Of a stretch of DNA of 64,000 nt, positions 1 to 64,000 are shown piece by piece (position 1 is the stretch's first letter; each line of letters opens with the position of its first letter). A program made the position numbers and the translations under genes. Location: positions 268,894,001 to 268,958,000 of the forward strand of contig OZ024740.1 of NCBI GenBank assembly GCA_964016885.1. Direction: 5' to 3'. The notes beneath the pieces are model-generated. The model was not told the origin of the DNA. It worked only from the letters and a program-made list of their open reading frames with translations, and did not search any database. Source of the stretch: Eledone cirrhosa (lineage: Eukaryota).

Positions 1-909
1 ATCTACCAAGCGGAAATGGCAATCAGCGGAGACTCCACTTCGACATTCTATAGGGGATGAGTGGAGGATAGGTGCGACGACGTTCTCGGGGAAACTCTAG
101 GTTCACGGAGGACGAACTAACCAGTCTGTTCGGGGGGACTTTCCATCCAGGGCCTATGGATAACTTCCAGAGGTCTATAGCCTAGCAATGCTACCGAGGA
201 GCTCTACCAGTTCGAGACAAAATCTATAGGCAGGGACGCCCTGGCAGAGATCCTGCCAAAAGGACCTGTCGAAGATGCGAGCAGGACATCGAAACCGTTC
301 TGCACACAATTGTTCAGTGCCCGGGGGTGTCCGACCTGTGGAATTATGTCGAACAGCTGCTGTCACGTGTGGGACGCAACCAGTTGTCAGCCGAGTCCAT
401 CGTGAGGATCACCCCGCCGCCTTCATTTAAGAACGAAGGAGAGGCGGTTTTCATCTGTCTGGTGGCTATCGCGAAAGAGGTAATATGGTGGACGAGGTTA
501 AAAGGACTGAGGGCAAACTCCTTTCTCTCCGGACAACAACTTATCCCCTTCTTTAAGAAGGAAGGTAAGAGTGGAGAGAGAGGTGCTACACCCCAGTAAA
601 TTCGCTGAAAGGTGGGTGAATGTGGCAAAAATGGCCCGAGTGAATGGGCCTTCTCTGTATATAAACCTGTAAGTTGAGGAAGATAAACAGAGGGTAGACA
701 GGAACACCTACAAAACGTGTTCCTGTGTTGAGGGTTGTTCTCTCCACGGGGTGTAAAACAACCCTGTAGTAACGTTCCCTCCTACTGGGGATTTCAATTG
801 TTATTTTATTATATAATAGTTTATTGTTATTTATTAATGTTAAAGTTATTTTTATGTAAAACCCCTGCCGTCACATCTTGTAATGTCCGATTTTTGTGGC
901 AAATAAGAA
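1..909 (+). mobile_element. 3' fragment of Tx1/L1-like LINE (ORF2 C-terminus plus 3'UTR), disrupted
   Basis: ORF 327..599 (DLWNYVEQLLSRVGRNQLSAESIVRITPPPSF...WWTRLKGL) is homologous to ORF 20975..21628. The 3'UTR has CCTACTGGGGATTT like the CCTATTGGGGAATT of the full copy and ends ...GTGGCAAATAAGAAA before a TA/TC microsatellite. Confidence 0.88.
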
Positions 910-1128
<219 letters not shown>

Positions 1129-2768
1129 AATATTTCGTATCTCCAAAGAAATAAGGTTTTAGGAAGCCGTAGCTATGCAAACACTGGGGGGGGGGGGGGC
1201 TAACGCCCTCTGGTGATGTCCAGCAGAAGCAAGGGCGACAACCGTCTTTTATATATATATATACATATATATATATATAAATCCGTATGCAGTTGGCGGA
1301 GATGGCAAGTTATGGTGAGAATTCTTTTATTAAATATTATTTGTTCATGTGTGTAGCGTTATCGAAAATATACGTGCGTGTATGATACAACGGTCTGACC
1401 CGTAAGATTGTGGTGTCTGGTGCGTGTGTGTGCTGAGGGATTTGAAGAAATTGAGTTAGCAAATTAAGACCATTTAAATGTTGACAACAATCCAGATGCA
1501 AGAGGTTGGTGGTCTCATGTGAAAAGAGCCTGAATCCTGAATGGTCTCTGGTGGAGTGAGTGCAAGAATAGGAATAGTGCGTAATTGTTTCCGTATACTT
1601 AAGTATCAGTGGAACCCTTTGGAACAATCCTTTTTCGTGAGTCTTGTGCAAGCCCTCACAATGTGCGTAGCAATCTCTATCCATTCCCCCTCACTCTGTA
1701 TTGCTCTGAAGTTAACTGAATATAATCGTTATGTCGTTTGTTTTCAATACCTTCTCTTGAACCGCCATAACATTACGTTCCGTTTCACTCTTCAAATCTC
1801 TTCCAAGTACAGTGATTAACGTTGTGACTACTTGTTCAATACCTGGGTAACCTGTTGATGGAAACGTAGACATACAGATCACTTCTCGCATTTAAATAGT
1901 ATCATCAATCTTTGGCAACCTAGAATCTAAAGTCTGGTCACAGTGCCATATGAAGAATTGCACTGAAATCATGGTATATTTTTCTTTCTGTACTGCTGTA
2001 TTCTGAAACTAAAACAATATAGACGTGTGATGTAAAAATGCTGGAAAGATTTCAACAGAAATACATCTGCTACATAATCATAATAAGTTGGTGTTCATTT
2101 CTTGCTGACTGAAGTTCTCCTTGAAGCTATTGTCACATCAATCTAAGCTATGCTTATTAGGAATCAACTCAGATGTACAGGCCATCCCCACCGTATGGAT
2201 GATGAGCGCTTTCCCGAGCAAATTATTTTATCGTGAGCGTATGCTCATGATAGTACCGGTTCAGTGAATGTCACTGATAAGAGATTATTGAATCTTGAAA
2301 ACGCGCTGTCTGGCATTCTCGACTCATACTGAAATATGTAGGGTCTCACAAAACAAAAGAAGGAAAAAAGTTTTTCTTAACGAAAAATATTTTCTTTTTG
2401 ATAGCAAGACTCCCATACCTTTATCGTATATAAACTTATAGTATATTCTTTCATATAGGCTATCAGCTTTATAGATGATTTCCAAAACAACAAATTAGTT
2501 GGTTTAGAAAAGGAAATAGAAACGGTAATCATATATAATTTGTAACCAATAAGAAAATAAATATGAATTGATACAAAATTCGTTTCCTATATATATCTGA
2601 AACAGTCTGGTTCAATCAAAATGTACCAAAAAGACAAGCAAAAATGCCAATAAGCTTTCGTTAAGTTTATTGCGTAATAAATATTCACTCGCGCAATTGA
2701 ATTAATTAAATGAAATCACACACACTCACACACATACATACACAGAGAGAGAGAGAGAGAGTGAGAGA

Positions 2769-2857
<89 letters not shown>

Positions 2858-3836
2858 GTCGGAGAGAGAGAGAGAGAGTGAGTGAGTGATTGAGAGAGAG
2901 CGAAAGAGAAAAAACGCGAGAGAGTGAGAGATAAAAAACGAAAACAAAAATGCAAAACAGATTTTACTATATGAATATTAAGTGAAGCATCATGCTCATA
3001 AATCGTTTGATGATTATGTGAGAATATGGAGAATAAATAAATGCAATTCATTGGGTATAATAATTTGTCATCGAAGATATGTAAAAAATAAATGATAACG
3101 TGAAAACGTTGTTTCAATTGTAATTCGGACGTAAATTTCATCTAGATATAGCAGATTACTAGGAATAAAATGGCCCGAAAGGAATAACTGAAACAGAGAC
3201 ATCGAAAAATCTAAATGATATTAAGATTAATTTAGAATGTGGCAATGCAGTGTAAATGCCCGATGTATTTGTAACCTCATATGACAACAAAAATATCTAA
3301 TCATAGTGGTTTTAGAAATGAAGTAAAATTAGAGGGAATGAAGTTTCTTTTAAAGGTAGTGAAATGCAAACCAGAATGAGATAATGTGTCCAATTATAAA
3401 TAAACGGTAAATAACAGAAAATATGAAGGAAAAATGATATGATATTCACTCAAGTCAATTGCAGTTGTAAAGAACAATATTTATTCCTTTTCATTGAATC
3501 CATAAAAGGGAAATATAAATGAGATCAAAATGTTAAGAACCACGACAAGCAAACAATAACAAATATTTCTAATATATTCTCACTTAAAAATTCTCATAAA
3601 GATATATTGCCATATGTCAGTTTAGTTAGGTATGGTTTAGTTAGCAAAGGTGTGACCTTTTATTAGAGAGGGAAAATAAATTAAAAGGTGCCTGCCATAT
3701 TCTCTTTAGTCAGCTATGTAGGGTGAAATCATCTCTTTTCAAGGGTGTCATGGAGGCACACTATTTTGTATATCATATTACGTTAATACTTAATGGATTG
3801 GTGCTGTTTCTAGCACCTTGTATAGTATTCAGTTAC

Positions 3837-3898
<62 letters not shown>

Positions 3899-3915
3899 AT
3901 ATATATATATATATA

Positions 3916-3955
<40 letters not shown>

Positions 3956-3998
3956 TATATATAAACATATATATATTCAAATATATATATATACATAC

Positions 3999-4041
<43 letters not shown>

Positions 4042-4115
4042 ATTCTTTGGGAGGGTCATGTTGCCAATAATTCAGAAACGAAATATATATATATACATAT
4101 ACATATATATATTTA

Positions 4116-4189
<74 letters not shown>

Positions 4190-4562
4190 AATATATATAT
4201 ATTTATATTTATATACATATATATATATATATATACATACACACATACCCCCCCCCACATATATATATATAGCCATGTAAAAACTGCGATTTGCCTCTTG
4301 TTGGTTTCTTACTGCACCAGTAATGTAATTACATTACTAACGCATCAGGACGCTAATGCGCAATGAATAATCCACATATTTCAACAAAAGATCACCAATC
4401 AACTTAATGCACAGACTTGCGAAACCAACGAACTATAAATGGCTAACATGTTATTAAACAGTCTTCAGGTAAAATAATGATATTTGACCTTTTATTTAAA
4501 GGGCATTTATATATTAAAGAAAACAAAAAAATCCCTACTATATTTGTGTTTGTAATAGATAA

Positions 4563-4601
<39 letters not shown>

Positions 4602-4612
4602 TATGTGTGTGT

Positions 4613-4649
<37 letters not shown>

Positions 4650-4907
4650 AGTGTTTGTGTGTATGTATGTAAATATATAAACATATATATCTACATGTAT
4701 GTGTGTACGTATGTATGAAGATTTTATTATTTTACAATGTTTACCCCATAGAGAGAGAATCGGTTTCTAACATAGAAACAAATCAGTTTCATTGGGATTT
4801 AAACAAAATCTAGATATATGAGTATGTCTCTATGTGTTTATGTATCTCTCTCGCTCTCTATCTCTTTTTATCTACCCCCCCCCCCCCCGCTCTCACTCTC
4901 TCTCTTT

Positions 4908-4955
<48 letters not shown>

Positions 4956-4989
4956 AGGTATGAGTGTTGCATTTGTGGATCCGTATGTT

Positions 4990-5260
4990 CTCGACGTCTA
5001 TTGGCTTCCCTAGGCTCTGCCTCGCTTGCCTTAGCGCCGACCATTCCTTCTCAACGTTCTTTGGTCTCTCACCATGTTCTGCCTCGCTTGCCTTGTCGCC
5101 GCCTGTTCATTTTCAGCATCTTCTTATTTTGTTAGGCTCTGCCTCTCTCGCCATGGTACCGACCATTCGTTCTCGGCATTCTTTGGCCTCCCTAGACTCT
5201 AACATCTCACCTTGGCGCCGACCATTCGTTCTCGCCAACTGTTCGTTCTCGGCGTCCTTC
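4990..5260 (+). repeat. Diverged minisatellite, ~50-65 bp units
   Basis: The motif GGCTCTGCCTCGCTTGCCTT(A/G)GCGCCGACCATTCGTTCTC recurs about 4-5 times with variation. Confidence 0.7.
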
Positions 5261-6181
5261 TGTTGGATATAACCAAGCGAGTTGACTTGCAGCTAAAGAT
5301 GATTAAATTGAAATCCAATGCTGCATTGTCCTAAACACAGGGATTGGATTGATGATATATAAAAATGGTATGTCTGTGCCCAAATATTTGATGTTCCTTC
5401 TTTTCATATTTCTTTCAATAAAGAATCTTGCAATGCAAATTTTATTCATCTATATTTTTCTGTGAGTGTTAAAAGAATTAATCACAGATTGACCTTTTAC
5501 GATGGTCATACATTTTATTGTCCAGAAAATTTCCTATTAGGATATCTGCCCATCTGGAATTTATAGTTTTAAATATTTACTCTACAAGTGGAAACCTGTA
5601 TAGTAAATATTTAAATATTCGTTGTGAAAGTAGGCAGTGACGCAAAAACTGCTGGGAAACCCTACCCTAAAAACTAGAGACCGTTTAAAACTACCAGATA
5701 AATACTTTATTGCCAACAACATACAAAACCGGATTATTTACCAGGAAAATAGTTAATATCTTACAGAAGGAGCAGATTCTCTGAAATTGTAAAGCGTATC
5801 TACTGTTGAGCCGAACGGAGTCATTGCCAAAATGATAAAGAATTCGTTTCATAATCTTCAAGTACCGGTTTCTATCACACTACGTAAATTCATTGGCAAG
5901 TGTCTTTTTTTTATTTCCAAAATTTGGATCACCCCAAATCTTGTAAAGAATCTGCTTGACCAAACCTGTAATTACATAACCAGCACTGTCATATACTCCC
6001 AGAAAATTGCGCTAAAGCTACATATATCTAAGAAATCCCTAGCTGCTGATATGGGGATTCAATCACTAAGACATTCCATTGCTTGAAGAATTGCAACATT
6101 AATTGTCGAAATCAACGGAGATTCATTTACAATTATTTTATATTGAACCTAGCAATAACTGAAGACATCAAAAATATAATA

Positions 6182-6481
6182 CTGTGGAACATCGGTTCAT
6201 GAACGCCTCTCATCACGAACAAACCATTTTTCCGAAATTAAAACGTCTTGGTTCACGAACGGTGTCTCGAGAAACGATCCGTAAGCCGGCAACAAGATTG
6301 GAAAATCGGTGGGACAGCGTCACTTGCTGTGTTACTATTTTGATATCACACACAACAGACTCTTTCTCACTGTATTCCTCTCTCAACATTTCGTACAGGA
6401 AAAATAGATTCGGCTTACGAACATTTCGTGTGACGAAGGGTATTCAGGAACGAATTGTGTTCGTGAACCGATGTTCCATTG
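6182..6481. mobile_element. pogo/Tigger-like MITE (300 bp)
   Basis: Terminal inverted repeats CTGTGGAACATCGGTTCATGAAC / GTTCGTGAACCGATGTTCCATTG, flanked by TA on both sides. Confidence 0.85.
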
Positions 6482-7086
6482 TATATCAAAATATGACATG
6501 TATTGAATATAAGCAAGCCTTTGGCAGTATTATCACACTAGCTCAATACTGACAATATTAACTACACCATTTTGAAATGGAAAGATTATATCACTGAAAA
6601 GCAAAGAGAAGATACAAAATATATCCCGATGGTCTTACGAAAATAGATATTTCAGGAATACCTTTGATCACATCTATTCTTCTCTCCGTTTTGATTCCTT
6701 CAGCAAAATTTGAAAAATGAAAGTAACATTGTTTCTAACAATTTATATACCATCTATTCTATCTGGAGATGGAAGGGGAGAAGTAAAACAAGTAGGAGGC
6801 ATTAAAACTATTTACAATGGTAAAAGACCATCTGTAGAATTTTCTAAAACAGTGCATGAATTCAGCCGTGTTATTAAACTGGGTATGTAGTTACCTAACT
6901 ATGCGAAATGATTGTAAGAAGAAGCCAATTAATTTCAACTGAGAACGGTTAACTAGACTCTGACACTGAAATTAGATATTTAGAAAAATAACTCATACAA
7001 TTGCCTGCTTGTAGATGAAACTCATAAGATACAACAAGCAGAAATAAAACGAAAGAATAAAATTAGAAAAGTGTATAATAGAAGGA

Positions 7087-7250
7087 AAGCGACGAGTTGG
7101 CAGTTCGTCAGAAAGTCTGATAGAATGCTTTGCGATATGTTCTTCGACTCTCGGCTCCCTGGGTTCAAATCCTGCCCAAGTCAACGTGGTTTTTCATCCA
7201 TTCATGGTCGATAAAAAAGTGCCAGTCTAGTACTGGAGTCGATTCATCCT
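7087..7250 (+). mobile_element. Older diverged tRNA-derived SINE
   Basis: B box GGTTCAAATCC followed by TTTTCATCCATTCATGGTCGATAAAA, a diverged match to the young SINE core. Confidence 0.7.
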
Positions 7251-7548
7251 CTATATTATTCCCACTTCCATTCTCTCACTCTCTATCCTTCTCTGATAGA
7301 AATCTACTGTGTTCCGACCTGGATAGAAGATGGGCTCCGCCAGGTTTTAAAATACCCTAGAAACACCGTATGTCAAAACGGCACCCATACAAATCCCTCA
7401 GGTGTTATAGGCAAAAGAAGAATAAGATAATAACAGAATCAGACTAGCCTTAATGCCAGGAAAAATGTACTCTGAAAAAACTGAATCCAGTGCCAGAAAT
7501 AATATAACTGATATAAATATATTAACTACGTTATTAACTAAGTTATAA

Positions 7549-7734
7549 GGCGGTGGATTGGCAGTATCGGTAGTGGGTCGGATGCCATGCTTTGACGTAT
7601 AGAGTTACGGCCCTTGCCATTCTGAGTTCAAATCCCGCCGAGGTTAACTTTGCCTTTCATCCTTACGGGGTCGATAAAATAAAGTACCAGTAATGCACTG
7701 AGTAATTGTTGGCCTTGTGCCAAAAGTAGAAACA
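7549..7734 (+). mobile_element. tRNA-derived SINE, full length
   Basis: A-box-like TGGCAGTATCGG, B box GAGTTCAAATCC, core GCCTTTCATCCTTACGGGGTCGATAAAATAAAGTACCAG. 19 bp target-site duplication GTTATTAACTAAGTTATAA (7530-7548 and 7735-7753). Confidence 0.93.
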
Positions 7735-7832
7735 GTTATTAACTAAGTTATAAACTACAGCTACGATGTGAATTAGAGGTTAAGAGAATAAGTTAGTAAA
7801 ACTAAATTCACTCATGATTATTAAATGATAAT

Positions 7833-8011
7833 TGTTTCTACTTTTAGCACAAGGCCAGCAATACCCAGTGTATTACTGGTACCTTATTTTATCGACCCCC
7901 TAAGGATGAAAGGCAAAGTTAACCTCGGCGGGTTTTGAACTCAGAATGGCAAGGGCCATAACTCTATGCGTCAGAGCATGGCGTCCAACCCTCTACCGAT
8001 ACTGCCAATCC
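7833..8011 (-). mobile_element. tRNA-derived SINE, same family
   Basis: Reverse complement of the 7549 copy. TSD AAATGATAAT (7823-7832 and 8012-8021). Confidence 0.92.
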
Positions 8012-8179
8012 AAATGATAATGCCAGCAAAACATGAACAATTCTCATAAGAAAGCAACTAGAAACTGATTCTCTGTATAATAAATAATAAAGTGCATAGT
8101 CCAAGCTAAAGAAGATACAATTCGATACGGAGAAACAAAAAGAAAGTTGACATTAAAATGTCTCACCAAAATATATTGG

Positions 8180-8500
8180 GAGAAAAATCTCTTCGTGGCC
8201 AGTACTCGAGAAAAAGGAAGTAAGGCAGCATGAAAATCAGCACTAGCTCAAAAGTTCTGAACCAAAACAGAAATGGAATATCTCATTTTAGTTACACAAT
8301 TTCAACACCTAGCCATAAATATCCATAATAGGAAAATAATGTAACAAAAGACTGACAATCATCAGACTATGTAATAAAAAATATAGTGTTCATTACATCA
8401 TTTGTTGTACAATCTTCGCAAAAACAGAATATATCGACAAATATGACCGAGTAGATAATTATGGTGGAAGGGCAATGTGCCAATGTATCAACAGAAAAAC
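8180..8500 (+). pseudogene. Highly decayed R4/Dong-like LINE fragment (CCHC region)
   Basis: Piecewise translation (TEMEYLILVTQFQHLAIN...RLC...CCTIFAKTEYIDKYDRV) resembles the TEG..MAAQEQAL...CRLC...H...C..LA...Y..RHD segment. Many stops. Confidence 0.4.
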
Positions 8501-9104
8501 CTCGGAAGCGGTATATACGAGAAATAAAGCCAATACATCATCAGACTGAGAAGGAGGTAAAAGGGACACGAATAGATATAAAATTCAAAAGATAAAATGT
8601 ATGTACCCTGATGGCTAGTGAGTTTTTTAAACCCCGTTATTCATTGAAACGTAACTGCGTCTGATTGATTTGGAGGGCCCTGCAGTCATGCGATTTGGTT
8701 GTATGTAGCATGTGAAGAAATATTCCGAATAAAAATAAATAGCAGGTCATGTATTCGTTTATAGTTGCGTGCAGTTCAGGGTAGTGGTATATCAGCAAGG
8801 AAAGAGAAGATGAGATGTGACAGAGTAGAAGTGAGGTAAGAGGGATTGATCTGAGATAAGGCGAGTGAACTAGAAGGACTGAAAAGAAAAAAAATAAACG
8901 AGAAAAAACTTGTTTAAAGAAGACGGTTTCGGTCAACTGATTAGAAGTCTCGGATCTATCAGAGGTGAAGTTTATATATCCTTCATTGGAATCATTGTGA
9001 CATAGTATAACATAGCTGCACATTTAAATTATATTCCACTCGATGAACCGAGGCTATTTGTGGAGCAAGGCGTGATTCTCTCTCTTTCTATCTCGCCCTT
9101 TCTC

Positions 9105-9143
<39 letters not shown>

Positions 9144-9372
9144 AATATTAGAAGAAAGAAGAATACTGCGTGGTTGCACATGGGTTACATATGATAAAAA
9201 TAGTCCTTCGTCAGTGATTTTCCAACCGTCATTGGTATTTCATCGCATTAAAAATCATATACCTCAGGTTGGTGCGAGCAATAACTAAAAAAAGTTATTG
9301 GGACCAGTAAATCGCGTAAAGCGAGGGGGACAAGTAAACAACATAGAAGGATAAAAGCAAACCAAATATAGG

Positions 9373-9456
<84 letters not shown>

Positions 9457-10449
9457 AGAGAAGAGAGAGAGAGAGATTCACGCCTCGCTCCACAAATTGT
9501 AAACACAATAGACGGAAGGACCCTTTTAGGAACTCATATGCTTGCCGGGTACACCAGAGGAAGAACATGTATTTGCCTGCAGCATATAACATAAAGGTAT
9601 ATTTATCTGAAGAATCGCTCCTATTGCAGCAACAAATGTAAATACCGCATCTTGGATTGCATAGGGGAACTATTGAAATAATTATAATGAATAAATGCTT
9701 TATGTAATCAAATCATCTTTCTTAATGTTATTCTTATATATATGTATATATATGTTTATGTATGTATGCGTGTATGTATGTATGTGAGTGTGTGCGTGTA
9801 ATATTAATTAACGGGACACAGGTATATATTTCTAGAAACATTAATTCTTGTGCAAGTTAATTGTAGCCTTCGTCCACTGTAGCACGTTTACAGATTCCAG
9901 TCCTTTCGTTTCAATTAATTTCCTTCAGTTAATTTGCTCTGTCATTAGTTCGTCTTCAGAGACATGCACGCTTCCCAGTAATTGATATAATTTTCTTTTA
10001 ATATATTTAGATACATCCCTTCATTTGTTATCTAGATTAAATTAATCCCCATATATTATATTATAACGCATTAAACCGGGATTTCCTGAGCAATGTTTCA
10101 AGAAATCTACTTTTGTGATACATCTATGACGTGTTTTTGAAAATAATTATACTTTTTAACTTTCTTATTACACTTAGTCTTTCATCTAATGATGCACACT
10201 CTACTTTTTTCAAGTACAAAATAAAGATGTTTGAATGTGGTCTCTCAGCAGATTAAAATAATCTCTACGTAGATTAATAGAATACTGCAGCAAATTAAAT
10301 GTATTCTAATTATAAAACGCCGTATGTTATACTAGTTGGTAACGATGTAGCAACTAATGAGGTGTAAAATGTAATTGTTGGTGTGAAAATTTCTTGAACA
10401 AGTATCAAAATATATTTTAGGGGTTTATGGGTAAAATAATTTGTTTTCG

Positions 10450-10522
<73 letters not shown>

Positions 10523-11341
10523 TATATAACACAGTTTAACTTATATGTATTTCAAGTGAGTATAATTCAATTTTAAGTGTATTTCCACACGCTGTGTTTG
10601 TAAACTTCTTAGTAACCATCTTCTAATTAGAGGACATGTCCAATGATGAAATATTGAAGTTTCCATCATTCAGATTTCAATATTTCAAGGAACATCTGCT
10701 CACAATTGGCACAGGGGGTTGGCTTCCTTCTATTTGAGTTGCGTTTTCGTCACGATCCAAGCGTTCTTAATTGAAATCAACATAGATGAATAACGTGCAT
10801 CTCTTGCTTATTTGAACTCACTCGAACAACCATTTAACTTTGTGAGGCTAGGGAACTTATCGATTAGCATGGAGTGTTAGAAATCATCCCTCAGTGTACA
10901 ATTGGCTTCAATTGTTTTGAAAAATTCGTGCATAAGTGGATAGCATGAATCACTCCGCTATCTTCATTTTCATCTTTAGAAATTAATTGATTCCGTTTGA
11001 CTGGTAGCCCTGATTATTTCTATGTTCTTACACTTGAAAGAATGCAAACCAACAACTTCACGTGTCTTTTATATTTATCAACTTTTACTTCTGAGAAGGT
11101 GAAGCTTCACATCTGACCCTTCAACCTTTGAAGTTAACGAGAAAGTTAGACACTTTATCCAACATTTTGACTATAGAATCATAATTTGAATAATAGGGCA
11201 TATAGACAGGAGTTGACTTCAGCGCCTGTGGGACTCGAACTCGCACCTTCATGCTTGCCAAACTTAGCTGTTACCATCACACAATAAAGAAATTTCGATG
11301 ACATTCCACTCCCATATTCATACAAGAAGTCATTTCTGTAT

Positions 11342-11376
<35 letters not shown>

Positions 11377-11431
11377 GTATATATATGTATATATATATGT
11401 ATATATATGTATATATATGTATATATATATG

Positions 11432-11520
<89 letters not shown>

Positions 11521-11522
11521 AT

Positions 11523-11745
11523 ATAGAAAAGATGAATATAAAATGAAAGTGCTTTTATAAAGGAATTTATTAGGTATTGACATATGTTTCTGTAACAGAC
11601 GGAATACCTATGTAGCGCTGCATGCGTTATCATATAATGTTAGCAAGTATTCGATAGCAAATGTATAATCAGTTGTCACTTCTTCAGAAATATTGGATAA
11701 ATTGGAAAAAATCAGAAAAATTGAAGTATTTATATTAGTTGTAAG
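11523..11745 (-). mobile_element. (TA)n-embedded repeat with hammerhead-like motif; same family as 43388-43981
   Basis: Near-identical to 43388-43610. The minus strand reads CTGAAGA AGTGACA...TGTTACA GAAAC ATAT GTC. Confidence 0.75.
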
Positions 11746-11778
11746 AAGTTTTAAATCTTATATATGTATATATTTATA

Positions 11779-11940
<162 letters not shown>

Positions 11941-11971
11941 TATATACATATATATACATATATATATATAC

Positions 11972-12254
<283 letters not shown>

Positions 12255-12466
12255 TTCGTTTCTGAATTTGTTTAGCAATATTCTTTATCTGAAATCGTGT
12301 GTTGAAACCGATATTGTTATACTTTGGGAGTGTCATGTTGCCAATAAGAAACACACGCACCAGTTGCTTTCACTTCAATTTATTATAAATTAAATTCATA
12401 AATTTAGGAATTTATAAATTTCCGGTTGGTTGGTTGGTTCCACAACCAAACGATTGTTCATATATT

Positions 12467-12509
12467 GTCAAAGTTCTTTCATCACACATTATGTGACCTC
12501 TTCAGTGAC
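12467..12509 (-). ncRNA. Minimal hammerhead-like motif (near-canonical)
   Basis: Minus strand: GTCA CTGAAGA G GTCACAT AAT GTGTGAT GAAA GAACTT TGAC. Stem I GUCA/UGAC, 7 bp stem II, very short stem III. Confidence 0.5.
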
Positions 12510-12804
12510 TGGGGATTCTTTTCTTTGTTTTTGTGCCTCTCCTTTGTTCTGTCCTACGCCATCCTGTTTGTGTGTGTGTTGTGTGCTTAGTTTGCGCTTG
12601 TGTTACATACGGGTGTCTGTGTGTGTTTATATTTGTTTATTTATTTGTTTATTTACATGTTACTGGTTGGTTGTTTGTTCTATGTGTGTGTGTTTTCATT
12701 TTGTCCTTAATTGTAAGTTGTGATTATATAGTAATAATAATAAATTTGAAGACTAAAATCCAAAGGGGAAAGCAGCGATTCTTTGCTTAAACTTTAATCT
12801 GTTA

Positions 12805-12875
<71 letters not shown>

Positions 12876-13344
12876 CCTCTTACTTTCGCTCAACCCCTCT
12901 GCTAGTCACCTTATCTCGGCTAGCCTGCCACTATAACTATCTCTTTCTCGCTTCCTCTGACTTTCACTCACTCCCTCTCTGCTAGTCACCCTCTCTACGC
13001 TAGCTCACTTCCTCCCTCGTTCGCCACTGCAAGCAATCTCTGTTCTCGCTCACACTGTTACAGTGAAGACGTGTCTGTTCTCACGTCAAACTTGTCAGAA
13101 CTTATGTTCGAAAAATTTTGTTGACTTGATATTTTCCTCTCTTTACGTTACTTCACATGTTGTATCTGTTTACGTTTTTTTCTCTTTCTCTCTCCCCACC
13201 TTCTCTTTTTTATCCCAATAACTTAATCTAGTTATTGCTCTCTAACGTGAAGAGATACCTAATGCGAAGAAATCCTAGCAGACACAACTGACGATGGATA
13301 TTACCCTCTTTCGCCCGTTACTTTTATTTTCATTATATATATAA

Positions 13345-13531
13345 GGGCGGTGAATTGGCAGTATCGGTAGAGGGTTGGACGCCATGCTTTGATGCATAGA
13401 GTTACGGCCCTTGCCATTCTGAGTTCAAATCCCGCCTAGGTTAACTTTGTCTTTCATCCTTACGGGGTCGATAAAATAAAGTACGAGTAATACACTGGGA
13501 TAATTGCTGGCCTTGTGCCAAAAGTAGAAAC
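13345..13531 (+). mobile_element. tRNA-derived SINE, full length
   Basis: Same sequence family as 7549-7734; ATTATATATATA on both flanks. Confidence 0.92.
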
Positions 13532-13578
<47 letters not shown>

Positions 13579-13586
13579 CATATATA

Positions 13587-13641
<55 letters not shown>

Positions 13642-13651
13642 GTACATATAC

Positions 13652-13681
<30 letters not shown>

Positions 13682-13685
<4 letters not shown>

Positions 13686-14338
13686 TAAGACAGGGGGGAA
13701 GAAAAAATGGCTTCACTTGTGCTTTCAACAAATTTATTTTCTTTACAAAATCCAAAAAGAATTTTTTCAAGGATTTTTTCCCGAACAAAGGACTAATTTT
13801 GGGATGGACGTAGAAAAATTCTTCAGAAAAAAATAATTGTTTACAAACTTGGCAGGTGCGATTTGCCTGTGACCATTCTCAACACAAAGGAATCCCCTGA
13901 ATAAAGGAATTTCTCGAGAATGACCGGGGCAGGCCGCACTTGCTACATTTCTCCCACCCAACCCTACTCACCGTATCAACTCATTACTGCTATTAACACT
14001 TTTTCAACACACCTACACCCATACACTTATTAAAAGGGGGAAGAAACCCCCACCACCACCACCACACCACAGACATGTTAAATCCCTATATATAGAACAA
14101 CACACCACATACACATCAGTTTGACAAGCGCACCTCAGCGTGAAAGGTCGTTCTAAAAACGAAACAATACCCCCTACGTTAACCATGAACTCCTAACTTA
14201 ATTTATAAAATAATTATTTTTATGAAAAAATTTTTTTTTTCTAATCCTGAAAAAAAATTCTTTTTGGATTTTGTGAAGAAAATAAATTTGTTGAAAGCAC
14301 AAGCGAAGCCATTTTTACTTCCCCCCTGTCTTAATATA
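13682..14338. mobile_element. Fold-back element with ~95 bp inverted ends, between (TA)n tracts
   Basis: 13682-13775 (ATTAAGACAGGGGGAAG...AAGAATTTTTTCAAGGATT) is the reverse complement of ~14243-14338. Confidence 0.8.
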
Positions 14339-14367
14339 CCTAACTATACCAAGGATTACACACATTT

Positions 14368-14503
<136 letters not shown>

Positions 14504-14664
14504 TTATATACGTTGATTGCCAAATAAATTAACTATGGAGATATAATAGATACAGAAGCGAAAACCAACCAAACAGTGAGTGTGCTCTGTTATTATTTTT
14601 GGCAATATTATTACAACAATATGACCCTCCCCACGTATAACAATATATTTATATATATATATAT

Positions 14665-15705
14665 GCACCCTTGGTCAGGCAGGTCTCCTTTTTTTCCTCT
14701 CTCTCGTCTACGATTTCACAGAACTTATGTTTACCGAATTCACAGACTAGATTCCTTCTTTCTCCCGTTAGACCTGTACGGAATTCCTTCCTTGCTCACA
14801 TTCCAACCAGGTTTGATGGTCTTTATTCTCTCTTGTTCACGATTTCACCGAACTTATATTCATGGAAATTTGGGACTTGATTCCTTCTTCCTCACTTTTC
14901 GTTGCTTCACCATCTTTGTTGGTTTACACTCTCGTGTCCACTTTATTTACGTGTCCCAACGACTTTTTTTAGCCGTTGCTCGCACCAACCGGAGGTATAT
15001 GGTCTTTAAAGCGATGACATACCAATGATGGTTGTAAGATCACTGATGAAGGACTAACTTTATTCATATGTAACTCATTAGCAACCACGGAACACGTTTA
15101 TTCTCATACTTACACATATTTTTTCCCTCTCTGTGACCCGTCTATTTCGTTCTTACTGCTTCCTCTTTCTCTGTATCTTTACCCTCTCTAGCAGTCACTC
15201 TCTCTGTTAGCCTATTCCTCACCCTTCACTCACTCACTCTCTGTTACTACCTCTCCTCCTCCTCCTTCTTCCCGTTTGACCTGTGCGTAATTCTTTTCTG
15301 TCGCACCCTTGGTCAGGCAGGTCTCCTTTTTTTTCTCTCTCTCGTCTACGATTTCACAGAACTTATGTTTACCGAATTCACAGACTAGATTCCTTCTTTC
15401 TTCCGTTAGACCTGTACGGAATTCCTTCCTTGCTCACATTCCAACCAGGTTTGATGGTCTTTATTCTCTCTCGTTCACGATTTCACCGAACTTATATTGA
15501 TGGAAATTTGGGACTTGATTCCTTCTTCCTCACTTTTCGTTGCTTCACCATCTTTGTTGGTTTGCACTCTCGTGTCCCCTTTATTTACATGTCCCAACGA
15601 CTTTTTTAGCCGTTGCTCGCACCAACCGGAGGTATATGGTCTTTAAAGCGATGAAATACCAATGATGGTTGTAAGATCACTGATGAAGGACTAACTTTAT
15701 TCATA
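14665..15705 (+). repeat. Two ~400 bp direct repeats (14665-15068, 15303-15705), pLTR-like, between microsatellites
   Basis: Near-identical copies from GCACCCTTGGTCAGGCAGG to CACTGATGAAGGACTAACTTTATTCATAT. A diverged reverse copy lies at ~9180-9305. Confidence 0.85.
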
Positions 15706-15719
15706 TATATATATATATT

Positions 15720-15876
<157 letters not shown>

Positions 15877-16553
15877 GTGCGTGCGTGTGTGTGCGCGCGC
15901 GCGTGTGTGTGTGTGTGTGTGTATATATAGAGAGAGAGAGAAAGAGAGAATAGGATGGATTGGCCGTGTAGCTGCTAGTTAAGGTAGTTTAAAATGGAGT
16001 GAGATTAAGAAGAAAGCAAGAACGGAGAGAGTTTCCTCATCAGTTGTCTACTGGGGATCTCGGATATTTGCACGCTTTAAAGACAATATATCTACCGCCC
16101 AGAGCGTTCAATGACTGGGTAAGTTATTGGGAAACCGGAGGAGGGAGGGAAGGAAAATAGAAGGGAAAAGGGAAGAAAAGAGAAAACAGCGAAAGAACAG
16201 CAAACCGAGCAATGTGCGAACAAGTTAAGGTAAGAAAATCCAAGACCACAGCAAAAGAATTTAAATTCAAGAGCGTATGTGCGAGCGAAAATACACGTCT
16301 AATCCCAGCGTGTTGTAAGTGAGAAAATAAATACTAGAGAGTCAGGTGAGGGAAACAATGAGGTGGCAGGCAGAGAGAGGATGAGTGAAAGTAAGGGGGG
16401 GGAGGAAGAAAGGGGGGAAAGAGTAGATAGTAACGAAATAGGGGGGTAGAGGGAGAGAGAAGATTTGTCACAGCGAAACATGATAAAATATATGGAGAAT
16501 ATGATTGGCTGTGTAGTTGCCACTTAAGGTAGCTTAAAATGGAGTAAGAAATG

Positions 16554-16584
<31 letters not shown>

Positions 16585-16984
16585 TAATAATACCTCCTGC
16601 TAAAACATGCATCGTAGTGTCCCAACTAAAAGAGGAAGGCATCAAAAGATATAAATAGACTGATTTGATGACCCGGTCAAAAAATCAAAAAACCAAAAAT
16701 CAAAATCAAAACAGCACAGCAACAACAAAAAACGTAAAGAAATAAAAATGAAAAGAAAAACAAACAGACAGAGAAGGAAACAAAAAAACTTAGTCAGACA
16801 TTCAAACATTACATTACAATGAAACTTATGCTTATACTTTTAGTTGTTTTTTTTACCTATTTGTTTGTTTGTTTATTTATGTTCGTCTACAGCGTGATAT
16901 TGCCACACTAAAATCACCGGAGGTGATGAAATCACCGGTGGTTATGTAACCATACATTCACCAATCCTCGATAAGAGTGTTTAA

Positions 16985-19900
16985 ATGTTGAACCTAAACA
17001 GTGAAGTGGAGACTGGAATATCATGTGACAGCAGGTGCTCCCTGGCTCAGCAGCAGGGACCTGGCTGTCAATCAAATACTGCTGGTGTTGGAGGAAGAAG
17101 AAGAAGGAAAGGGACCAGAACCAACTGGACCAAAGAAATGAATAGAACTGTTATGCAATGTTACCTGAAGAGTAACCCCAAGGAAACGGATGCATAACAT
17201 CTGGAACGAGATTGGTCTATTTAAATTAGATGAACAAAAATTGGCCGGGAAGGCTCGGGTAATAAGAACTAATGGGTGGATAAGCGAGCTGGAACTGGAG
17301 GAACAGAGCAGAGATATTAGGTTGGAAATGGAGAGTGGAGTATGCCAGGAAAACGAGCCAGTGGGAAATGAAGGTGAAGAGGTTGAGAGAACGGAGGAAC
17401 CATCCGAAGCAGACAATGATCTGAATGCTGAAATGCTGAAAATGAATGCTGAAATAAATAATACCTGGAACAGAGATACGGCCGTTGAGGAGATGAATGC
17501 TGACGGGCTAGGACAAGATTTGGTTGATATCCTAAACTTAGTGGTATATGAAGAAACGACTGAATTGTCAAATCAGGGAAATGAGAAATGACATTGGAAA
17601 GCTTGAGTCCCTACTGAATGGGACACTAAAAAACATAGACACTAAAAATAGACTGGAAATAAAGTACAAAACTAGGAGGAAAAAGCTAAATATTATCATA
17701 GAGGAACTGAACCAACGCATTGTAGCAAAGAGTGCAAAAATGAGGCGATACGAGAGCAGAGTCAGTCAGTATAGACAAAACCGCATATTTGACAACAACC
17801 AGAAGATGCTGTTTGGAAAGCTTGAAGGGAAAGAAAGAGGCAACGACTTGATCCCTGAGGCAAAACAAAATAAGACAGTCTGGAGAGGAATATGAGAGCA
17901 GGATGTTAAACATAATGGCCAGGCAGAGAAAGTACAAAAGGAGATTAATGAACAGGCACACCAACAAACTGAATTGAGTATCACAGTTGAAACTCTTAAG
18001 GGGCAGGCCAAGAAACTAACCAACTGGAAATCACCAGGCCCAGATGGTGTGCAGGGGTATTGGATTAAAAATATAACATCCCTCCACTCGAAACTGACAA
18101 CCATGTTCAATGACTGCTTGATGTCAGGTGAGGTACAAGAGTGGTTGACAAAAGGTACCACGGTTATGGTAATGAAAGACCGAATCAAGGGTAATGATGT
18201 TACCAACTATAGACCTATCACATGTCTGTCCGTAATGTGGAAACTGTTGACAAACATTGTGTCTGAGGAAATCTACCATCACCTCCACACAAACAACTTG
18301 TTACCGGACGAACAGAAAGGATGCCGAAAGAAGTCCCGTGGTACAAAGGACCAGTTACTTACTGATAAGATGGTAATGAGGAATTGCAAGCGGAGACACA
18401 CTGGTCTGGCCATGGGATGGAAAGACTACAAAAAGGCATTTGACGTGGTGCCTCAATCTTGGATCACCAAAAGCCTAGAGATCTTCAAGGTGGCAGATAA
18501 CATCAGACAGCTGTTGGGCAAAAGTATGAAGTCCTGGAAAACAGAGTTAACATCAGCTGGAGAATCCTTGGGAGGCGTGAAGATCAAGAGAGGTATCTTC
18601 CAGGGAGATAGTCTCTCCCCTCTATTGTTTGTCCTTGCCCTGATGTCCCTGACCATTATACTGCGAAAAGTGAGAGCAGGATACAAGTTGGGAAAGGGAG
18701 AGTTTACCATCAACCACCTCCTCTTCATGGACGATCTTAAGCTCTTCTGGAAGAGTGAGAAGGAGTTGGATGGGCTTGTTGACACTGTCCGTATGTTCAG
18801 CAATGATATATGTATGCAATTTGGTATTAGTAAGTGTGGAGTCCTAGTGATGAAGAGGGGTAAATTGAGCAGAAGCAACGGAATCCAAATACCAACAGGT
18901 GAGATGATAATGGAAATTGACACTGAAGAAGGATACAAGTATTTGGGTGTTAGTAGGCTGATGAAATCAAGTACAAAAAGATGAAGGAATTGATAAGATC
19001 TGAATACATTCGGAGAATAAGGAGCGTATTAAAATCACATCTGAACAGTAGGAATGCCATAAGTGCAGTAAATTCCCGAGCTGTGTCTATTAGTAGGTAC
19101 AGTGCGGGAATTCTGAGATGGAATGTTGCTGAACAAAAAGAAATGAATAGGAAGACTAGGAAGCTACTGACTATCTACAACATGTCCCACAAGAGGAGTG
19201 ATGTCGATAGCCTCTACTTGAGAAGATCTGAAGGTGGAAGAGGTCTTATCAGCATAGAGGACTGTGTTCAGATGGAGAAAAACAACCTACACAAATACGT
19301 GACTGATAGTAAGGAGCCAATGCTCAGAATTGTACTGAAGGAGAGGACAATAGACCAGGGGATGTCCAAGGAGGAAATAACAACAATTAGAAAGAGCAGC
19401 CTTCATGTAAAATCCCTTCATAGTACCTTCTTTGAGAAAACTGAATTCAGAGATCTACAGACATGGAACTGGTTGAAAAGAGGAGACCTTAAAAAGGCTA
19501 CAGAAGGAATGCTAATGGCTGCGCAAGAGCAGGCCCTCAAAACGAAGTGGCTGAAACACCATATTGACAAGGAGGAGGCTAGCCCACTGAGCAGCATATG
19601 TGGAGAGAGAGAGGAGACTGTGGCTCACATTGTATCCGAGTGTAAACACCTAGCCCAGACTCACTATAAAGGCTGGAGACATGATGTGATGGGCAGGGTG
19701 ATCCACTGGCACCTATGCAAAGTAAACAATTTACCACATTCTGAGAAGTGGTATGAGCATAAACCAGAGTCAGTGATAGAAAACGATCAGGTGAAGGTGC
19801 TGTGGGATTTTAGGATACAGACGGACAAGAAATTGGAACACAATAGACCTGACCTGGTGGTTTTGGACAAGGAAAAATGATCGTGCCTGATTGTGGATGT

Positions 19901-20233
19901 GGCCTGCCCATTCGACACGAGAATGCAAGAGAAGGCGAGGGAGAAAATTAACCGATACCAGGACTTAAAGTGGGAGGTAAAAAGGATTTGGAACTGCCAT
20001 GAAGTCAAAGTGGTCCCGGTTGTCATAGGCGCACTAGGTACTATCTCAAAGAGTTTCCAAGGATGGTTAAAGAAAATTGGCCCCGCTTTTTGGAACACTT
20101 CAAAAGGCATGCTTGCTGGGAACAGCAAGAATCCTCCGATACGTCCTGAATATCTGAGGCTGCAAGTAATGGCTTGATATTCATTTCAAAAACTTTTCTA
20201 TTACATAACATCAATGACTGTAACTCTAAGAAC
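16985..20233 (+). mobile_element. R4/Dong-clade RLE non-LTR retrotransposon, near full length, frameshifted
   Basis: N-terminal WTKEMN...CY...W domain; RT with KSPGPDG, NYRPITCL, DYKKAFD, GIFQGDSLSPLLF, LFMDD; degenerate CCHC; RLE motif NRPD..VDVACP..EKINRY; 3' end runs into (AAT)n. The 5'UTR may extend to the (AAT)n at ~16590. Confidence 0.93.
17974..20156 (+). pseudogene. Reverse transcriptase / restriction-like endonuclease polyprotein (disrupted)
   Basis: ORFs 17974..18984, 18981..19880 and 19893..20177 join across frameshifts and a stop at 19878-19880. Confidence 0.9.
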
Positions 20234-20250
20234 AATAATAATAATAATAA

Positions 20251-20483
20251 AAATGGTTTCTTAATTGGCCGCAAGGGCTGACATCAAGAAAAACATTACA
20301 GACGGCACAGGACGGTACAGGGCGGTACGATGTGGGTTTTGAGCCTGTAAAGATTTTTATTATTTATATAAGAAAGGAAGAAAAAAATAGATATAGAAAC
20401 ATATATATTTATATATAAACAATAAAAATGAAAATTGAAACAATGAAAAAAAATCCCCAATAAGGGGGAGACTTCCGAGGGTT
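20251..20483 (-). mobile_element. 5'-truncated Tx1-like LINE stub (3'UTR only) in (AAT)n
   Basis: AAAATCCCCAATAAGGGGGAGACTTCCGAGGG and CAGGACGGTACA match the 3'UTR of the full copy at 20725-20890; AAT repeats on both sides. Confidence 0.85.
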
Positions 20484-20504
20484 AATAATAATAATAATAA
20501 TAAT

Positions 20505-20692
20505 TGGTTCTACTTTTCGCACAAGGCCAGCAATTATCCAGTGCATTACTGGTACTTTATTCTATCGACCCCGTAAGGATGAAAGGCAAAGTTAACCTCG
20601 GCGGTATATGAACTCAGAATGGCAAGGGCCGTAACTCTATACGTCAAAGCATGGCGTCCGACCCTCTACCAATACTCCCAATCCACCGCCCT
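20505..20692 (-). mobile_element. tRNA-derived SINE in (AAT)n
   Basis: Reverse complement of the 7549 family, between two AAT tracts. Confidence 0.92.
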
Positions 20693-20974
20693 AATATAGT
20701 AATAATAATAATAATAATAATAATGATTTCTTTATTAACGTCAAGGGTTTACATAAAGTAGACATTAAGGACAGTGCAGGACAATACAGGACGGTACAAA
20801 TGGGCATTTCTGCGTGTAAAAAACAAAAACAGAGGATGTAACAAAAAATAACAATGAAAAATTCCCCAATAGGGGGGAGACTTCGGAGGGACATTTGTGG
20901 AGAAAGCCCAGTAAAAAGCCACAATGACCCTGACCACCAAGGCAAGTGCGCTCTCCCTGTTTTCCACCTTTAAT

Positions 20975-23900
20975 TTACAGATATATACTCAGAGTAGGCC
21001 CATTCACTCGGGCCATTCTTGCTTCTCTCACCCATCTTTCAACAAAATGCTGGGAAGAGAGCACTTCCCTCTCTACTCTGATTTTCCTTTTCAAATGAAA
21101 TTTGAAAAAGTCAATCAGAGCATCACCGAAGAGGTAAGTGCTCGTCTTCAGCCCTTTCAAGCGTGTCCACCATACTATCTCTTTCGCCATGGCCACCAGA
21201 CAGATAAAAACTGCCTGCCCTTCCCGGCTAAAGGAGGAGGGCGGGGAAATCCTCACGATGGACTCAGATGATAGCCGGATCCGTCCTAAACGCGACAGCA
21301 GGTGTTCGACATGAACCCACAAGTCAGCAATTTTCGGACAATGGACGAGTGCGTGCAGGACGGTTTCGTCGCCCTGCGCGCATCTCGGACATGCCCGGCT
21401 GACGGCACCTCCATGCCTGTAGAGTTTATCCCGAACTGGCAAGGCTCCTCGGTAGCACTGCCAGGCCAGAGATTTCTGGAAGTTGTCCATAGGCCCCGGC
21501 CCGAAAGTTCTTCCGAAGAGATTGGCTAGTTGATTTTCGTCGACGCCTAGAGTTTCCCCAAGTACGTCGTCGCTCTTCCCCTCCACTAATCCTCTATAGA
21601 ACGCCGAGGTGGAGTTTCCACCGATCACATTGCCCGATTAGTCGAGGGCTGTGAGCGCCTGAAGACATTCCAGTCTCCAGACGCTCCCTCTCGGTCTTCG
21701 CTTGACCCAGGACTGCAGCTACGTCAAGGAAACGAGCTGGGGAAATACGCGTCTAGCAAACGGCGACCACACCTGATCACCGTCGAGGAAGAGGTGGAGA
21801 TGTCGTAGCCTGAGTACGTGCCTGCGCATCATCAGCCACGGCATGCCCAGCCCTCCACGTAGCGGGTGTTGTCAACAGATGGACCGCCTGACCATCGGAG
21901 CGCATCCCTTCCACAAAAAGCGAAAGAGCAAACGCTCCAGCGCAGTCAGGCGAGGCATAGGACAAGGTACGACAGTCAGGCGGTAGCAGATGACAGACGC
22001 GATGTACGCGTTAGCCACCTCCGCTCGACCTTTCAGGGATAGCTTCCTCTCCGCCCATTTCTGGGTGAGAGAAGCCACCCTGCTCGTCACCTCGTCCCAG
22101 TTTTTGTCCGTCTGGAGGTCCGGACAGAACCAGACCCCTAGCAATTTAACCGGTCCGTCCGTCCAGCGTCCGACGACGCTGTTGGACGGCATGGACCTGC
22201 CTCTCCAGGTGCCGAGCTGCAGGCCCACTGACTTTTCCTGGTTGTTCATTGCTCCTGTCACCGCTTCGTATTCTCTTAGTGTGGTGCCGATCGCCTCGAT
22301 GTGTTTGGCGTTCGACACCACTACGGTGACATCGTCCGCATATGCTGACACGGATCTTCCGCATCCTAGTTCGCGCGGGACGCCCCTCAACGTCTCCAGT
22401 TTGTGCAGTAATGGCTCGAGAGTCAATACGTACAAGAGGGACGAGAGGGGACATCCTTGGCGGACCGAGCGCATGATGTTGAACGGTTCCGACAGGTGAC
22501 CGTTCACTCTCACCACAGAGCAGATGTCGCTGTGCATGGCAGCGATCCAGCCTCTGAAGACGGGCCCAAAACCAGCCGCCCTCAGGACTGCCGCTAGGTA
22601 ACGATGGTCGACCCTATCGAAAGCTTTCGACTGATCTAAATTGATCAAGGACCCACCCGTGCCAGGTTCCCTAGCTACCCTCTCTACGATGTATCGCATG
22701 AGGTGGAGGTTGTCGTGGATGGATCTGTCGGGAATGGCGCATGTCTGCGCCTCTCCCACCAGACCACCAACGACAAGCGCCAACCTCTTTGCTAGCACCT
22801 TGGCCAAAATCTTGAACTCTGTGTTTAGCAGAGTTATGGGCCGGAAATTATCTATGTTATCCCCCTTGTTCGGATCCTTTCTCAGCAGCGCCACCGCTCC
22901 TCGGCTCACAGAACTGGGAATTCTCCCGTTCTGTTGCCAGTTGCAGTAGACGTCCGCCAAGAGGCGTCCGAACAAGTCTGGCATCTGTACGTAAAGTTCA
23001 TAGGGCAGACCATTCAAACCAGGCAATTTACCCCTTGTGCAGCCAGTCATTGCCTCCCTTACTTCAGCGGCTGTTATCGGCTTTTCGCAACACTTCGCCT
23101 CAGTGGCCGAGAGCCGCGGCAGTCCGTCGAGGTAGACACTAAAGTCCATCCCTCGACCCGGCCCACCGCTTCCCGCGAACAGCTGAGCGAAGTGTCGCTG
23201 AAAAGCTTCACACATTTGCCCGGAATCGAGTAGCATGCGCCCGTCGTGGTCCACCAAAGACCGGATCGTGGCTTTGTTGCCACGACGCGCCTCCGCCAAT
23301 CGGGCCCATTGAACGGCTTTCGTCCCCTCGTGTCTAAGAGCACGCACCCTTGCTTTGACAACGCAGCCTTCGTGCTTTGCATTGAAGAATTGGTCAAGGG
23401 CCAATTTCGCCGCAAGCACGTCGGTCGCAATGCCTTTGCTAAGCGCCTCGTCTAATTTTCTAACTAGTTCTCCCTCTTCTCTATTTTTCTCTATTGCTAA
23501 AGCCTTACTAAACCTAATGGATTCTATTCTAATCGCTCTTTTCAGAGCAAACCACCACTTGTTGTTGACGATGGCCCCCGTCAACGCCCGCTTAACTAGT
23601 TCTCTAATCCGGTCTCTGTAGGCCTTGCGCGCTGGTAAGGACGCGTTTAGCTTCCAGTAGCCGGGTCCTCGTCTATGAAGCCTATCTAAGTCAAGCACAC
23701 AGATCACGAATTTGTGGTCCGTGTAGCTAACTATCTTGAATTGTGGACAGCCTATGCTAGACCTATCTATTTCCCTACAAAATACTCTATCTAGATATGA
23801 TCTGGATGACCCTATGCGATTTGTCCAAGTCCACATTGGCACATTCGGGAAATCCAATCGGTACCTGTCAGACAGTTCAAAACGCCTGAGCAGGTTGGTG

Positions 23901-24393
23901 AGGCTCTTGCACCCTCCACCCCTATCCGCTAATCCCACACAGTCCCAGCGTGCATCTAAGATCCCGTTCCAGTCGCCCACTAACACTAAAGAGCGGGACG
24001 TTCCAAGAAAGGTCTCCAGACGCCGGAAGAAATCAGGCCGCCCTGCTCCTGTCGGGGCATAGACGGCCACTAGCCTGAAAGCTTGCCCGTCTCCGCTGGT
24101 CACGTCCAGCACCACCAGCTTACCCTCTGGGTCCAGGAAGATGGCCCGTATGGCGAGATCCAAACCTCTCCGAAAAAGCACAGCAACTACTCCCCCGATC
24201 CAGGACGGCTGGGAGATGCGTACACATCGTAGCCGCCGAAGATTGGTGCGAAGGCCCGTGCTTCGGAGATTCTGGTCTCGCTGATGGCCACTACATCTAT
24301 GTTTAGTGACCTGAGGTCGTTGAGCAGGTGACCTTGCTTCCATGACGACCCCAAGCCACGCGCATTTATGCTGCCTATTCTGAGTGAGGTCAT
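20975..24393 (-). pseudogene. LINE ORF2: AP endonuclease, reverse transcriptase, zinc finger (frameshifted)
   Basis: SINARGL, ISET, AVYAP, GDWN, SYLD, TDH (APE); NFRPITLLN, DQSKAFDRV, VRQGCPLS, AYADD (RT); CPRC..ETVLHALVHC. Frame breaks near 24.2 kb and 21.6-21.9 kb. Confidence 0.93.
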
Positions 24394-24428
24394 GTTTAAA
24401 ATAGAGTGGAAAAGATGGGAAAGACCAC

Positions 24429-26500
24429 TTACCGTACTTTTGGTAGAGGAGGGATGGTTTTTACATCCCTTTTCACTTGATCGTCCCTTCGGCTGGTCGT
24501 CGGCTCTTCTATGAGTATGTCCGAATATACTCTTCGGTTGATAGTTCCTCCTAGGTCTCTGAAATCACCAACTGCGTTGGGGAATTTCGTTTTAATGTTT
24601 GTGTATTGTTTCTGTGCTATTTTTAGCAGTCTTATGTTAGTTGGCGTTTTGATTGGTGCTGGTATTATGTAGTCGTGTTGTGAAATGTCTGTGTTCAATT
24701 ATGTAAGTCATTAGTTTCTTGTTGTGTGTATTTATTGCCGTGCATTTGTTTTTCTGGGGGTGGGGTGTGGTTCTGCTATTTTCTTGTCGTTGTTGCTGGG
24801 TGTGTGTGTTTTGTTGTTGTGTTTGCGATGTTGGTGCTTGTGGTGGTGGTGTTTAAGGTGTTGTTGGCGGTGGGGTTGTCGCCGGTGGTGATGGTGGTGC
24901 TAGTGTGGGTGGTGATGGTGTTGGTGGTGTTGCTGCTGTGAGTCTCTTTGCAGTAGACTTTACCCTTTTCTCATTTCTTTCCTCCCTTTTCAAAGGCGAC
25001 GATGCGCTACTTCTGCGTTTGTGCCTTCTTACGACCTTTTGCCATCCCTCTCCCACCTCACACTCCATGTCTGATTCTGTGAGGTCGGGGAGGGGTACCA
25101 GCTCCACTCTTTCACTTGTTGTTGTTGGTGATGTTTGCACTGGAGTCTCTCTTGCAGCTGCATTTGGTATTGCTGTTGTTGTTGTTAATACTTCCACTGC
25201 TGCTGCTGTTTTTGATTTCCGTGGCATGGGTATGGGTGCCACGGACCTATCGTTCCTGGTTGCCGCTTGTCCTGTTGCTGGTAGCCGTGGAGCCGGTTTC
25301 GGAAGGAGGGAGGTTTTCTCCTTTCTCAGGGTCTTCTCGTTGCAGAAGGCTCTGAGGTGAGTCTTCGATCCACAGCGAAAGCATTTCGGGCGTTTGCCCT
25401 CAACACTTATGGGCAGTTGAGTGCCGTTATCGAAGTCTATCACATCCGGGATGCACTCCTGGTTGGTTTGGATTAACATCTCAATGGAGGTGCCGACCCA
25501 ATCTTCTCTTACTTTTTTCTGTACTTGCAGTACAGTTGTTTTGTCCTCGATTCCGACGAGGACAGACGCGGCCAGCCAAGAAGGGGCCATCCCGGGGGGG
25601 GGGGGGGGTCAGTTTGACCCTCACAATTTTTTGCCCGCAGTAGGAGGGCACCAACACCATTTCCTCGCTCCTTAGGGTCACTAGGGATTGAGCCTTTGCC
25701 TCCTGGGGTGTGGCAAAATGTACGTCTACGGTGGCATATTTCTTGCCTCGGGTGATGTGCGTTTTCCGCTGCCACACAGACCCCAAGGCTTTTTGTATTT
25801 GAGCCTCTGTGGCTCTTTCAACCCTACGGGATTCTGTACTTACTGTACGGTACGTGACCGTACAGTGCTGTTGGGTTTCGAAAAATTTTTCCGCTGCCTT
25901 GCAGATTGCTCGGTGTCCACTTTTTGTCACCATCTTCTTCGCTTCCTCTAATTCCTCATTTGTTATGAGGATTGTTTCCAGGTTCTTCGCGATACCTGCA
26001 AACGAGATTGGTTTTTCTTTGCTGCTGTTGTTGTTGTTGTCGTCAGAGCTGCTGTTACTTTTGTTGTTGCTGCAGGTACTACGACTACTGCCGCCGCCGC
26101 TGTTGCTGTGGTTGTTGTTGTTGTTGTTGCTGCTGCTAATGCTGTTGTTGTTTATGCTGCTGCTGATGCTGTTGCGGCTGCTACTGTTGTATTCATTGTC
26201 ACTGTTGCTGTTGTTATTACGGCTGCTACTGCTATTATTCCTGACGTCAGACGAATGAAATAGGTTTTCGTATTTCCCGCACACCTGTTTCGTCGTTGTC
26301 GTCGTCGTCGTGGAGAAATCTTGCACGCTTTGCACGAGACTTTTCTTTTCTGTCGTCGCTTGCGAAAGAGAAGGGAGGGAGAGAGACACATTTAAAGAAG
26401 GGAGGGAGAGAGACAATCTTCTCCCTGCTGTAGTGACGATTGAGGAAGAAGAAGACGGAATGAGTGGGAGTGGCCTATGAAAATTCTTTTTCGTAGCCAT
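24429..26500 (-). pseudogene. LINE ORF1, gag-like with CCHC zinc knuckle (frameshifted)
   Basis: ATG at 26500, Asn/Ser low-complexity N-terminus, CFRCGSKTHLRAFC knuckle, Thr/Pro-rich tail. Frame break at the G15 run 25594-25608 and again near 24.7-24.85 kb. Confidence 0.85.
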
Positions 26501-26716
26501 GTTGTTTTTTTTGTTTAAAATAAATATTGGGCACAAAACCCCAATAAGCAGTTATTTAACCCCGAAGAGCCAAATAACGGGCAGAAAGACCCCTCTCACG
26601 AGGAGGAGGGTGTTTTTGTCTACAAGTTGGTTAAAGTTTTAAACAATTTACAATTGTTATAGCGTTCAAAATTTACAATACCTTACAAAGCCGAGCCTCC
26701 GTCAACCATAGCATTC

Positions 26717-26770
<54 letters not shown>

Positions 26771-28329
26771 TGACACGAGAGTGCAAGATAAGGAGAGGGT
26801 GAAAATTAACCGATACCAGGATTTAGTTTGTCCCCTTTATTGTTTGTCCTTACCCTGATATCCCTCTCCGTCATATTGCGAAAAGTGAAAGCAGGATACA
26901 AGGTGGGAAGAGGCGAGATTACCATGAACCACTCCTCTTCATGGACGATCTTAAACTCTTTGGGAAGGGTGAGAAGAAGTTGGATGTACTTGTTGCCACT
27001 GTCGGAATTTTCAGCAATGATTTATGTATGGAATTTGGTGTTCATATGAGTCGAAGCCTAGTGATGATGAGGGGAAGCAACGGAATCCAGATACCAACAG
27101 GTGAGATGGTAAGGGAAATTGACACTGAAGAGGGATACAAATATTTAGGTGTTCTGGAAGCAGATGACATCAAGAACAAAAACAAAATGAAGGAATTGAT
27201 TAGATCTGAGTACATAAGGAGAGTAAGGAACATACTAAAATCACATCTAAATAGTAGGAATGTCATAAGTGCAGTAAATTCCCGAGCTGTGTCTATTATT
27301 AGGTACAGTGCGGGAATTCTGAAATGGAATGTTCCTGAACAAAAAGAAATGGATAGGAAGACTAGGAAGCTAATGACTATCTACAACATGTTCCACAAGA
27401 GGAGTGATGTTGATAGACTCTACTTAAAGAGATCTAGGTGGAATAGGTCTTATCAGCATAGAGGACTGTGTTCAGATGGAGAAAACAGTTTGCACAAAAT
27501 TTTACTGAACTGGAAAACAACAGACCAGGGGATATCCAAGGAAGAAATAACAAGGAGGAAGAGCAACCTTCATGAAAATTCCCTTCATAGCACCTTCTTT
27601 AAAAAAACGGAATTCAAAGATCCAGTAGGAGACCTTAAAAAAGCTACAGAAGGAATGCTAATGGCTGTGCAAGCGCAAGCCCTCAGAACGAAGTGGCTGA
27701 AACACCATATTGACAAGGAGGAGGCTAGCCCACTGTGCAGGATCTGTGGAGAAAGAGAGGGGACTGTGGCTCACATTGTATCCTAGTGTAAACACCTAGC
27801 CCAGACTCACTATAAAGGCTGGAGATGTGATATGATAGGCAGGTTGATTCACTGGCACCTATGCAAAGTAAACAATTTACCACATTCTGAGAAGTGGTAT
27901 GAACATAAGCCAGAGTCGGTGAAGTTAAGGTGCTATGGGATTTTAGGATACAGATGGACAAGAAATTAGATCGTGCCTGCTTGTAGATGTAGCCTGCTCA
28001 GTTGACACGAGAGTGCAAGAAAAGGAAAGGGAGAAAATTAACCGATACCAGGATTTACAGTGGGAGTTACAAAGGATTTGGAGCTGCCATGAGATCAAGG
28101 ACGTGCCGATTGTCATATGTGCACGAGGTACTATATTAAAGAGTTTCCCAGGATGGTTAAAGAAGAATAGTCCAGCGAAGTTTTTTGGAAGTCTTCAAAA
28201 GTCATGTTTGCTGGGAATAGGAAGAATTCTCCGATACGTCCAGAATGTCTGAGGCTGCAGGTAGCGGCTTGATATTAATTTCAACAAACTTTCCAGTTAA
28301 ATAACGTTAATGACTGAGACTCAAAGAAC
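26771..28329 (+). mobile_element. 5'-truncated R4/Dong-like LINE copy
   Basis: FMDDLKLF, YKYLGV, CRICGEREGTVAHIVS and the RLE region; closely similar to 18610-20233 including the 3'UTR; ends in AAT-like repeats. Confidence 0.92.
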
Positions 28330-28695
28330 AATAATAACAATACTAATAATAGTTATACTTATATATATGATATCTATCTATATATCTAAAACAGAGAATG
28401 TCTGTCCACTCACTAAAACTCGAGAACCACCAAACCGATTGTTTTCAAACTTTACCCATGAAATACTTATGAACCGCATTAGGCTATTTAGCGATCTCTC
28501 TCTATAACACTTAGTCTTTCTCTTTTTAAATCGATACACAGATATAACGTTGCGCCCTTGTAATATCTGTCTGTATAACTGGGTGTCTGCATTACGACAT
28601 TACGACGTAGCTGTGTGTGTGTATATATATATATATGTATATATATAGTGTGTATATATAAATATATATATATATGTATATATATAGTGTGTGTG

Positions 28696-28783
<88 letters not shown>

Positions 28784-29207
28784 GAACACTGGTTTAACCG
28801 CTTTACATCCCCCCGTAGAAGAGATATTATCTCGAAAATTAACGACATTTAAATAAATCTAAGGTAAAAGACTAATTGTCAGCTATATCTTATGCATTTG
28901 CATTCTTTATTCTATGTCTATACCTGCATTGTTTTGGCTTTATTATACATATACAAACGTTTATATTAATATATATATATATATATATTGTGTGTGTGTA
29001 GCGCTTTCCAAAATATTTACTTCTGCGTTCACAGATTCATTTTTTTATTTTAGTTTCAGAAGATACCGTTAAGGGTGAAAGCAGCTATTCGTTGCTTAAA
29101 CTTTAATCTGTTATTTTAATAAATATTTGATCTACGGTTCTTATATATTTGATATATATTTATCCTTATCGAGCTCTCTTTGGATTTAGTCTTCAAATTT
29201 ATTATAT

Positions 29208-29246
<39 letters not shown>

Positions 29247-29383
29247 CCACTATATATACATTCATTTATATATCGCTATTTCAGAGCACCAATTCTAATT
29301 TTAAATTTCTGCTTGACCGGCAGCCGCTCTGTATAATCAGTCCCTGATTATTAATAGAATTCTATAAGAATCAAATATTCATG

Positions 29384-29478
29384 ATTTTCAGCAAACAGGT
29401 GGAGTACTTAGCTTTGATAAGTACCAAAAAGTACGAAACAGGGCTCTGTCAGCTTTATCTCCCCTGTTTACTGAAAAT
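29384..29478 (+). ncRNA. Type I hammerhead ribozyme (U3-A8 core) with extended stem I
   Basis: AUUUUCAGCAAACAGG U GGAG UACUU AGCU UUGAUAA GUAC CAAAAA GUAC GAAAC AGGGCUCU GUC AGCU UUAU CUCC CCUGUUUACUGAAAAU; predicted cleavage after C29450. Confidence 0.9.
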
Positions 29479-30429
29479 TTAAAGTAAGGGAGACTGTCGC
29501 TACTCTAAAACAGAAACGTAAGGTCTTCGAAATGCTTTTAATTAAGCATACAGTGTATTGCAAAATCCAATATATATACATTCATTTATATATCGCTATT
29601 TCAGAGCACCAATTCAAATTTTCAATTTCTGCTTGACCGGCAAACGATCTGTATAATCAGTCCCTGATTATTACTAGAATACTATTAGAATCAAACATTC
29701 ATGATTTTCAGCAATCAGGTTCAAGTACTTAGCCTAGATAAATACCAAAAAGTACGAAACAGAGCTCTGTCAGCTTTATCTCCCCTGTTTGCAGAAAATT
29801 TAAAGAAGGTGAGACTGTCACTACTCTAAAACAATAGCGTAAGGGCTTCGAAATGCTTTTAATTAAGCATACCGTGTATTGCAAAATACACTATATATAC
29901 ATTCATTTTAATATCGCTATTTCAGAGCACCAATTCTAATTTTCAATTCCTGCTTGACTGGCAACCGCTCTGTATAATCAGTTCCCGATTATTACTAGAA
30001 TTCTATAAGAAACAAACATTCATGATTTTCAGCGTAAGGTCTTCTAAATGCTTTTAATTAAGCATACAGTGTGTTGGAAAATACACTATATATACATTCA
30101 TATATATATCGCTATTTCAGAAAACCAATTCTAATTTTCAATTTGTACTTCACCAGCAACCGCTCTTTATAATCAGTTCCTGATTACTACTAGAATTCTA
30201 TAAGAATCAAACATTCATGATTTTCAGCAAACAGGTGGGGTACTTAGCCTTGATAAGTACCAACAAGTACGAAATAGAGCTCTGTTAGCTTTATCTCCCC
30301 TGTTTGCTAAACATTTAAAGTAAGTGAGACTGTCACTACTCTAAAACAATAGCGTAAGTTGTTCGAAATGCTTTTAATTAAGCAGTCAGTGTATTGCAAA
30401 ATCCACTATATATACATTCATATATATAT

Positions 30430-30467
<38 letters not shown>

Positions 30468-30468
<1 letters not shown>

Positions 30469-30843
30469 ACAGTGCAGAGAAGTACGGAAAACATCGGCCT
30501 CGGGATGGTGTCTACATTTTGGTCTTATACAAAACATTCGTCGTAGATTACCAGGTTTTTTATCCGTGCGAAGAAAATCAATTCTTTATCTCGAAATAAA
30601 TACCTTTGTTTATATTTACTAATTGAATATATATTTATATATATATATATATAATTATATATTCGTGTACAGATATTTTTGCATACACGATTAGTAAATA
30701 TAAACAAAGGTATTTATTTCGAGATAAAGAATTGATTTTCTTCGCACGGATAAAAAACCTGGTAATCTACGACGAATGTTTTGTATAAGACCAAAATGTA
30801 GACACCATCCCGAGGCCGAGGTATTCCGTACTTCTCTGCACTG

Positions 30844-30846
<3 letters not shown>
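30468..30846. repeat. Fold-back element (~155 bp arms) at the orientation switch of the array
   Basis: AACAGTGCAGAGAAGTACGGAA...TATTTACTAAT mirrored by ATTAGTAAATA...TTCCGTACTTCTCTGCACTGTT; (TA)n on both sides. Confidence 0.93.
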
Positions 30847-30917
<71 letters not shown>

Positions 30918-33900
30918 ATATATAAATGTATATATAGTGGATTTTGCAATACACTGACTGCTTAATTAAATGTTTGATTCTTATAGAATTCTAGTAATAA
31001 CCAGGAACTGATTATACAGAGCGGTTGCTGGTTAAGCACAAATTGAAAATTAGAATTGGTTTTCTGAAATAGCGATATATCTATGAATGTATATATAATG
31101 TATTTTGCAATACACGGTATGCTTAATTAAAAGCATTTCGAAGCCCTTACGCTATTGGATTAGAGTAGTGACAGACACACCTACTTTAAATTTTCTGCAA
31201 AGAGGGGAGATAAAGCTGACAGAGCTGTGTTTCGTACTTTTTGGTATTTATCAAGGCTAAGTACTTGAATCTGATTGCTGAAAATCATGAATGTTTGATT
31301 CTTATAGTATTCTACTAATAATCGGGAACTGATTATACAGAGCGGTTGCCGGTCAAGCAGAAATTGAAAATTAGAATTGGTGCTCTGAAATAGAGATATT
31401 AAAATGAATGTATATATAGTGTATTTTGTAATACACTGTATGCTTAATTAAAAGCATTTCGAAGCCCTTACTCTATTGTTTTAGAGTAGTGACAGTCTCA
31501 CTTACTTTAAATTTTCAGCAAACAGGGGAGATAAAGCTGACAGAGCTCTGTTTCGTACTTTTTTGTATTTATCAAGTCTAATTACTTCACCTGATTGCTG
31601 AAAATCATGAATGTTTGATTCTTATAGAATTCTAGTAATAATCGGGAACTGATTATACAGAGCGGTTGCCGGTCAAGCAGAAATTTAAAATTAGAATTGG
31701 TGCTCTGAAATAGCGATATTAAAATGAATGTATATATAGTGTATTTTGCAATAATCTGTATGCTTAATTAAAAGCATTTCGAAGCCCTTACGCTATTGTT
31801 TTAGAGTAGTGACAGTCTCACCTTTTTTAAATTTTCTGCAAACAGGGGAGATAAAGCTGACATAGCTCTGTTTCGTACTTTTTGGTATTTATCAAGGCTA
31901 AGTACTTGAACCTGATTGCTGAAAATCATGAATGTTTGATTCTTATAGAATTCTAGTAATAATCAGGAACTGATTATACAGAGCGGTTGCCGGTCAAGCA
32001 GAAATTAAAATTAAAATTGGTGCTCGGAAATAGCGATATATAAATGAATGTATATATAGTGTATTTTGCAATACAATGTATGCTTAATTAAAAGCATTTC
32101 GTAGACCTTACGCTATTGTTTTAGAGTAGTGATAGTCTCACTTACTTTAAATTTTCAGCAAACTGCGAAGAAAAAGCTGACAGAGCTCTGTTTCGTACTT
32201 TTTGGTACTTATCAATGCTAAGTACTCCACCTGCTTGCTGAAAATCATGAATGTTTGATTCTTATAGGATTCTAGTAATAATCAGGAACTGACTATACAG
32301 AGCGGTTGCCGGTCAAGCAGAAAATGAAAAAGGGAATTGGTTCTCTGAAATGGCGATATATATATGAATGTATATATAGTGGATTTTGCAATACACTGTA
32401 TGCTTAATTAAAAGCATTTAGAAGACCTAACGCTGAAAATCATGAATGTTTGATTCTTATAGAATTCTAGTAATAATCGGGAACTGATTATACAGAGCGA
32501 TTGCCGGTCAAGCAGAAATTGAAAATTAGAATTGGTGCTCTGAAATAGAGATATTAAAATGAATGTATATATAGGGTATTTTGTAATACACTGTATGCTT
32601 AATTAAAAGCATTTCGAAGCCCTTACTCTATTGTTTTAGAGTAGTGACAGTCTCACTTACTTTAAATTTTCAGCAAACAGGGGAGATAAAGCTGACAGAG
32701 CTCTGTTTCGTACTTCTTGGTATTTATCAAGGCTAAGTACCTGAACCCTATTGCTGAAAATCATGAATGTTTGATTCTTATAGAATTCTAGTAATAATCG
32801 GGAACTGATTATACAGAGCGGTTGCCGGTCAAGCAGAAATTACAATTAGATTTGGTGCTCTGAAATAGCGATATATAAATGAATGTATATATAGTGTATT
32901 TTGCAATACACTGTATGCTTAATTAAAAGCATTTCGTAGACCTTACGCTATTGTTTTAGAGTAGTGACAGTCTCACTTACTTTAAATTTTCAGCAAACAG
33001 CGGAGATAAAGCTGACAGAGCTCTGTTTCGTAATTTTTGGTACTTATCAATGCTAAGTACTCCACCTGCTTGCTGAAAATCATGAAAGTTTGATTCTTAT
33101 AGGATTCTAGTAATAATTAGGTACTGACTATACAGAGCGGTTGCCGGTCAAGCAGAAAATGAAAAAGGGAATTGCTGCTCTGAAATAGCGATATATATAT
33201 ATATATGAATTTATATATAGTGTATTTTGCAATACACTGTATGCTTAATTAAAAGCATTTCGAAGACCTTACCTTATTGTTTTAGTGTAGTGACAGTCTC
33301 ACTTACTTTAAATTTTCAGCAAACAGGGGAGATAAAGCTGACAGAGCTCTGTTTCGTACTTTTTGTTACTTATCAAAGCTAAGTACTCCACCTGTTTGCT
33401 GAAAATCATGAATATTCTATTCTTATAGAAATCTATTAATAATCAGGGACTGATTATACAGAGCGGTTGCCGGTCAAGCAGAAAATGAAAAAGGGAATTG
33501 GTGCTTTGAAACAGCTATATATATATATGAATGTATATATAGTGTATTTTGCAATACACTGTATGCTTAATTAAAAGCATTTAGAAGACCTTACGCTGAA
33601 AATCATGAATGTTTGATTCTTATAGAATTCTAGTAATAATCAGGAACTGATTATACAGAGCGGTTGCCGGTAAAGCAAAAATTGAAATTAGAATTGGTGC
33701 TCTGAAACAGCGATATATAAATGAATGTATATATAGTGTATTTTGCAATACACTGTATGCTTAATTAAAAGCATTTCGAAGCCCTTACGCTATTGTTTTA
33801 GAGTAGTGACAGTCTCACCTACTTTAAATTTTCTGCAAACAGGGGAGATAAAGCTGACAGAGCTCTGTTTCGTACTTTTTGGTATATATCAAGGCTAAGT

Positions 33901-36493
33901 ACTTCACCTGATTGCTGAAAATCATGAATGTTAGATTCTTATAGAATTCTAGTAATAATCAGGAACTGATTATACAGAGCGGTTGCCGGTCAAGCATAAA
34001 TTGAAATTAGAATTGGTGCTCTGAAACAGCGATATATAAATGAATGTATATATAGTGTATTTTGCAATACACTGTATGCTTAATTAAAAGCATTTCGTAG
34101 ACCTTACGCTATTGTTTTAGAGTAGTGAGCGTCTCACTTACTTTAAATTTTCAGCAAACAGCGGAGATAAAGCTGACAGAGCTCTGTTTCGTAGTTTTTG
34201 GTACTTATCAAGGCTATGTACTCCACCTGCTTGCTGAAAATTATGAATGTTTGATTCTTATAGGATTCTAGTAATAATCAGGAACTGACTATACAGAGCG
34301 GTTGCCGGTCAAGCAGAAAATGAAAAAGGGAATTGAAGCTCTGAAATAGCGATATATATATATGAATGTATATATAGTGTATTTTCAATACACTGTATGC
34401 TTAATTAAAAGCATTTCGAAGACCTTACCTTATTGTTTTAGTGCAGTGACATTCTCACTTACTTTAAATTTTCAGCAAACAGGGGAGATGAAGCTGACAG
34501 AGCTCTGTTTTGTACTTTTTAGTACTTACCAAGGCTAAGTACTCCATCTGCTTGCTGAAAATCATGAATATTTGATTCTTATAGAATTCTATTACTAATG
34601 AGGGACTGATCATACAGAGCGGTTGCCGGTCAAGCAGGAAATGAAAAAGGGAATTGGTGCTCTGAAATAGCTATATATATATATGAATGTATATATAGTG
34701 TATTTTGCAATACACTGTATGCTTAATTAAAAGTATTTAGAAGACCTTACGCTGAAAATCATGAACGTTTGATTCTTATAGAATTCTAGTAATAATCGGG
34801 AACTGATTATACAGAGCGGTTGCCGGTCAAGCAGAAATTGAAAATTAGAATTGGTGCTCTGAAATAGCGATATTAAAATGAATGTATACATAGTGGATTT
34901 TGCAATACACTGTATGCTTAATTAAAAGCATTTCGAAGCCCTTACGCTATTGTTTTAGAGTAGTGACAGTCTCACCTACTTTAAATTTTCTGCAAACAGG
35001 GGAGATAAAGCTGACATAGCTCTGTTTCGTACTTTTGGGTATTTATCAAGGCTAAGTACTTCACCTGACTGCTGAAAATCATGAATGTTTGATTCTTATA
35101 GAATTCTAGTAATAATCAGGAACTGATTATACAGAGCGATTTCCGGTCAAGCAGAAATTGAAATTAGAATTGGTGCTCTGAAATAGCGATATATAAATGA
35201 ATGTATATATAGTGTATTTTGCAATACACTGTATGCTTAATTAAAAGCATTTCGTAGACCTTACGCTATTGTTTTAGAGTAGTGACAGTCACACTTACTT
35301 TAAATTTTCAGCAAACAGCGGAGATAAAGCTGACAAAGCTCTGTTTCGTACTTTTTGGTACTTATCAAGGCTAAGTACTCCACCTGCGTGCTGAAAATTA
35401 TGAATGTTTGATTCTTATAGAATTCTATTAATAATCAGGGACTGATTATACAGAGCGGTTGCCGGTCAAGCAGAAAATGAAAAAGGGAATTGGAGCTCTG
35501 AAATAGCGATATATATATATGAATATATATATATGAATATAGTGTATTTTGCAATACACTGTATGCTTAATTAAAAGCATTTCGAAGACCTTACCTTATT
35601 GTTTTAGTGTAGTGACAGTCTCACTTACTTTAAATTTTCAGCAAACAGGGGAGATAAAGCTGACAGAGCTCTGTTTCGTACTTTTTGTTACTTATCAAAG
35701 CTAAGTACTCCACCTGTTTGCTGAAAATCATGAATATTTGATTCTTATAGAATTCTATTAATAATCAGGGACTGATTATACAGAGCGGTTGCCGGTCAAT
35801 CAGAAAATGAAAAAGGGAATAGGTGCTCTGAAATAGCTATATATATTTATGAATGTATATATAGTGTATTTTGCAATACACTGTATGCTTAATTAAAAGC
35901 ATTTAGAAGACCTTACGCGGAAAATCATGAATGTTTGATTCTTATAGAATCTAATAATAATCAGGAACTGATTATACGGAGCGGTTGCCGGTCAAGCAGA
36001 AATTGAAAATTATAATTGGTGCTCTGAAATAGCGATATAAATTGAATGTATATATAGTGTATTTTGCAATACACTGTATGCTTAATTAAAAGCATTTCGA
36101 AGACATTTCGCTATTGTTTTAGGGTAGGGACAGTCTCACTTACTTTAAATGTTCAGCAACATGGGACATAAAGCTGACAGAGCTCTGTTTTGTACTTTTT
36201 AGTACTTATCATGGCTAAGTACTCCATCTGCTTGCTGAAAATCATGAATGTTTGATTCTCATAGAATTCTAGTAACAATCAGGAACTGATTATACAGAGC
36301 GGTTGCCGGTCAAGCAGAAAATGAAAATTAGAATTGGTGCTCTGAAATAGCGATATATATATATGAATGTATATATATATGTATTTGCAATACAATGTAC
36401 GCTTAATTGAAAGCATTTCGAAGACCTTACCTTATTGTTTTAGTGTAGTGACAGTCACACTTACTTTAAATTTTCAGCAAACAGGGGAGATAA

Positions 36494-36538
36494 AGCTGAC
36501 AGAGCTCTGTTTCGTACTTTTTGGTACTTATCAAAGCT
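36494..36538 (-). ncRNA. Type I hammerhead ribozyme core, intact copy
   Basis: Minus strand AGCU UUGAUAA GUAC CAAAAA GUAC GAAAC AGAGCUCU GUC AGCU. About 14 further variants at ~31214, 31534, 31854, 32175, 32690, 33010, 33336, 33852, 34171, 34492, 35009, 35328, 35658 and 36172. Confidence 0.9.
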
Positions 36539-37654
36539 AAGTACTCCACCTGTTTGCTGACAATCATGAATGTTTGATTCTTATAGAATTCTAGTAATAA
36601 TCGGGAACTGATTATACAGAGCGGTTGCCGGTCAAGCAGAAATTGAAAATTAGAATTGTTGCTCTTAATTAAAAGCAATACCTGCCCTGTTTGCTGAAAA
36701 TTGAAAGTAAGTGTGACTGTCACTACTCTAAAACAATAGCGTAAGGTCTTCTAAATACTTTTAATCAATGCTTTTTAATACAGTGTATTGCAAAATACAC
36801 TATATATACATTCATATATATATCGCTATTTCAGAGCACCAATTCTAATTTTTAATTTCTGCTTGACCGGCAACCGCTCTGTATAATCAGTTCCTGATTA
36901 TTTCTAGAATTCTATTAGAATCAAACATTCATGATTTTCATCAAACAATCGGAGTACTTAGCTTTGATAAGTACGAAAAAAGTACGAAACAGAGCCTCTG
37001 TCAGCTTTATCTGCCCTGTTTGCTGCAAATTTAAAGTGAGACTGTCACTACTCTAAAACTATAGCGTAAGGTCTTCGAAATGCTTTTTATTAATCAAACA
37101 GTGTATTGCAAAATACACTGTATATACATTCATATATATATCGCTATTTCAGAGCACCAATTCTAATTATATATATATACTAGCAGATTTACCCGGCGTA
37201 GCTCTGCGTTTGAAATTATGCTAAGAATATACAGCTAGGAAGTAAAAGAAGAACATTATTTGTCCCCAACCTGTCAAAATAAGCAGAAGTCTTCAATAAT
37301 TAATGCAAACAAATATTTAGTGCAATCTTTGTACACATAAAACTATTTCTGATAATGAAGGAAAACACTGAACAGGATGTAGTTATATAAAATATAAAGA
37401 CGTTGCAAATCTGTAAAAAAAACAGGCAGTTTTGCTAAATTACAAAAAGTTGTAATGAAAGCAGAGTTGTATACAAACAAAAAAGCAATGAGAGTAGAAT
37501 AAGAGAAAATCTATTTTTTGAGAGCATCCTTTGCTGTGTATGGTTAATTTTTTAACTTATAATCTAAAATATCCTGCATGACATCTTCATTGGTATGTTT
37601 TGTAATGAGTAAGGTGAAGTCAAGGCAGAGCTGTAATAAGTTTTTTTGTTAACA

Positions 37655-40600
37655 CTAAAGCACTTCAGGATAGACGATATTCTTTGTTTTTCTTTTCGGA
37701 ACAAACGCAAAGAGATTATCTCGACAGCCAACTCGTGAGCAGGCAACGTAGAATTGTCCGTGCGAAAAGCAAGGTTCATCCAAGTGAATTCCAGCGACGG
37801 ACAGAGTTTGACCTTGCGACTTGTTTATGGACATCGCAAAGGCAACACGAAGGGGAAATTGGGTTCGGCGAAAGGAGAAGGGAGTTTCCACGCCTGATGT
37901 AGTCAGACTAATTTTTGTTATTATCACAACCTCGCCTTTTCCACATCCGGATAGAATGTTAGCGTCAATACTAAGTGGAGACAGTTTTTTAATCACAAGG
38001 CGTGTACCATTGCATAGTTTTGGAGGAGTGATATTTCTCAGCAAAATAACTGGCGTTCCCTCTTTCACAACCAATGTATTAGGAGGTAAACCAGGAGGAT
38101 TTAAATAATTTAGAAATTCAACTGGATAGTTGACCGCATCCTGTGGATCACATACAGTATCAATAGATTTATATATCCGTGGACATCCAGGAAGAAGCTG
38201 AAGAAGCTGATCGTTAATACAGCTAACCGTGATATTTTGGGGTGCAAGAATGGCTCTTTCGCATAGCCAATCAAGATTCGTATAGTTATCACGCAAGTTC
38301 GGGAATACACTCGCCTTGAGATCATCGACAGTTTCAACTACATTGCAGATGTGATCAATTGCTGTGCGTCCACCTGTATCCGGATGTAGGTTACCCTCTC
38401 CTATTGTAAGAATGTCTCCAGAAAATGTGATGACAGAGGGTCCCCATGCAGCCTTGCACGCATGTTGGTAGTTAGTCTTAATGATGTCACTTGTCGCCAC
38501 AATGGTGAAGACTCAAGATATGCATTTACCGCATCTGCTCTTGTTCCTTTCGGTATTATAGGAAGAGTCTGTCTGAAGTCTCCTGATAGCAGAAGGGTGA
38601 CACCCCCCATAACATCACTACAATCCCGTATGTCTTGAAAAGCCCTGTCTAGTGCATCAAGAGCACCTTTGTGCGCCATTGTGCACTTATCCCAAACAAT
38701 AAGGTGACACCTTCGCAGCAGATGAGCCCTGTTAGAGTCTTTGGTGATATGACAAGTAGGAGTTTCCAATTTTGCCAAATCAAGGGGCAATTTAAAAACT
38801 GAATGTGCCGTTCTTCCACCAGGAAGCAAAGTTGCTGCGATTCCAGAGGACGCAACTGCTATTGCTATGTCCTTATTCTGTCTAACCTTTGCAAGAGGTT
38901 TAGTAACGAAAGTTTGTCTGTCCTCCCTGGAGCATCGAGGAAAAATATGCCACCTCTTGTTTGAAATACTAATTTAGTAATGGTGGTATAAGCCAGTCGC
39001 TGATCAGCTACAAGTTTTGGCTCATTATCTGTGACGTAGATGGCAGTGGATTGGCAGTATCAGTAGAGGGTCGGACGCGATGCTTTCTAGCATAGAGTTA
39101 CGTCCCTTTACGGACTGAGTTCAAATGCCTCCAAGGTTAACTTTGCCTTTCATCCTTACGGGGTCGATAAAATAAAGTACCAGTAATGTACTGGGTAATT
39201 GCTGGCCTTGTGCCTAAAGTAGAAACAATTATCTGTGACGTAGAGGCCGAGATCATGGATGTCATAAGAAGTCTCCTGTATGATATCTGTGGGAAGTTTG
39301 TTTGAGTCTGTGCGATGAGTTTCTGGTAAACCGTAGTCACGTAAAACCTTTCCTCCAATCAGAGCTAACTTGTCCTCAATATCAATGAGAGCTCTGTTGT
39401 ATAATTCATTACTAAAGCCGACCTCTATTTCTGGAAGCATCAATTTTGCTTGGTGTCTGTAGCTGTCTGTTAGTTCATCCCTATATTTCATCCACAAGGA
39501 CAGAGGATCAGATAAGTTGCACGTGTGCAAAAGTACCGCAAATACATTTTTTAGGCTGGCAGGTGAATGTGAAAGAGCAACTTCCGCCATCGTTGCATCC
39601 CACTGCGAACCATCTTCCAGCAATCCACGCCTCAAACATGCCTTTGGGTATGTTAGAAGAACTTGTCCGTCTAACGTTCAGAGATCATTCAAGCAGGTAG
39701 GTCCTCTGACCTCATGTAGTAGCATGCTAAGATGGAAGCACTCGTGTTGGTTTGGGGGCACAGTATAAACTCTGTCCAAGCACTCGTTGAATTTGAGGCC
39801 TGGATAACCTTCGACACACTGTCCTGTTTTTCTTCATTTCCATGTATTTTTGTCCCAGGTATAGTAAGATGGGACTTGTGGATATAGTAAGGTTTTAGCA
39901 AATGGATCTTCTTGACATAGTTTACAGAAAGCGGTAAGAGTAGTATCCTTTGGTTCTTGTGCAACTGAGCAGCTGATGCATTCGTAAAATATACTCCCTG
40001 ACCGTTCTCCAGGTGCACTTGGAGTTTTTGAACAGCAGGATGCGTTGATGTATAAAAAATCCGAAAATCCGCCAGAACGCTTCATTAGAGTTAATGTATA
40101 TTCCAGTTTGGTACTGGGCCACTTCATCTCGGCTGTTTTCCCGAAGTAATCCAAACGTAGCAGCATCAGAGCCTTTAGTAATGTACTTACAAATGTATTT
40201 TATAGATTTAATCGAATTACAGTATTCTACGTTTATGTGTGCATCAAGAATCTTTATAAGGAGTGGATTATATGGAACAACTCATCTGTTGTCAACCTCA
40301 TGTTTGCCAACCCTTGCTGTGAATCCACCATCTTCGGGTCTTCTCCGGCGATATAGTGGGTATCTGTCATGGCCAGTCTGAGTGTCCTTAAGGAACTGTC
40401 GGGGAAATTTAGTTGAGCACTTAGACTTGTCCTTAACACACGGTAGGTTGTTGAGAAATCCATGTCCACATGGGCCAGCATCTTGAAATTTTTCGAAAAA
40501 GAACCGAGGACTTCCTGTGAAAGATGAAGGCAGGATGCACAACAGTCCAATACTATCAGGATCTGCATCATTGTTCATTCCATCACGAAGGTGAATGTAA

Positions 40601-41832
40601 GTGTCACAGCGAAGTTGTTTCTGATTAAGTCGAATGAAGCATAATCTCTCGGACTCCATTTTTGCGAACATGTCAACTGCAAATTGATTGAAGAGGTCTT
40701 GTGATCGGTGCAGCTGGTTGAAGCAGTTGTCGCAGACCATGAATCGGAAAGCGTAAAAATCCATACACGTGACAATTTTCGTGGTATGCTCATCTTGGTT
40801 TGTGGAATTAATTTGATGAATTCCGAAATGGTATCCATCCTCACCATAAACAAATAATAGCGGATACTGGAGTGCGTCGTAAGATCGATGGGTTTCACTC
40901 ATTCTGTTAAGGCTGTTGTCTCGTCGCTTGATAATAATGTCTCTCTTGTTGTGCTGCTCTCCACTAATAACGATGGCTACCTCATTACAAGTAGGTGCAT
41001 TATACCGGCCCGCATGCTCCGCAGATGGTCTCTCATCAGCGTAAATGATGATATCGTAATTTGGCGAAGGTGCTTCTTCTGAAGAATACTTGAAGCTTTT
41101 AATGTAGCTATTGTTAGAGTGAAGCATGTCTTGGAGGTCAATCAAGAGTTCCAGTTTAGTGTCTGAAGTGTACGATTGCCTTAGATCTGCTTGCTGATGA
41201 CAGTTAACAATAAAGTAAACCTGTAAAAGTTGTGGCTCTTCAGTAGGCAACGGTTGCAGTGATCCAATGAGATGATACACCTGGCCCTGTACTTTGAAAG
41301 TCGGCATAAATCCATCTTCCTTCAGACGTTTTGCACCGAAAGAGGTCATTTGAAACGCAATGTTGTACTGTCGGATATGCTTCAGAAAATCACGTGATTG
41401 TGAATGCTTGCTTGTTAGAAGCATCTGGAGAGGTTGCGGTGGTTCCCTAAGGGTGGGTAAATTAACCTTACCGTTGGAGCAGCACATTCCAACTGATCTC
41501 CCCCCTCCCTCCCCCACACACACTTTTTAGCTTTACAATGTTGGCAAATATTTTACATGGCATATATTTGAATATCAGGATGGATTTGATAGTTTACATA
41601 AGGGTCATAATTAACTGCCTTAAGGTACCATCGTGAGCGTGATGCCTTTGAAATACTCCGCGATAAAGCTCTACGTTGAGCGTTAACGCTCAGCGGCGGA
41701 CAAAGATGTTGCAATAACTGTACTCACTGCATTTAGCGATTGTCTATTTTCGGTTATCGGTGGAGCGTCATTTACATGCATTGTTTTCTTCGACCGAGAG
41801 CCAATATGTGCATACTTTCTTTTACGGGGCAT
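37655..41832 (-). pseudogene. Helitron RepHel (HUH replication initiator plus PIF1-family helicase), disrupted
   Basis: CCSNGKV, YNIAFQMTSFG, SYDALQYPLLF, LPSSFTGSPR, KYICKYITKGSD, GGRTAHS, GDFRQTLP, LCNGTRL, QFPLRVAFAMSINKSQGQT, FSHGQFYVACSRV. Multiple frameshifts and a SINE insertion. Confidence 0.95.
39041..39227 (+). mobile_element. tRNA-derived SINE inserted into Helitron ORF
   Basis: Same SINE family; 17 bp TSD ATTATCTGTGACGTAGA (39024-39040 and 39228-39244). Confidence 0.94.
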
Positions 41833-42450
41833 ATTTGGTGAAAGGTTGTAAAGTCAAAATGTATTAATTGAAGCGTTACAGTTAACTTTGAAAGTGCAAC
41901 ATTTTTTTTTTGTATCAACATGGCTTATGAAAGTTTGAAAAATGTAAAAGTTGTAGGTCCCAATGGTTTGAATGGAAAGTCCCATAACGATTATTCTAAA
42001 AATAAACAAACCATCATCAACATCTCGTCAAATTGAGACTGCTGCGAGATTAGGCCCTTAACGCAAAAATTAACACTTAATATAGTGAAACAAGTTAACA
42101 CAACAAGTGATTTTTAACTTTGAAAGTGCAACAAAGAATAAACAAGAAACAAACGATAATATTAGTGATTTATCTTCAAATGAATGTGATGTTTATATTT
42201 CTGAAAAGTTGGTTATCTCCCCTTTTTATAAGGATCGTCAATAAAGTTGGTTATCTCCCTTACATCAATTTTGCTACCGATAATTTTGATATCGAATTTT
42301 TATTGCTCAACGTGGGTCATTTGAAAAATGTTTGTGATGTGACAATCTTAGCGACCTGTGCAACATGCACAGAAAATTTGGTCAAATTCAGTTGGTAATT
42401 GTAAAAGCCTTAAGTATGCAAAGTTGTACACAGACACACACACATCCTCA

Positions 42451-42534
<84 letters not shown>

Positions 42535-42991
42535 TATATTCGTGAACATATATTTTTGCATGCACAATAACAAAATATAGACAAACGTATTTATTTCACG
42601 AGGCTCGATAAGGATAAATATATATCAAATATATAAGAACCCTACAGCAAACTCCGAGCAACGCCGGTCCATTCTGCTAGAATATAATTATAAATGAGAA
42701 AAGGGTAATATTGTGTGTTACCCGATTACCAGTAAGAATATTAGCTCAATGTATGATATTCTTGATATAATGTTTTATAAGTAATATTCCTTACATATAA
42801 CATGTAGCTTTAAAACAGCTTTTCTTTACTAGCTTTGTCATTGTAATTATTTCATTATAATGTTCTTTTGCTCTTACTCTTCAATATATTGTAAATGAGA
42901 CTAGCAATTATAATTGTTCTTCTGAAATATAATGTATCTTAATGAATGTTCTAAGGATTAGGAATTTATTTATTTGTTTTAATATTGTATA

Positions 42992-43038
42992 TGCTCCGAT
43001 GATTCCAGACCCATGTCTGGAAGAAACGATTTGTAGCA
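42992..43038 (+). ncRNA. Variant minimal hammerhead-like motif
   Basis: TGCT CCGATGA TTCCAGAC CCAT GTCTGGAA GAAAC GATTT GT AGCA. Perfect 8 bp stem II and 4 bp stem I, but U4C and no residue 17. Confidence 0.5.
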
Positions 43039-43126
43039 ATTAAATGCATTTAACAACAAAAAATTTGATTGTTATCTATGTTGTATATATACATATATAC
43101 ACATAGACACACACACAGACACACAG

Positions 43127-43273
<147 letters not shown>

Positions 43274-43387
43274 AATATAAAAATTTCAAGTTATCAATAA
43301 TGTAGTGATAATATATCGTCACGTTAGAGATGAACAGCGTACGTGTAGGTTTGCTCGACGAGTATAAATTATATTCCGGAGAAAATG

Positions 43388-43976
43388 TAGAAAAGATGAA
43401 TATAAGATGAAAGTGCTTTTATAAAGGAATTTATTAGGTATTGACATATGTTTCTGTAACAGACGGAATACCTATGTATCGCTGCTTGCATAATCATATA
43501 ATGTTAGCAAGTATTCGATAGCAAATGTATAATCAGTTGTCACTTCTTCAGAAATATTGGATAAATTGGAAAAAATCAGAAAAATTAAAGTATTTATATT
43601 AGTTGTAAGAAAGGAAGAAGAGAAGTATAATATATGACAGATGGCAATTCAATTTGCTGGTAAACAAGTACATAGAGGTTTTTAATGAGAATACAATGAG
43701 TATATGGCTTATTTTATCTAAATAAGAATTTTTGGGAGTGCCTATTTTAATCTATATTTGATCAATTGAACAATGGACAGGGCTGGTCGTTTGGTGTAGT
43801 AGTATTAATACATATCTCTGAAGAAGTGACAACTGATTATACATTTGCTATCGAATGCTTGCTAACATTATATGATTACGCAAGCAGCGATACATAGGTA
43901 TTCCGTCTGTTACAGAAACATATGTCAATACCTAATAAATTCCTTTATAAAAGCACTTTCATTTTATATTCATCTT

Positions 43977-43981
<5 letters not shown>
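43388..43981. mobile_element. Fold-back element with ~165 bp inverted arms, each with a hammerhead-like motif
   Basis: 43388-43552 is the reverse complement of 43817-43981. The + arm reads CTGAAGA(43818) AGTGACA...TGTTACA GAAAC ATAT GTC(43926). Confidence 0.82.
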
Positions 43982-44023
<42 letters not shown>

Positions 44024-44032
44024 TATATATAT

Positions 44033-44089
<57 letters not shown>

Positions 44090-44090
<1 letters not shown>

Positions 44091-44355
44091 CTGGAGTTTC
44101 AATATTATGAAGAAGAGAGACAGTTTTATCCGTACATCTGTTTATTAATATAATTCTGTTTACAAAAAAAGTCGGTGGGTATCAGATCAACCACCCTTCT
44201 TTAATTGAATAATATATATATATATATATATATTATTCAATTAAGGAAGGGTGGTTGATCAGATACCCACAAACTTTATTTGTAAACAGAATTATATTAA
44301 TAAACAGATGTACGGATAAAACTGTCTCTCTTCTTCATAATGTTGAAACTCCAGT
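44090..44355. repeat. Fold-back with (TA)n centre, ~120 bp arms
   Basis: ACTGGAGTTTCAATATTATGAAGAAGAGAGACAG...AATTGAATAA(TA)nTTATTCAATT...CTGTCTCTCTTCTTCATAATGTTGAAACTCCAGT. Confidence 0.9.
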
Positions 44356-44499
44356 CAACGATAACATCCCAAGGAATGCAAATCGCGGAGTGCATATTTA
44401 CATCTATTTATTATATTATTCTGCAGATATTCCACCATAGATAATCAATACATAATTATGTAATAAACAAATGTACATATAAAACCGTCTCTCTTCATC

Positions 44500-44540
<41 letters not shown>

Positions 44541-44546
<6 letters not shown>

Positions 44547-47330
44547 CATTATGAAGAGAGAAGAAACATTTAGATATAATTAGTAATAAAATGTATCATA
44601 CCTAAACTGTTCCTAAATTCCTCGACTACGTAGTTTCGTGGCATAAACAAAAACAATATATCAAAGATATAGAGTCCTTGCGAGGTCTGCCGACTTATCA
44701 AGAGGATACCTCATTTTACTAGTCTCAAGAACGCGTCTACACGACGTGAGAAAGAATCCCAAAAGGCGGAGGGGGAGATAGTCACGCGATATAACGGTCG
44801 AGAAACAGAGCTAAGCCTCTTATAACCACGAAGAAAATACCACGGAGGCGGAGGGGGTATTCATATCGAGGCCGTAGAAGAGGTAGTGAAGAAGGCGAGA
44901 AGTATGAGTAATGGAAGCTTTCCAGTTGTCCCCACACTTCAAAGATTGCTCGACCAGAGGGAGTTATTAATATATTTAGAAACACACAGATACATGCGGA
45001 CACACACATATATACATGAATGCATCCGCACCCAACTGTTAGTTAAGGGTGCCAACTTCACCGATGTTGCTCAATGAATGACTGGGACAGACCAATTCAG
45101 TTTGAACCAGACTGAACCAGTATCAGAGTTAAAAATACATTATGAAGAGAGAAGAAACATTTATATATAATTAGTAATAAAATGTATCATACCTAAACTG
45201 TTCCTAAATTCCTCGACTACGTAGTTTCGTGGCATAAATAAAACAATATATCAAAGATATAGAGTCCTTGCGAGGTCTGCCGACTTATCAAGAGGATACC
45301 TCATTTTACTAGTCTCAAGAACGCGTCTACACGACGTGAGAAAGAATCCCAAAAGGCGGAGGGGGAGATAGTCACGCGATATAACGGTCGAGAAACAGAG
45401 CTAAGCCTCTTATAACCACGAAGAAAATACCACGGAGGCGGAGGGGGTATTCATATCGAGGCCGTAGAAGAGGTAGTGAAGAAGGCGAGAAGTATGAGTA
45501 ATGGAAGCTTTCCAGTTGTCCCCACACTTCAAAGATTGCTCGACCAGAGGGAGTTATTAATATATTTAGAAACACACAGATACATGCGGACACACACATA
45601 TATACATGAATGCATCCGCACCCAACTGTGAGTTAAGGGTGCCAACTTCACCGATGTTGCTCAATGAATGACTGGGACAGACCAATTCAGTTTGAACCAG
45701 ACTGAACCAGTATCAGAGTTAAAAATACATTATGAAGAGAGAAGAAACATTTAGATATAATTAGTAATAAAATGTATCATACCTAAACTGTTCCTAAATT
45801 CCTCGACTACGTAGTTTCGTGGCATAAATAAAACAATATATCAAAGATATAGAGTCCTATATCTTTGATATATTGTTTTTGTTTATGCCACGAAACTACG
45901 TAGTCGAGGAATTTAGGAACAGTTTAGGTATGATACATTTTATTACTAATTATATCTAAATGTTTCTTCTCTCTTCATAATGTATTTTTAACTCTGATAC
46001 TGGTTCAGTCTGGTTCAAACTGAATTGGTCTGTCCCAGTCATTCATTGAGCAACATCGGTGAAGTTGGCACCCTTAACTCACAGTTGGGTGCGGATGCAT
46101 TCATGTATATATGTGTGTGTCCGCATGTATCTGTGTGTTTCTAAATATATTAATAACTCCCTCTGGTCGAGCAATCTTTGAAGTGTGGGGACAACTGGAA
46201 AGCTTCCATTACTCATACTTCTCGCCTTCTTCACTACCTCTTCTACGGCCTCGATATGAATACCCCCTCCGCCTCCGTGGTATTTTCTTCGTGGTTATAA
46301 GAGGCTTAGCTCTGTTTCTCGACCGTTATATCGCGTGACTATCTCCCCCTCCGCCTTTTGGGATTCTTTCTCACGTCGTGTAGACGCGTTCTTGAGACTA
46401 GTAAAATGAGGTATCCTCTTGATAAGTCGGCAGACCTCGCAAGGACTCTATATCTTTGATATATTGTTTTTGTTTATGCCACGAAACTACGTAGTCGAGG
46501 AATTTAGGAACAGTTTAGGTATGATACATTTTATTACTAATTATATCTAAATGTTTCTTCTCTCTTCATAATGTATTTTTAACTCTGATACTGGTTCAGT
46601 CTGGTTCAAACTGAATTGGTCTGTCCCAGTCATTCATTGAGCAACATCGGTGAAGTTGGCACCCTTAACTCACAGTTGGGTGCGGATGCATTCATGTATA
46701 TATGTGTGTGTCCGCATGTATCTGTGTGTTTCTAAATATATTAATAACTCCCTCTGGTCGAGCAATCTTTGAAGTGTGGGGACAACTGGAAAGCTTCCAT
46801 TACTCATACTTCTCGCCTACTTCACTACCTCTTCTACGGCCTCGATATGAATACCCCCTCCGCCTCCGTGGTATTTTCTTCGTGGTTATAAGAGGCTTAG
46901 CTCTGTTTCTCGACCGTTATATCGCGTGACTATCTCCCCCTCCGCCTTTTGGGATTCTTTCTCACGTCGTGTAGACGCGTTCTTGAGACTAGTAAAATGA
47001 GGTATCCTCTTGATAAGTCGGCAGACCTCGCAAGGACTCTATATCTATGATATATTGTTTTATTTATGCCACGAAACTACGTAGTCGAGGAATTTAGGAA
47101 CAGTTTAGGTATGATACATTTTATTACTAATTATATCTAAATGTTTCTTCTCTCTTCATAATGTATTTTTAACTCTGATACTGGTTCAGTCTGGTTCAAA
47201 CTGAATTGGTCTGTCCCAGTCATTCATTGAGCAACATCGGTGAAGTTAGCACCCTTAACTCACAGTTGGGTGCGGATGCATTCATGTATATATGTGTGTG
47301 TCCGCATGTATCTGTGTGTTTCTAAATATA
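44541..47330. repeat. 590 bp tandem repeats arranged as a large palindrome, hammerhead in each full unit
   Basis: Units start at 44541, 45132 and 45722; inversion centre GATATAG-AGTC-CTATATC at ~45855; ~2.5 reverse units follow; (TA)n on both flanks; copies nearly identical. Confidence 0.96.
46414..46501 (+). ncRNA. Type I minimal hammerhead ribozyme (U3-A8 core, long loop II)
   Basis: UCCUC UUGAUAA GU(C)GGCA...UGCCAC GAAAC UACGUA GUC GAGGA. Other copies at 47005-47091 (+), 44619-44706 (-) and 45210-45296 (-). Confidence 0.82.
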
Positions 47331-47418
47331 TATATATATATATACGTAGGTCGCGGGTTGAGTCGGGGATAACCACAGTAAGTAAGGTGCTCAATACATG
47401 GCAGAGTAAACATTTTTT

Positions 47419-47521
47419 ATTTTATAGAAGGAGCTTCTACAGGACTAGTACTGTTTCATTCAGATGAAGATTTCATCTGAATGAAACAGTACTAGTCCTG
47501 TAGAAGCTCCTTCTATAAAAT
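47419..47521. repeat. Perfect ~50 bp-arm hairpin
   Basis: TTTTATAGAAGGAGCTTCTACAGGACTAGTACTGTTTCATTCAGATGAA-GAT-TTCATCTGAATGAAACAGTACTAGTCCTGTAGAAGCTCCTTCTATAAAA. Confidence 0.93.
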
Positions 47522-47545
47522 ATATATATATATATATATATATAA

Positions 47546-47577
<32 letters not shown>

Positions 47578-47660
47578 GTATATATATATGTATACATATA
47601 TATATATATGTAGATATATATATATGTATATATATATGTAAGTATATATATATATACATC

Positions 47661-47815
<155 letters not shown>

Positions 47816-48732
47816 ATATATAAGCTTTCGTATGTGTGTGGATATTTTTACTTCAACAATATATGTAGTTGTTACATTATGTATCATAGAGAATCCACTT
47901 CTACTTTCTGGCTTTGTTCTTTATATCTGGTTAGTTTATTTCGAATGGTTTTAACTCCAGGATTATGACACCCTGGAGGTGAAAATAACTTTTACTTTGA
48001 TATTTTTAACCAATGTTATATATCGTTTCATTATCTTTCATTAAGAGATTTTCAGCCGTTCAATAATAACAGCGAAACAAAATATATATAATGTGTACCT
48101 GAATATATTTCTAATCTATATCTGAGAAAATTGTTTAAGCTAAAGGCTGTCATTACTAAACTTCTCATATGCATATTTCTGGAATTCAAAGTTACCTATA
48201 ATTGACTGAATTATAGTCTCCCATGATATATAACGAAATTGTCATAAGATATACAAGAATGTGTACTTCTTGATGTTGAAGCCCCAATTTAGCTATAGTA
48301 TTTTTAAAGTGCATAACGTCTGAGAGTAATCTCATCTCTAGAAGTTTTTATTTCTTCTGCACTTATTTACATTAACTCTGGCAAGTATGGAGTAGGTTTT
48401 GCTTCACCAAAAAAGTACGATAACACTAAAAATACGAAAATAATATACAATGTACGTAGCCGAAAGATCGGACTTTGAAGCGCGGAGAATATAGAATTAA
48501 TGTAATGGATGATTTGCTCGTGTGCTGAGAACTGTAAAATAGCTTATAAAATAGTGTGAAGACTCTTAAAAGGCGGAAAATGCTGTTGCCATCGGCTGCT
48601 ATGAAGAATTGAACCTCATAGCGGCCGATGGCAACTTTTTCCATCTTACATGTGTCTTCGCCCTATTTTATAAGTGATATTTTATAGCATCTCATCGCTT
48701 GAGTGCATTATCTTTTACATTAAGAAAATAAT

Positions 48733-49012
48733 GGTTTCAGATTAAAGCACAAGGCCAGAAATTTGAAGGGAGGGGGGTGAATTCGATTAATTTGACTCCA
48801 GTGTGTGACTGGTACTTTATTATATCAACTAACTCTGTAAGGATGAAAGGCAAAGCTCACAAAGGGCCGTAATTCTATGCTGCGAAATAGGATGTTCGAC
48901 ACTAAAACGACGGTGGAAATGCTTTGCAATATGTATTCTAGTTCTTTGCATTCTAGTTTCACACTTCATCGAGGTCAACTTTGCCTTTCATTCTTTCGAG
49001 GATAATAAATAA
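48733..49012. mobile_element. Diverged tRNA-SINE copies (minus 48733-48890; plus fragment ~48900-49012)
   Basis: GCACAAGGCCAG...CTGGTACTTTATT...GGATGAAAGGCAAAG, then GAGGTCAACTTTGCCTTTCATTC. Confidence 0.7.
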
Positions 49013-49489
49013 GATGTCATATCAGTCTATTATTGCTGACTGTTAGCGTCGTTAGTGTTTCGATATATTCAGTATTTAGTTCAAAACTCACTGTAACCTA
49101 TCAACATCCGTATTTAATCATGAATATCATTAGAGAAGTTAATTAGGTTCAACCAATTCTGAGAAAACGACAGCTGTTGTTGTTGATGATGTTGATTTGG
49201 ATTTTCCCGGATTAAGAGTGTTAATACAAGCTTACTTATAATTAACCGAAAACATAGTTGATATCTACAGAGTAGAACCATGTAATTATGGAAATCATCA
49301 ATCACCCAATTTTTCTGCAAATGTTTAACATCTAATTTTGCAACCCTAATCCATTTCGCACAAAGTGATAAATACAAAATAGACTGTAGTGCATACTTTA
49401 GCTTCATTCTGACTCAAAGACAACAAAGAATATTTCTTTATCCAAATAATAAGAAACCGGTAAAAACCTAATTATGTATATCATATATA

Positions 49490-49677
49490 CGAGGGTCGCC
49501 TGAAAGTTCATAGACTGACGAAGATACTCCCATGGAATGATCAAATGAGGTTTATTTTTCAACATAATCCCTGGAAAGAAATAATGCAGTTGTTAAGAGT
49601 TGAAATCAAACATGCAAGATTTCAGTTCTAGCATCACTCCTTCATAGTCAGCCTATGAAACTTTCTACCCTCCCTGG
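49490..49677 (+). mobile_element. mariner-like MITE
   Basis: TA|CGAGGGTCGCCTGAAAGTTCATAGACTGAC ... GTCAGCCTATGAAACTTTCTACCCTCCCTGG|TA; related reverse copy at ~60930-61123. Confidence 0.72.
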
Positions 49678-50234
49678 TATAATATACTGTACTGTACTAT
49701 ACTATAATATACAGTAAGTGGCAAATGGCCCCTCTATTTGCTATAATAACAAAATCTCTCTCAAGCCGCATTCGCCGACGTATTGTTTAATACAGTTAGA
49801 ACTACACTATTTCTGAAATTAAACATTCTTGTAAATAACAGATTGAACATACATCGGTGACACTCTAATAAATTATCTAAATAAAATTATGTTTAGTAAT
49901 TAAACAAACTAGTACTACTAACATTTAAATTTTTGTTCAAGGTTGCCAGATATTTCGAGACGTTTATGGCTAAGACTCACACTAAAATATCAAAAACTGG
50001 TGAAATGCCAGGATAATTAATAAAACATCGCATTTGTAGTACAGACTAAAATAAGTATCTATTCCTGCTACAAATCAGCTTACTTTAATCAATCCCATAT
50101 TTCAAAATACTAAATGAATATTATTATATTTTCTTCGCCTGGTATGATTAAGTTCCTTATTGTTTGTCGGATCGAACGAAGAGAACAATGTTTCCATTTG
50201 TCTTCCCGTTGCTAATAATATCTACCAGTTGCAA

Positions 50235-50355
50235 CTCTTAGCAGAAGGAACAACATGAAATATAATATATTGCTTAAGAACACAATATGCCGTCCAGTCC
50301 AGGAATCGAAGACACAACCTTATCATAAATTCAACACCATAACCACTAGGCCACG
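50235..50355 (-). mobile_element. Fragment of a second tRNA-SINE family
   Basis: CTTAAGAACACAA...CCAGGAATCGAA...AACCACTAGGCCAC is a reversed A/B box head. Confidence 0.6.
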
Positions 50356-50397
50356 AGTGGAGATTAGCAGTGGATTAACGTATCAATTAGATATGTG

Positions 50398-50712
50398 AAG
50401 CCACTTGGCTTAGTGGTTGCAATTGAGAGGTTGTGAGCTCTATTCTCGGACTGGGTGGTGCGTTGTGTCCTTAAGAAAGACACTTTATTTCACGTTGCTC
50501 CAGCTTACTCAGCTGTAGAAATGAGTTGCGACGTCACTGGTGCCAAGCTGTATCTGTCATTGCTTTTCCCTTGGACAACATCGGTGGTGTAGAGAGGAGA
50601 GACTGGTATTGCATTGGCGACTACTGGTCTTCCACAAAACAAAAGTTTCCCAGGATTGTGCCTCGGAGGGAAACTTTCTAGGTGCAAAAACATGGTCATT
50701 CGTGACCGAGTG
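50398..50712 (+). mobile_element. Second tRNA-SINE family (V/Meta-like core)
   Basis: TGGCTTAGTGGTT A box, GTTGTGTCCTTAAGAAAGACACTT, ACTCAGCTGTAGAAATGAGT core-like motifs. Confidence 0.7.
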
Positions 50713-51299
50713 AGGATTTCATAGATATGCCTGAATATTAATGACAGCATTCAACAGATTAAGTTGAATTCTGTGAATTGGTTTTGTTTAGAATGCATTT
50801 ACGAGTAAACATATTCTTTCAAAAGAATTTTATTTGCTGGGGTTATGAAATAAGGGCATGTTTTGCCAATAGCTTGATATATTTTGCGGTATATATTCCA
50901 AGTCAAAATGCTTTTGCTTTTTTAAAAAGATTTATTATTCCTCATGCATGACATCCTACTACCATATTACATACATTGCTACTCAATTTCTTCGAAGTAT
51001 TTTTCCAGCTAAAATAACGAGTAAATCTTAAATCTCTCGTTTATAATTTGATTCAATACTATGCAAAAATCAAGCAATGGAAGATTTTAAACTCGATTAG
51101 ATGTAACACATAATCAAGATATCGGTTGGTCTATAATTTCAATAATGACATTAAAACACCTTTTCTAAGAGCATGTAATATATTTCTTCTCTGTAGTGCT
51201 AATTTGTATTGTTTTCAATTAAATTATTATCGCTGTCTAGTTTGATGTGTCTCAAAAATCAATCCTTTCCTTACAGATTTCAAAGTCATTAACATCATA

Positions 51300-52420
51300 A
51301 ACCTTATTAAACCGAGTTTTTTTAACGGCCTCTAAATTTTGACAGTGTTCAGAAGGATCATTGTAAAATGACTGACACATTGCCGACATCTTTTACTATG
51401 AGTGTAGCCAAAACAAACTACACATATTTCCTTTTATCTTAGACAATTCTCTTCCATATTTCACCTTTGTTATTTATATCTAGTTAATCACATTTACTGC
51501 TGCTACAAAATAACATTTTCATTCTTGTCAGTTTAATAGAATAATAAACAACCTTTTCACTAACAAGACATTTAGTTCTAGAAGTTTTCCCAATTTATGA
51601 AGAAGCTTCATAATTATCATTTGGATTTAATGTTTCGAATATAGACTCGTATTGTTACGCAGGTCACTCTCAGTAATGAGAAATTCAAGGTCTGGTGGGA
51701 GATTTTAGATTTTCTTAATATACAAGGCTGGGAAATTACAGAATTATTTCATTTGTGATACAGTTTAGTGATGCTTCTTTTATTCTAGTCCCCATTGAAT
51801 CTTTGATTCCTACCATAGAAACAGTGGCATTACTTGTAAAGACAATCTACTCAACTAATTTCATATCAAATTCATTGAAACAATCAATAATGTACTTAAA
51901 GGAAACTGTGTTGTAGTGGATGAGACATAATTTAAGCATAAAAAGTAGTTTTGTTGTTGACATTATCATGCATTTCATAAACACATCTTCCCCAGTACAC
52001 ACGTGAGCTTCTTTATTGATATATCTACTACGTCATCAATAAACAATAGAAGCTTTGTTCCTTGCAAACATTTCTTCAAATCAGCCCCCAGAACTGTATT
52101 CAACTAGGCTTTGGTATAATGATCTTTTGTAATGTCATTCAAATGATTGGTAGGTATTACTGAACAATGACAGGTAGCTGTTACTGTCAATTAAATTTTA
52201 GTATTTTTAATCATTTCCTCCATCATATTCGGAATATTTCTTGGCCATAAATGATGTTGTTTTAAATCAGCCATATTAAATTTGTATTTTCGTGATATTT
52301 CAATGTGGGCAAAATTGTCTCGTTTACACTTTACCTACGAAACGACAAGGTTTACAGTAAGCCTTTCCTCTATTTTTCAGTGCTCTCTGTAACCACGAAT
52401 TCCTTTTTTTCTACCATACT
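51300..52420 (-). pseudogene. Highly decayed hAT-like transposase
   Basis: Minus-strand pieces KAYCKPC...DLKQH (BED-like), TATCHCSVIPTNHL, LFIDDVVDISIKKLTCV (resembles the first catalytic DE.TD motif) and SNATVSMVG. Many stops. Confidence 0.45.
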
Positions 52421-53291
52421 TCTTTGCACTTATATTTATAATCGTTTAAATCTCTTCCTCTTAGTTGTTTTGCAAAAATAATTTAAATAACGAAAATCTC
52501 AATTATCTGGCCATTCCAATTGTCACTTGAAAATTGAGTCAACTCATTCAATTGATATCGAATAGCAAAACATTCACTTTATTTACGTGGAATGGATATT
52601 TCCTTTAAATACAGTGTTCAAAGGAAATGAAAAAGGTCAGAAGATGGTCTCCACATTATATGACCAAAACAAAAAGACCAGAATTTTGGAGTGTGGCCAT
52701 AAAACGGTGAATTTCGAAATCTTGTTATTGATTTGTATAAGAAAATGGGAAACGTTAAACTTTTGCAATATTCAAGTCGCGACAGAATTATTGGAAAATA
52801 CATCTACTAATACATGCAATTATATATTACGTCTTTGCAAATACCTAGCAGCAACTTCCTACTCGCTCAAAGTTTATTAATACTTAAAAGTAAATACAAT
52901 TATAAGATTTCTATATATTTTGGATAAATCATTTTAAAAAGATAATGGGTCTTCATTCACTTAGAATTGTTACATATAAAACATCAAGAAAATGATTGTT
53001 TAAAATGTATTTTATAAACGTCCACAAGAAATAAACAAATGCAGCACCTTAATATTTTAATTTAAATTTTTTGTAGCAGCTAGAAAACATGCTTTTCGAA
53101 AACTTTAATTATTATTGTAAATGTATGATTTAGTAACAAGTTTGAAAGTTGATTGCACTGCTTGGAGATATACAGGATTTTTGATTTCGCTAAAAATATA
53201 AACGTGTAACAAAAAGTAACATGATATACATACTTCCTTCAAAACGATTATATCGTTACAAAGGTGTAACCCTTGTTCTAAAACTTGGATC

Positions 53292-53395
<104 letters not shown>

Positions 53396-53414
53396 AGAGA
53401 GAGAGAGAGAGAGA

Positions 53415-53946
53415 TAAAGATATGGGTGATACAATGGGTAATGTGCAGGTTCCATCCTATGGAATTTCTCGATGAACAGTGACTAAACAATGAAAGCCAA
53501 CAGGCCTAATATAAAGAGAAGCCATGTTCTTTAATTGACATGAGCATTCCATCAGATTGTAACATCTCATTGAAGGGGGTTGTAAAGCTCAGTAAATATA
53601 TAGATCTATCAAGTGAAATTGGGAAAATATGGCATCTTAAGGCCTGTACATTGTCAATGATAGTCGGCGCACTTGGAACGATAAAAAATGGAACTGAAAA
53701 ATAATTTGACTTGACACCTTCTAAGCTATCTTTGCAAGAGATACAAAAGGTAGTGCTGACTGGCACTGTCCATGTACTTGGAAGGGTATTATCAATTTAA
53801 AACTTTATATTTACTGACATTGGTGCTCTTATCGCATCATTTATATAACAATTGATTGTAAAATGTGTCTTATCAAATTATACCTAAGGTGTCAGGTTGA
53901 CACTCGGCATGGATTGGGAAAGAAGCAAACTTCAAAGGAAGTTTCA
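53415..53946 (+). mobile_element. 3' fragment of another R4/Dong-like RLE LINE
   Basis: ILWNF...MKANRPNI...LIDMSIPSD...KLSKYIDL..EIGKIW...IVGALGTI...LQEIQKVVLTGTVHVLGRVL*, then a UTR ending in AATAATAAT. Confidence 0.8.
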
Positions 53947-53956
53947 AATAATAATT

Positions 53957-54205
53957 GTTTCTACTTTTGGCACAAGGCCAGCAATTATATCAGTGCATTA
54001 CTGGTACTTTATTTTATCGACCACGTAAGGATGAAAGGCAAAGTTAACCTCAGCGGGATTTGAACTCAGATCATAAAGAGCCGTAACTCTTTGCTGCGAA
54101 GCATGGCGTCCGATCCTCTACCGATACTGCCAATCCACAGCCTAATAATTGTTTCTACTTTTGGCAAAAGGCCAGCAAATACCCAGTGCATTACTGGTAC
54201 TTTAC
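53957..54205 (-). mobile_element. tRNA-SINE (53957-54142) plus tandem 3' stub (54151-54205)
   Basis: Same family as 7549; each tail abuts AATAATT. Confidence 0.9.
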
Positions 54206-56039
54206 TTTCTTATATTCAGTCAATGAAGTCATTTTCAATCAACTTTATTTCACAGATACAATTAAATGAAACGTTATAAACTAGGATGTACCAACAAATA
54301 AATCGTCAAATTAGTCTGTCAGGGGGAGATTGTAATTTGTTTTTATCGTATTGTCAGTTTCTGTCTCGTAGAGTATGTGACAAGAAAATCACGACATTCA
54401 TGTTCTCTTCAATTTGCTACAGTGTTTACATGCATACATCAACTCTACATGTATGATAAGAAAAACAGGAAGCCAGTTAAACATATGAGAAAGAGTACTC
54501 AAACCTCACTACAACAATCATACATACTCAGACAGTGTGGGGGAATGCGCTCTGGCGTGCAGAACTTCAGGCGCAATATGTCTCCTGGTCCCAACTGACG
54601 GAATGGACAAATCGTTGCCACAGAGGATAGAGAAGACGATGTGTTGAAATTGACATTCCAAGTCAGCTATAGTCTTTCCTTCAAAAGAACTATAGCTGAG
54701 GAAATAATCATTTAGGGTTCTAGTCATAGTCTGGTATGAGCACCGAATGATCCCTATATGACAATTTCGAAGCCTTGATTGGTGGTGCTCTGAAGATAGC
54801 AATATCTTCTAGTACATGTCAATATCTTTGCTGCTGTTGTCGTTCCTGTTGATAGGAAGCTTTCAAACGATTTTTGCTATCAAATGTGTGATGATTCGAT
54901 TCTTTCCAATGCTTTTTTCGCATATTCGACTAGAAATAGTTCTAGTCTTCGAGATTTTGTGAACTAGTATGTCCATTAAGATTCGGCTCCTACCAGTTGG
55001 TACAAGCAAGGCAGCTGTGTCTGTAGCAAGGCAGGTGTACAGGATTGCTTCTAGCTCTTCAATAACAAGATGACACAACCCTTCCATATAGCCATATATA
55101 CAATGCTCTAATTTGAACATCTTATTTTCTTATTCTTTGTTCTGCTTTTCAATCGTAGCTGAAAATGGGCCTTGACTAATGTAACCACAAAATACTCTGC
55201 TGGCAATAATTTTGAATACAATTCTTAAACAAACTGGAACTCTGAAAACAAAAAGGTTTCTATTTTCTTAGATAAATCCAGGGAGAAAAGTAATTTGCAA
55301 CCATTGATAAAATATGCAATATAAAAAAAATCTACGTGTGAATCACACAGAAAAAAACATACGAAAAACACACGACTTCACATAAAAAATCACACACTAA
55401 ATCGTTAACGTAAACATATTCCCAACATACGACAAGAGTTAGGCATACACACAGACTTACACACACTCACACACTTACAACACACATACACACGCACACA
55501 AACAAATACACACATACACATACATACACACTCGTACATTTAAAAAAATATCTAGACATATTTACGAAACGCACACACAAAATGAAACAACCTCACAAAC
55601 ACGCATATAAATACAAACGTTTATCACTGTTATAATCAAATTGTCAATACTTTCATTATGAAAATGAGAAGATGAATTTAAGTAACAAAAAAAAACAAAA
55701 AAACTTCCGTTATTTAAATAATTCTATTATCGAAATATAAGCGAGATTGTAAAGATTTTCAACTATCACCTCTGTCATTTGCTTTTGACACACGACATGG
55801 CGCTGATGACGTAAAACTAACTTGCTTTGAAGACAGTGTCGTGCATAACTAAAATTGCTGGTGTGGTTGGTATAATATTTGCATTGAAAGAGTGAAAATA
55901 TTTGATAATAAAACTATAGTCGATGAAAGGAAACATTTCAAGATTATAGTTATTAGTCTGATATCTTTCCATACTTAATATTCATAATTCTCAATCTACG
56001 GGTCTGGTGTTCACTAGTAAGGAAAATTCTGTCTCGAGC

Positions 56040-56281
56040 AAAAAGGCTCATCAGATCGGTGCTTATCTCGGTTTCTGTGGGGTTAAGTGACTGAGAGTAC
56101 AAGACTCCCACCTCTGAACAGGGCGCGAGTCTATCAAAGGTTCTAACCACCAGTTACTGCTGGTACAATGTAAAATGAAGTGTTTTCCCCAAGATCACAT
56201 CACACAACCGAGACCAGGGATCGGACCCAAGACATCATGATCGTAAGACCAGCCCGCTTAACACTAGGCCACGCACCTCCA
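56040..56281 (-). mobile_element. Diverged tRNA-SINE (second family type)
   Basis: Reversed head GGAGGTGCGTGGCCTAGTGTTAAG...GGGTCCGATCCC, then TGATCTTGGGGAAAACACTT. Confidence 0.65.
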
Positions 56282-57583
56282 CCCCTCGTCATGATGAAGC
56301 AACGGTGAAATCTCTGACAAATCACACATATTTTTAAAGGGAAAATACATTAGATAATACGAATTGTTTCTTTATTGGCACATTAATTGAGGCTTAGTGT
56401 ATGTACATTAGAGTGCGTTAGTTTTGGATTCTGTAATGAGATTTAGCTTCAGATACAAACGTTTATTTACATAGAGTTACTTTTACTGGACTTTGTTAAT
56501 TTAGCGAGTTAAGATGATATGCCCAATTGTCTGTCAAATGTAGAAGAAGGCGAATAAATTCAGATGATTTGTTTACTAAACATCTACAACGGTTTATTTG
56601 ATGACAAATTTTCAAGTATTCTTTGTCTTATTTATTCTATACGATATCATTATGAAATCAATAATGTATAGATAAACATGTGTTCTGTATTGTGTATATT
56701 CAAATTTATATTGTTGACATTTTGTATGAATTAAAAGCTTATTTAGTAACTGATATCAGCGAAAGAGTTTACTTTCGTTCGCATTAAATCCGAAAATATC
56801 AAAATGAATCTGAATCTAAATTAACGAACAAATACTTTATAACGCTTTCTTTATATAATCTATATCTAATAAAGGACACGCAAGTAAAGTTTTGGTGAGT
56901 AAACGTAGCTTGTTATCTGTAAGAAATAATATAAACTATGTGAGTGAAATATATTTATGCAGAATTACATTGGTTCTCATTCCACATATTGGATACTCAT
57001 GTCATGTTTTATTTACCGGGCAATGGCGGGTAACCTTCTGTATTTACATACTAATTGATACACATACAGATTTTGTGTGTTACTAATAAAACTAGAAAAT
57101 AATGTAAAACAGAAAATATTCGAAATGATAGCGTCGTCTCTCGTGAAAGGGTGTGCGTGCTGTTTTTATTGTTAAAAAGTCGCTTTTTCCATTATATCAC
57201 TTTGATTTGCAGGTATGACTTGTGAAAATACAATAATCTTTTCCATCTTTTTATCATACATATACATCTGCTGAAAATTCTTCTTTCTCTGTTTCCTTTG
57301 GTGAGATGGGAGTGTACCCCTTTTTTTGTTATAACTGACACCATTGTTTGGAAGTCTCCAAACAGATGGCATAAAATGTCAAAAAAAAAACCTACCTACG
57401 TTTTTATAGTTATTTCAGTAAGAAACAAATTTCATCTGTTCAGAATATCTTTTGCTTGCAAAGTAATTAGGAATTTAAAAAGAAAAATCTTTCTTTCACA
57501 TTTGTATAATTCAAATAGTTTCAGTGTTCGATAGAAACACGTCTCACTACTCCACCAACAACAACGGCAACAATAACAATAAT

Positions 57584-57869
57584 GATTTCTTATATAGGCA
57601 CAAGGCCAACAATTTGAGGGGAGGGGGAAGTCGATTAAATCGACCCCAGTGCGTGACTGATACTTTATTTTATCGACCTCGTAAGGACGAAAGGCAAAGT
57701 TAACCTCTGCGGGATTTGAATTCAGACCGTTAAGAGCCGTAACTCTATGCTGCAAAGCATGGCGTCCGTCTCGATATTGCCAAACCACCAATAACAATAA
57801 TTGTTTCTACTTTAGGCACAAGGCCAGCAATTACCCAGTGCATTACTGGTACTTTATTTTATCGACCTC
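57584..57869 (-). mobile_element. tRNA-SINE long variant (57584-57790) plus 3' stub (57801-57869)
   Basis: Family core present; tail on minus strand GGCCTTGTGCCTATATAAGAAATCATTATT. Confidence 0.88.
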
Positions 57870-59208
57870 AATAATATTAGGTAGATATGTGCCTCTTTGG
57901 TTTTGCCGAAACTATGAAATACCTCTTATCCTAGTGAGTCTTCAAATAACCATTTATATAATGCTGGCGGCGTTTTCATAAAGTTCTTTCTTTTGTAAGT
58001 TGGTGGTTATGGGTTGGTTAGGTAATTTATCTCTCCCCCACCAGAAAAATATTGTTTTACCCTGTTTTAACTTCTTATCAGTTCAATCATCATCACGTTA
58101 TTCTTTCAGAAAATTAAAAGAAGTGGCGAGCTGCTGTGTGGGTGGTAGAGAGGAGCTCACCATCATGTCTTTAGAATAAAACCCGGTTTAGAGCGTATGA
58201 TGTCTATTTCTATTCCCATCAACAATTTTCTATTTATCTGCTAACTCCTTTTTTTATAATCTTCGCAAGAGAATGAGCCAGATATGTTGCTTGTAGCCGC
58301 AGGTCGGTAGACCGACCTTCTCCCGATTCCGTACTATTCCTGCTGATGACGTTTTTATTCAGGTTTTACTACGACAGGCATGTAATGCAGGAACATTGAC
58401 TGTTTTCTTACTTCTTCCTCAGTCTTGAACAACATATTTTCACTCGCGGCGCATCATAGTAACCCGTATAAGCTTTTTAAACTTTAATCATTGTATCGCC
58501 TCATGTTCCAGGCCGACAGGGTGGAAAAGACATTACCCCCTTGAGGATGGCGAGTGAGACGTACTCGAACTGCCACACCGTATTGCGGTACACGTACTTA
58601 TGATATCCAACACTTCTCTGATAGCAGTGAACAGAGATGTGGTCCTGGGACCAAGAAAATCAGATGTCTCCACAACCAAAAGCTCAACCACAAATCTATA
58701 AGAGAGCAGCTGATACTTTACAGTTTCCCATCTTCTGCCTAGAGGACAGTGGGGCCTGGGCTAGTAACCAAATGCACCAAGTTACCGCTACAGAAATTGG
58801 TGTCAAACAATGGGAAGTCCAGAAGTCGGGCTTACCCTCGTGGAACGAAAATATAGTCATCTCGTTTGGCCTTTTGACGCCGATAAGAATGTATTGTCTC
58901 CGGTGCCTCTCATCACACATAGAAAACTGCTTTTTTGAAGGTGTATCAAAATCCATTCTAATGTTTGCAAAGCATAGTCACGTTAGTTTCTTCTTAACCC
59001 TTTTTTTACGAATACATCGGGACAAGAGGTATACTCTCTCGTGACGAAGCCCTTTCAGAGTGCTTCCTTCCTGGGTGCTAGCACCTTTTAATAATTCAGT
59101 TTGATATACAAATTTAGCAATATACACGGTTTTGTTCATATTGCTGTAATTCCTATTGTTTTTGTTACTAATATTATGACGATTACTACTCATATATATA
59201 TATATGTA

Positions 59209-59380
<172 letters not shown>

Positions 59381-59463
59381 GGAGGTGAGTTTTATTGTAG
59401 TACAATAAAGCAATGCAGATATCGGATAAGAAGCACTCTACAGTTTGTAGGACTGGAGTATGC

Positions 59464-59778
59464 ATAATATAAGATCAAAAGATGGTTAAAGGAGTTCCAT
59501 GTATTTTATTATGCGCATTTCAAAAACAAACATCATCATGCAATAATATTTGTGTTTTCATCAGATAAAACAGGAGAACATGATATGAAGGCTAAAAAAC
59601 ACTTGTGGATAGTGCAGTTTTAAATCAACAAACTGCACTATCCACAAGTGTTTTTTAGCCTTCATATCATGTTCTCCTGTTTTATCTGATGAAAACACAA
59701 ATATTATTGCATGATGATGTTTGTTTTTGAAATGCGCATAATAAAATACATGGAACTCCTTTAACCATCTTTTGATCT

Positions 59779-59786
<8 letters not shown>
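59464..59786. repeat. Perfect fold-back (~157 bp arms, ~10 bp loop) between (TA)n tracts
   Basis: ATAATATAAGATCAAAAG...GATAGTGCAGTTT / AAACTGCACTATC...CTTTTGATCTTATATTAT. Confidence 0.95.
59679..59747 (+). ncRNA. Type I minimal hammerhead ribozyme, canonical core
   Basis: GUUUUAU CUGAUGA AAACACAAAU...GUUUGUUUUU GAAAU GCGC AUA AUAAAAU. 7 bp stem I, palindromic stem III AUGCGCAU; mirror copy at 59503-59571 (-). Confidence 0.8.
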
Positions 59787-59837
<51 letters not shown>

Positions 59838-60929
59838 AATAGGCCGAAGTCCCTTAAAGACAGAAACTTATAAGTAGCCGACCTCTCAGACTTTTAAGAA
59901 GCGACGATGGGATGAAGTTAATATAAAGAATGGTGTTCTCATGCACGTAGATGTTATAAAATAATCATTAAAATAGAGTGAAAACCCCATAAAGACGGAA
60001 GAAGAATGTGTCATCGGCCACTACGAGAACCTGGTATGTTCCAGACAGCTGTTATGCACTATCAAGTCAATGGACCATGACATCTCTTACCGTCTTTAAT
60101 TCTGCCAAATCAATGGATGGCAGTAGTTCCAGCTGCACACATCGAAAGACTGGTGTAGTGGTTCTGAGAACATTGAGGCTTCGCAGATGATCAATGCAAA
60201 TTGAGAATGGAAAGGCGCTCCCGCCCGAGTTAAAAGAGAACTGTTGACCTTCAGGAGAAGCAGCGACCCCTGATTGTATTCAGCAACCAAAACAAATACG
60301 AAATACCCTAAATCGAATGCTCCTAGGGGCGGCCATGGTTCTTCTTATTTGCGAGTGTAAACTTGGCCAAATGAGATTAGATATAGAATAGGTAGCGGCT
60401 AGCTGCTTTGACTTATTAAACCAAGGGATGGTTACAACTCTAGCAGTCTTAAATTAGATAGCTCAACCACAGATTTTAAATGTAAAGAAACATACATAGC
60501 CGATCTACGTTTAGAACTAAAAGATATTAACAACAACGAGAAATTGCAGTTAAATATCGACGACTAACAAAAGATGCTTTATCATATTTATACAGTCCAA
60601 GTTACACAGGCAGTCCTTTGTTATATCCGTCATCATAATTACTTTAAATCAACAATGTGCCGCTGATTGCCAATAAATAAGGACATTGTTGCTCGCGTAA
60701 ATGTATACTCCCAATCCATCAAACTCCACAAATAATATTCTGGCTTCTAAAGAGATGATTAAGTTACCGATCATAGAAAATAGACACTGCTTTTCTCAAT
60801 ATTTACGCATTAGATCTTTTGTTGTTGTTGAAACGTATGTTAACCCTGAGCGAAGAAACCAATGAAGAAATGCGTCCCAGAGGAGATCACACCATCTGTG
60901 TTGTCGAGCGATTCTCTCTTACTTTAAGA

Positions 60930-61123
60930 TGGTGGGCTGAAAATTTCATAAACGAGGATGTTAGAGCTATCAAATCTTGCATGCTTTAATTTCAACTCTT
61001 CCTGTTAATAATTGTATTTTTTTCAGGGACTATGTTGAAAAATAAACCTAATTTGGTCATCCATGAGAGTATCTTGGTCAGCCTATGAATGTTCAGCCTA
61101 TGAAGCTTTCAGCTAGCTTTCGT
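60930..61123 (-). mobile_element. mariner-like MITE, diverged
   Basis: Reverse-complement similarity to 49490-49677 (CAGGGACTATGTTGAAAAATAAACCT, GTATCTTGGTCAGCCTATGAA). Confidence 0.68.
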
Positions 61124-62312
61124 ATATGTAGGGTGCGATTTGTGGGAGATTTGGCTGCTATTTTTAGCAGCTTAAACTTGAAATTGTTGCCATAATTAAT
61201 TAATCACTCCACTGTTTTAAATTCTCTAGCATCATGTAAGCCTTTCAGAATTGATGTCATAAATACAAATAATATTTTGTAGCTTGCTTTCAACACTTAA
61301 CTATTATCTAAAAAGGAAATCAGTAATTATATAACCTATTGCACTCAATGCGTTATAGTATTTCATCGCCTGTCGTCTGGATGTTCTTAGTTCAATTTCT
61401 TATCGAATCGACGTTCTTTTCTACTCGTCAACGATAAAATCAATATGGATCAGTTATATACATGGATTTGATATAACTTCATACAATGTAGCTTTATTTT
61501 TTGCCTATTTTGTCTAATTTAAGTACATCCTTGTGACTTTATTTAAGTATATTGAATATTCTCTTACATCGAATTAGTCTTACTAAGTACTATTTCTGTT
61601 CAGCTTGTAAATGGAGGTGTGACGCCACATTTGGTCTATTGCAGGCGGTTTCGGTAAGCGCAATGATTGACAGTGAAACACAACGTGGAATTAAACTGTC
61701 TACAAAACGCGCTACAGAGCAGTAATGCGGTTCTCTCCGTATTATTCTACCAATGACACATAAGAACCTTATGAAAAAATCCAGTTGAACCATTTGTGAT
61801 CTATAATGAACGTTCTATTGACGAGATCTATGAAATATGCACAAATATGCCCACTGTTGAGTCTATACTCTTGGAATCATAGTTGTATACTGTGGGACAG
61901 GTGATTTGTTTAGAGGTCACTAATAACCTCATGGCTGTGTTCACGGCTTCTAAAAGCTGGAAGCCGTCGAAGAGAACGTCCAAACCTCCCTGGTGACTGA
62001 TTACCAGAGCACAGTAGAAGGCAGCGACAGACGAACAGCAATGTCGAATAGGTCTGTAGGAGTAAAGACTGCAAAGTTAAATTGAACGAAACTACACGAA
62101 GGAAAGTCAGAATTAAAGCAAATTTCATTACACAGGCTCTGTAAAACATATTTTATAATATCTGCGAATGTAGTTATGTCAGCGTCTTCTGTCTATAATA
62201 CCACTTTCATGAAGTTACTTCATTATACTCTGCTACCAAGTCATCCTCGATTATGAGTCACTACCAGTACACCCCCCACAAATACACACATACACACACA
62301 CTCACACATACA

Positions 62313-62456
<144 letters not shown>

Positions 62457-62574
62457 TAAAACAGATACGAATATATTAAATTATACATTAGGTGAGAGAA
62501 CTCAATACCAATAGTATAATAACGTAAATATAATCCTACATCTAAACCTATATATATATATAGATATATATATA

Positions 62575-62919
62575 TTTCCACGAGCCAAAGTATCGTCTTC
62601 CTGTCTTCCTCCGGTTGCAACGTTTTTTGAAATATCCACTTCTGCGTCTACAGATTGACTTTGATAGATTCAGAAGATCCCGTTAAGGGTGAAAGCAGCG
62701 ATTCTTTGCTTAAACTTTAATCTGTTATTTTAATAAATATATATATATATATATATTTATTAAAATAACAGATTAAAGTTTAAGCAAAGAATCGTTGCTT
62801 TCACCCTTAACGGGATCTTCTGAATCTATCAAAGACAATCTGTAAACGCAGAAGTGGATATTTCAAAAAACGATGCAACCGGAGGAAGACAGGAAGACGA
62901 TACTTTGGCTCGTGGAAAC
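62575..62919. repeat. Fold-back (~165 bp arms) with (TA)n centre
   Basis: TTTCCACGAGCCAAAGTATCG...GTTATTTTAATAAA(TA)nTTTATTAAAATAAC...CGATACTTTGGCTCGTGGAAA. Partial family members at ~29005-29125 and ~12768-12811. Confidence 0.93.
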
Positions 62920-62921
62920 GT

Positions 62922-63175
62922 TCCCTGGCAAAGAACGGGAAAAAACGAATATAATACGTCATTAATAGGAGCGGTGAAAAACAATTACACGCAAAGACAG
63001 AACCACGTTTATGGTATAAAAGAAGTCGTAGACTAATGTTCTCTTAGGTGGTTCATAGAGACGATCTCTGGCAATGAACGGAAAAAACGATGATAATACG
63101 TCATATGTGGAGCGTGGACAACAATTGCATGCAAAGACAAAACCACGTAAATGGTATAGCTGAAGTTGTAGACTC
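62922..63175 (+). repeat. Two diverged ~110 bp direct repeats
   Basis: CTGGCAA.GAACGG.AAAAACGA..ATAATACGTCAT...GCAAAGACA.AACCACGT..ATGGTATA...GAAGT.GTAGACT occurs twice. Confidence 0.8.
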
Positions 63176-64000
63176 AAATTTTAATTAGGAAACCGAATGA
63201 ATCTCCGCTTCAGAGTTAAGAATAAAGTAAATAAAATACAATACAGAGGTAATAGAAATTAAATAAATACATACACGCATGCAAATACGTACATACACAA
63301 GCATACGCGAAAACACTTGCCATAGGTATACAAACCCACGCACATATAAATATGTGTGTGTGTGTGTGTGTGTGTGCGTGTATACAAATAAATAAATAAT
63401 TAAATAAACGTATATAAATAAATAAATACGTATATAACAAGCGCACACACATACCTACATGTAAATACACAAATGTTCGGAGACGTACGTCAACCAAAAC
63501 ATGAAGTACACATATACACACACCCTACATACGTACGAACCCGCATACTCACACAGACGCAAAACTCCCGTATACACATAACCAAACCATATGTACCAGA
63601 ATATATAAAATTATACGCCATAACATATACAATCAAATATACGTACGAGAAAGTATACGTACCTTCACAAAACATACAAGTAATATATACTTACCTATAC
63701 AAATAAGTAATGGTATAAACATAACATATACTTAGCTACCTCATCAAATCGTAAAATATCCACGTATAGATCGTACTATCCGTTAGGCTATAATGTGGGG
63801 CTGTAATACAGGAAAGTTTTGTGCAATTTATGTTTACAAGCCGAAATTGCCTCAGATTATTTGTTTCAGATGTGGTCTGTGGCGTAGTGTATTTCCAGGG
63901 CCTCAGCGGCGCAGAGGTCACATGGTCTTTTATTTCCGTTATACGATCTAGCCCTAGCTAGGATCTACCAGTGTAACTTATATTGGGTGTGGTTGTCTTT

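Follow-up and report, generated by a model that had tools for sequence, protein, structure and literature searches.

Layout of the array and state of its ribozymes

Within the window, the whole 64,000-nucleotide stretch of Eledone cirrhosa DNA analysed here, positions 29244-37168 hold a repeat array in which we counted 19 hammerhead-like motifs, about the number given in an earlier note made from the letters alone, and in which the monomer, put there at ~320 bp, measures 319-330 bp. The hammerhead array described in that note is partly confirmed: the repeats are tandem, but instead of a single head-to-tail orientation they form three blocks on both strands (3, 15, and 1 motifs), and the motif is not in each monomer, as five junctions delete it by joining monomer position 261 to 65, and at another, the sixth, position 248 is linked with 87. 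No stop-free frame of at least 120 aa was found in the array, whose features are as follows.

29211..29244, no strand: left (TA)n flank
29244..30429, plus strand: block A, 3.6 monomer lengths with 3 hammerhead motifs and a TA run at the short 3' end
29386..29478, plus strand: intact type I hammerhead with a U3-A8 core and a long stem I, its predicted cleavage point being just after C 29450
30021..30039, plus strand: ribozyme-deleting junction, found also at ~32433, 33596, 34752, and 35918 on the minus strand
30469..30844, no strand: palindrome at the centre, built from a dispersed repeat of ~190 bp unrelated to the monomer, with 92% identity between its arms and TA runs on both sides
30914..36668, minus strand: block B, with 15 hammerhead motifs; its short 3' end lies in (TA)n at ~30914
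36472..36564, minus strand: intact type I hammerhead in the form most frequent across the genome, with cleavage predicted just after C 36498
36679..37168, plus strand: block C, with a single hammerhead that keeps its core and stems and has two 1-nt insertions (cleavage predicted just after C 37002); the long 3' end, which has a 27-nt tail, lies in (TA)n
37169..37180, no strand: right (TA)n flank

Blocks A and B have a locus-private deletion junction and variants in common, and block A is an inverted local copy of block B material. The palindrome between them (375 bp) consists of a repeat other than the hammerhead monomer and marks the centre of an old fold-back duplication; block C is the inverted arm of the original insertion. 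Such a fold-back centre resembles what chimeric long reads can yield, but a faulty assembly is scarcely credible as the source of this inverted, palindromic arrangement, given that the palindrome arms have diverged to 92% identity, that no inverted match of at least 95% extends over 100 bp, and that inverted inserts are common across the genome. Block B has a higher-order repeat of ~1.16 kb, made of three ribozyme-bearing units and one ribozyme-deleting junction. The junction 19-mer occurs three times genome-wide as an exact match, always inside this array, and a 1.16-kb repeat that is mobile as a unit was rejected, the junction being confined to this array (at exact match only). The locus-private higher-order repeat shows amplification in place, and the array grew later, by local duplication.

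The motif has the marks of a type I hammerhead as far as sequence can tell, namely a Watson-Crick 3-8 pair, GAAA, a UH site, and three stems. Stem I also has a ~17-bp extension beyond an internal loop, which the earlier note had overlooked. A strict type I descriptor matched three times in the window, always within the array, and not once in 200 doublet shuffles of the array region. The Rfam check of the window returned nothing at the gathering score, and Hammerhead_HH9 scored 24.5 bits (E 2.6e-4) against one copy, under the cut-off of 52; the U3-A8 branch would escape descriptors that accept CUGANGA alone, as well as Rfam scored at its cut-off. That pair is a natural covariant, described in one report (PMC3088659) as active in vitro, and our literature search found no cleavage rates for it.

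The intact motif quoted in the earlier note holds for 3 of the 19 window motifs, which retain the core plus all stems; core letters are kept in 15, 16 are damaged, and 14 carry a stem I mismatch adjoining the core. For 36472..36564, the hammerhead fold lies 2.9 kcal/mol above the minimum-energy fold, which joins the stem I strands with those of stem III and is not a hammerhead. Fully intact ribozymes make up 14 of the 22 copies in the nine best-matching dispersed loci. Two consecutive complete ribozymes, by which Li et al. define an “active” retrozyme, occur at L005, L006, and L007, whereas the three intact ones of the window array are, under strict grading, not adjacent.

The dispersed family and selection on its fold

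Across the 3.0-Gb genome (1,796 contigs), the ~320-bp unit is a dispersed mobile family of thousands of copies. Specifically, the backbone 27-mer of the family occurs 3,244 times, and a 45-mer spanning the cleavage site has 145 exact copies; the 100 that were listed are spread over at least four contigs of chromosome size. The core is found exactly in the window's U3-A8 form 433 times, with C3-G8 0 times, and half-changed 7 times. A sister family, with a unit of 313-314 bp, has the canonical C3-G8 core, carries GUU in 55 of 62 copies, and has a U-U at the base of stem II. Long arrays elsewhere in the genome are likewise mostly damaged or recently duplicated, and the 8-kb “satellite” of the window is best read as an overgrown, mostly decayed copy of a 320-base mobile element.

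The unit would qualify as a non-LTR retrozyme, with tandem repeats in the 150-450-bp range, GC below 50% (30-34% in the monomer), and a type I hammerhead in each or most. Further, the monomer is predicted to be stably self-paired (folding z of -5.5 when linear, and -6.4 and -6.9 when circular), and Penelope-like elements (PLEs) co-occur with the family in this genome.

The fold of the ribozyme has changed in a compensatory manner. Between the window family and its sister, 8 of 25 pairs have changed on both sides, with 95% of cells paired against 33-51% in slid controls. Across 17 distinct, hand-picked rows from the subfamilies, 13 of 26 pairs show compensatory change, including all four stem II pairs, and the 3-8 pair is U-A in 12, C-G in 5, and mixed in none. 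These counts reflect a small number of events at subfamily level rather than independent sequences; the analyst chose the A2 rows, and a measure of “further pair types” was not above shuffles. Since the changes involve the core pair and all stems, in subfamilies and sister family alike, selection has acted on the fold. Within the set of inserted copies, conservation of the ribozyme does not exceed that of the remaining sequence (2.4% versus 1.9%). Alignment A1 was made with L082 and the other sister-family loci left out. A tree from 96 backbone columns has one split between C3-G8 and U3-A8, and because its support is weak (76/62), we claim no direction for the change.

Insertion ends, read-through, and Penelope-like elements

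For end mapping and variant-sharing counts, 9 of 42 loci (window loci and overlapping duplicates) were dropped. Each insertion terminates at one of two fixed positions, ~143 or ~170 nt beyond the site of cleavage, where it is joined to (TA)n. Among 50 mapped 3' termini (33 loci), 47 fall into these two classes, and 46 of the 47 touch TA, although the short end lies within an internal TA stretch and its contact is therefore partly built in. Insertions are 5'-truncated and often inverted, 14 of 17 inverted loci pairing one short with one long end, and the sister family has the same two ends. Minority variants are common to tandem copies within a locus at 11% and to inverted arms at 11%, as against 2% between loci.

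A conventional satellite, its hammerhead-like motif dead or due to chance and its spread due to DNA recombination alone, would fit the window array, which did expand locally with dead ribozymes, and the Rfam score under the cut-off. It does not fit 3' ends at fixed positions, insertion at TA, 5'-truncated and inverted copies, nor the compensatory changes and the empty shuffles, and we consider it very unlikely and, on covariation and end evidence, largely refuted.

The pattern of partial tandems, 5' truncation with inversion, a one-sided tail, and a microsatellite target instead looks like that of PLEs. EN+ PLEs (PMC4209133; PMC8557442) share the partial tandems, 5' truncation, 5' inversions, and (TA)n bias, with a 30-40-bp tail at one end where the window family has 27 nt; ~1,300 Schistosoma PLE minimal hammerheads in the same reports carry U3-A8. 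The unit differs from them in having no ORF and a full-length rather than minimal ribozyme, with a long stem I and internal loop. In this genome, the PF01541 profile gave 10,597 GIY-YIG candidates, and one PLE retains an open 938-codon RT plus GIY-YIG frame and has repeats 99% identical. PLE ends here resemble the monomer insertion ends, with staggers of ~33 and 66 nt, as PMC8557442 also describes for PLEs, and the minimal hammerheads of two resident PLE families carry U3-A8, as detected by a looser descriptor after the first had overlooked them. The hammerhead unit is not itself an autonomous PLE, as it lacks the RT plus GIY-YIG frame.

The unit could instead be the terminal repeat (pseudo-LTR) of an unsampled autonomous PLE family, left as 5'-truncated tandem or inverted pieces. 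The shared end anatomy, the sampling of 50 of the 10,597 GIY-YIG candidates, and the match of 24 of 57 Xenopus retrozyme families to repeats, mostly PLE termini, would allow this. In the mapped family loci, however, what lies upstream is further monomer, an inversion, or flanking DNA without relation to the unit, and in no case a coding stretch in common, and the ribozyme is full-length where those of the sampled PLEs are minimal, which makes this origin quite improbable. Within the 50 sampled loci, no monomer homology to PLE ends was found except in one nested sister-family insertion. Two candidates were rejected: L044, as a PLE with a monomer-homologous end, since other copies stop before it and the homology is that nested insertion, and L139, as a PLE-retrozyme chimera at the hammerhead core, which is an inversion junction. 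A pseudo-LTR origin would remain compatible with a PLE-mobilised retrozyme.

The copies also bear on the template. In a sample picked by backbone motif (n = 30; 8 overlapping loci of 30 removed before the motif tally), 21 copies cross the cleavage site, 1 starts there, and 8 start within the unit. Cleaved linear templates, from which many copies should start exactly where the ribozyme cuts, were rejected (1/30), and with 21 of 30 unselected copies crossing the site, the template was therefore circular or uncleaved.

Read-through fits equally well a PLE-mobilised unit copied from linear uncleaved multimers, with a ribozyme that is slow or trims precursors and no circle intermediate. Both main lineages have possibly weak cores (U3-A8 in one; GUU in 55/62 plus U-U in the sister), and PLE minimal hammerheads are poor cleavers in vitro (PMC4209133). 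Against this stand the repeated compensatory repair of all stems, which implies a catalytic or structural demand, the private variants common to tandem copies, and the retrozymes of coral, mussel, and axolotl, which according to PMC7229834 accumulate as circles. We regard copying from linear multimers as rather unlikely.

A retrozyme family probably copied by Penelope-like elements

We consider it probable that the units form a non-LTR retrozyme family, that GIY-YIG PLEs move it in trans, and that the locus is an old insertion later expanded by DNA duplication. First, a tandem copy would be transcribed. Second, by analogy with tested retrozymes, the type I hammerhead would cut after GUC, and the 320-nt monomer would be ligated to a circle. 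Third, a PLE endonuclease, presumed from the observed ends, would nick (TA)n, and the reverse transcriptase would prime inside the unit, at AU-rich points that lie ~143 and ~170 nt beyond the cut and serve one target strand each, giving truncated, inverted insertions with staggered ends. Fourth, copying, presumably on the circle, would cross the cleavage/ligation site, as seen in the read-through, often for more than one round, leaving inserts of 1-3 units. Finally, some inserts, including the window locus, are amplified in place and their ribozymes decay.

The retrozyme interpretation of the earlier note is partly supported. It holds for the family, given the compensatory changes, low-GC 320-bp units, stable fold, dispersal, and PLE-type ends; as a source of the 320-nt circle, the locus itself is a weak candidate, because its intact ribozymes are non-adjacent and local expansion followed damage to most of them. 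The window locus is a largely dead, locally amplified copy.

The family belongs to a known class, the retrozymes, and its insertion ends seem to show PLE copying unusually clearly. Hammerhead_HH9 is a single conserved intronic copy; our motif shares with that model (RF02275) the type I layout, an identical loop 2 (CAAAAA), and a similar stem I internal loop, and differs in its U3-A8 core and in being repeated and mobile. The metazoan non-LTR retrozymes described by Cervera & de la Pena 2020 (PMC7229834: coral, mussel, axolotl; newt satellite 2, schistosome, cricket repeats) are alike in having a type I hammerhead, tandem units of 150-450 bp that are low in GC and range from dimers up to long multimers, a stable fold without a coding frame, a stem III/loop 3 that is palindromic, and PLEs in the genome, and axolotl HHR_Amex2 has the U-U at the stem II base of our sister family. 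The window family differs in that its insertions have fixed staggered ends in (TA)n and not target duplications, and in that its full-length ribozyme combines a U3-A8 core with a stem III of 4 bp, which the passages covered do not mention for retrozymes. A literature search, of which the supplement of PMC7229834 was outside the scope, found no cephalopod or octopus retrozyme.

Li, Clavereau & Pollet 2026 (bioRxiv 10.64898/2026.07.22.740005) describe retrozymes as non-autonomous PLE derivatives, with the same PLE co-occurrence, monomers, dimers, and multimers, and long arrays that arise by amplification in place. Those authors argue from co-occurrence and from homology to pseudo-LTRs in vertebrates, whereas our evidence is the integration footprint, pseudo-LTR homology being absent in the 50 sampled loci. 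By their own statement, evidence on the life cycle is limited, and in Xenopus one of nine predicted retrozyme dimers cleaved. The movement of animal retrozymes is still hypothetical, with PLEs as proposed helpers, circles as proposed templates, and scant life-cycle evidence. Available in this genome are insertions by the thousand whose ends are of PLE type, read-through of the cleavage site, a compensatory subfamily ladder that includes the switch between C3-G8 and U3-A8, and an open-frame PLE, so that the helper and template steps become directly testable in one genome.

More tentatively, and with considerable doubt, we suggest that the hammerhead is a tuned rather than maximal catalyst that doubles as a signal read by the PLE machinery. 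If so, slow cores would let circles last until copied round, which would explain the persistence of metazoan retrozyme circles despite an unblocked ribozyme; the staggered ends would then be a record of twin priming on circular RNA by a PLE enzyme. On this view, one lineage moved to U3-A8 and kept it through several subfamilies, the other took GUU and U-U, and the two resident PLE families likewise use U3-A8.

The ribozyme and its family

We consider it probable that the 8-kb array (29244-37168) derives from a family of non-LTR retrozymes (small non-coding mobile elements with hammerheads) mobilized by Penelope-like elements (PLEs), the locus being an insertion later duplicated in place, with cleavage predicted and a circular RNA presumed. 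A descriptor search, as proposed in the earlier note, gave three strict matches in the window, all inside the array, and none in 200 shuffles. In Rfam, the Hammerhead_HH9 profile, whose consensus has an identical stem II loop, matches under its cut-off. The intact form is a type I hammerhead. Its stem I consists of AGCU/AGCU, then two U-U pairs and an internal loop that lead to a long outer helix; the core is UUGAUAA with U3-A8, stem II has 4 bp and the loop CAAAAA, and stem III has 4 bp within a 12-nt palindrome. Tertiary contacts not counted, this fold is 2.9 kcal/mol less stable than the minimum-energy fold. U3-A8 is a natural covariant reported active in vitro (PMC3088659) and occurs in Schistosoma PLE minimal hammerheads (PMC4209133); by analogy with the latter, the stem III palindrome could also permit pairing between two ribozymes.

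Exact genome-wide searches returned 145 copies of a 45-mer across the cut site, 433 of the U3-A8 core 26-mer, 7 half-changed versions and none of its C3-G8 version, and 3,244 of a backbone 27-mer, the last counting monomers rather than loci. Several subfamilies were present among the first 30 backbone matches: stem II is GUAC/GUAC, GCAC/GUGC, GCAU/GUGC, GCAU/AUGC or AUAC/GUAU, and stem III varies in its palindrome. The 22 non-overlapping loci among these matches gave 22 parsed motifs, 19 U3-A8, 3 C3-G8 and none mixed. A sister family of 313-314 bp (2,689 candidates at first look), 85% identical to the window family over the first 170 nt, has C3-G8 in 61 and the triplet GUU in 55 of 62 exact matches. 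Ribozymes with U3-A8 or GUU may be slower than those with the canonical core. At its base, stem II of the sister family also has a U-U (L044:2438-2871; L077-L095).

Pairs changed on both sides numbered 8 of 25 in one alignment and 13 of 26 in a second with hand-chosen rows, far above slid controls, both counts reflecting a handful of lineage events. Such changes reach the core pair and every stem, and the unpaired core letters are constant, single damaged copies excepted. The monomer represents a dispersed family under structural selection.

Layout and history of the array

The tandem array of about 19 hammerheads described earlier does contain 19 hammerhead-like motifs (4 forward, 15 reverse), but mapping with the monomer opened at its predicted cleavage site divides it into three blocks on both strands:

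29244-30429, forward strand, block A
30469-30844, palindrome of another repeat between blocks A and B, arms 92% identical
30914-36668, reverse strand, block B
36679-37168, forward strand, block C

The proposed monomer length of ~320 bp held, with units of 319-330 bp (mean pairwise identity 91%, GC 30-34%) and no long reading frame in the array. Each monomer had been said to carry the motif, some degenerate; core letters are kept in 15 of 19, but core and stems together in only 3. We read blocks B and C as a single inverted insertion, whose two fixed 3' ends (~143 and ~170 nt past the cleavage site) are the short one at 30914 and the long one at 37168. Block B contains a ~1.16-kb higher-order repeat whose copies, mostly 95-97% alike, have ribozyme lesions in common, and an exact-match genome search placed its deletion junction in this array alone. 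This array is thus secondary and mostly dead. Because block A shares that junction and the two arms of the central palindrome are 92% identical, it is an old fold-back duplicate rather than an error of assembly. Other long arrays likewise show decayed ribozymes or recent duplication, and short intact tandems, such as locus L005, are better candidates for active sources.

Ribozymes are mostly damaged in the long arrays L154 (G000:C1:93.46 Mb, at least 10 units) and L155 (G000:C1:82.39 Mb, at least 15 units), each of another subfamily. The repeat at 30469-30844 is an unrelated ~190-bp unit, with 1,641 candidates at ~85% identity; it too is found in TA runs, and inspection by eye showed no hammerhead in it. 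A dispersed repeat (28500-29210) is the array's left neighbour. On the right, decayed reverse-strand frames (37181-41526), which we take to resemble Helitron Rep/Pif1 helicase, end by eye in CTAG where the TA flank of the array lies. Also by eye, 17169-19880, 20975-26551 and 26827-27786 hold decayed frames of non-LTR retrotransposons with RT motifs; one of them starts like an apurinic endonuclease and has an ORF1-like frame upstream.

Insertion ends, template and the proposed link to PLEs

Across 33 loci chosen by similarity or core pattern, 28 3' termini fall at monomer position 129-143, 19 at 166-179 and 3 elsewhere; 46 of the 47 in the two classes contact (TA)n, and 5' ends vary. One short and one long end occur in 14 of 17 inverted loci. 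The sister family has the same two end points, and its internal sequence at the short end is no plain TA run. Both 3' ends fall inside the monomer. Of 30 copies picked regardless of ribozyme, 21 cross the cleavage site and one starts there. A cleaved linear monomer cannot yield internal ends with such read-through, as opposed to a circular template or a multimer left uncleaved. Minority variants are shared by same-locus tandem copies as often as by inverted arms, and at locus L156 the terminal piece has six private changes in common with inner units, as would be expected from repeated copying of one template. Such sharing would also arise from a homogeneous genomic tandem, so the circle is something we infer.

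The ends, inversions and TA targets follow the insertion pattern of EN+ PLEs, which PMC8557442 describes as partial tandems and 5' inversions with a 30-40-bp tail on one side and a bias towards TA. The genome holds 10,597 GIY-YIG candidates. Minimal hammerheads with U3-A8 occur in two sampled PLE families, which also have two staggered ends in (TA)n. In one, the last short-end letters (TTCA then TA) equal the retrozyme's, a match too short to name that family as partner. The monomer and array are not themselves a PLE, and wider homology between monomer and PLEs was absent from 50 sampled GIY-YIG loci. Locus L096 (G000:C1:145870500-145876500) is a PLE with an open 938-codon RT and GIY-YIG frame, a CX4CX2C linker of Neptune/Nematis type, and repeats that are 99% identical, lie 4,979 bp apart and carry U3-A8 minimal hammerheads; this young element is a candidate for functional work.

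The features of animal non-LTR retrozymes described in PMC7229834 and bioRxiv 10.64898/2026.07.22.740005 were all found as far as they could be tested, except that this locus has no adjacent intact ribozymes and the 50 GIY-YIG loci showed no pseudo-LTR homology. No description was found in the octopus and cephalopod retrozyme or hammerhead literature, of which subscription papers and supplements may list the family. New here are the family, its branch of full-length ribozymes with U3-A8, and the use of the integration footprint to support PLE mobilization.

One PLE family (L043-L070, L113, L114) has a minimal hammerhead that agrees in its core and in stem II (GCAU/AUGC) with a retrozyme subfamily (L139, L145, L147); the two may have converged by way of a G-U intermediate (L134), or PLE and retrozyme may have exchanged sequence. 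At L139:503-962, the 5' inversion of a retrozyme directly meets an oppositely oriented, 5'-truncated PLE fragment, no TA separating them, and this could be either a nested insertion or a single event with priming on two different RNAs. Other families have hammerhead-like motifs with CUGANGA cores near GIY-YIG elements, at L103:5486, L052:1035, L053:25 and L065:2934.

Follow-up and report, generated by a model that had tools for sequence, protein, structure and literature searches.

The closest described relatives of the element analysed here are the non-LTR retrozymes of metazoans, which are low-GC tandem repeats of ~300 bp, dispersed in thousands of copies, with a type I hammerhead that has a 4-bp helix II and loop-loop contact residues (Cervera and de la Pena 2020, PMC7229834). 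The general metazoan type I design combines a 6-bp helix I and a 4-bp helix II with conserved loop nucleotides (PMC4209133, PMC7229834). In the Schistosoma Sm-alpha hammerhead, the internal loop is UCCA:GUAC; its first U pairs with the 3' A of the loop CAAAUA, and its last C is extrahelical (PMC2632901). The U3-A8 core is a documented natural and active hammerhead variant (PMC3088659), and ~1,300 minimal U3-A8 hammerheads have been reported in Schistosoma Penelope-like elements (PMC4209133). Among retrozymes, those of axolotl are dimer-dependent and those of coral and mussel are active as monomers; how animal circles are blocked is left open in the accessible part of that report (PMC7229834). 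Penelope-like elements insert as inverted 5'-truncated copies and partial tandems, with a 30-40-bp tail at one end and microsatellite (TA)n targets (10.1101/2021.04.23.441226). The proposal that they mobilise retrozymes has so far been argued from co-occurrence and terminal-repeat homology (PMC7229834; 10.64898/2026.07.22.740005), and the word 'tail' is absent from the accessible text of the latter.

Here we analyse a 64,000-nt stretch of the Eledone cirrhosa genome (the window), in which an earlier note had flagged a hammerhead with a Schistosoma-like architecture. We assign a probability of about 0.8 to the reading that this copy belongs to a non-autonomous, Penelope-mobilised non-LTR retrozyme with ~320-nt units and a full-size type I U3-A8 hammerhead. 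By all sequence criteria tested, the unit classifies as a non-LTR retrozyme: non-coding tandem units in the 170-470-bp range, each with a type I hammerhead, low in GC and dispersed. It differs from the metazoan retrozymes in its U3-A8 core and in a 4-bp stem III that lies within a 10-12-nt palindrome, and its monomer is predicted to be self-blocking, whereas most metazoan circles are predicted to leave the hammerhead free to fold (PMC7229834). With the Schistosoma Penelope-like (Cercyon) hammerheads (PMC4209133) and other natural U3-A8 cores (PMC3088659) it shares the compensatory core pair and the Penelope-like link, although those motifs are minimal and mostly single, and the unit carries a full-size motif in tandem non-coding repeats. 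As in the double hammerheads of newt and axolotl satellites (PMC7229834, PMC6155905), a palindromic loop III allows an extended helix III between two copies; helix III has 1-2 bp in those satellites, whereas stem III of the unit has 4 bp and its dimer dependence is a prediction.

Layout of the flagged hammerhead

The stem and loop elements named in the earlier note, including AGCU/AGCU, GGAG/CUCC and loop II CAAAAA, are all present at the positions given there (Table 1). The distal helix, put at ~16 bp, exists, with 15 of 16 pairs in the flagged copy because of an A at 29470; the 3' arm quoted for it is that of the family majority and not of this copy. The proposed internal loop UACUU/UUAU does enclose the contact loop (UCUC:GUAC in Schistosoma notation), but it also takes in upper helix I, where U2.6 pairs with A29457 across the U.U/extra-U irregularity. 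GUAC matches the 5' strand of the Sm-alpha internal loop, and U29458 corresponds to Sm-alpha IL1.U1. The catalytic core, on which the note was silent, reads UUGAUAA (U3-A8) and not CUGAUGA. Loop III is a 12-nt palindrome in the family majority, and the flagged copy has G, not A, at 29442. With a three-way junction, an open helix I and helices kept by covariation, the motif is a type I hammerhead; compared with C3UGANG8A-GAA, A15.1-U16.1 and H17, it agrees as the documented U3-A8 variant, the literal C3 and G8 being absent.

Table 1. Features of the flagged copy, the array and its neighbours in the window
Feature	Positions	Strand	Remarks
Type I hammerhead, extended stem I (flagged copy)	29384-29478	+	One of 3 intact among 19 array copies
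Distal helix, 5' arm	29384-29399	+	Partner 29463-29478
GGAG (29401-29404) and UAC (29405-29407)	29401-29407	+	GGAG pairs with CUCC 29459-29462
Helix I, 5' strand UUAGCU	29408-29413	+	AGCU at 29410-29413
Core N3-A9, UUGAUAA	29414-29420	+	U3 29414, A8 29419
Helix II GUAC/GUAC with loop II CAAAAA	29421-29434	+	Loop II at 29425-29430
GAA, then stem III with self-complementary loop region	29435-29449	+
Predicted cleavage site, GUC then A1.1	29450-29451	+	Placed by hammerhead consensus (PMC7151607)
Helix I, 3' strand with one extra U, then U29458, then CUCC	29451-29462	+	AGCU at 29451-29454
Distal helix, 3' arm	29463-29478	+
First array block, ~320-bp units	29244-30429	+	3 ribozyme copies and one 195-bp unit without ribozyme
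First block, 3' end			Unit position ~29, in (TA)n
Main array block	30914-36671	-	15 ribozyme copies; 3' end in (TA)n, unit position ~29
Inverted 5' block	36679-37168	+	1 ribozyme copy; ends at unit position ~55 ('tail') before (TA)n
Recurrent 195-bp units without ribozyme	29836-30228, 32237-32623, 33398-33791, 35723-36111		Higher-order repeat
~155-bp sequence and inverted copy	30469-30845		Between facing array blocks; 153/155 identical; (TA)n-flanked
Broken Helitron (Rep and Pif1 domains)	37180-41526	-	CTAG end abuts TA flank of array
LINE-type reverse transcriptase frame	17896-19880	+	One of the three LINE-type frames has an endonuclease domain
LINE-type reverse transcriptase frame	21872-26551	-
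LINE-type reverse transcriptase frame	26827-27786	+

The flagged copy folds with z = -4.98, a value that none of 200 shuffles matched. The opposite strand scores better still (z = -6.87), and the test therefore does not discriminate between the strands. Its best Rfam match, from a 121-base stretch, is RF02275 Hammerhead_HH9 (24.6 bits, E 0.00018), which it spans over the full model length and with the same loop II; as the gathering score of this family is 52, it does not rank as a member by score, and the whole 64-kb window holds no Rfam match at gathering score. The earlier argument against a chance motif match nevertheless stands, on the strength of the fold, of genome-wide core counts against zero controls and of helix covariation, and we consider it very probable that the flagged copy represents a real hammerhead lineage.

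Compensatory change in the helices and the core

We aligned the flagged copy with 48 others (n = 49), up to seven per subfamily from nine subfamilies, chosen from 159 non-redundant matches by core-matching patterns; the alignment omitted 14 of 62 listed copies, including the divergent family F. Pairing was found in 95.2% of 1,409 cells, compared with 31-46% in slid registers, and 18 of 29 pairs showed two-sided change (helix I 3/4, helix II 4/4, distal helix 9/16); because the 49 copies are related and were picked by core pattern, these cell counts overstate the number of events. G.U variants are common on the hammerhead strand, and RNAalifold, unprompted, returned the hammerhead together with the distal stem. 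On a tree built from the flanks only, the distal stem underwent at least 8 distinct Watson-Crick-to-Watson-Crick changes on at least 3 branches, given as a minimum count; this tree is poorly resolved among subfamilies A, B, H and I and one flank is non-homologous, and only minimum change counts were used. The extended stem I, whose conservation across copies the earlier note had named as a check, is thus conserved, its distal helix covarying at the pairs counted above. Together, these data argue that the helices, the extended stem I and the 3' A of loop II are under constraint in a type I hammerhead lineage. Family F (L139, L151, L152, L155) is a more distant U3-A8 group with a perfect 6-bp helix I, U1.7 and either GUAC or AUAU before helix I, and is the closest Sm-alpha look-alike seen.

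Across the 3.0-Gb genome, a first-look search with the flagged 95-mer gave 2,313 candidates. Exact searches for the U3-A8 core with the flagged stem II returned 1,303 matches (reversed-pattern control, 0), and the canonical C3-G8 core with the same stem II returned none in the genome. With stem II freed, U3-A8 cores numbered 4,257 (reversed controls, 0), as against 21 with U3.G8 and 24 with C3.A8, mismatched pairs that amount to ~0.5% each and are scattered over subfamilies. A sister family homologous to the unit has a C3-G8 core (71-77% identity over long matches; 2,634 candidates), and the 3-8 pair therefore covaries within one homologous group. The unit repeat is also high-copy in two sequence runs (contigs of unrecorded type). 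A metagenome scan gave 25 loci, most without a hammerhead fold; L223, L228 and L229 (also L225, L227 and L245) have a U3-A8 core, a CAA..A loop II and a short self-complementary stem III, with a helix I of 4-6 bp in three of them, so the variant exists outside this genome. The canonical-core pattern had 9,645 genomic matches, the first 100 of which are dominated by a tandem 466-469-bp family (L091-L120, L163); the type I hammerhead of this 467-bp family has a canonical core, a perfect 6-bp helix I and a 1-bp stem III.

A probable Sm-alpha-type contact in a common metazoan design

The 3' A of loop II is present in 49/49 aligned copies and, genome-wide, in 4,257 matches against 66; positions L4 and L5 (4 and 5 of the loop) vary between amplified subfamilies, and 76 genomic matches read exactly CAAAUA. 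The U that follows helix I after the 2.6 pair is found in 46/49 copies, in 22 of the 49, including the flagged copy, only with one extra U looped out. Helix I accordingly has a 6-nt register in 25/49 and the extra U in 22/49, among them subfamily A, that of the window, in which a U.U pair adds to the irregularity. The earlier note had treated UAC as the docking motif, but only part of it is conserved: U in 47/49, A in 40/49 and C in 24/49 (G in 23/49), the C being present in the flagged copy and in 18/19 array copies.

Like Sm-alpha, the unit has a six-nt loop II CAA..A, GUAC six nt before the core and, once the extra U of subfamily A is looped out, a U directly after helix I. It differs from Sm-alpha in its 3' half-loop (UCUC in place of UCCA), in having G for the extrahelical C in 23/49 relatives, in the extra U in helix I of subfamily A, in its U3-A8 core and in the 16-bp distal helix. 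The latter had been counted as part of the tertiary contact; it sits beyond the contact loop and probably acts as a clamp of the unit RNA instead. An Sm-alpha-type contact in the family is likely. The contact geometry of the proposed Schistosoma-like architecture and its contact residues, apart from the C of UAC, are kept, but a special link to Schistosoma is not indicated, because the same geometry is usual in metazoan retrozymes (PMC7229834, PMC4209133). The flagged architecture, being standard for animal retrozymes, is by itself ordinary; the contact is plausible and constrained, and the flagged subfamily represents a less regular version of the common metazoan type I design.

A decaying array

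The flagged copy is one of 19 ribozyme copies in a ~320-bp tandem array at 29244-37174, arranged in +/-/+ blocks. A covariance model built here, with the flagged copy in its training set, scores the same 19 copies at ≥83 bits and otherwise detects only opposite-strand shadows of ≤32 bits in the window. The core is kept in 10/19 copies, and the core together with all three junction helices in 3/19; the full 4-bp proximal helix I is missing in 14/19, and G10.1 has changed to A in 7/19. The 16 full units diverge by 5.0% in the ribozyme junction, by 6.1% in the distal stem and by 5.1% elsewhere. No selection within the array is seen in this comparison, and the similar divergence inside and outside the ribozyme indicates neutral decay: constraint acts on transposing source lineages and not on this locus. 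The higher-order repeat formed by the 195-bp units points to local DNA-level amplification of the array. The inverted ~155-bp pair between the facing blocks is either another microsatellite-targeting element or a foldback duplication.

The scarcity of intact copies and the even divergence of junction and surroundings, together with the extra U and the U.U pair in helix I, would also fit a catalytically weakened subfamily A that travels as a passenger, copied from uncleaved multimers and no longer in need of cleavage. We consider this improbable: helix II has gone on changing through compensated steps in subfamilies with the same extra U, the 3-8 pair and the loop II A are unbroken in every amplified subfamily, and any transposon copy is expected to decay neutrally once inserted.

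Predicted monomer and dimer folds

We then consider whether each copy could be a fast, tertiary-stabilised monomer of the Sm-alpha or coral kind that needs no partner to be active at ~1 mM Mg2+. The 4 pairs of stem III exceed the 1-2 bp of dimer-dependent metazoan hammerheads (PMC4209133), the contact residues are conserved, U3-A8 cores are reported to be active (PMC3088659), and co-transcriptional cleavage at 0.1-0.8 per min is reported for monomers of invertebrate retrozymes (PMC7229834). In ViennaRNA predictions of the flagged monomer, however, a blocking 7-bp helix between the 5' strand of helix I plus U3-U4-G5 and the 5' arm of stem III plus loop III is favoured by 2.1 kcal/mol and reaches a probability of 0.89, compared with 0.03 for helix III, and the same helix exceeds 0.5 in 40/49 copies. 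Moreover, stem III remains palindromic or near-palindromic through its sequence changes, and helix I is irregular in the 22 copies noted above. As ViennaRNA ignores tertiary and Mg2+ stabilisation, a gap of 2-3 kcal/mol does not exclude monomer activity, and fast monomer cleavage, by the flagged copy or by the copies in general, remains somewhat doubtful in our view. The activity at physiological Mg2+ that the earlier note expected of a single copy is not supported, given the U3-A8 core, the irregular helix I, the predicted blocked core and the damage to 16/19 array copies.

When two copies were folded together, the double hammerhead, with its core free and stem III extended through the palindrome, was the minimum-free-energy structure in 24/49 cases (6/6 for subfamily A); the other 25/49 did not give a clean double hammerhead. 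The family may thus cut mainly when two copies pair. In one-unit circles, the blocking helix exceeded 0.5 in 16/27. Two of 16 palindromic tetraloops give the lock, and both are used by the family (at mean probabilities of 0.76 and 0.65, with the remaining 14 at ≤0.30; 31 copies). The 467-bp canonical family, used as a control, formed the blocking helix in 0/24, yet its core was also half-paired.

These folds are compatible with a built-in switch, which we put forward tentatively and hold to be rather unlikely: a single unit, as a circle, would be locked off and a tandem transcript freed as a docked double hammerhead. For the lock, loop III would mimic the 3' strand of helix I and pair with its 5' strand and U3-U4-G5, a mechanism we rate no higher. 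In tandem, with similarly low odds, the same palindrome would pair between copies and free the core of the double hammerhead. Against such a switch, subfamilies B and D partly break the lock, the core of the 467-bp control family is half-paired as well, and the lock may stem from one ancestral local duplication.

Penelope-type insertion ends

Of 102 non-redundant loci, 62 have outward-facing 3' ends on both sides; in 49 of these 62 two-ended loci, the two ends fall in different stretches of the unit, positions 18-30 and 50-64, and 124/164 3' ends abut TA repeats. The insertions of the unit therefore have the form described for Penelope-like elements (10.1101/2021.04.23.441226), with a tail here of ~26-34 nt, and the 30914-37168 block of the window shows the same form. 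The 3' ends are fixed 143-177 nt past the predicted cleavage site, which is intact in the copies; from this we infer that the template would be a circle or an uncleaved multimer.

C-terminal GIY-YIG frames preceded by a cysteine motif are numerous in the genome and are Neptune-like by the description in 10.1101/2021.04.23.441226; a minimal U3-A8 hammerhead lies downstream in 13 of the 30 GIY-YIG loci examined. In two Neptune-like Penelope families (L172:2211, L173, L174, L178, L182, L187, L190, L191, L193, L195, L198; and L185, L192), such hammerheads follow the GIY-YIG frame and the elements terminate in (TA)n; in one of the two families, helix II has a U.U pair at its base. None of the 30 GIY-YIG loci (of 150 listed among 10,596 candidates) proved to be an autonomous partner whose terminus is homologous to the unit. 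The one match, in L172, was considered as a partner terminus and rejected, since it represents a C3-G8 sister-family copy that inserted separately.

The Rep and Pif1 frames at 37655-41526 adjoin the array and the opposite strand folds as well, as might be expected of a DNA-level hairpin repeat of the Helitron or of a satellite with a chance likeness to a hammerhead. The array, however, lies outside the CTAG 3' end of the Helitron (37180-37183), dispersed copies have Penelope-type ends, and the covariation covers the non-helical 3-8 pair while the single-stranded core is kept. A Helitron origin of the array is thus largely refuted, and we regard this explanation, satellite included, as very improbable.

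Proposed mechanism and significance

At the level of sequence, structure and core pair are kept by compensatory change, contact residues are kept, and the insertions have Penelope-type ends in (TA)n. For the Penelope-mobilised retrozyme, this suggests a tertiary-docked type I hammerhead that works within a retrozyme, possibly as a dimer. Tandem units would be transcribed, and neighbouring copies would join via their palindromic stem III to form a double hammerhead in which the 3' A of loop II docks on the U that follows helix I. Cleavage would follow GUC, and the monomers would be ligated to circles. A Penelope-like reverse transcriptase/GIY-YIG protein would then initiate copying at the fixed place 143-177 nt downstream of the cleavage site, on a template that extends across this site. 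Selection would act on transposing source copies, and the array of the window would be a decaying insertion, with the flagged copy among its few intact units.

What is new is the radiation of U3-A8 cores, the insertion ends of Penelope type and a possible monomer-off/dimer-on switch. We found no description of the family of the unit in the literature searched on U3-A8 retrozymes; the supplements of PMC7229834 and 10.64898/2026.07.22.740005 could show such variants. With more than 4,000 full-size U3-A8 hammerheads, this radiation is one that CUGANGA descriptors and Rfam thresholds miss, and the C3-G8 sister family provides a natural control for the cost of the core swap. The insertion ends offer direct structural support for the mobilisation of retrozymes by Penelope-like elements. 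The switch, if true, would explain why the circles of animal retrozymes do not cleave themselves.

Follow-up and report, generated by a model that had tools for sequence, protein, structure and literature searches.

A stretch of about 2.8 kb in Eledone cirrhosa consists of units of some 590 nt, each with a hammerhead motif, set in two arms of opposite orientation, and the question raised by this locus (44541..47330 of the window, i.e. of the whole 64,000-nt stretch of contig OZ024740.1 that was analysed) is what kind of element builds such an array and how its two arms come to be joined. In the present study, we conclude, with a probability of about 0.88, that the array is a non-autonomous Penelope-like element (PLE), or non-LTR retrozyme, with a structured non-coding unit and a U3-A8 hammerhead. 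A first, sequence-only reading had suggested a young non-autonomous Penelope/retrozyme family, and this suggestion is supported by the copy number, the (TA)n targets, the build of the arms, the one-sided tail and the hammerhead.

A two-armed array of hammerhead units

The units were numbered on a reference copy U (window 46580-47169, plus strand), in which the predicted cleavage site is U507. The left arm, which is antisense, runs U454-590, U1-590 and U1-587 and then enters (TA)n, and the right arm, which is sense, runs U460-590, two full units and U1-162 before its own (TA)n (Table 1). The unit measures 590 or 591 nt and the pieces of both arms are 97.7-100% identical to U, confirming the earlier description of about 2.2 and about 2.5 near-identical units in opposite orientation between (TA)n flanks. 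The palindrome of 2.8 kb described at the same time is real as regards its inverted arms but is asymmetric, with arms of 1,315 and 1,475 nt and different end sites. At the head-to-head junction, a 2-nt microhomology lies around a 4-nt spacer within the stem II extension, and the junction has left two central partial units that hold only the 3' half of the ribozyme. The four complete hammerheads, two per strand, were recovered by descriptor scan.

The earlier reading had also seen no credible open reading frame, and indeed the longest stop-to-stop frame at the array is 86 aa, by which a coding or endless-frame role was ruled out. The element contains no ORF for a reverse transcriptase (RT) with a GIY-YIG endonuclease and hence is not an autonomous EN+ PLE, and no Penelope ORF was found near the array by tblastn within the 64-kb window.

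Table 1. Features of the array, in window positions
Feature	Positions	Strand
Left (TA)n target tract	44503..44543	
Left arm: 2 full units and a 137-nt 5'-truncated unit; 3' end is End 1 (U587) at 44544	44544..45858	-
Right arm: 132-nt partial unit, 2 full units and 162 nt more, to the end of the tail; 3' end is End 2 (U162) at 47331	45857..47331	+
Head-to-head junction: unit position 454 (-) joined to 460 (+)	45851..45858	
Right (TA)n target tract	47332..47345	
Hammerhead 1, type I, U3-A8 core; predicted cleavage after 44624	44619..44706	-
Hammerhead 2; predicted cleavage after 45215	45210..45296	-
Hammerhead 3; predicted cleavage after 46496	46414..46501	+
Hammerhead 4; predicted cleavage after 47086	47005..47091	+
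Predicted 590-nt monomer, cleavage site to cleavage site	46497..47086	+
80 nt from cleavage site to End 1: long hairpin, which also competes for the stem I 3' strand	47087..47166	+
165-nt Penelope-type tail, End 1 to End 2, with two conserved hairpins	47167..47331	+

Spread of the family and its two fixed ends

A search of the unit against the genome, which the sequence-only reading had called for, revealed a dispersed, repeated, high-copy family with thousands of motif matches, in which the present array is ordinary, as one of thousands of loci. An 18-mer at the first end of the unit has 8,003 exact matches in the 3.0 Gb genome and a 22-mer of the ribozyme 3' half has 7,743 (reversed-pattern controls, 0 for each), and the DNA search with the unit gave at least 95 genome matches. 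The first 100 motif matches fall into 49 clusters within 47.6 Mb, of which 18 switch strand from minus to plus and 0 from plus to minus, and the whole family was extrapolated to ~8,000 units at roughly 3,900 loci. About half of the loci are head-to-head inversions, and (TA)n stands at the 3' flanks of the family insertions. Older subfamilies that are ~80% identical (2,373 first-look candidates) keep the unit length and the ribozyme. Two samples were studied: a position-ordered sample, in which all 49 clusters were retrieved as 48 loci (L194 being a local duplication counted twice), and a sample of 50 BLAST-selected loci that includes the present array. An exact 23-mer of the unit had 0 matches in viral contigs and 0 in metagenome contigs. 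Public runs gave 14 of 24 listed rows with at least half of the words of the unit, under 11 organism labels, which could stand for related hosts, mixed samples or transfer, and no RNA-type records were among the listed runs with the unit. In run X1, the unit was present as a single circularly permuted 621-nt contig, which is equally compatible with a tandem array and with a circle, and there was no depth on the flanking high-copy repeats.

The arms of the family end at two fixed sites, each followed by (TA)n: U587 (End 1, 80 nt after the cleavage site) and U162-164 (End 2, 245 nt after it), and the spacing between them is the 165-nt tail. Across the 98 loci, 53 of the 58 two-armed insertions have one arm at each end, and the same end was used twice in 1. 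The two samples agree, since one of each end was observed in 26/28 two-armed insertions of the position-ordered sample (0 with the same end twice, 2 with one arm ending elsewhere) and in 27/30 of the BLAST-selected sample (1 with End 1 twice, 2 other); single arms of the position-ordered sample ended at End 1 in 10 cases and at End 2 in 11. As in Penelope insertions, the 3' ends thus fall at two fixed sites and the tail is one-sided, and a 5'-truncated partial tandem stands beside an inverted 5'-truncated copy. The 5' truncation points are spread over the whole unit, and arm lengths are mostly independent, the End 1 arm often being far longer or far shorter. Microhomology of at least 2 nt was found at 20 of the 33 resolved junctions (56 in total) against 15.6% for random joins, by a method that takes the best of many haplotypes and leans high.

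The inverted arm might instead arise by self-priming, in which the first cDNA folds back and the tail is removed or kept by endonuclease resolution, as proposed in PMC3846280, which favours self-priming, and in PMC8557442. Such a route would account for the private variants common to both arms, and it fits the present array, with arms in register within 8 nt and a 2-bp fold-back at the junction, as one of 6/53 insertions in register within 40 nt. However, arms in register are not significantly more frequent than expected (permutation p = 0.06 and 0.26 in the two samples), and the arms of 47/53 insertions are out of register, which argues against self-priming for most loci. Moreover, the array at 44541..47330 carries opposite alleles between its arms at all three mirrored positions: from the outside in, the left arm reads long-short-short for a private two-change allele and the right arm short-long-long, a pattern at odds with either arm having been copied from the other. 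The mirrored alleles would fit two homogeneous arms from two monomers with a flip of the inner segment, whether biological or by assembly, and they would also fit a reciprocal template switch. Overall, fold-back of the first cDNA seems unlikely to us as the origin of the inverted arm.

The same flip bears on the reading of the locus as an assembly or library artefact, a fold-back chimera, which we judge to be very improbable. It is true that a near-perfect 2.8-kb palindrome is at issue, with the assembly as its sole witness, and that a flip of the inner segment during assembly could have produced the mirrored alleles. Against this, the two flanks are unlike, the arms have different lengths and alleles and stop at the two family-wide sites, and the 58 two-armed insertions in 98 loci are built alike with junctions at other positions. 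The concern about a fold-back chimera is thus largely answered from the assembly itself.

Several loci show more than one insertion. In L175, three two-armed insertions of different ages are stacked within one (TA)n tract, and L043 holds two insertions; the insertions therefore regenerate their own target. In L179, two stretches (287-506 and 3533-3752) share U293-509, including the ribozyme, at 90% and end ~16 nt later, with a terminal sequence that is also that of a relic at window 47500-47522; this element may represent a related family, or a chimeric one, in which the first end is much shorter.

The ribozyme, the folded RNA and the sharing of variants

In the earlier reading, Penelope-like elements were said to carry minimal type I hammerheads in their pLTRs. 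The motif found here is of type I, with N3-U4-G5-A6-N7-N8-A9 and a 3-8 pair, G12-A13-A14, A15.1-U16.1, H17 and three stems, but it is not minimal: according to the descriptor scan, a 5-bp stem I and a U3-A8 core are combined with a bulged 6-bp stem II extended by ~45 nt, a palindromic stem III of 2-3 bp and a GUC triplet. Two consecutive complete motifs are present in each arm, as in retrozymes. No Rfam hammerhead match was obtained at the array, either window-wide at E<=1 or locally at E<=10, likely because of the long stem II and the variant core. The core is intact in 194 of the 205 copies that span the ribozyme, and the cleavage-site columns are nearly invariant among family copies, with no scar. 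A U-A, U-G, C-G series in stem I of the older subfamilies amounts to one compensatory pair, and stem covariation was no better than in shuffles (51/500). The ribozyme is kept across subfamilies about 20% apart, and conservation of the core could reflect youth and descent instead of selection. Folding into the active hammerhead costs 6.5-12.7 kcal/mol relative to the free ensemble, and this fold is not the predicted ground state, because both stem I strands have decoys; therefore, cleavage may be weak or assisted by protein or by dimer formation. The stem III palindrome is predicted to pair between copies at -14.3 kcal/mol. Arm starts show no excess at the cleavage site, with 4/165 arms at unit 503-513 against 3.1 expected.

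The monomer (46497..47086, plus strand) folds at -171 kcal/mol (z = -5.45), and as a circle the sense strand reaches -166.8 kcal/mol against -130.7 for the antisense strand. In the predicted fold, End 2 lies within unpaired A/U sequence immediately downstream of the second long hairpin of the tail, and End 1 lies in a partly paired stretch after another hairpin. Predicted pairs were kept by 21 of 26 lineage-defining substitutions compared with 42/126 single-locus ones (p = 1e-5; p = 0.06 on transitions only), and the tail hairpins were kept mostly through one-sided changes, with a two-sided change in 1/51 pairs. These results bear on the reading of the array as satellite or MITE-like DNA, spread as DNA with an incidental hammerhead. 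Tandem units, inverted arms and the lack of a protein would suit such an element, but fixed 3' ends with random 5' truncation, an RNA structure that is strand-specific and kept by lineage-defining changes, and the absence of terminal inverted repeats common to different loci all oppose it, and we give it hardly any weight. The sequence-only reading had further proposed that a transcript would release the monomer or fold into double-stranded RNA. A read-through transcript of the whole insert is predicted to be 97% paired, so that its ribozymes would be buried; monomer release and dsRNA would be alternatives, set by the position of the transcription start. Thousands of ready-made long inverted repeats in the genome would, if transcribed, be a possible source of dsRNA. 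A C-rich motif has two copies per unit (window 46855-46869 and 46936-46949); we take it to be GC-box-like and presume that it could belong to an internal promoter.

Variants were surveyed in 307 pieces from 95 loci, with pieces below 90% identity or below 50 nt dropped and four indel-prone zones masked. At multiply covered positions, 29 private variants were common to all copies, 9 occurred in some of them and 127 in a single copy, and 5 of the 9 variants in some copies sit in loci with several insertions or a duplication. Divergence, calculated with 5 multi-insertion loci left out, was 0.39% within an arm, 0.34% between arms and 2.11% between loci; private multi-copy variants were present in both arms in 12/13 cases, and variants common to several loci were fixed within the locus in 196/253. 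A variant is born in one unit and yet fills the array, which, we infer, requires a monomer bottleneck followed by re-amplification, and a circle would be the simplest route for both. A single circle copied once would be insufficient, given that some variants occupy runs of 2-3 units (L006, L071, L173, L211), some are specific to one arm (L007) and some loci have arms of different haplotypes (L022, L078); L171 and the present array likewise hold variants confined to a run of units or to one arm.

The chief alternative is copying from linear, uncleaved multi-unit transcripts, with the hammerhead as a passenger, or active at a later stage, and with arrays renewed by template jumps or by insertion into existing copies. 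We consider this a serious possibility, although at clearly less than even odds. For the Anolis Poseidon element (PAc) in vitro, the available text of PMC11167929 reports unprocessed RNA as the main substrate, ribozyme mutants that inserted normally and no reads that ended at the cleavage site; the unfavourable hammerhead fold, the runs of units with a common variant and, in L171, one pair of variants in register point in the same direction. The opposing evidence is that the 29 private variants in all copies, against 9 in some, need the monomer bottleneck, that subfamily markers are nearly always all-or-none within a locus, and that the ribozyme has been retained while the subfamilies diverged.

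Two other signals were set aside. Within-array polymorphisms at unit 483 and 79 in the BLAST-selected loci are probably due to ascertainment, and 483A is absent from the listed multi-copy loci of the position-ordered sample. Derived A>G changes outnumber T>C (15 vs 6, p = 0.002), but an A-to-I editing signature was not accepted because G>A and C>T are skewed too (9 vs 4) and the polarisation is rough.

Autonomous elements, a proposed mechanism and known systems

A search for adjacent Penelope RT and GIY-YIG ORFs had been suggested; none is present in the window, but autonomous RT plus GIY-YIG elements of like layout occur elsewhere in the genome. GIY-YIG first-look candidates numbered 10,595, of which 150 were scored and 50 loci examined. 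In L121, a 938-aa frame has RVT_1 and C-terminal GIY-YIG domain matches, and the CX4CX2C linker read from this frame is given as a mark of Neptune and Nematis in the accessible part of PMC8557442; by this linker, the L121 protein is probably of Neptune/Nematis type, and an element of this kind is the likely driver. A hammerhead with the U3-A8 core is also present in the pLTR of the L121 family, whose copies terminate ~82 and ~150 nt past the cleavage site (a tail of ~68 nt). The second of these ends resembles End 2, and in L126, L130 and L132 each end is used by one arm. Alignment of the unit with 49 GIY-YIG loci gave nothing beyond microsatellite look-alikes among the matches listed, and no alignable autonomous element was found in 9 loci from the short-stem-II hammerhead pattern, through the neighbouring relic at 44230-44505, or through the older subfamilies in hit lists that carry no flanks; at family loci other than L170-L227, tblastn detected no PLE ORF. 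Since L121 is alike in layout but unalignable, a shared mechanism is indicated, not the identity of the partner. In L126 and L136, the autonomous PLE coding regions are themselves inserted as head-to-head inversions.

Herein, we propose a mechanism for the non-autonomous PLE. First, the element would borrow the RT and GIY-YIG protein of a Neptune/Nematis-type element, and multi-unit loci would be transcribed outward. Second, the hammerhead, with the help of protein or of palindromic stem III sequences that pair with those of neighbouring copies, would free monomers, and these would form circles or be copied repeatedly in some other way, a step that we favour by a small margin. Third, an RT-EN dimer at the tail would, rather more probably, nick the self-complementary (TA)n on both strands and prime one cDNA per site, at End 1 and at End 2. 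Both cDNAs would run round the template, break off independently and join head-to-head by microhomology, and a single arm would result when only one cDNA survived. A stricter version, offered tentatively and with the odds somewhat against it, is an obligately asymmetric integration complex, in which an RT-endonuclease dimer sits on one RNA tail with one subunit per end and each subunit rolls round a hammerhead-made circle. The circles would usually be the same or sister monomers and sometimes two different ones, as the mirrored alleles at 44541..47330 suggest. If this complex is real, the tail, the tandem arrays and the head-to-head inversions would all come from one mechanism, and the hammerhead would gain a role that in vitro work did not find.

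The comparisons with known systems draw on the available parts of the sources cited. Animal non-LTR retrozymes (PMC7229834; bioRxiv 10.64898/2026.07.22.740005) are likewise non-coding tandem arrays, from dimers to multimers, in which every unit has one type I hammerhead; they have a structured monomer and co-occur with autonomous PLEs. The 590-nt unit falls inside the 51-972 bp retrozyme range of bioRxiv 10.64898/2026.07.22.740005 but is longer than the ~170-400 nt circles shown for invertebrate retrozymes and is described here as a genomic sequence. The present family differs from them in its U3-A8 core, extended stem II, head-to-head inversions, one-sided 165-nt tail and lack of an alignable parent pLTR among our findings; the word 'inverted' does not occur in the main text of PMC7229834 as available. 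Of nine Xenopus retrozymes, one cleaved in vitro (bioRxiv 10.64898/2026.07.22.740005). EN+ Neptune and Nematis PLEs (PMC8557442, PMC3846280) share partial tandems, 5' truncation, an inverted 5'-truncated head-to-head copy, a tail at one end, the (TA)n bias and a hammerhead upstream of the ends, whereas the family has no ORF, both of its arms are multi-unit and its tail is 165 nt against 30-40 bp. A target-site duplication is unreadable within (TA)n, as PMC8557442 says of its own elements. Chlamys MRC1 (PMC8557442) is likewise a non-autonomous PLE with multicopy head-to-tail insertions, but such elements resemble autonomous families at the 3' end and belong to a clade without canonical hammerheads.

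In PAc (PMC11167929), two internal RT start sites are also spaced by, and define, the tail, the target is AT-rich, both strands are cut and extended, and a dimer is predicted; these start sites are adjacent and inside the ORF, unlike those of the family. The start site was alike on top and bottom strands in PAc, whereas the family pairs the sites one per strand almost always, so that one-end-per-arm pairing is not predicted by the PAc data in that source. The hammerheads of the Schistosoma Cercyon PLE (PMC4209133) resemble ours in their covariant U3-A8 core, short stem I, long stem II, palindromic stem III region and opposite-strand pairs 100-700 bp apart; they are heterogeneous and mostly single, in contrast to the homogeneous, multimeric family with its stem III of 2-3 bp. 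A circle model for elements with U3-A8 hammerheads was proposed in PMC4209133.

Thus, tandem plus inverted insertion, the one-end tail, the (TA)n bias, U3-A8 cores, the circle model and a non-autonomous PLE origin of retrozymes are already in print in these sources. The family, its 165-nt tail and the one-end-per-arm count were not found in searches of the open-licence literature, and what is new here is the two fixed ends, 80 and 245 nt after the cleavage site, one per arm. Tandem and inverted insertion, the one-end tail and the role of the hammerhead are stated as open in the available parts of PMC8557442, PMC3846280 and PMC11167929. With a young, short family and thousands of nearly intact insertions, the Penelope insertion mechanism can be counted, and the one-end-per-arm rule, the independence of arm lengths and the sharing of variants each separate models.

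The window holds other ribozyme arrays and relics. An older first array at 29244-37168 has ~321-nt units that are 87-92% identical, U3-A8 hammerheads with a short stem II and weak Rfam HH9 matches below the gathering score; its arms meet head-to-head at 36671/36679 and end at unit ~180 and ~207 beside (TA)n. Directly right of the array, a small head-to-head relic at 47345-47522 has 105-nt inverted arms with the ribozyme 3' half, one arm being ~70 nt longer and both ending in (TA)n, which is the same one-sided tail. To the left, older inverted relics lie at 44090-44503 and 43385-43984; two of their ends resemble End 1 (a pyrimidine run and then CATAAT), with 171 first-look candidates elsewhere at 72-90% identity. 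At 59380-59786, an inverted pair, of which one arm extends ~85 nt further, has type I hammerhead-like motifs with a C3-G8 core and an 8-bp stem I. Further short inverted repeats are located at 62575-62918 (with (TA)n at the centre), 7554-8012 and 48497-48723. Broken frames at 17169-20185, 20975-24460, 26827-28252 and 37655-41526 are, judging by their motifs, presumably remains of non-LTR retrotransposon RT/endonuclease genes and of a Helitron-type helicase.
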